Source of the DNA: Chiloscyllium plagiosum
Lineage: Eukaryota
Assembly: GCF_004010195.1 (NCBI RefSeq)
Contig: NC_057752.1
Coordinates: forward strand, 15,306,371 to 15,354,227
Length of the DNA stretch: 47,857 nucleotides
Reading direction: 5' to 3'
Shown here: one piece after another, positions 1 through 47,857 of the stretch
Position numbering within the stretch: the stretch's first letter is position 1
Layout of the letters: every line of letters starts with the position of its first letter
The notes under the pieces: generated by a model
What the model was told of the DNA's origin: nothing
Seen by the model: only the letters and a program-made list of their open reading frames with translations
Database searches by the model: none
Program-made: the position numbers and the translations under genes

Positions 1-1225
1 CTCGACCACTTCCTTCCTGCCTGACAGGTATATACTTATCAAGGACATGCAGTAGCTGTTCCTTGAATAAGCTGCACATTTCAATTGTGCCCATCCCCTG
101 CGGTTTCCTTCCCCATCCTTTGCATCTTAAATCTTGCCTAATCGCATCATAATTGCCTTTCCCCCAGCGATAACTCTTGCCCTGCGGTATATACCGATCC
201 ATTTCCATCGCTCTCGTAAACATAACCAAATTATGGTCACTATCACCAAAGTGCTCATCTGCCTCCAAATCTAACACCTGCCCAGGTTCATTACCCAGCA
301 CCAAATCTAATGTGACCTCGCCCCTTGTTAGCCTGTCTGCATACTGTGTCAGGAAACCCTCCTGCTCACATTGGCCAAAAACTGACCCATCTAAATTACT
401 CGAACTGTAGTATTTCCAGTCAATATTTTGAAAGTTAAAGTCCCCCATAACAACTACCCTGTTACTCTCGATCTTATCCAGGATCATCTTTGCTATCCTT
501 TCCTCTACATCTCTGGAACTATTCGGAGACCTATAGAAAACCCCCAACAGGGTGACCTCTCCTTTCCTGTTTCTAACCTCAGCCCATACTATCTCTGTAG
601 ATGAGTCCTCAAAAGTCCTTTCTGCCACCATAATATTGTCATAGAATCATAGAGTCATAGAGATGTACAGCTCTTGACTAACAATGCCGCACCTCCCCCT
701 CTTTGACCATCTTCTCTGTTCTTATTGAAACATCTAAACCCCTGAACCTGTGACAATCATTCCTGTCCCTGCTCTATCCATGTTTCTGAAATGGCCACAG
801 CATCGAAATCCCAGGTACCAACCCATATTGCAAGTCCACCCACTTTATCCCGGATGCTCCTGCTCACCAGTGAACCCTTGTGACCTTGAAACCTCATTTC
901 TGATCTCTCTGCTCTCGACCTCCTGGACACTGGAATTACAATTTAGTTTCCCATCCCCCTGCTGAATTAGCTTAAACCTGCCAGAAAAGCATTAGTGAGT
1001 TTCCCCCGAGATATTGGTATCCCTCTGGTTCAGTTGTAAACAATCTGTTTGTACAGGTACCACCTACCCCAGAATGAGCCCCAAATATCCAGGTATCCTG
1101 CGCCATCCCTGTAGACACATGTTCAACTCCTCTCTCTCCTTATTCCTCGCCTCACTAGCTCATGGCAGGGCAACAAACCAGAGATAACTCTGTTTTTTCT
1201 AGCACTAAGCTTCCACCCTAGCTCA
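1..1225 (-). mobile_element. CR1-clade LINE fragment: ORF1 C-terminal esterase-like region plus ORF2 APE endonuclease domain
   Basis: Minus strand 640->2 reads without stops: ...VWAEVRNRKGEVTLLGVFYRSPNS...VVVMGDFNFQNIDW...LDLVLGNEPG...FGDSDHNLV..., with APE motifs GDFN and SDH. AVAISETW lies further upstream (~770-810). 970-1225 gives frameshifted ELGWKL..VISGLLP..IWGSFWGRWYLYKQ, typical of the CR1 ORF1 SGNH-esterase end. Confidence 0.92.
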
Positions 1226-1491
1226 ATGACAATGACAATAGCATGAGAAGCCTTGCTACACCTTGTGGAGAGAAACTTTCCAAAAGACGCAACAAAAATA
1301 AGAGAAGATGCAGCCTTTAATCTTTAACCTTCGAGTTTAGTTATGCTTGCTGTTACTATTGAACAAAGCTAATAAAATGTAAAGAAGAAATGTAGGAATA
1401 GGGCACAGTATAGAAAAATTCCAAAGGGAGGGTGATTATTTGGTAATGATGTCAATTGGAAATGAATTGACTCACAGTAGAAGTCGAAATT

Positions 1492-2120
1492 TGATACGTT
1501 CCAAGGAGGACCAGGACGCCAAAGTGTTAAACAGAAGGGACATTATTAGTTCGGTGTTCACTCTACAGTCAGCAGAGTTAATGAGAGCTGACTGTCTGCC
1601 CAAAATGGCTGGTGATCTCATCAATATGTCCCTTGACTAAACTCAAAATGACAGTCCACCACATTGACACAAATACACAACATCCCTCCCCTTTTCCGTC
1701 AGATGCTCCTGCAATGAAAACATTCACAATCATACATACAACACTCAATAGATAACATATTCTGGTGGACATCACTTCCTGTGATGCTGCAGGTGTACTT
1801 CAGGTGTCTGTCTGTCTTTCTTGTTCATTTTAATGTTTGGTGTTTTAGGCATACAAAGAACATAATCTTTTCCTGAGACGACAAGATGCTCACACAGTGT
1901 CATGGTATTGTCCACGAAGATATTGTCTCCCTCAGATGCTCCAGTTATTGTTGTGTCCTCGGGTAGAGCCAGGTCTCTGTTTGGCACAGTTATCTTCAAT
2001 TAATATTGCCTCTGGCACATTCATTCTGAGTTGCCAAGAGTTGATCTGCATGTCTTCTCCACACTACATTGTCTCACATTGTATGATACAGGAGACTGGT
2101 CCAGTCTGTACAATAATGAT
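1492..2120 (-). mobile_element. Gypsy/Ty3 LTR retrotransposon relic: integrase C-terminus, polypurine tract and 3' LTR
   Basis: Minus strand gives IVQTGPVS...(frameshift) DNVVWRRHADQLL, like the GPVSY..WRRH.DQL tail of Gypsy integrases. A PPT GGAAAAGGGGAGGGA (1697-1683) is immediately followed by TGTTGTG... running ~190 bp to ...GTATCA (1492), giving TG..CA LTR termini. Confidence 0.75.
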
Positions 2121-2520
2121 GGATGAATGATGATATATTGTCATGTGTATTTTACAGTGAATACGACAATAAAATACAATCCATCACCATTTTGAAGAGT
2201 GTAAGAATATAACTGATAGAGCTGAAAGGGAGCCAATCTATGTCATGCTGTTCCGCCATGAGTCCTGAGCTGGCTGACCAACAACAAATGCGCTGGCACC
2301 TCTCCTCCACCACCTCTCCTCCATCTGCCTTGGACCCACCAACGCAGGAGTCGCCACTCTTCAGGTGCCATCTCTTCGTCATTGGGACCACCTCACCAAC
2401 AGGCCGCCAATGCCGAAGCCAATGTCGGGTCCCATTCTGGACCCACACTCACCCTGCAACCAGCAAGCCCCAGATGGCACCCACTTTTCAGCAGTGCTGT
2501 ATTCCCTCACCAACACTTCA

Positions 2521-3028
2521 AGTCATAGAGATGTACAGCACGGAAGCAGACCCTTCAGTCCAACCCGTTCATGCCAACTAGATATCCCAACCCAATCTAG
2601 TCCCACCTGCCAGCACCCAACCCATATCCCTCTAAAACCTTACTATTCATATACCCATCCAGATGCCTTTTTAATGTTGTAATTGTACCAGCCTCCACCA
2701 CATCCTCTGGCAGCTCATTTTACACACGTACCACCCTCTGCGTGAAAAGGTTGCCCCTTCGGTACCCTTTGATATCTTTCCCCTCTCACCCTAAACTTAT
2801 GCCCTCTAGTTCTGGACTCTCCTACCCCAAGGAAAAGACTTTGTCAATTTATCCTATCCATGCCCCTCATGATTTTCGAAACCTCTATAAGGTCACCCCT
2901 CAGCCTCCGATACTCCAGGGAAAACAGCCACAGCCTGTTCAGCCTTTCCCTGTAGCTCAAATCCTCCAACCCTGGCAACATCCTTGTAAATCTTTCCTGA
3001 ACCCTTTCTAGTTTCACAACATCCTTCA
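2521..3028 (-). mobile_element. CR1 LINE 3' end (ORF2 C-terminus, 3'UTR, tail)
   Basis: Minus strand encodes KDVVKLERVQERFTRMLPGLEDLSYRERLNRL..LRGDLIEV and ends in the tail GCTGTACATCTCTATGACT. Confidence 0.9.
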
Positions 3029-3029
3029 G

Positions 3030-3270
3030 AGAGGGACATTTTTTATTCTAAATGGGGTGTTTGGCCTTGTTCTCCCATGAGAAAACCAGTTCCTGTTGTT
3101 TCCTGTCTTTTGTTATGAGTGGTTTCAACAAATCAAGTGCCGTGTACAACTGACAGTTTACCATAAGCAAAGCTGGAAGAATTTGAGTGGCCGAGTGGAT
3201 TGTTTTCCAGTATTGTTCAGAAAAATTGGTTTGGCCATTTGGATAGAGATCCTTGTTCTTGAGTTGCCGT
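3030..3270 (-). mobile_element. Gypsy integrase fragment (upstream part of the 1492-2120 relic)
   Basis: EQGSLSKWPNQF/ (frameshift) YWKTIHSATQILPALLMVNCQLYTALDLLKP resembles the Gypsy integrase motif YRxTPHSTT..SPA.LL..R.LRT.LDLL.P. It is on the same strand and collinear with 1492-2120. Confidence 0.7.
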
Positions 3271-3554
3271 GAAATCTTAAATGGGAAGGGCCTCCATAGC
3301 CTAACGTGCCATGACAACTTAAGCATGACTTCACTGAGGCTGCCTATTTCTATCCAAGTCCTAGCTCTAAACGTTTCCCTCCATGTGGGGCATTCATTAC
3401 TCAGAGCGTACCTCCAGGTCGGAGCAAGTGGTGAGTTTTTTTGCATTGTTCACCTCTTCCCTGGAGTGATTTCTTTTTCTGACTGACCACAAAGACCTTC
3501 ATGCTGTCTCTCAGACTACTTGCATCTGGGAAAACAGGACGGGAATGTTTCGAC

Positions 3555-3616
3555 AAAAAAACAGAAAATGATGGAGAGAGAAACAGATTCGGGTCCAGTG
3601 ACCCTTCCTTCAGAAG
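3555..3616 (-). mobile_element. Penelope-like terminal fragment with degenerate hammerhead motif
   Basis: Minus strand 3613-3588 reads CTGAAG(G)A-A-GGGTC-ACTG-GACCC-GAA. The stem II hairpin is intact; the helix III/cleavage site is deleted. Confidence 0.55.
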
Positions 3617-4280
3617 GAATGTTTAGGCCTGTCTAGCAGCTCAGATCTTAGCTAATGAGACAAGAGACACATGGAAAACATTATGTAAAGATGGCATGCT
3701 CATGCGAAAGATCCCTGATTGTGTTTGACCAATCTCCTTATGCATGGGGCTGAAGATGATTGGGGTGAGGGAGGGATTAACTGAATAACAGTCAGAATAA
3801 AGGCACCTTCAGTTTGTTTTTACAGGGTGGAGAGACCAGTAGAAATAAGGCAAGATGGAAGGGAGAGAGAAAGTCCGAAAGGCATAAAGAACAACGCTGC
3901 GCACTCTGTTGACAGGGTAGTAAAAGCCATTCCCTCTCCCTACATAGTTGGTCTAACTGTTCCGGATTCTCTCTCTGAAGACTGTAATCTTATGAATCGA
4001 TTTGACACAACTCTGTACCCAGTAGTTCTGTTAGATCTAACTATTCCCCTCCACTTTGCTAATCTCATCTGAACCTTCCATTGCATATTCTGTCCTTTCA
4101 CAGGGCCGTGGAGGAAAAGCATTTGGAATTCAAGATAAATATATCCACACAGTGCCATTCATCCAACCTCTGCACTGAGAATCGGGACAGTTTTGTCATG
4201 ATCTCTTCCTCTTTCATATTTCTCTGGGTACTTCACAAGACTGTTATTTAAGTTGGCCCCAACCTGTCAAGACTAGATCT

Positions 4281-4480
4281 TAGGGTCGTGGCCAATATTT
4301 ATCACTCAATGATCATCACTAAGGCTATTTGATCTGACCTTCATCACATGTTTTTGTTCATGCTATTGCTGTACTGTTTCTTGCATTACAATAGTGACAG
4401 CAGTTGAGAGCTGGCTGTGAAGTGCCCTGCGCCATCCTGAGGTCGTGAAAAGTGCTATATAAATGCAGAACTCTATTTTT
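4281..4480 (+). mobile_element. Deu-domain SINE (SacSINE1-like) 3' half, degenerate
   Basis: TGGCCAATATTTATCACTCAA...CATTACAATAGTGAC...CCTGAGGTCGTGAAAAGTGCTATATAAATGCA matches my recollection of the shark Deu-SINE 3' region. Confidence 0.7.
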
Positions 4481-6080
4481 ATTGTGCACAAAATTGCTTT
4501 AATTGTCAATAATGACGAAGGTACTTTATTAAAATCCAACAGCTCCCATCTATAACAGCCTGATGCAGTGAGAGCGTTCGAGATGGAAGTGTTTGTTTTT
4601 GTCCCACTAGTTCCTCAAAGATTATCGTTGTTTGTGTCTTTCAGCGATTTGCTGGCAAACATATCTCAATATTACCTGGAGGCCAATTTAGGTACTGCAG
4701 CATCATGAACTCCTTCTTAACTTGCTCCCAGCTACAGTCAGCAGAAAGAAGATGTTACTTTGATAAAGTACTCAACAAACTGAATTTTGAAAAGCAGTAA
4801 TGTTAAGCAAAATACCGACAACATTTTAAAAAAAGAAAATCATTGGCTTCACTGTAACTTTATCGAAATGGTTAACAAAACTACCAGTAAGTAACTGTTC
4901 TAATATAGTAAAATCCCATAAACACACCCTTGAAAACATAAATAAAATAGATTGTCTCACATACAATTCGAGCAGCAGGAGAGAACCCCAGCTTTTAGCT
5001 GTAACAGAGTGAGGAATAAGAGCTTCCACATCCAGTTTCAAGATCCCAGCAACTGCAGAAAGTGAAAACAAAAAATTCTGGTTCTGTGGGAGCTTGACCC
5101 CACTCATTCAGGCTGCTTCTATTGTTTCAACTTTAAAATAAAGCCCCAAGGTTTCACAAGCTGTTTACTTTAATAGCTTAATTTGGCTTTGTCTCAACCT
5201 TTCTTCATAAAAAATCCAGGACAGAATACACCTCTTAAAGCTATAGTATTGTCACAGTATCCATCCATTCTGTGCTTGCTCATGTATCCATCCAACTGTC
5301 TGTCAAGCCTTGTTCTCGCATCTGCTTTCAACACCTCCCCAGGCACCCACCACCCTCCATTGCTCTGTTCCTTCTTTTCCGGGCTCTCTTTCCACCTCTA
5401 TCGTTGCTGGAATCTTGTTTACAAACAGGAATACATAGCTGATATGCTGCACATCAAATCTGTTTATCTACAAAGCTACCATGAAAGAGGGAGCAGGATC
5501 TGTCCTGCACACAGCAGACTGACCTGGCAAAACATCCGGCAGTCTTACTGTTTGTCTGCAAGACTAACACTCACACTGAACGTTCAGCAACATCTTTCTT
5601 TCTTTCTCTGTCTGTCTTCCTCTCTTTCTCTGCCATCCTCTCTCTTTCTGGCGTTGCAATCCGATGGGTTTGGATGTATCGCAGGGGATGTATCGTATTT
5701 TACCACCTGAAGGTTGAAGTTTCCACAGGCATTGATAATCGAAATGAATTCTCAATCATTTATTGACCAAGTTGCTCTGGATTTCTGTCACATGCAAATA
5801 TTAGAAATGATTAAAAACTGCCCATTTCTTTTAAAAGATGGATACTGCTGGACTTTGAAAATGGCTGCTATGGATCGCCTCACTCCTGGAACTGCAATTG
5901 GTCAAGCTTCCGGAAGCTTTGAGAAGTCGATTACAAGGGGCAGGCCGGGTCAGTTTCCCTGTAGAATTTCAGAGCTGCCATTGTCAGGACCCAAAGCCAA
6001 AACACTGATTCAATATGCCCAGACTCCCCGTCTCCAAACTTGGCTCAGTAACAAAGGACACCCATTGAAATTCATATAAT

Positions 6081-6200
6081 CAAAACAAAATAGTTTGAAT
6101 GCTGGAGATCTGAAATAAAAACGGTGCTGGAGAAAACTCAGCATAACTGGAGAAAGAAAATGAGTTAATGTTTGGAGTTCAACATGACTCTTCTAGGAAA
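6081..6200 (-). mobile_element. Degenerate Penelope-like terminal fragment
   Basis: ATGCTGGAGATCTGAAATAAAAAC..GTGCTGGAGAAAACTCAGCA resembles the GATGCTGGAGATC..GTGCTGGAAA terminus of the other Penelope copies here. A decayed hammerhead-like hairpin lies on the minus strand at ~6165-6197. Confidence 0.5.
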
Positions 6201-6332
6201 CAGTCATTATACCTAAGGAAATGTGCAACTATGTATCTTTGATTGTATCTTCAATGGTTTGACCATGAGGATAGAGGCTACATTGTTAACAGAAAAATAT
6301 TTTATTGCTGTCCACTGTATTCTGATGAAAGG

Positions 6333-6678
6333 TCATAGAATCCCTACAGTGTGGAAACAGGCCCTTCAGCCCAACAAGTTCCAATAAGTAACCTCCAATA
6401 AGTAACTCACCCAGACCCATTCCCCGAACCTATGACTCTACATTTAACCCTACCTAATGCACGTAACCTATGCATCCCTGGACATTATGGGCAATTTAGC
6501 ATGGCCAATTCACCTAACCTCTGGAATGTAGGAGGAAACCGGAGCACCCGGAGGAAACCCACGCAGACACGGAGAGAATGTGCAAACTCCACACAGACAA
6601 TCAGCTGAGGCTAGAATTGGACCCGGGTCCCTGGCGCTGTGTGGCAGCAGTGCTAACCACTGGGTCGCAGTGCCGCCC
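6333..6678 (-). mobile_element. HE1-type tRNA-derived V-SINE, full length
   Basis: Minus strand: head GGGCGGCAC..CAGTGGTTAGCACTGCTGCC..GGGTCCAATTC (pol III A/B boxes), V-domain TGTGTGGAGTTTGCACATTCTC..GGTTTCCTCCGGGTGCTCCGGTTTCCTCC, and CR1-like tail GGGCCTGTTTCCACACTGTAGGGATTCTATGA. Confidence 0.92.
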
Positions 6679-6839
6679 ACCAGCTATATGGGTGGTGTCA
6701 TTTTTAGAGTTTGGAGTTAAAACTAGTGGCATATTGGTGTTGGTTACTTCTGTTTGAAGGGGTTCAAAATAAAATAAAGTCAGATACTTCTTACAGAACT
6801 GTTACCTAATCCAGTACGGGTCAGAAAACAGGTGACGTC

Positions 6840-6921
6840 AAGTCTCAGAGTAAAGGGTCGACCCTTTAGAACTGAGATGAGGAGGAATTTCTGAAGCCAG
6901 AGGATAGTGAATCTGTGGAAC
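6840..6921 (+). mobile_element. Short CR1 LINE ORF2 C-terminal fragment
   Basis: AGTCTCAGAGTAAAGGG..CCCTTTAGAACTGAGATGAGGAGGAATTTC..CAGAGGATAGTGAATCTGTGGAA is homologous to 11690-11770. Confidence 0.7.
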
Positions 6922-6927
6922 CAATTG

Positions 6928-7080
6928 GAAGTGGACAGGTAGGACAGGTCAAGAGGTCGGTGCTGAGTTGGAAGGTTGGATCTGGGGTAAGGTGTCGAGA
7001 GTGGTGAAATCTACATTGATGCCGTGTGGTTGGAGGGTCCCAAGGCAGAAGATGAGGCACTCTTCCTCCAGGCATCAGGC
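6928..7080 (-). mobile_element. Penelope-like element fragment (GIY-YIG endonuclease C-terminus and 3' region)
   Basis: Minus strand encodes LEEECLIFCLGTLQPHGINVDF, the LE..LI..LGTL.P.G.N ending of Penelope GIY-YIG domains. Homologous to 8350-8513. Confidence 0.8.
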
Positions 7081-7084
7081 ATCG

Positions 7085-8615
7085 GGGGCCTAGAATCTGG
7101 CGGTGGATTGCAGGGGCTGATTCGAGTAGTTTATTTGTAGACAAAGGGACCTCCGGCAAGTGGGAAGCTTTTAAAAAGTGAGATCGTTAGAGTTCAAGGT
7201 CGACATGTTCCTGTGAGGGTGAAAGGCAAGGTTGGCAGGAATAGGGAACCCGGGATGACAAGAGATGTTGAGGCTTTGACCAGAAAAAAGAAGCAGGTAT
7301 GGATCAGGTACAGGCAACTGGGATCAAGGGAATCCCTGGAGGTATATTGGGAATACAGGAGTTTACTGAAGAAGGAAATCAGGAGGGTGCGAGATAGCCT
7401 TGGCTGAGAAGATTAGGATGAATCCAAAAAGGTTCTTTAAGTATATTAAAGTAAAAGAAAAACAATAACTAGAGAGAAAATCGGGCCACTCAAGGACCAA
7501 AGTGGAGATGTATGTGCAGAACAGCAGCAGATGGGCAAGGTCTTCAATGAATATTTCTTCTCTCTGTTTACTGGCCTTCACCAGTCAGGGCACTGAGTAT
7601 AGAAATTGGGAAGTTATGTTGCAGTTGTACAGGATGTTGGTGAGGCCGAACCTGGAGTATTATGTTCAGTTTTGATCACCTTGCTATCAGAAGGATGTTA
7701 TCAAACTGGAAACAGTGCCAAAGAAATTTTCAAGAATGTTACCTGGACTCAAGGGTCTGAGTTATAGGGAGGGGTTGGACAAGCTAGGACACTTTTCGCT
7801 GGAGCAGAGGAGACTTCGAGAGGAGGGGGAATCATATAGAAATTTATAAGATAATTGGAGGCATGGATAACGTGAATGCACTCAGTGTTTTTCCCAGGGT
7901 TAGGGAATTGAGGACTAGAGGGCATCAGTTAAAGGTTAGAGGGGAAAGCATAAAAAGGAACATGACGAGTAACATTTTTACACAGTGGATGGTACGCATA
8001 TGGAATGAGCTGCCAGCGGAAGTGGTCGAGGTGGATACGTTAACAACATTCATGAAAAGCATTTGGACAAATACATGGCCAGAAAGTATTAGAATGATAT
8101 GGAGAAAGTGAGGATTGCAGATGCTGGAGATCAGAGTCGAGAGTGTGGTGCTGGAAAGAACAGCCGGTCAGGCAGCATCAGAGGAGCAGGAGAGTTGACG
8201 CTTTGGACATAAGGAATGAGGCTTGTGGGCCAGAGGGGTGGAGAGATAAATGGGAAGAGGGTGGGGCTGGACGGGAAGGGAGCTGTGAATGAGATAGGTA
8301 GGTGAAGGTACGGGAGAAGGTGATAGGTTGGAGAGGAGGGTGGAGCGGATAGGTGGGAAAGGTGATTGACAGGTCAGGAGGATGGTGCCCAGTTGGAGAC
8401 TTGGAGCTGGCATAATGTGGGGGGAGAGGAAATGAAGGAAGTGTTGAAATCCACATGGAACCGGTGTGGTTGCAGGGTCCCAAGGTGGAATATGAGGCAT
8501 TCTTCCTTTAGGCCAAGTGCAGGGAAATGGGGTTAGCGTGGATGGATAGTTTGGTCAGCCTTGACCAGTTTGGGCCAAAAGGCCTGTCTCGGTGCTGTAG
8601 GACTCTGTGACTCTA
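7085..8615 (+). mobile_element. CR1 LINE ORF2 with large internal deletion; 3'UTR interrupted by a Penelope element (8101-8513)
   Basis: WEAFK..RVQGRHVPVRVKGKVGRNREP.MTRDVE and NPKRFFKYIK, then a jump at ~7572 to MLQLYRMLVRPNLEYYVQF and IWNELPAEVVE. The 3'UTR resumes at 8511 (GGCCAAGTGCAGG) and ends in GACTCTGTGACTCTA. Confidence 0.88.
8101..8513 (-). mobile_element. Penelope-like element 3' end (GIY-YIG C-terminus through terminal repeat)
   Basis: Minus strand LKEECLIFHLGTLQPHRFHVDFN, followed by a pyrimidine-rich 3' region and the terminal repeat ..GATGCTGCCTGACC..TTCCAGCACCAC..CTCCAGCATCTGCAATCCTCACTTTCTCC. The hammerhead core is deleted in this copy. This copy ties the terminal-repeat family to a Penelope ORF. 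Confidence 0.85.
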
Positions 8616-8617
8616 TT

Positions 8618-8785
8618 AGTGGGGGATGTTCACCGATGATTGCACAATGTTCAGCACCATTCTCGACTCCTCAGATACTGAAGTTGTCCATGTTCAAATG
8701 CAACAAGATCTGGACAATATCCAGGCTTGGGCTGATAAGTGGCAAGTGACATTTGTGCCACACAAATGCCAGGCTATGATCATCA
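8618..8785 (+). mobile_element. Second LINE family (CR1/L2 group) RT fragment
   Basis: GMFTDDCTMFSTILDSSDTEVVHVQMQQDLDNIQAWADKWQVTFVPHKCQAM: F(A/T)DD catalytic motif plus DL..I..W..KW. Homologous to 10577-10720. Confidence 0.85.
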
Positions 8786-8786
8786 A

Positions 8787-8875
8787 CATTACTAATGAAG
8801 AGCTTATGCCCAAAACATGGACTCGCCTGCTCCTTGGATGCTGTGCTTTTTTCAGCACCATATCGTTCGTCTCTG
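8787..8875 (+). mobile_element. Degenerate Penelope terminal-repeat fragment starting at a decayed hammerhead
   Basis: CATTA-CTAATGA-A-GAGC-TTAT-GCCC-AAAACATG..CCTGCTCCTTGGATGCTGTGCTTTTTTCAGCACCA aligns by eye to 15036-15120. Confidence 0.7.
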
Positions 8876-9071
8876 GATTAATTGGCCATCAACTCCCCTT
8901 TCTTTACCATTCTCTTCACTGTTCACATTGTTTCTTACTCTCATGTGGTCTGCAAATTTTGAAACCATACCCAGTACACCAAGGCCTCGTCATTAGTATA
9001 CATCAGGGAGTGCAAGAACAGGATATCTCTGCAGGACTTCCTCAGGGGAGTGTCCTTCATCCAACAACCAT

Positions 9072-10348
9072 AGTTTGATTTGAGATAGTCAGCACAGCTT
9101 TGTGAGAGGCAGTCCTGCCTCACAAGTGTCATTGAATTCTTTGAGGATGTGACAAAACAGATTGATGAAAGTAGAGTAGTAGATGTGGTGTACATGGATT
9201 TTCACAAGGTGTTTGATAAGGTTCCCCATGGTAAGCTCATTCAGAAAGTAAGGAGGCATGGGATACAGGGAAATCTGGCTGTCTGGATACAGAATTGGCT
9301 GGCCCATAGAAGGCAGAGGGTGTTGGTAGATGGAAATTATTCAGCCTGGAGCTCGGTGACCTGTGGTATTCCACAGGGATCGGTTCTGGGACCTCTGCTC
9401 TTTGTAGTTTTTATAAATGACTTGGATGAGGAAGTGGGAGGGTGGGTTAGTAAGTTTGCCGATGACACAAAGGTCAGTGGAGTTGTGAATAGTATGGCAG
9501 CTGTTGTTAGGTTGCAACAGGACATTGACAGGATGCAGAGCTGGGCTGATAAGTGGCAGATGAAGTTCAACCTGGAAAAGTGTGAAGTGATTCATTTTGG
9601 AAGGTCGAATTTGAATGAAAATTATAGGGTTAAAGGCAGTGTGGAGGAACAGAGGGATCTTGGGGTCTACATACATAGATCCCTCAAAGCTGCCATCCAA
9701 GTTGATAGGGGTGTTAAGAACGCGCTGTGATGTGTTGGCTTTCATTAAAAGGGCATTGAGTTTAAGAGCTGCAAGATTATGCTGCAGCTCTATCGACTCC
9801 TGTTGAGACCACACTTGGAATATTGTGTTCAGTTCTGGTCGCCTCATTATAGGAAGGATGTGGAAGCTTTAGAGAGGGTACAGAGGAGATTTACCAGGAT
9901 GCTGCCTGGACTGGAGGGCATGTCTGATAAAGAAGGGTTGAGAGAACTTGGGCTTTTCTCATTGGAGTGAAGATGGATGAGAGGTGACTTGATAGAGATG
10001 TATAAGATGACGAGAGGCATAGATGGAGTACATAGTCAGAGACCTTTTTCCATAGGAAAAATGGCTATCAGGAGGGGGCATAATTTTAAGGTGATTAGAG
10101 GAAGGTTTCGGGGAGATGTCAGAAGTAGGTTCTTTATGCAGAGAGTGGTGGGTGGGTGGAATGCACTGCCAGCAGTCGTAGTAGAGTCAGATATATTAGG
10201 GACATTTAAGCGACTCTTAGATAGGCACATAGATGATGTACAATGAAAGGTATGTAGGTTAGTTTGATCTTAGAGTAGGATAAAAGGTCAGCACAACATC
10301 AAGGTCCAAAGGGCTGTGCTGTACTGTACTGTTCTATGTTCTATGTTC
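9072..10348 (+). mobile_element. CR1 LINE, 5'-truncated, RT domain to 3' tail
   Basis: VDVVYMDFHKVFDKVPH..GIPQGSVLGPLLFVVFINDL..SKFADDTKV..LEYCVQFWSPHYRKDVEALERVQRRFTRMLPGL, with stops and frameshifts. Tail GTTCTATGTTCTATGTTC. Confidence 0.95.
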
Positions 10349-10390
10349 AATTTAACCTTCAGCAATTTCACCAGTGATCTTCCTTCTATC

Positions 10391-10550
10391 GCATTTCCAA
10401 TGCCCCTCCCCCAAGTCCCTCCTCCCTACCTTTTATCTTAGCCTGCTTGGCACACTTTCCTCATTCCTGAAGAAGGGCTCATGCTCCTGCTTCTCCTGCT
10501 CCTTGGATGCTGCCTGACCTGCTGCACTTTTCCAGCAACACATTTTCAGC
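10391..10550 (+). mobile_element. Short Penelope-derived insertion with 14-bp TSD
   Basis: Flanked by ATCTTCCTTCTATC at 10377-10390 and 10551-10564. Contains CCTGAAGAAGGGCTCATGC (hammerhead 3' half lost) and the GATGCTGCCTGACCTGCTG terminal repeat. Confidence 0.85.
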
Positions 10551-10837
10551 ATCTTCCTTCTATCATAAGGTTCAAAGTGGGGATGTTCACCGATGATTGT
10601 ACAATGTTCAGTGTCATTTGCACTCCTCAGATAGTGATGCAATCTATGTTCAAATGCAGCAAGTCAACATTCAAGCTTGGCAAATAACATTTTGTGCCAC
10701 ACCAGTGCCAGGCAATCACCATCTCCGACAAGAGAGAATCTCACCATCATCTCTTGACATTCAATGGTATTACCATTGCTGAACACTCCACTGTCAACGT
10801 CAGTGGGGGTTACCATTGACCAGAAATTGAAGTGGGC

Positions 10838-11055
10838 AAAAGTGAGGACTGCAGATGCTGGAAACCAGAGTTTAGATCAGAGTGGTGCTGGAAAAGCACA
10901 ACCGGTCAGGCAGCATCCGAGGAGCAGGAAAATCAACATTTCGGGCAAAAGCCCCTTCATCCTGATGAAGGGCTTTTGCCCGAAACATCGATTTTCCTGC
11001 TCCTCGGATGCTGCCTGACCGGTTGTGCTTTTCCAGCACCACTCTGATCTAAACC
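10838..11055. mobile_element. Palindromic Penelope-derived mini-element with 18-bp TSD
   Basis: TSD CCAGAAA(T/C)TGAAGTGGGC at 10820-10837 and 11056-11073. About 91-bp inverted arms at 10870-10960 and 10964-11054, plus an unpaired ~32-bp antisense terminus at 10838-10869. Confidence 0.9.
10962..10989 (+). ncRNA. Minimal type I hammerhead ribozyme motif (helix III mutated)
   Basis: CTGATGA-A-GGGC-TTTT-GCCC-GAAA-C-ATC. Helix III palindrome ACGT has become ACAT. Confidence 0.7.
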
Positions 11056-11647
11056 CCAGAAACTGAAGTGGGCTAGTCATATAGATACAGTGGCTACAAG
11101 AGCAGCTCAGAGGTTAGGAATTATGTGCCAAGTAACCCACCTTGAAAGTGTTACGGAATATTCTCCACTTGTCTAGTTCCAACAACACCCCAGGAGTTTA
11201 ACACCATCCAGGACAAATCAGCCTGCTTGGTTCGTACAATATCAGAAATATTCACTCCTTCTACCACCAATGCTCAGTAGCAACAGTGTGTACCATGTAC
11301 AAGATGAAATTCCAACAATTCACCAAAGTTCTTTAGACAGCAGCTTCCAAACTCATGACCGCTCCTATCTAGAAGGCCAATGCAGCAGATACATGGAAGC
11401 ACCAGCCCCTGCACCTTCCGCTTTAAGCAACTCAACATCTTGACTTTGAAATATGACGCTGTCCCTGCAGTGCTGCTGGGTCAAAACCCAGGAACTCCTG
11501 CCTACCCCACATAAACAGCAGTGGTTCAAGAAGGTACATCTCTCACACTTCCTTCACAGCAATTAGGGATGGGCCAGCCCATGATGGCCACATCCTGTGA
11601 ATTTTTTTTTATAAATCAAAAGGCAAGCACACAAGACTCAGAAAGGT

Positions 11648-11970
11648 GATTTTCCCTGTGGGTTGGGGAATCTAGGACACAGTGACACAGTCTCAGGATA
11701 AAGGGCTGACTGTTTGGGACTGAGATGAGGAGAAACTACTCCACTCAAAGGGTTGTCAATCTTTGGAATTCTCTACCCTCGAGGGTTGTGGATGCTTCAT
11801 CATTGAATATACTTCAGGCTGGGATTTTATAGATTTTTGACGTCTCAGGGAATCACTGGATACAGGGAGCGGGCAGGAAAATGATGTTGAAGCTGAAGAT
11901 CAGCCATGATGGTATTGGACCAGACTCAAGGGACTGAATGGTCTCTGTCTGCCTCGATCTCGTGTTCTTG
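11648..11970 (+). mobile_element. Old CR1 LINE 3' end
   Basis: GGGGAATCTAGGACA..GGACTGAGATGAGGAGAAACTAC..CTTTGGAATTCTCTACC..GATCAGCCATGAT..GACTCAAGGGACTGAATGG. Confidence 0.78.
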
Positions 11971-12054
11971 AGGGATGTGAGACAAAGGTCAAACTTTAAT
12001 TGAACGACAGAGAGACTCAAGGGGCTTAAGTGGTCTCTTTCAGTTTGCATGCTC

Positions 12055-12186
12055 CGGTGTCATTTTCCAGACATCAGCTCCGATGATGCAGCACTCCGAC
12101 AGCTCTGCACTGGAGGGTAAACCTAAAACAGGGGCCAATGCTTCCTGTGGACTCCGAGCTGAGAGCACCACCACTGAGCCAAGCTG
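12055..12186 (-). mobile_element. Deu-domain SINE 5' half, degenerate
   Basis: Minus strand CAGCTTGGCTCAGTGGTGGTGCTCTC (tRNA-like A box) ... CTCCAGTGCAGAGCTGTCGGAGTGCTGCATCATCGGAG. Confidence 0.6.
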
Positions 12187-12233
12187 TAACAGAACTCGAA
12201 ACGTGAGGGAGACACGGAATAAAGAAGCACTTC

Positions 12234-12528
12234 TTAGAGTGGTCGGAAGGTGGGAGGGATGGGGGCTTGCTGGGTCTGTACTGTCTGCACTTTTGTATGT
12301 AACAGTATTGTCTAATGTACAAATGTCATTGTTGATGTCTCTTTATATTTTTATGTGAAACTGGGATTTGAGGTTTGTCCTCATGTCCCTGTAAACTGGT
12401 TGAACGGTAGGGTTTGGGGCCTGGCTTTGCTGCTCCTCTCCGTTGTAAAATTGCTGTCTCTTGTATACAGCTGTAAATGTAACTGTTTGTTGTAAACTGT
12501 TTTTGTAATTTGTTTAATAAAATAAAAA
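12234..12528 (+). mobile_element. PolyA-tailed retroposed insertion (L1/Tx1-type 3'UTR or mRNA 3' end) with 13-bp TSD
   Basis: AAAGAAGCACTTC at 12221-12233 and 12529-12541. T/GT-rich body; AATAAA at 12516 runs directly into an A tail. Confidence 0.78.
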
Positions 12529-13897
12529 AAAGAAGCACTTCACAGATCACTGGCGACAGGGCTTTCACATCGTGCAATGGCATTCTGAATAGCCTGGACT
12601 TTGCCTACATCTCCAACTGCAATCTGTGTGATATGGATAATTGGCACAATAAAGGTTTTTGTTAAATTATTGGAGACTGAAATTTTCCAGACTCAATTCT
12701 TCTCTCTGTAGCAGTTACGATAAAATAATCTTACCTGCTGAATTAGTAGTGCCTCAGTTGCCAATAAGTTCAATGGTCAGCAAATGTAATGTGCATTACA
12801 TGGAGTCCACAGTAACCTCGGCATAGCTTGTATCCCATCACAATAAATCATGTAACGCAACAATGTGGGGAAGGCTTGGCAATGTTGGAGAGACTACGGG
12901 ACAGGAAGTGCATGTGTCTGTGCACAGAGTTCAGCCCAGTCTCCTGCAGGGCAAAACACTTTCCAGACAAATATTGCAGCTGGTTTTAGCTCCAGATCAG
13001 GCTTTTGGAGTATTATTAACTCAAACGTGCACAGACAATGCAGTTCAGGTCATTTCACAACCGCGGCAGGAAGTGAAAAACCATGCCATATTGTTCCCAT
13101 TGTAAAGCAGGAACCTCTTGAGGAAGCCGTTTTGTATTGGATCACAGCCTTAGCTCATCATGCAAATTTTTGAAGTTTGAAAATGTGGCAAAATGAAGAC
13201 ACTCAGTCTTGTGCCTGTTAAGGTGCCCATTGCATTTCTGAAATATCTGGCTCCATTTGCTCCCCAGAGAGGAAGGTCAGTCAGACAGGGAGGCATGCTG
13301 ACTGACAGAGGCCAAAACAAATTCCTGATCCCTGCAGCTCAATCTCCTCCCAGAGCCGACAGCCAGTAAAGCAAAACTGATTCAGTGGCACCTGAGACAC
13401 TCTTGTGGAAGCATCACGTCAAACCCACTTCAATATTGAAACTTCTCCTTCTCAGATCAGCCTCTGGCCACAGGGATTGACGTGGAGCCTTCTTCATGAT
13501 GGCTTGTGCCAATCACAGAATAGATGCCCATTCTCAAGCAACCAGTGGTGACTCACTAATGAAAGTCATTTCCTGGCATCTTGAATGAGTAAATCTTTGC
13601 TTAAGGTGGGGAAAGGTGATTACACAGGCACTGAGATAGTGATCCGCAATTGCTTTGAAAAGAAATCCTTTCTATGTTTGCCAGTTCATTTTAGGAGGTG
13701 AGTTTTGCAACGTGTCTGCTGATCCTGTAAGATTTAGAGCAGTGTTATGAATGCATCTGAGTGCTGTAATGGGCCAGCCTAGCAAGGTTTCCCTGGGTTG
13801 TCCCCAATGACTTCCACATAACCAGCCACAAAAGCTTACTTGACCTGCACAGGGTATGTGTAAAAAGGTGCAGGCAAGAAGGATCATAAAATGACGT

Positions 13898-14960
13898 GTC
13901 AGAAATGTTTACAGCATGGATGCCATTTAGCCAGTCGCGTCTGTGTTAGCTCTTCAAAAGAACAATTCATCTTGTGCTTTTCCCCCTTGCCTTCTCCCCA
14001 CAATCCAGTACACATTTCCTTTTCAGGAAACAATCCAATTTCCTCTTAAAGGCCTTGCCTCTGCTCCTCTGCACTCTCAAGCAGCACTTACTAGATCCTA
14101 ACCACTTGCTGTGTAAAGAAAAATGTTTTCCTCCTGCTGCTCTTGTCAATCACCTTAAATTAGTCTCCTCTGGTTAGTAATCCTTCCACTAATGGGAACA
14201 GTTTCTCTGGATCCTGTCCAGACCTTTGGTGATTTTGAGCACCTCGATCAACTCTCCTCTCAGCCTTCTGTTTTCCATGCAGAACAGTCTTGGTTTCTCC
14301 AATACAGCTTCAGAAATGGAATCGGAAGTGGGTTCTGCAGATGCTGGAGATTAGAGTTAAGATTAGAGTGGTGCTGGAAAAGCACAGCAGGTCAGGCAGC
14401 ATCTGAGGAGCAGGAAAATCGATGTTTCGGGCCGGAGCCCTTCATCAGGAATGAGGCTTGTGGGCTGAGGGGATGGAGTGATAAAATGGTGTTGCTCATC
14501 CTTTGAACCATTCTTGCAAACCTTTTTTGCATTCTCTCGGAACCTTTCACATCTTTCCTGAAGTGTGGTGCCCAAAACTGGTCACAATGAGGCTGAATGG
14601 TAGTTTGTGTGGATTGATCATAACTGCTCTGATAGTGCACTTTGTGCCCCTGCTGTTGAAGTCCAGGATGCTATATTCTTTATTAATCACTTCCTCAGCC
14701 TGTCCTGCCACCTTCAATGCTTTGTGTATATATACTCCGTATTCCCAGGTCCCTCTGCTCCCGTGCCCCTTTTGGAATTGTGCTCTTTATATTGTTCCTC
14801 CAAACTGAATCACTTCATATTTTTCTGTATTACATTTCCTTGACAACATACCAGCCCATTCCACCAGCCTGCCTGTGTTCTCTTGAGGTTCATCAGTACC
14901 TTCCCTATAATCCACAATCCTTCCAAGATTTGTGTGATCCTCCAATTTTGATCCTGTACA
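13898..14960 (-). mobile_element. Old CR1 LINE 3' portion, interrupted by a Penelope fragment
   Basis: Minus strand QPHCDQFWAPHFRKDVKGSERMQKRFARMV and AFKRKLDCFLKRK, with a CR1-type 3'UTR toward 13900. Confidence 0.78.
14324..14486 (-). mobile_element. Penelope terminal-repeat fragment carrying a hammerhead motif (14421-14448)
   Basis: Homologous to 8101-8250. Minus strand CTGATGA-A-GGGC-TCCG-GCCC-GAAA-C-ATC. Confidence 0.85.
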
Positions 14961-15036
14961 CTCAAGTTGGTGTCACTAATAGAGTCATAGGGGCCTAAAG
15001 CACAGACGCAGGCTCATTGGCCTAAACTGGCCCTTC

Positions 15037-15072
15037 ATTCCTGAAGAAGGGCTCATGCCCGAAACGTCGATT
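15037..15072 (+). ncRNA. Minimal type I hammerhead ribozyme motif, intact core, in a Penelope terminal repeat (15034-15125)
   Basis: ATTC-CTGAAGA-A-GGGC-TCAT-GCCC-GAAA-C-GTC-GATT: catalytic core, 4-bp stem II, loopless palindromic helix III (ACGT), GUC cleavage triplet and a short helix I. Confidence 0.8.
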
Positions 15073-15125
15073 CTCCTGTTCCTTGGATGCTGCCTGACCT
15101 GCTGCGCTTTTCCAGCAACACATTT

Positions 15126-15625
15126 NNNNNNNNNNNNNNNNNNNNNNNNNNNNNNNNNNNNNNNNNNNNNNNNNNNNNNNNNNNNNNNNNNNNNNNNNNN
15201 NNNNNNNNNNNNNNNNNNNNNNNNNNNNNNNNNNNNNNNNNNNNNNNNNNNNNNNNNNNNNNNNNNNNNNNNNNNNNNNNNNNNNNNNNNNNNNNNNNNN
15301 NNNNNNNNNNNNNNNNNNNNNNNNNNNNNNNNNNNNNNNNNNNNNNNNNNNNNNNNNNNNNNNNNNNNNNNNNNNNNNNNNNNNNNNNNNNNNNNNNNNN
15401 NNNNNNNNNNNNNNNNNNNNNNNNNNNNNNNNNNNNNNNNNNNNNNNNNNNNNNNNNNNNNNNNNNNNNNNNNNNNNNNNNNNNNNNNNNNNNNNNNNNN
15501 NNNNNNNNNNNNNNNNNNNNNNNNNNNNNNNNNNNNNNNNNNNNNNNNNNNNNNNNNNNNNNNNNNNNNNNNNNNNNNNNNNNNNNNNNNNNNNNNNNNN
15601 NNNNNNNNNNNNNNNNNNNNNNNNN
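15126..15625. other. Assembly gap (500 N)
   Basis: Run of N. The round size suggests a scaffolding join of unknown true length. Confidence 0.99.
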
Positions 15626-18600
15626 TGAGTGCAATTTGATTCATTAAATTTATGAGTTAAGTTTGGTTCGTTGAACGTATGATTGAAATTTGATTCAATG
15701 AATGAATGAATGCCGTTCGAGTCTTTGAATGAATGAGTTGAGCTTGAAACATTGAATGATTGAGAGAAGCTCTACACGGCGAATTAACGCGTGAGGCTTG
15801 TTTCATTGAATGAATGAATGAGGGCAGTTTGTTTCATTGAATGAACGATTGAAGTTAGATTCAACGAATCAATGAATGCAGTTTCTTTCATTTAATGAAG
15901 ATGTTAAACTTGAGACATTCAATATATGAGATAAGCTGGACTCGTTGAATTAGCACATGCATTTTGTTTCATTGAACGTTTGAGTGCAGTTTGATTAATT
16001 GATTGAATGAATGCAGTTTGCTTCATTGATTGAATGCGTCAAGCTCGAGACATTGAACGAATGAGATTAGCTCTACTGAGTGAATTAACATGTGAGGTTT
16101 GTTTCATTAAATGAATGAGTGTATGTTTCAGTAAATGAATGAGTGCAGTTTGACTCATTAAATGTATTAGTTAAGTTTGTTTTACTGAATGAATGATTGA
16201 AGTGTGATTTAATGAATGAATGAATGCAGTTTGACTCTTTGAATGAATGAGAGAAGCCCTACACGTTGAGTTTACGCGTGTAGTTTGTTTCATTCAATGT
16301 ATGAGGGCAGTTTGATTCATTGAATGGATTAAAACAGTTTGATTCATTGAATGCATGAATGCATTTGGATTAATTCAATGAATGAGTTAAGTTTGTTTCA
16401 TTGATCTATGAATAATGTTTGTTGTTAAGGTTGTTTCATTAAATGAATGAGTGCAGTTTGATTCTTTGATTGAATGAAGGCAGTTTGATTCATTGATTGA
16501 ATGAAGGCAGTTTGATTCATTGAATGAATGAATGCAGTTGGATTCATGAAATGAATGAGTTATCTTTGTTTCATTTAAGCAATGAATAACGTTTAATTCA
16601 TTGAATGATTGATTGAAGTTAGATTCAATGCATAGATGAGATAAGCCCAAACCATTGAATTAACACCGGCATTCTGTTTCATCCAATGAATGACTGCACT
16701 TTGTTTCAGAAACTGGAGTGCTGTTTGTATAATTACTTGCATGAGTTAAGTTTTTTGCATTGAATGATTAAGTGTAGTTTGATTCAATGAATGAATGCAG
16801 TTTGATGCTTCGAATGAATGAATGAAGTTTGATTCATTGAATGAATGATTGCAATTTGATTCTTTGAAAGAATGTGTTAAGCTCGAGACATTGAATGAAA
16901 GAGAGAATCTCTATTCATTGAATTAGCACATGCAGTTTGTTTCATTGAATGAATGAGTGCAGTTTGATTCATTGAATGAGTGAATACGGGTGGATTCATT
17001 AAATGAATGAGTTAAGTTTGTTTCATTGAATAAATGAAAAACGTTTGAATCATTGAATGAACGATTGAACTTTGATTCAATAAATGAACAATTGAAGTTG
17101 GATTCATTAATCTATGAGTTAAGTTTGTTACATTGAATCAAAAATAACTTTTAATTCAAATAATGAATGACTGAAGTTAGATTCAATGAATGAATGAATA
17201 AATGCAGTGTAATTTTTTAAATGAATGAGTTAAGCTCGCGACATTGAATGAATGAGAGAACGTCTACTCAGTGGATTAACACGTGCAGCTTGTTTCAGTG
17301 AATGAATGATTGCAGTTCGAATAATTGAATGATTGAATGCAGTTTGATTCATTGAATGTACGAATGAACGCAGTTTGATTCATTGAATGAATGAATACAG
17401 TGGGATTCATGAAATTAATGCATTAAGTTTGTTTCATTGAATCAATGAATAACGTTTGATTCATTGAATGTACGATCCAGGTTTGTTTCATTAAATGAAT
17501 GAATACAGTTTGATTCATTGAATGAATAAATGAAGCTTTATTCATCGAAAAAACTAAAGCAGTTTAATTCTTTGAATGAATGAGTTAAGCTCGAGACATT
17601 GAATGAGTGAGAGAAGCAGTTTGTTTCATTGAATGAATGAGTGCGGTTTGTATAAATGCATTCAGTTTGATTCATTGAATGAATGTATTCAGTCGGATTC
17701 TTCGAATGAATGAAAGTAGTTTGATTCGTTGTATGAATGAGTTCAGCTCGCGACATTGAATAAATGAGCAAAGCTCTGCTCATTTAATTAACTGCAATTG
17801 ATTGAATGCAGTTTAATTCTTTGAACGAATGCGTTGAGCTCGAGACATTGCATGAATGAGAGAAGCTCTACTCGTTGAATTAATACGTGCAGTTTATTTC
17901 ATAGAATGATTGAGTGCAGTTTGATTCATTGAATGAATGAAAGCATGCAGTTTAATTCTTCGGATCAATGAATTCAGTTGGATTCATTAAACGAATGAGT
18001 TAAGTTTTTTCATTGAATCAATGACTAACATTTGATTCATTGAATGAATGATTGAAGATAGATTCAATGAAGTTTGTTTCATTGAATAAAGGTGTTAAGC
18101 TTGAGACATGGAATGAATAAGATAAGCTCTTCTCATTGAATTAATGTGCATTTTGTTTCATTGAATGAATGAGTGCCGTTAAGTTACTTTCATTGAGTGA
18201 ATGATTGAAGTTTGATACAATGAATGACTGATTTCAGTTTGAATCTTTTAATGAATGCTGTATGCATGGAATGAATGAGAGAAGCTCTACTCATTGAATT
18301 AACACGTGCAGTTTGTTATCATTGAATGAATGAGTGCATTTTGATTCATTGCATGGATGAATGCTGTTGGATTGATTAAATGAGTAAAGTTTGTTTTATT
18401 GAATGAATAAATAAGGTTTGATTCATTGAATGGACGATTGCTGTTTGATTGATTAAATAAATGAATGCAGCCTGATTCATTGTATGCATGTGTTAAGTTT
18501 GTTTCATTGAACGAATGATTGAACTTTGATTCAATAAATGAATGAATACAGTTTGAATCATTAAATGTATGAGTTCAGTTTGTTTCATTGAATCAATGAA

Positions 18601-21600
18601 TAACATTTGGTTCATTGAACGAAGGATTGAACTTTGATTCAATAAATGAATGAATGCAGGTTGATTAATTTAATGTATGTGTTAAGCTTGAAAAATTGAA
18701 TGAATGAGATAAGCACTTTCATTAAATTAACACATACAGATGTTTCATTGAATGAATGAGTGCAGTTTGATACATTGAATGAATGATGAATGCAGTTTGA
18801 TCCCTGGAATAAATGAATGCAGTAGGATTCATTAAGTGAATGAAATGTTTGTTTCATTGAATTAATGAATAAAATTTGGTTCGCTGATTGTACAACTGAA
18901 GTTTTGTTCAATGAATGAATGAATGAATGCAGTTTGTTTCATGGAATGAATGAAAGCATTGTGATTCACTGAATGAATGAATGAACGCAGGTGGTTTCAG
19001 TAAACAAATGAGTGCAGTTTGAGTGCAGTTATACTTGAGACATTGAATGAATGAGAGAAGCCCTACTCATTGAATTAACACATGCAGTTTGCTTCATTGA
19101 ATTAATGAATGCAGTTTGTTTCATTAAATGAATGAGTGAAGTTTGATTAATTAAATGTACGAGTCAAGTTGGTTTCATTGAATCAATATATAACGTTCGA
19201 TTATAACGTATGATTGAAGTTTGAATTATTAAATGAATGAATGCAGCTTTATTCATTAAATGTATATGTTAAGTGTGTCACATTGAATCAAGGAAGAATG
19301 ATTCATTGAATGAACGCTTGAAGATTGATTCAATGAATGAATGCAGTTGTATTCTTTATATAAATAACTGAAGCTTGAAACATTGAATGAATGAGATAAA
19401 CTGTACTCATGGAATTAACAAGTTCAGTTTGTTTCATTGAATGAATGAATGCAGTTTGATTCTTTGAAGGAATGAGTTAAGAACGAGACATTGACTGAAT
19501 GAGAGAAACTCCACTCATTGAATTAACCAATGCAATTTGTTTCGTTGTGTGAATCAGAGCAGTTTGATGCATTCAATGAATAAATGCCATTTCATTCAGT
19601 AAATGTATGAGTTATTTTGTTTCATTTAATCAATGAATAGCGTTTCAATCATTGAATGAGCGATTGAAGTAGGATTCATTAAATGAATGAATACAGTTTG
19701 TTTAATTAAACTTAAACTTGGTTTTGTTGGAGAAATGACAATCGTTTGATTCATTGAATGAATGATTTAAGTTTGATTCAACGAATAAATGAATGCAGTT
19801 TGATTCTTTAAATGACTGAGTTAAGCTCGACACGTTGAATGAATGAGAGAAGCTCCACTCGCTGAATGAACACGTGCAATTTGTATCATTGAATAAATGA
19901 CTGCAGTTTGATTCATTGAACGAATGAATGTAGTTGGATTCATTAAATGAATGAATCAATGCAGATTGCTTCATTGAATGGCTGAGTGAATTTGATTCAT
20001 TGAATGAATGAATGAATGCAGTTGGATTCAGTGAGTAAATGAATGCAGTTGGATTGATTAAATGAATGAGTTAAGATTATTTAATTGAATCGATGAGTAA
20101 CGTTTGACTCATTGAAACAACGATTATGGTTTGATTCACTGAATGAATGATTGCAGTTTGATTCATCGAATGAATGAATGCAGTTGGATTCATTAAAAGA
20201 ATGAGTTAGTTTTTTTTCCCTTGAATCAATGAATAACGTTTGATCTATTGAATGAACGATTGAAGTTTTATATAATGAATGAAAGAATGAAGTTTGATTC
20301 TTTGAATAAATGTGTGCAGTTTGATTCATTAAATGTATGCGTCAAGACAGTTTCATTAAACCAAGGAATAACATTTGATTCATTGAATGAATGATTGAAG
20401 TTTGATTCAATTAATCAACGAATGCTGTTTGTTTGATTGAATGAATGTGCTAAACTTGATACATTGAATGAATGAGAGAAGCTCCACTCATTGAATTAAC
20501 ACAATTTGTTTCAGTTTGATTCATTGAATGAATGAATGCAGGTTGGTTCATTAAACTTAAATTGGTTTCATTGAATAAATGAATTACATTTGATTTATTG
20601 AATTAACATTGAAGTTTGATTCAGTGAATTAATGAATGCAGTTGGATGCTTTGAATCCAAAAGTTCAGCTCGTGACATTGAAAGAATGACAGAAGCTCCA
20701 CTCAGCATGTTTCATTGAATGAATGAGTGCAGTTTGATTCATTGAATGAATGCAGTTTGATCCATTAAAGGAATGAGTGCAGTCTGATTCTTTAAATGCA
20801 TGAGTTAAGATAGTTGCATTAATACAAGGAATAACGTTTGATTCATTGAATGAATGATTGAAGTTTGATTCAATAAATGAACAAATGTTGTTTGTTTCAT
20901 TGAATGAATGCACGAGGCTCAAGACATTGAATGAATGAAAGAAGCTCTACTCATTGAATTAATATGTGCAGTTTGTTTCATCGAATGTGTGACTCCAGTT
21001 GGATTCATTAAATGAATGAGTTTAAGTGTGTTTCAGTGAATCGATGAATATCTTTCGATTAATTAAACGAACGATTGAGATTTGTTTGACTAGATGAATG
21101 AATGCAGTCTAATACTTGGAATGCAGGAGTGAAATAACACGTTGAGATTGTTTCATTGAATGAATGAGTGCGATTTGATTCATTGAATGAATGCGCATTC
21201 ATTCATTCAATGGATAAAACGTTATTCTTTGATTTAATGAAACAAACTTAACTCATATATTCACCGACTCAACCTGCATTTATTCATTTCATGAAACAAA
21301 CTTCAATCATTCATTCAATCAATCAAACGCTATTCATTGTTTTAATAAAGCAAACGTAACGTTCTTCGTTGATTCAATGAAATAAACTTAACACAAGCTG
21401 CACGTGTTAATTCAATGGGTAGAGCATATCACATTCATTCGATGTCTCGAGCTTAATGCATTCACTCATTGAAACAAACTACATTCAACTATTCAATAAA
21501 ACAAACTTAACGTATTTATTCAGTGAAACAAACTTAATTTATTCATTTAATGAATCAAACTGCATTCATTCATTCAATGAATCCTGCTGCATTCATTAAT

Positions 21601-24600
21601 TCAATGTATTAAACGACACTCATTCATTTAATGAATCAAGCTGCATTAATTTATTCGTTGAATTAAACTTCAATCATTCATTGAAAGAAACAACATTAGC
21701 TCATGCATTTAATTAATCAAACCATATTCATTCCTTTATTGGAATAAACTACACATTCTTCAAAATACAGACTGCACGTGTTAATACAAAGAGGAGAGCT
21801 GATCTCATTCATTCAATGTCTCGAGCTTCATGCATTCATTCAATGAAACAAACTACATTCCCTCACACAACAAAACAAACTGCGCTCAACCATTCAATGA
21901 AACAGAGCACAGGTGTTAATTCAATGAGGAGAGCTTAACTCATTCCTTCAATGTCTCGAGCTTAATGCATTCATTCAATGGAAAAAACAAATGCATTCCT
22001 TTATGCAATGAATCAAACTGCACTCTATCATTCAATGAAACATAACGCACGTGTTAACTCAATGAGGGCAGCTTATCTCGTTCATTCAATGTCTCGAGCT
22101 TAACGCATTCATTCAATTAAACGAACTGCATTCATTCATTCATTGAATTAAACTTCAATCATTCGTTCTATGAAACAAACTTAACTCATAAATATAATGG
22201 ATCAAACTGCACTTGTGCATCTATTGAAACAAGCTGCACCATTCATTCATTAAATGAATCAAATTTAGCTCATTCATTTAATTAATCCAACTGCATTCAT
22301 TCATTCCATGAATCAAACTGCTTTCATTCATGCAATGAATCAAACCGCACTTATTCATTCAATGAAACAAACTTAGCACGTACATTTAATGAATCCAACT
22401 GCATTAATTCATTTAGTGAAAGTGCATTCAACCATTCAATGAAACAAAGTACACGTGATAATTCAGTGTGTAGAGCTTATCTCATTCATTCAATGCCTTG
22501 AGTATAACGCATTCATTCAATGACACAAACTGCATTCATTCATGCAATGAATCAAACTGCAGTCAATCATTCAATGAAACAAAACGCAGGTTTTAATTTT
22601 CAATCAGTTGAGCTTATCTCATTCATTGAAAATCGCGAGCTTAACTGCATTCATTCATTGAATCTAACTTCAATCATTCATTCAATAAACGCAAACGTCA
22701 TTCTCTGATTCAATGAAACAAACTTAACTCATGCATTTAATGAATCAAACTGCAGTTTTGCATTTACTGAAACAAACTGTACTCATTCATTCAATTGAAC
22801 AAAGCACACGTTTTAATTCATCTCATTCATTCAAAATGCCGAGCTTAACGCATTCATTCAATGAAACAACCTGCATTCATTCATTTATTGAATGTAACGT
22901 CAATCATTCACTCAATGAATCAAACGTTATTCTTAGATTCAATGAAACAAACAGCACTCATACATTCAATGCATCAAACTGAATCCATTCATTCAAGGAA
23001 ACAAAGTGCATTCATTAATTCAATGTATTAAACGGCACTCATTCATTTAAAGAATCAAGCTGCATTAATTCATTCGTTGAATCAAACTGCAATCATTCGT
23101 TCGATGAAACAACCTTAGCTCATGCATTTAATGAATCAAACCATATTCATTCCTTTATTGAAACAAACTACACTCATTCTTCAATGATACAAAGTGCACC
23201 TGTTAATTCAATGAGGAGAGCTGATCTCATTCATTCAATCTCTCGAGCTTAACGCATTCATTCAATGAAACAAACTGCATCCCCTCACTCAACAAAATAA
23301 ACTGCGGTCTACCATTCAATGAAACAGAGCACAGGTGTTAATTCAAAGAGTAGAGCTTAACTCATTCATTCAATGTCTCGAGCTTAATGTAAAAAAACAA
23401 CTGCGTTCCTTCATGCAATGAATCAAAATGCACTCAAACATTCAATGAAACAGAACGCACGTGTTAACTCAATGAGTGCAGCTTATTTCATTCATTCAAT
23501 GTCTCGTGCTAAACGCATTCATTCAATTAAACGAACTGCATTCGTTCATTCATTGAATCAAACTTCAATCATTCGTTCTATGAAACAAACTTAACTCATA
23601 AATTTAATGAATCAAACTGCACTTGTGCATTTATTGAAACAAATTGCACCCATTCTTTCATTAAATGAATCAAATTTAACTCATTCATTTAATTAATCCA
23701 ACTGCATTCATTCATTCCATGAATCAAACTGCTTTCATTCATGCAATGAATCAAACCGCACACAATCATTCAATGAAACAAACTTAGCACATTCATTTAA
23801 TGAATCCAACTGCATTCATTCATTTAGTGAAAGTGCATTAAACCATTCAATGAAACAAAGCACGCGTGTTAATTCAGTGTGTAGAGCTTATCTCATTCAT
23901 TTAATATCTCGAGCTGAACTGCATTGGTCCATTCATTGAATCTAACTCCAATCATTCATTCAATGAACGTAACGTCACTTTCTGATTCAATGATACAAAC
24001 TTAACTGATACATTTAACGAATCAAACTGCAGTTATGCATTTACTGAAACAAACTGTACGCATTCATTCAATGAAACAAAGCACACGTTTTAATTAATCT
24101 CATTCATTCAATATGCCGAGCTTAAAGCATTCATTCAATGAAACAATCTGCATTCATTCATTTATTGAATATGACGTCAATCATTCATTCAATGAAAGAA
24201 ACAACGATTTGAAACAATGAATAAAGTTTGAATGATTGAATGAACGATTGATGTTTAATTCATGAAATGAATTAATGCAGTTTGATACATTTAATAAAAG
24301 TTAAGTTTGTTTCATTGATTCAAAGCATAACGTTAGATTCATTGAATGAATGATTGAAGTTAGATTCAATGAATGAATGCAGAAACAAAGTACACGTGTT
24401 AATTCAATAAGTCGAGCTTATCTCATTATTTCAATGTCTCGAGCGTCAGATTTTCATTCAGTGAAACAAACTGCATTCTCTCATTCAATAAGTCAAATGA
24501 ACTCAACCATTCAATGAAACAAAGCACACGAGTTAATTCAGTGAGTAGAGCGTATCTCATTCATTCAATGCCTCGAGCTTAACGCATACATTCAATGAAA

Positions 24601-24844
24601 CAAACTACATTCGTTAATTCAATCAGTTGAGCTTATCTCATTAATTGAATATCTCGAGCTTAACTGCATTCGTCCATTCATTGAATCTAACGTCAATCAT
24701 TCATTCAATGAACCAAACGTTATTCTTTGATTCAATGAAACAAACTTAACTCATACATTCGGAGATGCCGGGGTTGGACTGGGGTGTACAAAGTTAAAAA
24801 TCACACAACACCAGGTTATAGTCCAACAGGTTTAATTGGAAGCA

Positions 24845-24879
24845 CACTAGCTTTCGGAGCGACGCTCCTTCATCAGGAC
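24845..24879 (-). ncRNA. Minimal hammerhead ribozyme motif, antisense twin
   Basis: Minus strand GTC-CTGATGA-A-GGAGC-GTC-GCTCC-GAAA-G-CTA-GTG. The core is intact; helix I is disrupted by the inversion junction. Confidence 0.7.
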
Positions 24880-24886
24880 GAACAAT

Positions 24887-24921
24887 CACCTGATGAAGGA
24901 GCATCGCTCCGAAAGCTAGTG
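24887..24921 (+). ncRNA. Minimal type I hammerhead ribozyme motif, all helices intact
   Basis: CAC-CTGATGA-A-GGAGC-ATC-GCTCC-GAAA-G-CTA-GTG: helix I CAC/GTG, 5-bp stem II, palindromic helix III AGCT, CUA cleavage triplet. Confidence 0.85.
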
Positions 24922-27900
24922 TGCTTCCAATTAAACCTGTTGGACTATAACCTGGTGTTGTGTGATTTTTAACTTAACTCATACATTTAATGAATCAAAC
25001 AGCAGTTATGCATTTTCTGAAACAAACTGGACTCATTCATTCAATGAAATAAAACACACATTTTAATTCAATGCGTATGGCATTCGCATTCATTCAATAT
25101 TCCGAGCTTAAATCGTTAATTCAATCATTCAAACTTTATTTATTGTTTCAAAGAGTTAAGTTTGTATCAGTGAATCAGAGAATGACGTTTGGTTCATTGA
25201 ATGAATGATTGAAGTTAGATTCAATGCATGAATGAATGCAGGTTGTTTCATTGAATGAATGCGTTAAGCTCGGCATATTGAATGAATGAAAATGCGATAC
25301 ACATTGAATTAAAACGTGTACTTTATTTCAGTGAATGAATGAGTCCAGTTTATTTGAGTAAATGCATACCTGCAGTTTGATTCATCAAATGTATGAGTTA
25401 AGTTTGTTTCATTGAATCGAAGAATGACGTTAGGTTCATTGAATGAATGATTGAAGTTAGATTCAATAAATGAACGAATGCAGTTAAGCTCGACATATTG
25501 AATGAATGAGATAAGTTCAACTGATTGAATTAAAACTTGCGTTTTTTTCATTGAATGATTGACTGCAGTTTGATTCATTGCATGAACGAATGCAGTTCGT
25601 TTAATTGAATGAATGCGTTAAGGGCGAGACATTGAATGAATGAGTTAAGCTCTACTCATTGAATTAGCACGTATGCTCTGTTTCATTGAATGGCTGAGCG
25701 CAGTTTGTTTTGTTGAGTGAGCGAATGCAGTTTGTATCATTGAATGAATGCATTCAGTTCGAGACATTGAATGAATGAGATCAGCTCTCCTCTTTGAATT
25801 AACACGTGCAGTGTGTATCATTGAAGAATGGGTGTAGTTTGTTTCAATAAAGGAATGAATATGGTTTGATTCATTAAATGCATGAGCTAAAGGTATTTCA
25901 TCGAACGAATGATTGAAGTTTGATTCAACGAATGAATTAATGCAGCTTGATTCTTTAAATGAATGAGTGCCGTTTAATACATTGAATTAATGAATGTAGC
26001 TTGATTCATTGAATGAATGAATGCAGTTGGATTCTTTAAAAGAATAAGTTAAGTTTGTTTAATTGAATCAATGATTAACGTTTGATTTATTGAGTGAATG
26101 ATTGAAGTTAGATTCAATAAATAAATGAAAGCAGTTGGATTCATTGAATGAATGCGTTAAGCTCCAGATATTGAATGAATGAAACAAACTTAACTCATAC
26201 ATTTAATGAATCAAATTGCATGCCTTCCCTCATTCAATAAATCAAACTGCACTTCAACCATTCAGTCAAACAAAGCGCATGTGTTAATTCAAAGATTAGC
26301 GTTTATCTTGTTAATTCGATGTCTCGAGCTTAACGCATTCATTCAATGAAACAATCTGCATTCATTCATTGAATCTAACTTCAATCATTCAGTCAATGAA
26401 TCAAACGTTATTCTTTGATTCAATGAAACAAACTTAACTTTGATTAGATGTACCAAACTGCACTCATTCATTTAATGAATTAAACTTCAATCGTTGATTC
26501 AATCATTCCAACTTTATTCATTGTTTCAAAGAGTTAAGTTTGTTTCATTGAATCAAAGTATAACGTTCGATTCATTGAATGAATGATTGAAGTTAGATTC
26601 AATAAATGAATGAATGCAGTTTGTTTCACTGAATGAATACCTGTAGCTCGGGATATTGAAATAATGAGAGAAGCTCTACTTATTGAATTAACACGTGTGC
26701 ATTGTTTCATTGAATGGTTTAATGCACTTTCACTAAATGAATGAATGCAGTTGGATTCATTAAATGAATGTGCTAAGTTTGTTTCATTGAATGATTGTGT
26801 GAGGTTTGATTCATTGCATGAATGAAAGCAGTTTGATTCATGGAATGAATGAATGCAGTTGGATTAATTAAATGAATGAGTTAAGTTTGATTCATTTAAT
26901 GAATGAATGGGTGCAGTTTGTTTCAATAAATGCACAAGTGCAGTTTGATTCATTACATTTATGAGTTAAGTTTGTTTCATAGAACGAATGATTGAAGTTT
27001 GATTGAATGAATAAACGAATGCAGTTCGTTTAATTGAATGAATGCGTTAAGCTCGAGACATTGAATGAATGAAATAAGCTGCACACATTGAGTTAACACG
27101 TGCGTTCTGTTTCATTGAATGTTTGAGTGCATTTTGATTCATTGCATGAAGGAACGCAGTTGTTTTTTTTCCATTAAGTTCGAGACATTGAATGAATGAG
27201 TTAAGCTCTACTCTTTGAATTACCACCTGTGCTCTGTCTCATTGAATGGTTGAGCGCAGTTTGTTTTGTTGAGTGAGGGAATGCAGTTTGTTTCATTGAA
27301 TGAATGCAATAAGCTCGAGACATTGAATGAATGAGATCAGCTCTCCTCATTGAATTAACAGGTGCAGTTTGTATCATTGACGAATGAGTGTAGTTTGTTT
27401 CAATAAAGGAATGAATATGGTTTCATTCATTAAATACATGAGCTAAGGTTGATTCATTGAACGAATGATTGAAGTTTGATTCAACGAATCAATTAATGCA
27501 GCGTGATTCTTTAAATCAATGAGTGCCGTTTAAAACATTGAATTAATGAATGCAGCTTGATTCATTGAATGAATGAATGCAGTTGGATTATTTAAGTGAA
27601 TAAGTTAAGTTTGTTTAATTGAATCAATGATTAACGCTGGATTCAATGAGTGAATGTTTGAAGTTAGATTCAATTAATGAATGAATGCAGTTGGATTTAT
27701 TGAATGAATCCGTTAAGCTCGAGACATTGAATGAATGAGATAAGCTCGACTCATTGAATTAACGCGTCCAGTTTGTTTCATTGAATGAATGAATTCAGTC
27801 TGATTCATTGAATGTATCTATCAGTTTGTTTCATTGAACCAAGAGTAGAGTTTAATTCTTTGAATTAATGATTGAAGTTAGATTCAATAAATGAATGAAA

Positions 27901-29280
27901 GCAGTTTGTTTCACTGAATGTATGCGTTAAGCTCCAGACATTGAATGAATGAAACAAACTTAACTCATACATTTAATGAATCAAATTGCATGCCTTCCTA
28001 CATTCAATAATTCAAACTGCATTTCAACCATTCAGTCAAACAAAGCACACGTGTTAATACAATGATTAGAGTTTATCTTGTTAAATCGATGTCTCGAGCT
28101 TAACGCATTCATTCAATGAAACAATCTGCATTCATTCATTGAATCTAACTTCAGTCATTCATTCAATGAATCAAACGTTATTCTTTGATTCAATGAAACA
28201 AACTTAACTTTGATTATATGTATCAAACTGCATTACTTCATTTCATGAATTAAACTTCAATTGTTCATTCAATCATTCAAACTTTATTCATTGTTTCAAA
28301 GCGTTAAGTTTGTTTCATTGAATCAAAGAATAACGTTTGATTCATTGAATGTATGATTGACGTTAGATTCAGTAAATGAATGAATGCAGTTTGTTTCATT
28401 GAATGAATGTGTTAAACTCGGCATATTGAATGAATTAGATTAATTTAAACGTGTGCTTTCTTTGATTGAATGAATGAGTACAGTTTGATTCAGTAAATGC
28501 AGTTTGATTCATTAAATGTATGAGTAAAGTTTTTTTCATTGAATCAGAGAATGACGTTTGCTTCATTGAATGAATGATTGAAGTTAGATTCAATTCAGTT
28601 AAGCTCGCGATATTCAATGAATGAGATAAGCTCAACTGATTGAATTAATGTGTGCGTTTTTTTCATTTAATGATTGACTGCAGTTTGATTCATTGCATGA
28701 ATGAGTGCAGGTTGTTTCATTGAATGAATGCGTTAAGCTCAAGGCATTGAATGAATGAGATAAGCTCTACACACTGAATTAACACGTGTGGTTTGTTTCA
28801 TTGAAGTGTTGAATGCACTTTCACTAAATGAATGAATGCAGTTGGATTCATTAAATGCATGTGGTAAGTTTGTTTCATTGAATGATTGTGTGCGGTTTGA
28901 TTCATTGCATGAATGAAAGCAGTTTGATTCATGGAAGGAATGAATGCAGTTGGATTAATTAAATGAATGAGTTAAGTTTGATTCATTTAATAAATGAATG
29001 GGTGCAGTTTGTTTCAATAAGTGCACAAGTGTAGTTTGATTCATTAAATTTATGTGTTAGGTTTGTTTCATAGAACAAATGATTGAAGCTTGATACAATG
29101 AATGAACGTTCATTTAATTGAATGAATGCGTTAAGCTTGAGACATTGAATGAATGAAATAAGCTGCACTCATTGAGTTAACACGTGCGTTCTGTTTCATT
29201 GAATGTTTGAGTGCATTTTGATTCATTGCATGAAGTAACGCAATTGTTTTTTTTCCATTAACTCGAGACATTGAATGAAT

Positions 29281-30285
29281 GTCAAGGAGGGCCAGTACTG
29301 AGGGAGTGCTGCACTGTCAGAGGGTCAGTAATGAGGCAATGCCACACTGTTGGAGGGTCAGTGCTGAGGGAGTGCAGCACTGTCGGAGGGTCAATGCTGA
29401 GGGAGTGCCACACTGTCAGTGGGTCAGTGCTGAGGGACTGCTGCAATGTCGGAGGGTCAGTGTTGCGGGTGGGCCGCACTGTTGGTGGATCAGTGCTGAG
29501 GGAGTGCAGCTCTGTCAGAGGGTCAGTACTGAGGGAATGCTGCACTGTCAGACACGCAGTGCTGTGGCAGTGCCGCACTGTCAGAGGGGCAGGACTGAGG
29601 GAGTGCCACACTGTCGGAGGGTCAGTACTGAGGGAGCGCCGCACTGTCAGAGAGTCAGTACTGAGGGAGTCCTGCACTTCGGAGGGTCAGTGTTGAGGGA
29701 GTGGGCACTGTCAGTGGTCAGCGCTGAGGCAGTGCTGCACTGTCAAATGGTCAGTGCTGAGGGAGTGCTGCACTGTCAGAGGGTCAGTGCTGAGGGAGTG
29801 CCGCATTGTCGGAGGGTCAGTACTGAGGGAATGCTGCACTGCCGGAGGGTCAGGGCTCGGGGAGTGCTGCACTGTCGGAGGGTCAGTGCTGAGGGAGTGC
29901 TGCAGTGTCAAAGGGTCAATACTGAGGGTAGTGCTGCACCCTCAGAGGGTCAGTACTGAGGCAGTGCCGCACTGTCCGACGGTCAGTGCTGAGGGAGTGC
30001 AGCACTGTCGGAGGGTCAGTGCTGAGGGAGTGCTGCACTGTCAGAGGGTCAGTACTGAGGGAATGCTGCAATGTCAGAGACTCAGTGCTGAGGCAGTGCC
30101 ACGCTTTCGGGGGATCAGTGCTGAGGGAGTGCAGCACTGTCGGAGGGTCAGTGCTGAGGGAGTGCTGCACTGTCAGAGGGTCAGTACTGAGGGAATGCTG
30201 CACTGTCAGAGACTCAGTGCTGAGGCAGTGCCACACTGTCAGAGACTCAGTGCTGAGGCAGTCCCACACTGTCGGAGCATCAGTC
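29281..30285 (+). repeat. Satellite B: 33-bp tandem repeat, about 30 copies
   Basis: Unit CACTGTCGGAGGGTCAGT(G/A)CTGAGGGAGTGCTG. The 11-aa periodicity (GGSVLRECCTV) in the ORF track confirms the 33-bp period. Confidence 0.95.
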
Positions 30286-33200
30286 CTGAGAGAACAGCAG
30301 TGCCTCTGTATCATAGAGACAACAGCAGCGAGTATGCATTTGAGATAGAGCAGCAATGTCTGATTATCTGAGTGAGAACAGCAGTCGCTGTGTATCTGAA
30401 AGCGAACAGCAGTACCTGTGTAGTTGAGAGGGAACAGCGGTGCCTTCGTATCACAGAGACAACAGCAGTGCTTGTGTATCTGAGAAAGAACTGCATTGCC
30501 TGTGTAGCTGAGGGAGAACGGCAATCCCTTTGTATCTGAGAGAGAACAACAGTGCCTGTGTGTCTGACAACAGCATTACCTATGCATCTGAGAGAGACAA
30601 GCATTGCTTCTGTATCAGAGAGCGAACAGCAGTGCCTGTGTATATGATAGAGTACAGGATCGCCTATCTATATATGGGAGAACAGCAGTGCCTTGCATCT
30701 GAGGTAGAACAGCGGTGCCTGTGTACCTGAGAGAGAACAGCAGTGCTTTTGCAGCTCACGGAGAACAGCAGTGCCTGTGCATTTGAGAGGGAACTGCATT
30801 GCTTGTGCATTTGTGATAGGACAGTAGTGCCTGGGCATCTGAGGGAGAACAGCAGTGCCTGTGTAGATGAGGGAGAACAGCAATGCCTGCATATCCGAGA
30901 GAGAACAGCGGTGCTGGTGTTTCTGAGGGAGAAAAGCAGCGCCTTTGAGGGAGAACAGCGGTGCCTGCATATCCGAGAATGAACAGCATTGTCGGTGCGT
31001 TTGAAATAGAATAGTACTGCCTGTGGATCTGAGAGAGAACAGCATTGCCTGTGTGGTTGAGAGTGAACAGCAGTGCCTTCGCATCAGAGAGGGAACAGCA
31101 GAGCTTTTGTATCTGAACGACAATCGAATGCCTTTGTGTTTGAGAGAGAACAGCAGTGCATCTGTATCAGAGTGAGAACAGCAGTGCCTGTGTATCTGAG
31201 AACAACAGTGCATGTGTATCTCAGAGAGATTAGTTGTGCCTTCGTATCTGGGAGAGAACAGCAGTGCACGTTATCTGTAGGAGACCAGCAGTGCCTGAGG
31301 AGCTGAGGGAGACGAGCAGTGCCTGTGTATCTGAGAGTGAACAGCATTGTCTGTGCATTTGAGATAAAATAGTCGTGCCTGTGCATTTGAGATAGAACAG
31401 CAGGGCCTGTGCATCTGAGGGAGAACAGCAGTGCCTGTGTGGATGAGGGAGAACAGTGTTGCCTGTGTATCAAAGAGAGAACAGCGGTGCCTCGCAATCA
31501 CAGAGAAAACAGCAGTGCCAGTGTATCTTCGAGTAAACAACAGTGCCTATGCATCTGGGAGAGAACAGGAGTGCCTCTGTATCAGATCGAGAATAGCAGT
31601 ACCACTGCATCTGAGAAAACAGCCGTGCCTGAGTATCTGAGAGAGAACAGCAGTGTCTTTGAGTCTGAGAGTGAACAACATTTGAGATAGTGCCTGCGCA
31701 TCTGAGATAGAACAACAGTGCCTGTGTATATGAGAGAAGACAGCGGTGCTGTGACTCTTGGAGAGAACAGCAGTGCCTCTGTATCTGAGAAAACAGCTCT
31801 GTCTGTGTGTCTGAGAGAGAATAGCAGTGCCTTTGCATCTGAGAGAGAACAGCAAAGTTTTTGTAGCTGAACGACAATCGCAGTGCCTGTGAAGCTGAGG
31901 GAGAACAGTAGTGCCTTTGCATCTGAGAGAGGCAAGCGTTGCCTCTGTATCAGTGAGAGAACAGCAGTGCCTGTGTATCTGAGAGAACAGCATTGCATAT
32001 GTATATGAGGGAGAACAGCATTGCCTGGTATCTGAGATAGAACAGTGGTGCCTGCGCATCTGAGAGAGAACACCAGTGTGTTTGAGAGTGTACAGCAGTG
32101 CCTTCGTATCAGAGAGGGAACAGCCATGCTTTTGTATCTGAACAACAATCGCAGTGCCTGTGTATCAGATTGGGAACAGCAGTGCCTTATTATCTGATAG
32201 AGAACAGGAGTTCCTGTGTCTCTTAGAGATAACAGCAGTGCCTCGGTATCAGAGAGAGAACAGCTGTACCTGTGTATGTGAGGGAGAACAGCAGTGCCTG
32301 TCAATCATAGAGAGAACAGAGAGACAACAGAATTGTGTGAGTATCTCAGAGAGAAAAGTAGTGCCTCTTCGTCAGACAGTGAACAGCAGTTCCTGTGTCA
32401 CTGACGGAAAACAGCAGTGCCTCTGCATCAGAGAGAGAAGAACAGTGCCTGTATTTCTGAGAGAGAACAGCAGTCCCTGTGTATCGTATAGAGAACAGCA
32501 TCCTTGTGCATGTGAGAGAGAACAGCAGTGCCTGTGTATCTGAGAGAGAACTGCAGTGTCTGTGTATGTGAAAGAACAACAGTACTTGTGTATGTGAGAG
32601 AGTACTGCAGTGCCTGTGTACGTGGGAGAGAACAGCAGAGACTGTGCATGTGAGAGGGAACAGCTGTGTGTGCGTATCTGAGAGAGAACAGCAGCGTTGC
32701 GGTATCTGAGAGAGAACAACAATACCTGCATACATGAGAGAGAGAGAGCAGCAGTACCTGCGTCTCTTATCGAGAACAGCATCATTGTGTGTCTTCGAGA
32801 GAACAGCGCTTCCTGTGTATCCACGAGGGAACAGCAGTGCCTGTGTATCTGACAGAGAACAGCAGTGCATGACTATCCAACAGAGAACCGCATTCCTGTG
32901 GTCCAAAGTGAAAACAGAAGTACCTGTGTATCTGAGAGAGAGGAGCAGTGGCAAAATGTCTGAAAGAATAGCAGTGTGTGCATATATGAGAGAGAACAGC
33001 AGTGCCTGTGAATCTTACAGTGAACTGCAGTCCCTGTGTATCTTACAGAGAATAGAAGTCCATCAGTATCTAATAGAGGACAGCAGTCCCGGTTTATAAT
33101 CAAGAGAATAGCCATGCCTGAGCATCTGAGAGAGGACAGCACTATCTGTGAGGACAGCAGTATCTGGGGTCCCCCTGCACGTTATAGAGAACAGCAGTTC

Positions 33201-33324
33201 CTGTTTCTATTCGAGAGAACAGCAGCGCCTGTGTATATGAGAGATAACAGCAGCGCCTGTGTATATGAGAGAGAACAGCAGTGTCTGTGCATTTTAATGG
33301 GCACAGCAGTCACTCGGCATCTTT

Positions 33325-33620
33325 GGCGACATGGTGGCAAAGTGTTTCGCCAGGGTCCCGGGTTCACTTCCAGCATCGGGTGGACTGACTATGTGGAGTT
33401 TGCACATTCTCTCAGTGTCTGTGTGAGCTTCCTCCGGGTGCTCCGGTTTCCTCCCCAGTCCAAAGATGTGTAAGTCAGGTGAATTGGCCATGCTAAATTG
33501 CCCGTAGTGTTAGGCGCATTAGTAAGAGGGAAATGGGGCTGGGTGGGCTACTTTTCGGAGGGTCGGTGTGGGCTTGTTGGGCCGAAGGGCCTGCTTCCAC
33601 ACTGTAGGAAATTTAATCTA
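33325..33620 (+). mobile_element. HE1-type V-SINE inserted in satellite C
   Basis: Head GGCGACATGGTGGC..CCGGGTTCACTTCC, V-domain GTGGAGTTTGCACATTCTC..CTCCGGGTGCTCCGGTTTCCTCC, tail GGGCCGAAGGGCCTGCTTCCACACTGTAG. Confidence 0.9.
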
Positions 33621-33866
33621 CTTGACAGAGATCAGCAGTCCCTGTGCATCTGGGAGAGAACAGCAGTGCCTGTGTATCGCAATGGAAACAGCAGTCTCTG
33701 TGAACATTATATTGCATACATCATCAGTCCCTGTGTCTCTGAAAGAGAACATCAGTGCCTGTGTTTCTGAGAGAGAATGCCAGTGCCTGTGTACTTTATA
33801 GAGAACAGTATCCCTGTGTATCTTACAGTGCCTGTGTACTTTATAGAGAACAGTAGTCCCTGTGTA

Positions 33867-34563
33867 TAGAACATAAAAAAAAACAGCGCAGTACAGGCCC
33901 TTTGGCCCTCGAAGTTGCGCCGATCCAAGCCCACCTAACCCACACTAGCCCACTATCCTCCATATGCCTATCCAATGCCCGTTTAAATGCCCATAAAGAG
34001 GGAGAGTCCACCACTGCTACTGGCAGGGCATTCCATGAACTCACGACTCGCTGAGTAAAGAATCTACCCCTAACATCTGTCCTATACCTACCACCCCTTA
34101 ATTTAAAGCTATGCCCCCTCGTAATAGCTGACTCCATACGTAGAAAAAGGTNNNNNNNNNNNNNNNNNNNNNNNNNNNNNNNNNNNNNNNNNNNNNNNNN
34201 NNNNNNNNNNNNNNNNNNNNNNNNNNNNNNNNNNNNNNNNNNNNNNNNNNNNNNNNNNCTTCACTGCACTATTTACCTGGGTGGCAACTTTCAGAGATCT
34301 GTGTACATGGACACCAAGATCCCTCTGCTCATCCACACTACCAAGCATCCGACCATTAGCCCAGTACCCCATCTTTTTGTTACTCTTACCAAAGTGAATC
34401 ACCTCACACTTACCTACATTGAACTCCATTTGCCACCTTTCTGCCCAGCTCTGCAGCTTATCTATATCCCGCTGTAACCTGACACATCTTTCCTCACTGT
34501 CAACAACTCCACCGACTTTCGTACCACCCGCAAACTTGCTCACCCAACCTTCTAGCCCCTCCT
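33867..34563 (-). mobile_element. CR1 LINE 3' part inserted in satellite C (contains a 107-N gap, 34152-34258)
   Basis: VSKFAGGTKVGGVVDSEERCVRLQRDIDKLQSWAERWQMEFNVGKCEVIHFG and TRGHSFKLRGGRYRTDVRGRFFTQRVVSSWNALP. Confidence 0.93.
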
Positions 34564-35082
34564 AGTATCTTATAGAGAACAACAGTGCCTGTGTAACTGA
34601 GAGAGAACAGCAGTGCTTGTATACCATAATGGAAACAACAGTCTCTGTGAAAATTACAGAGATCATCAGTCCCCGTGTCTCTGAGGGAGAACACCAATGC
34701 CTGTGTATCTTTTAGAGAATAGCATCCCTGTGTATCCTACAAAGAACAACAGTTCCCGTTTGTCTGAGGGAGAAGAGCAGTACCTGTGCATCTGTGAAAG
34801 TACAGCAGTGCCTGTGAATCATACAGAGAATATCAGTAACGGTGTGTCTTACAGAGCAGCCATCTTCCTGCACCGTATTGAGGACAGTAGTCCCTGTTTC
34901 TATTCAACAGAACAGCAGTGCCTGCATATCTGAGAGAGAACAGCATTGCCTTGTATCTGAAAGAGAACAGCGGTGCCTGGGCATCTGAGAGAGAAGAGGA
35001 GTTCCTGTGTCTCTGGGAGAGAACAGCAGTGCCTCTGTATCAGAGAGAGAATAGTAGTGTCTTCGTATCTCAGAGATTCGTA

Positions 35083-35230
35083 TCCCTTTCAGATACACAG
35101 GCATTGCTGTTCTCTCTCAGATACGCAGACACTGCTGTTTAGATTAGATTGGATTACTTACAATGTGGAAACAGGCCCTTCGGCCCAACAAGTCCACACT
35201 GACCCTCCAAAGAGCAATCCACCCAGACCC
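35083..35230 (-). repeat. Inverted duplicate of 35699-35846 (SINE tail plus flanking satellite)
   Basis: 148-bp reverse complement of 35699-35846 with about 4 mismatches by eye, spanning the SINE/satellite junction. Confidence 0.9.
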
Positions 35231-35466
35231 ACGCTTCTGTCAGAGAACAGCAATGCCTGTGTATCTGAGAGAGAATGGCAGTGCCTTTGCATCTGACAAA
35301 GCTCAGCAGTGCCTGTGCATCTGAGACAGAACAGCAGTGCCTTCGTATCAGATAGGGAACAGCTGTATCTGAACGACAATTGCAGTGCCTGTGTAGCTGA
35401 GGGAGAACAGCAGTGCCTCTGTATCATAGAGAGAACAGGTGTACCTGTGTATCTGAGGGAGAACAT

Positions 35467-35790
35467 GGACGGCACGGTGGCACAGTGGTTAGCACTGCTG
35501 CCTCACAGCGCCAGAGACCTGGGTTCAATTCCCGCCTCGGACAACTGACTGTGTGGAGTTTGCACATTCTCCCCATGTCTGCGTGGGTTTCCTCCGTGTG
35601 CTCCGGTTTCCTCCCACAGTCCAAAGATGTGCAGGTCAGGTGAATTGACCATGCTAAATTGCCTATAGTGTTAGGTGAAGGGGTAAATGTAGGGGAATGG
35701 GTCTGGGTGGATTGCTCTTTGAAGGGTCAGTGTGGACCTGTTGGGCTGAAGGGCCTGTTTCCACACTGTAAGTAATCCAATCTAATCTAA
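35467..35790 (+). mobile_element. HE1-type V-SINE, full length, inserted in satellite C
   Basis: GGCACGGTGGCACAGTGGTTAGCACTGCTGCCTCACAGCGCCAGAGACCTGGGTTCAATTCC (A and B boxes), V-domain, tail ..CCACACTGTAAGTAATCCAATCTAATCTAA. Confidence 0.94.
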
Positions 35791-38700
35791 ACAGCAGTGT
35801 CTGCGTATCTGAGAGAGAACAGCAATGCCTGTGTATCTGAAAGGGAACAGCAGTGCGTTTGTACCTGAAAGAGAGTGGCAGTGCCTCTGTATCAGAGAGA
35901 ACAGCTGTACCTGTGTATCTGAGGGAGAGCAGAAGTGCCTCTGTATCAGAGAGAGAACAGCAGTGCTGGTGTATCAGAGAGAGAACAGCAGGACCTGAGT
36001 ATCAGAGAGTGAACAGCATTGCATGAGTATCTCAGAGAGAACAGTAGTCCCTCTGCATTAGACAGTGAACAGCAGTTCCTGTGTCTCTGACGGAAAGCTG
36101 CAGTGCCTGTGTAGCTGAGGGAGACCAGCAGTGCCTTTGTATCTGTGAGAGAACAGCATTGCCTGTGACTCTGAGAGAGAACAGCAGTGCCTGCGTATCT
36201 GAGAGAGAACAGCATCCCCGTGTGTGTTATGGACAACAGCAACCCCTGTGTATCTGAAAGAGAATAGCGGTACTTATGTATCTGAGGGAAAATAGCAGTG
36301 TCAGTGTATCGTGTAGACAACAGCAGTGCCTGTGTAACTGAGAGAGAACAGCAGTGCCTGTGAAGGTGAGAGAGAACAGCATCCATGTGTACGTGAGAGA
36401 GAACACCAGTCCCTGCGTGTCTGAGAAAGAACAGCAGTACTGGTGTATCTGAGGCAGAGCAACAGTGCCTGTGAATCTTACAGAGAACATCAGTCATTGT
36501 GTGTCTTACAGAACAGCAGTCCCCTACACTGTGCAGAGAACAGCTGTCCCTGTTTCTATTCGAGAGAATAGCAGTGCCTGACTATCTGAGAGAGAACAGC
36601 AGTGCCTGTGTATCTTATCGAGAAGAGCTGTCCCTGTTTATCTTACAGAGAACAGCGGGCTCTGTGTATCTGAGGGACAACCGCAGTGCCTCTGTATCTT
36701 ACAGAGAATAGCAGTGCCTGTATGCCTTCCAGAGTGCAGGAGTGCCTGTGTATCTTCGAGAGAACAGCAATGCCTGTGCTTCTGAGAGAGATCAGCAGAA
36801 CCTGCGCATCTGAAAGAGAATATCAGTGACTGTATATCAGACAGAGAACAGCAGTGCCTCTGTATCGGAGAGAACAGTGCCTGCGTATCTGGGAGAGGAC
36901 ACCAGTGTCTGTGCATCCGAGAGAACAGTTGTGCCTGTGCATCTGAGAGAGAACATCATTGCCGGTGTATCGGAGAGAGACCAGAAATGCCTGTGCATCT
37001 GAAAGGACAAACGTCCGTGTGTATCGTATGAAGAACAGCAGTCCTTGTGTATCGTATAGAGAACAGCATCGCTGTGTATCTTACAGACAAAAGCAGTCCC
37101 TGTGTATCTGTGAGAGAACAGAGGTGCCTGTGTATGTGGGAAGAAACAGCAGTGACTGTGCCTGTGAGACAGAACAGCAGTGTGAGTGTATCTTACAGAG
37201 AACGGCAGTTATCGTGTATCTGGGAGTGAACAGCAGTGCCTCTGTAGCTGAGACAACAGCATCCCGGTGTAACTGAGAGAAAACAGCAGTCCCTGTGTAT
37301 CGTATAGAGAACAGCATCCTTGTGCATGTGAGAGAGAACAGCAGTGCCTGTGTATCTGAGAGAGAACTGCAGTGTCTGTGTATGTGAAAGAACAACAGTA
37401 CTTGTGTATGTGAGAGAGTACTACAGTGCCTGTGTACGTGGGAGAGAACAGCAGTGAGGGAACATCAGTGCTGGTGTATCAGAGAGAGACCAGAAATGTC
37501 TGTGCATCTGAGAGAACAAACGTCCCTGTGTATCTTATGAAGAACAGCAGTCCTTATGTATCAGCAGTGCCTGTGTACCTTACCGAGAACAGCTGTCCCT
37601 GTTTATCTTACAGAGAACAGCGGGCTCTGTGTATCTGAGAGACAACAGCAGTGACTCTGTATCTTACAGAAAACTTCAGTGCCTGTGTGCCTTCCAGAGT
37701 GCAGCAGAGCCTGGGTATCTTCTAGAGAACAGTAGAGTCACCGTTCCGGGAGAGGACAGCAGTGCCTGTGCATCTGAGAGAGAACATCAGTGCTGGTGTA
37801 TCAGAGAGAGACCAGAAATGCCTATGCATCTGAGAGAACAAACGTCCCTGTGTATCTTATGAAGAACAGCAGTCCTTATGTATTGTATAGAGAACAGCAT
37901 CCCTGTGTATCTTACAGACAAAAGCAGTCCCTGTGTATCTGAGAGGGAACAGCAGTGCCTGTGTATGTGGGAGAGAACAGCGGTGACTATGCCTGTTCGA
38001 CAGAACAGCAGTGTGAGTGTATCTTACAGAGAACAGTAGTTACTGTGTATCTGAGAGTGTACAGCAGTGCCTCTGTAGCTGAGAGACAACAGCATCCGTG
38101 TGCTGCTGAGAGAGAACAGCAGTCCCTGTGTATCGTGTAGAGAATAGCATCCTTTGTGCATGTGAAAGAGAACAGCAGTGCCTGTGTATCTGAGAGAGAA
38201 CAGTAGAGCCTGTGTATGTGAGAGAACAACAGTGCTTGTCATGTGAGAGAGAACAGCAGTACCTGTGTATGTGGGAGAACAGAAATGCCTGTGTATCTGA
38301 GAGAGAACAGCAGAGCCTTTGTATCAAGGAGAGAACAGCTGTGCCAATGTATCTGAGAGAACTGCTGTTCTCTCCCAGATGCAGTGACACTGCTGTTCTC
38401 TCTAAGATACACAGGCACTGCTGCACTCTGGAAGGCATACAGGCACTGCTGTTCACTGTAAGATACAAAGGCACTGCTGTTGTCTCTCAAATACACAGAG
38501 CCTGCTGTTCTCTGTAAGATCAACAGAGATAGCTGTTCTCGATAAGATGCACAGGCACTGCTGTTCTCTCTCAGACACACAGGGACTGCTGATCTCTGTA
38601 AGACACACAGTGACTGCTGTTATCATTAAGGTACACAGGCACTGCTGTTCTCTCTCGTATACACAGGCACTTCTGTTCTCTCTCAGATAGCCAGAAACTG

Positions 38701-41700
38701 CTATTTTCTCGAATAGAGACAGGCACTGTTCTCTATACGGTGCAGGAGGACTGCTGTTCTGTAAGACATACAGTGACTGATGTTCACTGTACGATTCACA
38801 GGCATTTCTGTTCCCTCTCAGACACACAGGGACTGCTATTCTCTGTAGGATACACAGAGTTGTTCTTCTCTATAAGATACTGGCGTTCTCTCTCAGGAAC
38901 ACAGGCACTGATGTTTTCTCTTCGAGACACAGGGACTGATGATCTCTGTAATATACACAGCGACAGTTGTTTCCATTAAGATACAGAGGAACTGCTGTTT
39001 TCTCTCAGAAACACAGGGACTGCTGTTCTTTCAGATACACAGGGACTGCTGTTCTCTCTCAGAGACACTGTTGTATGCAACATAATGTCCACAGAGACTG
39101 CTGTTTCCATTAAGATATACAGGCACTGCTTGTCTCTCTCAGATGCACAGGCACTTCTATTCTCCCTCAGATACAACGGCACTGCTGTTCTGTATAAGAT
39201 ACACAGACTTTGCTGTTCTCTCTCAGATATACAGGCACTGCTGTTCTCTCTAAAAGGCACAGGGTCTGTTGTTCTCTCTCACTGAAATAGGTACTGTTGT
39301 TCACTCTCAGATACAGAGACATAGCTGTTCTCTCTCAGATACAAAAGTACAGCTTTTCTCTCTATAATAAACAGAGATTCTGCTCTCCATAAGATACACA
39401 GGAACTGCTTTTCTATCAGGTACACAGGCACTGTTGTTCACTTCCAGATACACTGGCACTGCTGTTCTCTCTACGATACACAGGCACTGCTGTTCTGACT
39501 CAGACACCTAGGTCCAGGGTTCTTTCCCAGATACAGAGGCACAGCTGTACTCATTTTGATACAAAGGCTCTGCTGTTCCCATTCAGATACACTGACATTG
39601 CTGTTCTGTCTCAGATACAGAAGCATTGCTGTTCTCTCTTAGATACACAGGCAGTGCGGTTCTCTCTCAGATACACAGACACCGCGGTCCTCGCTCAGAA
39701 ACACAGGCACTGTGCTTCTCCCTCCAATACACAACCACTCCTGTTCTCCCTCTTTGATATACAGGCACCGCTGTTCTCTCTCAGATACACAGGCACTGCT
39801 GTTCTCTATAAGATACACAGGCTTTGCTGTTCTCTCTCAGATGCACAGACACTGCTTTCTCCATCAGATACACATACACTGCTGTTCTCTCTCAGATGCA
39901 CAGGGTCTACTGTTCTCTCTCAGTGAAATAGGTAATGTACTTCACTCGCAGATACCGAGGCACTGCTGCTCTCTCTAGGATAAACAGGGACTGCTGTTCT
40001 CTATAATATACACAGGGATGCTGCTCTTTATAAGGTACACAGGGACTGTTTTTCGATCAGATACACAGACACTGCTGTTCTCTCTCAGATGCACAGGCAT
40101 TGCTATTCTCCATAAGGTACAGAGGGACTGCCGTTCTGGATGAGGTACACAGACACTGCTGTTCTCACTCAGACACCTAGGTGCCGCGGTTCTCTCTCAG
40201 ATACATTGGCACAGCTGTTCTCTCTCTGGCAGAAAGGTAAGAACAGCTCTTCTCGCTCAGATAGGCAAACACTGCTGTTCTCTCTCAGATACACAGGCAC
40301 GGCTGTTCTCTCGCTTATATACACAAGCACTTCTGTTCTCTCTCAGATGCACAGGCATTGCTGTTCTCTCTCAGATGCACAGGCACTGCTGTTCTCTCTA
40401 TGATACACAGGGACTGCTTTTCTCTGTAAGTTATACAAACACTGCTGTTCTATCTCAGATGTATTGCTTTTCTCACTCAGATACTAAGGTACTGCTAAGG
40501 TACTGCTGTTCTCTCTTCGCTACAAAGGCACTGCTCTTCTCTCTCATGTACACAGGGACTGCCGTTCTCTGTAATATACACAGGGGTGCTGTTCTCTCTA
40601 AGATACACGGACTGTGTTCTCTCTCAGATATATAGCTACTGCTGTTCTCTTTCAGATGCATAGGCACTGTTGTTCATTTTCAGATACACAGGGACTGCTA
40701 TTCTCTATCTTGTAAAGAGGGACTGTTGCTCTTTGCAAGGTACACAAGGAATGCTGTTCTTTATGATATGCCCAGAGACTACTGATCTTTCTCAGATACA
40801 CAGGCACTGCTGTTCTTTCTCAGAAACCGAGGCACTGATGATTCTCTCAGATACACAGGCACTGCTGTTGTCTCTAAGATGCACAGAGATTCTGTTCTCC
40901 ATAAGATACACAGGGACTGCTTTTCTAGATGCACAGGAACTGCTGTTCTCTCAAAGATACGCAGAAAATGCTGTTCTCTCTCAGATACACAGAGACCGCC
41001 ATTCTCTGTCAGATACATGGGACTGCTTTACTTTCTCAGATACACAGGGACTACTATTCTCTCTCAGATACAGAGGCACTGTTGTTCTCTCTCAGGTACA
41101 CAGGCACAGCAGTTCTCTCTCACATGCGCAGGGACTGCTGTTCTCTCTCAGACACACGGGCACTACTGTTCTCCACACGATACAAAAACATTGCTGTTCT
41201 CTCTCAGGTACACAGGCACGGCTGTTCTCTCTCAGGTACACAGGCACTGCTGATATCTTTCTGATGCACAGGCACGACTGATTTCTCCCAGGCACAAAGG
41301 CACTGCTGTTCTCTGTGAGATTTACAGGCACTGCTGTTTTGTCCCAGACACATAGAAACTGCTCTTCACTCTCAGATACATAGGCACTGCTGTTCTCCCT
41401 CAGCTACACAGGCACTGCAGTTCTCTCTCAGATATACAAACACTGCTGTTCTCTCTCTGATACAGAGGCACTGCTGTTCTCTCTCAGATTCACAAGCACT
41501 GCTGATTTCCTTGGGATACACAGGCACTGCTGATCTCTGTTGGATACACAGGCACTGCTGTTCTCTCACAGATACACAGGCTTTGCTGTTCTTTCTCAGA
41601 TACACTGGGAATGCTGTTCTCTGTCAGATGCACAAGGACTGCCATTCTCTGTCATACTGGTATACTCGCTCAGATATACAGACACTGCTGTTTTCCATCA

Positions 41701-44700
41701 GATATGCAGGCCCTGCGGTCCTCTCTCAGATACACAGGCACAGCAGTTCTCTCTCACATGCGCAGGGACTGCTGTTCTCTCTCAGATACGCGGACACTGC
41801 TTCTCTCACTCCGATACACAGGCATTGCCATTGTCTCTCGCATATACAGGGACTTCTGTACTCTCTAAGTTACATAGGCACTGCTGTTTCCTCTCAGATA
41901 CACAGGGATGCTGTATTTATCACATACTCAGGCAATGCTGTTCTCTGTCAGATAAACTTTCAGATTGTCAGGGACTGCTGTTTACTCTCAGATATATTTG
42001 GTCTGCTGTTCTCTGTCAGATACATAGGCACCGCGCTTCACTGTCAGATACATAGGCACTGTTGTTCTCTTCACAGATACACAGGCATTGCTGTTCTCTC
42101 TCAGATACACAGGCACTGCTGTTCTCACTCCGACACGTAGGTGCCGCGGTTCTCTCTCAGATACACATGTACTCTTTCCGATACAAAGGCTCTGCTGTTC
42201 CCTCTCAGATACACCGACATTGCTGTTCTGTCTCAGATACAGAGGTTTTGCTGTTCTCTCTCTCAGATACACAGGCAGTGCGGTTCCCTCTCAGATACAC
42301 AGACACTGCTGTTCTCTCTCACATAAACAGGTACTGCTGATCTCTCCCAGATGCACAGGGACTGCTGTTCTCTCAAAGATACACAGAAAATATTGTTCTC
42401 TCTCAGATACACAGGGACCGACGTTCTCTGTCAGATACATGAGACTGCTTTACTTTCTCAGATACACAAGGACTGCTATTCTCTCTCAGGTACAGAGGCA
42501 CTGTTGTTCTCTCAGGTGCACAGGCATTGCTGTTCTCTCTCAGACACACAGGCACTACTGTTCTCCACACGATACAAACGCATTGCTGTTCTCTCTCAGG
42601 TACACAGGCACTGCTGATATCTTTCTGATGCACAGGCACTGCACTGCTCTGTAGGATTCACAGGCACTGCTATTCTCTGCAAGATACACTTGCACTACTG
42701 TATCTGTGAAGAGATACTCAGGGATTGCTGTTCTCTGTCAGATAAATTTGGACAGCTGTTCTCTGTCAGATACATAGGCACCGTGCTTCACTCAAATACA
42801 TAGGCACTGTTGTTCTATCTCAGATACACAGGCATTGCTGTTCTCTCTCTGATGCACAAGCACTGCTGATCGCTCTCAGATACACAAGCACTCCTGTTCC
42901 CTTTCAGATTCGCCGGCACTGCTGATTTCTCTCAGATACACAGGAACTGCTGTTCTCACGCAGATACACAGACATTGCTGTTCTCTCTCAGATGCACTGG
43001 GAATGCTAATCTCTCTCAAATAAACAGGGACTGCCGTTCTCTGTCAGATACACGGGGACTACTATACTCTCTCAGATACTGTTCTCTGTAAAATACACAG
43101 GGACTGCTGTTCTTTCCCAGACGCACAGGCACTGCGGTTCTCTCGAATATAAACTGGGACTGCTATTCTCTACAAGTTACACAGGTACTGCTGTTGTCTG
43201 TAAGGTACACAGGGACTGCACTTCTCTGTAGGATTCACAAGCACCGGTGTACTCTCTTAGATACACAGGCACTGCTGTTCTCTGTATACACAGCCATTCT
43301 ATCGAATATGCACAGGTAATGCTGTAATATGAAGAAGGGCCGCTGTTCTCTATAAAATATACACAGCCACTGGTATTCTCGATAAGATAAACTGGGGCTG
43401 CTGTTCTCTATCATATACACAGAGACTGCCATTCTCTGTAATATACACAGGGACTGCTCTTCTCTATAATATAAGCAGTGACTTCTCTTCGCTATTATAT
43501 ACACAGGTACTGCTGTTCTCTAGAATATACACAGGGACTGCTGTTCACCATAATATAGACAGGGGCTACTGTCATCTACATTATACCCAGGATTTGTGTT
43601 CTCTATAATTAGCACAGGCATTGCTATTCTCTGTAATATACACAGGGAGTGTTTTTTTCTCTAATATACACAGGCACTACTGTTCTCTATAAGATGGACA
43701 GGGACTGCCATCTCTGTAATATACACAGGGACTGCTGTCTCTATAATATGCACAGGCAATGCTGTTCTCTGTAATACACGCAGGTAATGCTGCCTGTGTA
43801 TCTTATGGAGCACAGCAGTGCCTGTGTATCTTAGAGAGATCAGCAGTGCCTGTATTTCAGAGAGAGAACAGCAGTGCCTGTGTATCTGAGGGGGAACAGC
43901 ATGTGGAGCTGAGAGAGAACAGCAGTCCCTCTGTATATTACAGACAACATAAGTACATCTGTATCTCATAGAGAACAACAGTGCCTGTGTATGTAGAAGA
44001 GAACAGCACTGCCTGTGTATCTGAGGGAGAACAGCCATGCATGCATATCTAAGAGAGAACAGCAGTGTCTGTATCCGAGAGAGAACAACTGTGCCTGTGT
44101 ATCTTATAGAGCATGTTTATTATAGAGAACAGCAGTATCTGTGTCTATTTTTGAGAACAGCAGTCCCTGTGTATCTAAAAGAGAACAGCAGTCCCTGTCT
44201 ATCTTAGATAGAACAGCCATCCCGCTCTATCTTATGGAACCAAACCGTCCCTCTGTCTCATGTACAGAACAGCCATCCCTCTGTATATTATACAGATCAG
44301 CCGTCCCTCTGTATATTATACAGAACAGCAGCCCCTCTGTGTGTTATAGAAGACAGCAGTCCCTCCGTATATTATAGAGAACAGCAGTCCCTGTGTATCT
44401 TATAGAGAGCAGCAGTCCCTGTGTATCTTTTAGAGAATAGCCGTCCCGCTGTATCTTATGGAGAAAATCCGTCCCTCTGTATCTTATAAAGAACGGTCAT
44501 CCCTCTGTATCTTATACAGAACAGCAACCCCTATGCATGTTATAGAGAACAGCAGTCCCTCTGTGTGCTATAGCGAACAGCAGTGCCTGTGTATCTTATA
44601 GAGAACAGCATTGCCTGCGTATATTGCAGAGAACAGCAGTCCCTGTCTCTATTAGAGAAAATAGCAGTCCCCATGTATATTGTCGAGAATAGAAGTCTCT

Positions 44701-46762
44701 GCTTATATTAGACAGAGCAATGATCCCTGTCGATGTTATCGAGAACACCAGTGCCTGTGTATATTTTCAAGCACAATCCCCATCTACTTTGTAGAGAACA
44801 GCAGTCAATAGGGAAGTGATAAAGAACAGCATTCCCTACGCATATTACAGAGAACAGCAGTCGCTGTGTACAATAGAGAAAACGATAACTTGTGTCTATT
44901 ATAGCAAAGAGCAGTACTTGTCGACATTATAGATTACAGCAGTCCTTGTCTGTAATCCAGAGAACAACAGTGTCTGTGTATGTTGCAGAGTATAGCAGTC
45001 CTTGTGCATATTCCAGAGAACAGCAGTGCCTATGTCTATTTTTGAGAAAAGCAATTCCTGTGCATATCATAGACAACAGCAATCCCTGTGTATATTATAG
45101 ACATTAGCAGTGCCTATGTATATTTTACAGATCAGCAGTCCCTGTCTACATCATAGCGAACAGCATATACATAGGCACTGCTGTTCTCTCTCAGACACGC
45201 AGGCACTTCTGTTCTCTCTCAGGTACACCAGGACTACTGTTCTCTCCTAGGTGCACAAGCACTGCTGTTCTCTCTCAGTTGCACAGGTACTGCTTATCTC
45301 TCTCAGATATACAGGGACTGCTGTTGTCTCTCAGATACTCAGGAACTACTGTTCTCTGCAAGATAATCAGACACTGCTGTTCTCAGATTCACAGGCACTG
45401 TTGTCCTCTCTCAGATACACAGGCACTGTTGTTCTCTGTAAGGTTCACAGGGACTGCTGTTCTCTGTAAGATGCACAGGCACTGACCTTCTCTCTCAGAT
45501 ACACAGGCACTGCTATTCTCTCTCAGAAACTTTGGCACTGCTGTTCTCAGTCACTGTTGTTCTGTGTAATGCAAAGCCGGAAACTGGTATTGTCGATAAG
45601 ATACACAGTCACTGCCGTTCTCTCTGATACACAGACACTGCTGTTTTCTGTCAGATACACAGGTATTACTGTTCTCTTTCAAATATGCAGTCACTGCTGT
45701 TCTTTCTCAGATACACAGACACTGCTGTTCTCAATAAAATACACCGGGAATGGTGTTCTACTTCCAATACACAGGCACTACTGTTCTCTCTCAGATACAC
45801 AGGCACTACTGTTCTCTCTCAGATACCCAGGCACTGCTGTTCTCTCTCAGCTACACAGCACTGCATTTCTGTCACAGATACACAGGCACTACTGTTCTCC
45901 CTCAGATACACAGGCACTACTGTTCTCTCTCAGATACACAGGCACTGCTGTTCTCTGTAATATAGACAGGTACTGCTGGAATCTACTGTACTGCTCTTCG
46001 CCATAATAGACACAGGGACTGCTGTTTTCTCTATTATAGGGAGTATATACACAGGCATTGCTAATCTCTATAACATACACAGGGACTACTGTTGTCTATG
46101 ATATATACAGGAATTACTGTTCTCAGAAATAGACATGGGCACTGTAATATGTCCAGGGACTGCTGTACTCTGCAACATACACAGACACCGCTGCTGTTTG
46201 CAATATAGACAGGAACTGCTGTAATCTATAAGATAGACAAGTACTGCTCTTCGCTATAATAAATAAAAGGAATTGCTGTTTTCTCTATTATACACAGTGA
46301 CTGGTTTTCTCTGTAACATACACAGGGAATGCTGTTTTCTATAATATACACTTGGATTGCTGTTCTCTATCATATACCCATCGACTGCTATTCACTATAA
46401 TATCGACAGGGACTGCTGTTATCCATAACATAGACCGGAACTGTTGTTCTCTCTAATATGCACAGGGTTTGCTGTTCTCTAAACATACAAAGGGATTTCT
46501 ATTATTAATATTACAGACAGGGACCACTGTTCCCTGTAACATATGCAGGGACTGCTATTCTCTTTCATCTAAATGGGGACTGCTGTACTTGGCATCATGT
46601 ACTGCTGTTCTTTAATATAGACCAGGACTGCCGCTTTCTCTAGTATACACAGGGACAGCTGTTCTCTCTAATATGCACAGGCAATGCTGTTCTCTGTAAT
46701 ATAAATAAGGACTGATGTTCTGCATAAAATATACACAGCCACTGGTGTTCTCGATAATATAG

Positions 46763-46899
46763 GAGAAAGTGAGGTCTGCAGATGCTGGAGATCAGAGATG
46801 GAAATGTGTTCCTGAAGAAGGGCTAATGCCCGAAACGTCAATTCTCCTGTTCCCTAGATGCTGCCTGACCTGCTGCGCTTTTCCAGCAACACATTTCCA
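46763..46899. mobile_element. Penelope-derived inverted mini-element with 15-bp TSD and hammerhead motif (46812-46839, +)
   Basis: TSD TTCTCGATAATATAG at 46748-46762 and 46900-46914. Antisense terminus 46763-46810, then a sense arm beginning C-CTGAAGA-A-GGGC-TAAT-GCCC-GAAA-C-GTC. Confidence 0.87.
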
Positions 46900-47223
46900 T
46901 TCTCGATAATATAGACAGGGACTGCTGTTCTCCATAATATACACAGAGACTGCCATTCTCTATACTTTACACAGGGACAGCTGTTCCCTATGGTGTAGAC
47001 AGGGACTGCCGATATCTGAACTATATTCAGGAACTGCTGTTCTATATAATAAACACAGGCACTGTTGTTCTCTATAATATAAACAGTGACTTCTCTTCGT
47101 TATCATATACACAGGTACTGCTGTTCTCTAAAATATACACAGGGACTGCCGTTTACTATAATATGCACAGGGACTGCTGTCACGTACGTTATACTCAGGA
47201 TTTGAGTTCTCTATAATTTGCAC

Positions 47224-47857
47224 AAGGTTCCAGGATTTAAATGTTTTAGTAGGGTCAGAGGTGGGGGTAAAAGAGGGGGAGGTGTGGCATTGCTTGTCAA
47301 AGATAGTATCACAGTGGTGGAAAGGACGATGGATAAGGACTTGCCATCTGAGGTAGTTTGGGCTGAGGTTAGGAATAGGAAAGGTGAGGTCACCCTGTTA
47401 GGAGTCTTTTACAGGCCTCCCAATAGTCCTAGAAACGTAGAAGAAAGGATAGGGAAGGTGATTCAGGAGATGAGTGACAGTAACAGGGTGGTTGTTATGG
47501 GGGACTTTAACTTTACTGATATTGATTGGGAAAGCTATAGCTCAAGTTCGTTAGATGGGTCAGTGTTTGTTCAATGTGTGCAGGAGAGTTTCCTGACACA
47601 ATATGTAGACAGGCCAACAAGAGGTGAGGCCATACTGGATTTGGTTCTGGGTAACGAACCAGGCCAGGTGTTAGAATTAGAGGTAGGTGAGCACTTTGGG
47701 GATAGTGACCATAATACGGTGATTTTTACTCTCGTGATGGAGAGGGATAAATGTGTACTACAGGGCAAGAGTTATAGCTGGGGTCAGGAAAATTATGATG
47801 CGGTGAGGCATGACTTAGGATGCGTGGCTTGGAAAAGTAGGCTTCAAGGCAAGGGCG
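47224..47857 (+). mobile_element. CR1 LINE ORF2 APE endonuclease region, open frame running off the window end
   Basis: 211 codons without a stop: KVPGFKCFSR..RGGGVALLVK..GVFYRPPNS..VVMGDFNFTDIDW..LDLVLGNEPG..FGDSDHNTV. Closely related to 1-750. Confidence 0.95.

Follow-up and report, generated by a model that had tools for sequence, protein, structure and literature searches.

Minimal hammerhead motifs in the leader repeats of Penelope-like element families of Chiloscyllium plagiosum

The stretch of Chiloscyllium plagiosum DNA analysed here (47,857 nucleotides, hereafter the window) carries at 15037-15072, on the plus strand, 36 bases that very probably are a minimal type I hammerhead ribozyme placed in the leader, or pseudo-LTR, of a Penelope-like element (PLE). 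The motif is predicted to cut its own RNA after GUC, likely only as a dimer held by its ACGU palindrome or with help from the protein of the element, and the DNA copies of the repeat were likely made from uncut RNA.

In RNA letters the motif reads AUUC-CUGAAGA-A-GGGC-UCAU-GCCC-GAAA-CGU-C-GAUU. It comprises the helix I strands AUUC (5') and GAUU (3'), the core box CUGAAGA, an extra A, a stem II of 4 bp (GGGC/GCCC) with the loop UCAU, the box GAAA and the palindrome ACGU, with no helix III loop; GUC precedes the predicted cut and C17 is at 15068. This intact motif scores 57.3 bits with our covariance model, of which the copy itself is a seed. It belongs to a family A repeat copy, 15029-15125(+), which starts at the ribozyme and ends at an assembly gap (N run 15126-15625).

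The sequence-only reading of the window had listed six intact hammerhead-like sites, and all six exist, at 10962-10985(+), 14425-14448(-), 15041-15064(+), 24852-24876(-), 24890-24914(+) and 46812-46835(+). We searched for them with a loose pattern (CTGANGA, 8-22 bases, GAAA) and with a strict version in which the boxes must also be separated by a stem of 4 bp or more. The loose pattern occurs 6 times against 4.09 expected, a number not unusual since at least 6 were reached in 19 of 100 shuffles, whereas the strict pattern recovers the same 6 sites against a mean of 0.23 and a maximum of 2 in 500 dinucleotide shuffles. This enrichment comes from the common descent of repeat copies and not from independent occurrences. 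Both core boxes are present in all six motifs, H17 being C in family A and A in family B. Every one of them has a single extra A after A9 and the G10.1-C11.1 pair on differing loops (TTTT, TCCG, TCAT, TAAT, ATC and GTC), as expected from the earlier description of an always-paired stem II with variable loops, and the cleavage positions proposed there agree with the predicted C17 at 15068 and A17 at 24918. Concerning helix III, the reported switch from ACGT to AGCT is confirmed (ACGU at 15041 and 46812, AGCU in both family B copies), but the statement that it stays palindromic is not, because the copies at 10962(+) and 14425(-) have ACAT, a CpG decay of ACGT.

Alignment within the window and blastn divide the motif carriers into two unrelated repeat families: A, with intact motifs at 10962+, 14425-, 15041+ and 46812+, and B, with intact motifs at 24852- and 24890+. 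According to blastn, the family A repeats extend over 8142-8227(-), 8787-8843(+), 10459-10548(+), 10870-10972(-), 10950-11070(+), 14356-14485(-), 15029-15125(+) and 46790-46900(+), and those of family B over 24791-24877(-) and 24880-24975(+). The region 10870-11070 is a head-to-head family A pair found on both strands by blastn and the covariance model: its plus arm has an intact core (ribozyme 10958-10993) and a helix III decayed to ACAU, and in its minus arm the core is cut off at the junction, where 10931-10967(-) reads AGGAUGA. The copy at 14356-14485(-), which includes upstream UTR, has its ribozyme at 14417-14452(-), again with helix III decayed to ACAU.

To place these copies in the genome we took sixty 10-kb stretches at round coordinates, unselected, for a total of 600,000 bases including 30,568 N. 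This sample holds 34 strict motifs, each with a one-nucleotide insert (33 A, 1 U); in sample and window together, exactly one nucleotide is inserted after A9 in 40 of 40 descriptor matches, and none has zero. Core bases other than N7 are 94-97% constant, and N7 is split between A (30) and U (33) in 67 copies. Elsewhere constancy is 58-93% at loop positions, 73-83% at CpG positions, 77% in the UTR and 86-90% in the downstream leader. Of 76 family A copies, 60 have G-C and 8 have G.U as the pair 10.1-11.1; of 82, positions 15.2-16.2 are CG in 39, CA in 20 and UG in 17, again the signature of CpG decay. Such a pattern is the one that would be expected of a hammerhead kept in source elements, with copies decaying neutrally.

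The covariance-model search and covariation test that had been suggested were carried out with a model built from family A and C seeds, including four window copies. The model gave 133 matches at E <=0.01 in 739 kb. On this alignment 85.9% of cells are paired (77.3% when shuffled), 130 cells carry double-sided changes (42.7 when shuffled), changes on both sides affect 7 of 9 pairs, and the covariation score of 0.421, against 0.258 in shuffles, is reached by 0 of 500 of them, with slid controls at 0.10 or below. These scores are to be read with caution: the copies share their descent, the alignment was made to follow the structure, and only a few separate events underlie the changes (the A/C split, B and two A subfamilies). 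Family B was left outside the model and the pair counts because MAFFT failed to place it in structural register with A and C, and it was compared by direct reading; between the families, helices I and II, the 3-8 pair and 15.2-16.2 all covary. Inside family A, A at 10.2 and U at 11.2 occur together in 5 copies against about 1.1 expected (11 and 8 of 77). Folding energies of isolated motifs are indistinguishable from shuffles (z from -0.8 to -1.9); single-motif folds always contain stem II, and contain helix I in B, C and one A subfamily.

As the sequence-only reading had supposed, several parallel families coexist, namely A with its subfamilies, B and a further family C, and copies of A are found at 95-100% identity. 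Family C reads AGCU-UUGACAA-A-GGGUC-AGUUA-GACUC-GAAA-CGU-C-AGCU, with a perfect 4-bp helix I, a 5-bp stem II including one G.U, and a core where the compensated pair U3-A8 takes the place of C3-G8, the 3-8 pair of both A and B. Family A has a helix I of AUUC/GAUU, or AUUC/GAAU in one subfamily, where B has CAC/GUG and C has AGCU/AGCU; this helix, of 3-4 bp, stays complementary despite the differing sequences, and the main A family has a U.U mismatch in 44 of 56 copies, at 2.3-1.3. For stem II the sequences are GGGC/GCCC in A, with GAGC/GCUC in one subfamily, GGAGC/GCUCC for B and GGGUC/GACUC for C. At positions 15.2-16.2, B has GC where A and C have CG. No intact U3-A8 motif occurs in the 600-kb sample, hence family C is rarer. 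In the literature searched, the U3-A8 variant is found in a single paper, for a flatworm PLE (PMC4209133), and we did not meet such a core from a vertebrate-type PLE lineage, although supplements may hold related families.

For families A and C, the proposed link with PLEs is borne out, since the motif lies in the leader or end repeat of elements encoding a reverse transcriptase (RT) and, at the C-terminus, a GIY-YIG domain, which is the architecture of endonuclease-containing PLEs. Genome searches gave 5,842 first-look candidates with the region 8374-8532 of the window and 133,950 with the endonuclease protein as query. Decayed copies show the RT motifs FYLLPKIHKP..RPIVS..YIDD, then VIYCIxCxxCGLLYIGET...LIFxLGTLQP, then about 160 nt and the motif; in two of them (L055 and L058) the frame with RT and GIY-YIG stops 160 nt upstream of the motif. 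With Pfam, short decayed ORF pieces gave no domain, and L058, the longest frame from a decayed copy, gave RVT_1 at 28.7 and GIY-YIG at 18 bits, both slightly below the cut-offs. Among 458 candidates, 78 proteins at E <=0.001 are full-length relatives of 883-930 aa; P0001 and P0007 pass the RVT_1 cut-off (29.7 and 30.9 bits), and P0007 also that of GIY-YIG (28 bits), at residues 801-884 of 893, its C-terminus. The relatives passing Pfam cut-offs measure 889-893 aa. Solved structures, searched by sequence with the PLE frame, returned no match at E <=1.

The window itself preserves the 3' part of an old PLE at 8100-8560(-), consisting of the endonuclease C-terminus (8374-8532), UTR and the leader repeat 8142-8227. 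The segment 8374-8532(-), upstream of the leader-repeat copy on the same strand, translates as ...LIFHLGTLQP...VDFN... and aligns to the end of the GIY-YIG domain: it matches a genome copy at 25 of 45 residues (E 4e-12), and the domain of that copy aligns to a GIY-YIG that passes Pfam. The earlier claim that 8101-8513 joins the terminal repeat to a GIY-YIG C-terminus is thus right for the endonuclease end, although most of the ribozyme in that leader repeat has been deleted. A further decayed fragment of the same PLE 3' region, at 6943-7073(-), is 70.5% identical to 8368-8513.

The 5' regions of two PLE lineages were found by searching with the N-terminal part of a relative. Here the same hammerhead is present also at the 5' end of the elements, before the main frame, 162 nt before its first ATG (MPSLKK...) in the family A lineage and 158-167 nt before MPTLKK... 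in that of family C. With the first ATG placed about 160 nt beyond the core, the 5' leader includes the ribozyme, the tail and both sites where cDNA starts. The family A element is ordered as ORF (RT, GIY-YIG), about 160 nt of UTR, hammerhead, about 60 nt, AC-rich site and, optionally, about 40 nt of tail. In the leader of L124, an ATG 21 nt past the cut site opens a short upstream frame. The frame of L129, open through the ribozyme, was considered as the ORF start and discarded, since comparison with L124, L130, L121 and L122 reveals a 1-nt deletion that joins frames. A direct upstream pseudo-LTR was sought in four long copies and found in none; one had an inverted copy.

Family B, in its long form, is a non-coding unit measuring about 290-320 bp, whose 5' boundary is sharp, lies about 200 nt before the ribozyme and is common to 11 of 11 loci. 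The search for an ORF in this family yielded none; what it revealed was a non-coding element, about 300 bp long, whose ends are in the PLE style, and it is consequently the architecture of its insertions, by itself, that ties family B to PLEs.

By blastn the sample contains 140 copies (100 of family A and 40 of family B), approximately one per 4 kb, which by rough extrapolation would give several hundred thousand copies in the 3.56-Gb assembly. In sample and window, 66 of 150 copies (44%) form 33 head-to-head pairs, against one tandem and one tail-to-tail pair. The tally of 5' ends rests on one family A reference: of 72 alignments covering the core, 53 start within -18 to +5 of it and the other 19 start 31-653 nt upstream, scattered. 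Reading the rows showed that about 10 of the 53 in fact extend upstream in diverged UTR; as corrected, about 40 of 70 copies begin at the ribozyme, about 28 of them at an inverted junction and about 12 next to unrelated sequence, often precisely at AUUC. Among copies starting farther downstream, 3 of 28 do so at +25 to +28, the cut site, giving 3 of about 98 overall. The 3' ends form two groups, 42 at +73 to +100, at the AC-rich CAGCAACACAUUU, and 53 at +112 to +131, at the end of the tail of about 40 nt.

How these copies were inserted can be read from the young ones. In 29 family A loci with 95-100% identity, target-site duplications of 9-18 bp flank 23, against 10 of 210 cross-locus controls, the longest shared flanking repeat over all 29 having a median of 14 bp. 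Of the 23 duplicated loci, 14 have the tail on the left (inverted) side and 7 on the right, 2 have it on neither side and no locus has it on both. The window offers one example for each family. A young family A insertion of the "type 1" form, at 46763-46899(+), is made of an inverted 49-nt tail piece (46763-46811), the ribozyme (46808-46843) and the AC-rich end, between 15-bp duplications at 46748-46762 and 46900-46914. A two-armed family B insertion occupies 24760-24974 on both strands, between 13-bp duplications at 24747-24759 and 24975-24987: the inverted arm (24760-24877) bears a tail of about 37 nt and a ribozyme at 24844-24880(-), a spacer of 13 nt separates the arms, and the direct arm (24880-24974), without tail, has its ribozyme at 24886-24922(+) and A17 at 24918. 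Inverted and direct partial copies, a tail at one end and short duplications of variable length are the pseudo-LTR organisation of PLEs. The available portions of PMC8557442 and PMC3846280 describe both direct and inverted pLTRs, elements that are often abutted by an inverted, 5'-truncated copy, and a 30-40-bp tail that often occurs at just one end.

These end points resemble what has been found for the Poseidon PLE of Anolis carolinensis (PAc; Frangieh et al. 2024, PMC11167929). There the junction of pLTR and ORF holds the hammerhead, downstream of which reverse transcription is initiated internally at two adjacent AC-rich sites, the 30-40-bp tail is the stretch between these sites, both DNA strands are cut and extended, the template is uncut RNA, and the hammerhead cuts only with protein present. 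Our elements share the hammerhead before the ORF, the two nearby 3' sites, the tail between them, the probable extension of both cut DNA strands and the uncut template, in our case as read from the copies. They differ in layout: the PAc ORF begins within stem II, with reverse transcription starting 111-118 nt inside that ORF, whereas here the first ATG comes about 160 nt after the core.

It is therefore possible to propose a mechanism in which the UTR would carry the promoter. TATA-like boxes lie at -35/-36 (A), -38 (B) and -35 (C) relative to the first base of the core, which would put the transcript start at helix I. It should be noted that these boxes are sequence matches only and that the one of family A, TTTTATC, is weak. 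According to the available portion of PMC8557442, the pLTR of Drosophila Penelope is cited as holding the transcription start site. The PLE enzyme would initiate reverse transcription inside the RNA, either at the AC-rich site or where the tail ends, priming on one or both nicked DNA strands, and synthesis would run to the RNA 5' end; priming on the leader of any transcript would produce "solo leader" copies of 100-140 nt and two-armed insertions. Since the copies keep bases on both sides of the cleavage site, their templates were presumably uncut, in which case cleavage would serve another step. It might separate the units of long transcripts, remove a capped leader or make circles, as was proposed by Cervera and De la Pena.

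On self-cleavage itself the evidence points in more than one direction. Rfam hammerhead models gave no match in the window at the gathering score or at E <=10, and no match at E <=1 in four loci bearing B, C and A copies. Those models describe closed helices, which may be why minimal hammerheads are missed. A poly-A single-cell RNA run (X19), of a library type unable to show cleavage ends, contains reads of the repeat on both strands, 97% of which continue into unlike flanks, without a pile-up of ends at the site. Besides the Rfam result and the unremarkable folding energies, two observations count against the reading as a self-cleaving ribozyme: helix I has just 3-4 bp, with the U.U mismatch in the main A family, and helix III needs a partner, yet same-strand tandems are rare (one pair among the 150 copies).

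An alternative is that the fold is kept mainly for a job other than cutting, such as a protein-binding or leader structure serving the PLE enzyme or the transcription or translation machinery, or that the motif is a parasite of PLEs. We consider this improbable, even if several facts agree with it. Inserted copies stem from uncut RNA, with so few starting at the cleavage site; in Anolis, mutating the PLE ribozyme leaves insertion in vitro unchanged, and RNA-seq shows no reads that end at the site (PMC11167929); metazoan minimal hammerheads are poor cutters in vitro (PMC4209133); and, in the available portion of PMC8557442, Naiad PLEs thrive without canonical hammerheads and its authors raise parasitism. 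However, the conserved part is exactly the catalytic core, where the sole position free in a hammerhead, N7, is also free here, and the tertiary pair 3-8 covaries from C-G to U-A in family C, which would be unexpected for a mere hairpin or binding site. Moreover, the Anolis motif does cut when protein is added, and C3G/G8C rescue there behaves as in a true hammerhead (PMC11167929).

A second possibility is that the short copies, family B foremost, are non-LTR retrozymes spreading through self-cleaved circular RNA. The non-coding family B unit, with an internal hammerhead, no ORF seen and one 5' boundary at all 11 loci, would suit such elements, and retrozymes are reported from PLE pseudo-LTRs, including a cartilaginous fish, in what is available of a preprint (10.64898/2026.07.22.740005). 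Nevertheless we find this very unlikely. Retrozymes are defined by tandem head-to-tail arrays of hammerhead units, and we count one tandem against 33 head-to-head pairs; the unit boundaries are not at the cleavage site, contrary to what is expected of circle-derived copies, and the target-site duplications and one-sided tails are those of ordinary PLE insertions. Still more remote is the chance that the motifs are fortuitous matches or that the palindromes are microRNA-like hairpin genes. The loose pattern by itself is indeed not enriched, and Rfam microRNA families do match the palindromes 24832-24934 and 10930-10992, but at 28-46 bits, below the gathering scores of 60-81, and these matches are explained by the perfect inverted repeats that a two-armed insertion creates. 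Chance is further contradicted by the excess over shuffles once a stem is required, by the thousands of homologous copies in a PLE context and by the covariation.

Returning to the hammerhead as a PLE ribozyme, its role could be that of a switch between RNA fates, an idea that we offer tentatively and regard as rather doubtful when taken as a whole. In all three families the hammerhead would be the first structure of the Penelope transcript; only uncut RNA would be reverse-transcribed, as the several hundred thousand fossil cDNAs of the genome would record, and cutting would commit the RNA elsewhere. Cutting would strip the cap and the 32-nt ribozyme, directing the RNA to translation, decay or circularisation, and uncut RNA would remain as template; on full-length RNA the 5' and 3' copies would pair through the ACGU palindrome and trigger the cut. 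The idea starts from two observations, a TATA-like box about 31-34 nt before helix I and the start of most DNA copies at helix I. That the 5' ends of copies, the predicted start site and helix I coincide is not stated in the available portion of PMC8557442, the one paper checked for it, and was not found in print within the literature searched.

The class to which the motif had been assigned is well known, and its features match the list given for minimal PLE hammerheads in PMC4209133, which were found in fishes, coelacanth, frog and reptiles. Shared features include the core boxes, the extra nucleotide between 9 and 10.1, G10.1-C11.1, the lack of a helix III loop, the palindromic 15.2-16.2 and the short helix I, and also the many consensus families per genome with compensatory changes and the mostly solitary or opposite-strand paired copies. 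Even the U3-A8 core variant is there, in a flatworm PLE, whereas here it marks a vertebrate-type PLE lineage (family C). As every structural feature is already in that work, this is a known kind of system. Differences are found in stem II, of 4-5 bp here and 7-8 bp in the Schistosoma families, and in copy density, which at about one per 4 kb in the sample is very high and unlike the description given there. An extra A between A9 and G10.1 is also cited, in PMC4209133, from a viroid hammerhead (De la Pena and Flores 2001), a different RNA and a canonical three-helix ribozyme.

Judging from the parts available of Cervera and De la Pena 2020 (PMC7229834) and of the preprint by Li, Clavereau and Pollet (2026), animal non-LTR retrozymes are likewise non-coding, hammerhead-bearing relatives of PLE pseudo-LTRs, and family B, at about 300 bp, is of their size; unlike them, our copies lack tandem arrays, their unit ends are off the cleavage site and their insertions look like PLE events. 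PLE-derived hammerhead elements from one cartilaginous fish are already described in the accessible part of the 2026 preprint 10.64898/2026.07.22.740005. A looser analogy, in the sense of "works like" only, is with the HDV-like ribozymes at the RNA 5' ends of non-LTR retrotransposons, which are also self-cleaving RNAs at a transcript start. Cited in the discussion of PMC4209133, they belong to another ribozyme class, whose cut falls 5' of the ribozyme and sets the 5' end of the RNA; the hammerhead, in contrast, cuts 3' of itself and here does not define the copy ends.

Specialists are familiar with this class, and what the window contributes is not a new kind of system but a very large natural record. 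The genome preserves where PLE cDNA starts (two sites) and stops (the RNA 5' end, at helix I), how arms are joined and the uncut state of the ribozyme. This record of end points agrees with the in-vitro picture of a single lizard element and widens the lineages covered, making the role of the PLE hammerhead more sharply testable. In addition, C3-G8 and U3-A8 cores and three helix I sequences in one genome constitute a natural compensatory series for ribozyme assays.

We finally considered the decayed sites proposed in the window, which fared unequally. Those at 10467(+) and 8792(+) are confirmed by blastn and the covariance model (20.1 and 18.1 bits). The former belongs to a family A copy with upstream UTR (10459-10548, plus strand) from which an internal deletion has removed the stretch from the 3' strand of stem II through the cleavage site, and the latter to a partial copy (8787-8843, plus strand) whose core reads CUAAUGA. 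The sites near 6170(-) and at 3588(-) are weakly supported: 6163-6230(-) may be a decayed leader-repeat copy with its ribozyme core destroyed (12.0 bits, E 0.63), and 3588-3613(-) may be a decayed motif with the stem GGGUC/GACCC between the broken boxes CUGAAGGA and GAAU (10.9 bits, E 1.4). The site at 6322(+) is dismissed, being missed by both blastn and the model, with an unpaired "stem" and bases that are those of another repeat. An RT at 9089-9730(+), beside the 10962 copy, was also considered as belonging to the PLE and rejected, since its motifs indicate a LINE-type gene; it has FADDTK and the C-terminal tail LEYCVQFWSP..., which we take to be features of CR1/L2-type LINEs.

In the young subfamily of family A, the Penelope-like element (PLE) leader repeat carrying the predicted hammerhead, the inverted left piece of the insertions at loci L001-L030 has a constant end (...GGAAAUGUGUU), which is followed by C-CUGAAG; an example of such a piece lies at 46763-46811 of the window. 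The tail, an optional 3' piece of about 40 nt, was found on the left in 14 cases, on the right in seven and on neither side in two, while none carried it on both. The constant junction may derive from a master copy that was itself hairpin-shaped, or it may reflect a recurrent stop combined with microhomology. Near-identical versions of 31-letter words of the repeat at 46700-46960 occur in public runs whose labels name several different organisms, and therefore this subfamily is either common to other species or very similar in them.

The family A leader at locus L124 (region 1372-1500, oriented) contains an ATG 21 nt downstream of the predicted cut site. A small reading frame, about 42 codons long, begins there and overlaps the main start codon. 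This frame is a possible upstream ORF, and it would become 5'-proximal once the predicted cleavage occurs.

Runs of N directly follow, or lie inside, PLE copies at 15126-15625 of the window and at several other loci (L055-L059). The 3' end of the family A copy at 15029-15125(+) is lost in the first of these, and PLE repeats of this sort may be breaking the assembly.

The sequence-only reading had also listed a decayed hammerhead copy at 6322(+). Instead, another abundant repeat (…CCCTACAGTGTGGAAACAGGCCCTTC…; 6322-6380, +) begins with these bases, and it recurs in the flank of locus L026, adjoining a family A copy.

The window also holds LINE-type genes without relation to the PLEs. An RT at 9089-10246(+) scores 79.9 bits against Pfam RVT_1 and ends in a C-terminal tail typical of CR1/L2 elements, and two apurinic-type endonuclease fragments lie at the window ends (5-646, -; 47206-47856, +).

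Across about 14 kb (14000-28000) G+C is low, at 0.30-0.33 against 0.41-0.50 elsewhere. This stretch holds AT-rich palindromic repeats of the TCATTCA/TGAATGA type (e.g. 21143-21250 and 24147-24383), which give weak microRNA-family matches. A near-perfect long hairpin at 35005-35129, with sub-threshold Rfam microRNA matches of at most 37.8 bits, is possibly a further two-armed insertion.

Follow-up and report, generated by a model that had tools for sequence, protein, structure and literature searches.

Within a 47,857-nucleotide stretch of Chiloscyllium plagiosum contig NC_057752.1 (hereafter the window), a 216-bp hairpin with a hammerhead motif on each strand interrupts an AT-rich satellite. 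What is this insert, how did it arise, and would RNA read from it cleave itself, act as a hairpin or do neither? The hairpin and its two motifs are confirmed. With a probability of about 0.88, we explain them as a head-to-head insertion of two hammerhead-bearing pLTRs from a high-copy Penelope-like element (PLE) that is likely a Neptune-type element; the insertion was likely made in one event and is now likely immobile and unable to self-cleave. In window coordinates, its parts are:

15626..29215, no strand: degenerate AT-rich 27-bp tandem array around the insertion.
24743..24759, plus strand: left copy of the target duplication (TSD), 17 bp, or 12 bp with 5 arm-end nucleotides assigned to the element.
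24760..24975: whole hairpin insert, 216 bp, with a hammerhead motif on each strand.
24760..24790, minus strand: PLE tail, 31 bp, on one arm only; in the sense of the element it lies 3' of the minus-strand pLTR copy.
24791..24877, minus strand: pLTR copy, ending 1 nt upstream of the hammerhead core.
24878..24881, no strand: filler at the head-to-head junction, 4 nt, matching the family continuation of neither arm.
24882..24975, plus strand: pLTR copy, 94 bp, without tail, starting 8 nt upstream of the core.
24971..24987, plus strand: right TSD copy, its first 5 nt common to the arm end.

A preliminary description had reported near-identical 87-bp inverted arms, a one-sided extension of about 31 bp and an outward-pointing hammerhead core on each strand, and all three were recovered. 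The arms (24791-24877 and 24889-24975) match over 87 bp with a single mismatch (24863/24903), the extension occupies 24760-24790 at only one end (31 bp, or 34 bp counting a shared ATT), and the cores begin at 24890 on the plus strand and 24876 on the minus strand. The true start of the plus arm is 24882, 7 nt within the apparent spacer, as given by joints and loose ends at that position in sequencing data. Family depth is high across the tail (24762-24790), and the last three nucleotides of the left TSD copy, ATT, match the family tail end in the loose-end consensus at 24773. G+C content is 0.46 in the insert and 0.30-0.33 in the flanks. RNA folding of 24760-24976 gave -168.7 kcal/mol (z = -24.8, equalled by 0 of 200 shuffles). 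Rfam returned no match to the insert at the gathering score; its 13 matches were all miRNA families, and we rejected an identity as miRNA precursor because these are generic hairpin matches, the best scoring 45.8 bits against a gathering score of 81.

The 17-bp direct repeat that brackets the insert (24743-24759 = 24971-24987) corresponds to a duplication of 12-17 bp, because its first 5 nt also occur in the arm end. By itself this repeat is weak proof, as the same 17-mer has three further exact occurrences in the satellite. When the left and right flanks were aligned separately, however, they joined with a single 17-nt overlap in four satellite units that are paralogous, not allelic, to the insertion site:

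25404-25388 (minus strand), 22721-22737, 23998-24014 and 28531-28515 (minus strand): paralogous units with a single 17-mer.

This single overlap indicates a true target duplication and bears out the 12-17-bp TSD proposed earlier. It also argues against an assembly artefact in the form of a fold-back chimera within the repetitive array. Such an error would fit the two N gaps in the window and the lack of a contig spanning the locus junctions among the 24 listed of about 162,000 pieces, but the asymmetric tail and the filler resemble those of other family joints and the left flank (24600-24709/24718) showed 0 differences in three samples, so that we regard an artefact as extremely unlikely.

The surrounding 27-bp array switches orientation many times (at least eight blocks) and contains large inverted paralogous segments, for example 23854-24095 / 25307-25548. 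At 29287-47200, a 33-bp array gives way to a long 28/56/84-bp array whose orientation likewise changes, for example at 35005-35129 and at 38360.

The layout of the insert has been published for PLEs. Craig et al. 2021 (PMC8557442) describe endonuclease-bearing (EN+) PLEs that have a tail of 30-40 bp at one end and, next to them, a 5'-truncated copy in inverted orientation, and Arkhipova et al. 2013 (PMC3846280) describe rotifer PLEs with inverted pLTRs, mostly head to head, a 31-bp tail and an 8-10-bp TSD. Like the EN+ unit, our insert combines a pLTR and an inverted truncated copy, head to head, with a one-sided tail and a TSD; its pLTR bears a minimal hammerhead, the truncated copies of its family break at variable points, and the TSD has empty counterparts in the paralogous satellite units. 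It differs from the EN+ unit as described there in lacking any ORF and measuring only 216 bp in all, and from the rotifer examples in its TSD of 12-17 bp rather than 8-10 bp. The insert is most likely the usual PLE insertion unit pared down to the pLTR ends. Further literature background is in PMC6765202, PMC6155905 and PMC2377424. Long inverted repeats with a TSD would equally be expected of a MITE or fold-back DNA transposon with terminal inverted repeats. Here, however, a 31-bp tail lies outside one arm, so the arms are not both terminal and the repeats are not flush with the TSD at both termini; moreover, the arm hammerhead shows compensatory changes between families and its relatives adjoin RT and GIY-YIG-type ORFs, as detailed below. 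The transposon reading is therefore largely refuted and retains hardly any probability.

The window holds further inserts of a second, hammerhead-bearing PLE family. One, at 10838-11057 (10822-11073 with its TSD), has a 32-bp tail, 85-bp inverted arms, a 16-bp TSD with one mismatch, an intact plus core and a broken minus core. Another, at 46763-46899 (46748-46914 with its TSD), lies in the 28-bp array with a 15-bp TSD and a 33-bp tail; one inverted arm is short and the long arm starts a few bases before the hammerhead core. Both share the layout of 24760..24975 and differ from it in arm length. Two more stubs of the second family carry hammerheads: 14320-14470 on the minus strand, which has a tail and for which no TSD of at least 7 nt was found, and 15035-15125 on the plus strand, which runs into a 500-N gap.

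The window itself contains no sequence of an RT or an endonuclease, and a literature search returned no published description of the insert's shark family. The connection to a PLE came from translating the insert across its junction, which gave one longer protein match, P0001 from Chiloscyllium punctatum. This single predicted gene model, possibly a splice of separate pieces, runs through the tail and the inverted arm (33/34 amino acids identical), continues into an RT fragment (RVT_1, 29.1 bits against a cut-off of 29.6) and ends with a peptide read from a hammerhead core. At E<=1e-30, 90 longer proteins are related to its RT. A GIY-YIG-like motif is present in 66 of the 90, with a Cys motif just upstream in 62 of these 66; Pfam called GIY-YIG in two of the four tested (P0005 and P0009, not P0002), and it made no such call on L002, introduced below. 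According to Craig et al. 2021 (PMC8557442), the Cys linker motif marks Neptune and Nematis. The linker, read from these relatives and from L002, would fit either of the two, and the parent element is likely a Neptune-type one.

Searching with the hammerhead core pattern led to two metagenome contigs, L001 and L002, which are relatives and not members of the insert's family, with a weak resemblance to the window behind the hammerhead. In L002, 750 bp of non-coding DNA and a hammerhead identical at 33 of 36 nt stand behind the end of a Cys-linker/GIY-YIG-type ORF, which is 45% identical to P0002 over 144 amino acids; in L001, an inverted RT piece is joined to the same 3' region. Drawn from one gene model and from relatives, the link between the hammerhead end and ORFs for PLE RT and GIY-YIG-type endonucleases appears strong but indirect. 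The contigs also contain head-to-head PLE pairs of their own (L001:1-373 and L002:1-109), with longer arms and different break points.

A short translation match, P0092 (WP_221627807.1, 61 amino acids), is translated from a similar palindrome with another centre. It is filed under Proteus mirabilis on a 297-bp contig and likely represents host contamination in a bacterial record. P0093, an Acinetobacter repeat protein that appeared alongside P0092 among the 50% representatives, was rejected as a chance match.

Is the palindrome a unit that spreads as such, or was it made once at this site? We compared four public runs of the organism (three DNA and one RNA, of 24 listed) with positions 24600-25130 (531 bp). 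In the three DNA runs, 67,872, 62,738 and 42,113 contigs fell on this stretch, nearly all on the arms, and the depth summed across arms and tail reached 1 to 13 million, a summed contig depth that does not equal copy number. Depth was 1.0-1.5 million at 24864 and 24902 but 6,041, 5,556 and 2,375 at 24878, and at filler position 24880 it was 689-4,907, against a single-copy depth of about 6-15; it thus falls more than 100-fold at the spacer and filler. Among the 15 listed of 707 joints, ten lie within the element, all with differing end points, and the remaining five join satellite flanks; three of the 15 end at 24882, and loose ends precede 24882 in three of the four runs. The roughly 700 distinct joints and the collapse in depth show that junctions vary, and no fixed mini-family was seen. 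The head-to-head junction has therefore formed afresh at many positions, among which a start lying 8 nt upstream of the core is favoured.

These data bear on both origins considered in the preliminary description. A one-off Penelope inversion product fits everything tested; its other option, a propagating retrozyme-like mini-family, is not supported, given the variable junctions and the placement of the hammerheads on opposite strands. A 216-bp palindrome propagating as a non-autonomous unit with a fixed junction, either retrozyme-like or mobilised in trans by a PLE, would account for the clean TSD and near-identical arms, and PLE pLTRs can mobilise unrelated DNA in trans (PMC3846280). The filler depth, too, exceeds the single-copy level. 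Against such a unit stand the number of different joints, the drop at the filler, the absence of a second copy of the insert within the window and of tandem same-strand hammerheads, and the broken minus core of the second-family palindrome at 10838-11057, which indicates that two intact cores are not a kept feature. We therefore consider it very unlikely. As to whether this exact junction recurs, the public runs argue for variable joints, but the residual depth leaves room for a small sub-family with this filler, which may exist. An exact arm 26-mer had 0 matches in metagenome, viral and prokaryote contigs.

The contrast with retrozymes is also structural. Non-LTR retrozymes, as described by Li, Clavereau and Pollet 2026 (bioRxiv 10.64898/2026.07.22.740005), are likewise non-coding, derive from PLE pLTRs and carry type I hammerheads, but they consist of head-to-tail tandem units with a hammerhead in each, whereas the insert has its two units inverted and a single hammerhead on each strand. 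At least two head-to-tail hammerhead units on the same strand characterise retrozymes; here there is one core per strand. Because the hammerheads lie on opposite strands, no transcript would contain the tandem same-strand pair that defines non-LTR retrozymes.

The same runs qualify the age of the insertion, which had been described as young. One mismatch in 87 bp does point to youth, but the mismatch (24863/24903) falls in a CpG where the family commonly has either letter, G at 24903 accounting for 26-28% of depth in the three DNA runs, so the insertion is dated only loosely. The tail position 24772 has a rare letter, the family having T in 97-99% of depth. A young insertion is plausible.

How might such a unit form in one event? 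We infer that two cDNAs were primed from staggered nicks. By analogy with the Anolis element PAc (PMC11167929), a GIY-YIG endonuclease would nick both strands of the AT-rich target, 12-17 nt apart. The top-strand end, with ATT equal to the tail end, would prime cDNA synthesis from an outer RT start site and yield the tail and the minus arm; the bottom-strand end, with its 5-nt match to the arm end, would prime from an inner start site and yield the tail-less plus arm. Both cDNAs would end at the hammerhead or just in front of it; repair would then link them in head-to-head orientation through 4 filler bases and fill in the target duplication. At lengths of 3 nt and 5 nt, the end matches could be chance occurrences in AT-rich DNA.

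Several of these steps have been observed with PAc. Its protein nicks and extends both target strands with a preference for ATT, and its RT starts at two sites that bracket the tail, with no need for ribozyme cleavage (Frangieh et al. 2024, PMC11167929). The two RT starts, cleavage and extension of both strands and the ATT preference all fit the two ends of the insert. By contrast, PAc belongs to the Penelope/Poseidon clade (Anolis Poseidon) and its ORF starts in the hammerhead, whereas the insert's relatives carry a Neptune/Nematis-type Cys linker and its family has an ATG only at the tail end, as read from the loose-end consensus. A PAc-like initiation stem-loop was sought in the tail-arm region, which folds weakly (z = -1.6, 13 of 200 shuffles equal). 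We found no relevant literature on twin priming in PLEs. An alternative route to inversion, self-priming on an antisense template, was proposed by Arkhipova et al. 2013 (PMC3846280) and could likewise have produced the inversion here.

We then considered the hammerheads themselves, which have the following coordinates:

24845..24877, minus strand: minimal type I hammerhead, core at 24876, predicted cut after 24848, helix I of 1 bp.
24887..24921, plus strand: minimal type I hammerhead, core at 24890-96, predicted cut after 24918; helix I 24887-89/24919-21, extra A at 24897, helix II 24898-902/24906-10, GAAA at 24911-14 and a palindromic AGCT.

In the plus copy, helix I has 3 bp, helix II has 5 bp and helix III is a palindrome without a loop. 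The earlier statement that every helix of this copy is intact therefore holds for a minimal hammerhead only. Rfam gave no hammerhead match on the insert at E<=1. The register is nonetheless supported by covariation of helix I and the helix III palindrome across the two window families and L002: the palindrome is AGCT in the insert, and ACGT or ACAT in two each of the four sense cores of the second family, and helix I is CAC/GTG here, ATC/GAT or TTC/GAT in the second family and 5 bp long in L002. An alternative intramolecular helix III (AGC/GCU with a 6-nt loop) was discarded, as it allows no helix I and is missing in L002.

Minimal hammerheads (min-HHRs) of this kind occur in metazoan PLEs, also as dual motifs 100-700 bp apart on opposite strands (Cervera and de la Pena 2014, PMC4209133). 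Those of the insert share with them the type I core, the extra base between 9 and 10.1, the G10.1-C11.1 pair and the palindromic 15.2-16.2 without loop 3. Compared with the Schistosoma families of that study, helix I is shorter (3 bp in the plus and 1 bp in the minus copy versus 4-5 bp), as is helix II (5 bp versus 7-8 bp), and the two motifs here are about 14 bp rather than 100-700 bp apart. In vitro, a single minimal PLE hammerhead was inactive and dimers had low activity (PMC4209133).

The preliminary description envisaged that read-through transcription would give either a self-cleaving motif or a hairpin that sequesters it. Either transcript contains one sense motif only, and the polymerase reaches it after the complementary arm. 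Relative to the hairpin, a forced hammerhead fold is worse by 53.5 (plus) or 59.0 (minus) kcal/mol, and in the nascent chain still by 51.9 (plus) or 57.3 (minus) kcal/mol. Given this order of transcription and a cost of 52-59 kcal/mol, a switch between cleavage and hairpin is unsupported. The ribozyme motifs are instead predicted to stay trapped in the hairpin in transcripts of either strand, and read-through self-cleavage would not be expected to occur. The hairpin might nonetheless be a source of small RNAs, as the preliminary description suggested.

A function could still be imagined in which read-through hairpin RNA is diced against the PLE family or toggles with self-cleavage, and the 87-bp near-perfect hairpin would indeed form from either strand. 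The energy penalty, nascent chain included, leaves no toggle, however, and this copy is not distinguished from many others. In the RNA data, which amount to about 2% of one raw poly(A) single-cell run and are thus weak, flank depth was 0-1; of the 2046 reads on the stretch, 2039 fit partly and 95 were at least 99% alike. We judge a functional insert to be highly improbable.

These RNA reads pointed to a further property of the arm:

24930..24970, plus strand: poly(A)-signal-like region, with ATTAAA at 24930-35, poly(A) at about 24947-50 and a GU/U-rich stretch behind; mirrored on the minus arm.

Among the six loose ends listed, A-runs occur behind 24947 (276 reads) and 24950 (263 reads), and T-runs occur before the mirror position 24816 (157 reads) and at the tail end 24757 (160 reads); these reads are family-wide, not locus-specific, and a few host genes or internal priming may supply them. 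Poly(A) addition in family RNA reads follows an ATTAAA/AATAAA hexamer by 12-15 nt. A hexamer, then poly(A), then a GU/U-rich stretch is the usual layout of a polyadenylation site. The AATAAA variant makes up 18% of RNA reads and 22-25% of DNA depth and is thus not enriched in RNA; an AATAAA also stands 18 nt behind the cut site in both L001 and L002. Inspected by eye, the window's second family lacks a poly(A)-signal-like hexamer. In the literature searched, with subscription papers and supplements outside the search, we found no account of polyadenylation within PLE pLTRs.

A family poly(A) site inside the arm hints at an LTR-like R region, and together with the favoured start at 24882 it suggests a reading in which the pLTR would act as a true LTR, with RNA starting about 8 nt upstream of the core, poly(A) added about 30 nt past the cut and an R region of about 67 nt that holds the ribozyme. 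We consider this doubtful; the poly(A) single-cell run listed no pile-up of read ends, 5' ends included. If the R-region reading were true, an RT started in the tail would run off the 5' end of the RNA after 95-130 nt, like minus-strand strong-stop DNA; the tiny fold-backs would each consist of two strong-stop cDNAs that were integrated with no strand transfer, and for longer copies such as those in L001 and L002 the cDNA would have to jump to the 3' R region.

A 7-nt word, TTACGAT, stands about 20 nt upstream of the core in the consensus of two RNA loose ends and in L001 and L002 (L002:1310-1325). It may be a promoter or start-site motif.

The locus itself matters little, being one of very many PLE stubs. 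As a head-to-head pair of pLTR ends, the insert compactly exemplifies priming on both strands from two start sites, as demonstrated in vitro with the Anolis element. Lying 30 nt past the cut and upstream of both RT starts, the pLTR poly(A) site could bear on how pLTRs, tails and inverted copies form, and through it such stubs could end host transcripts.
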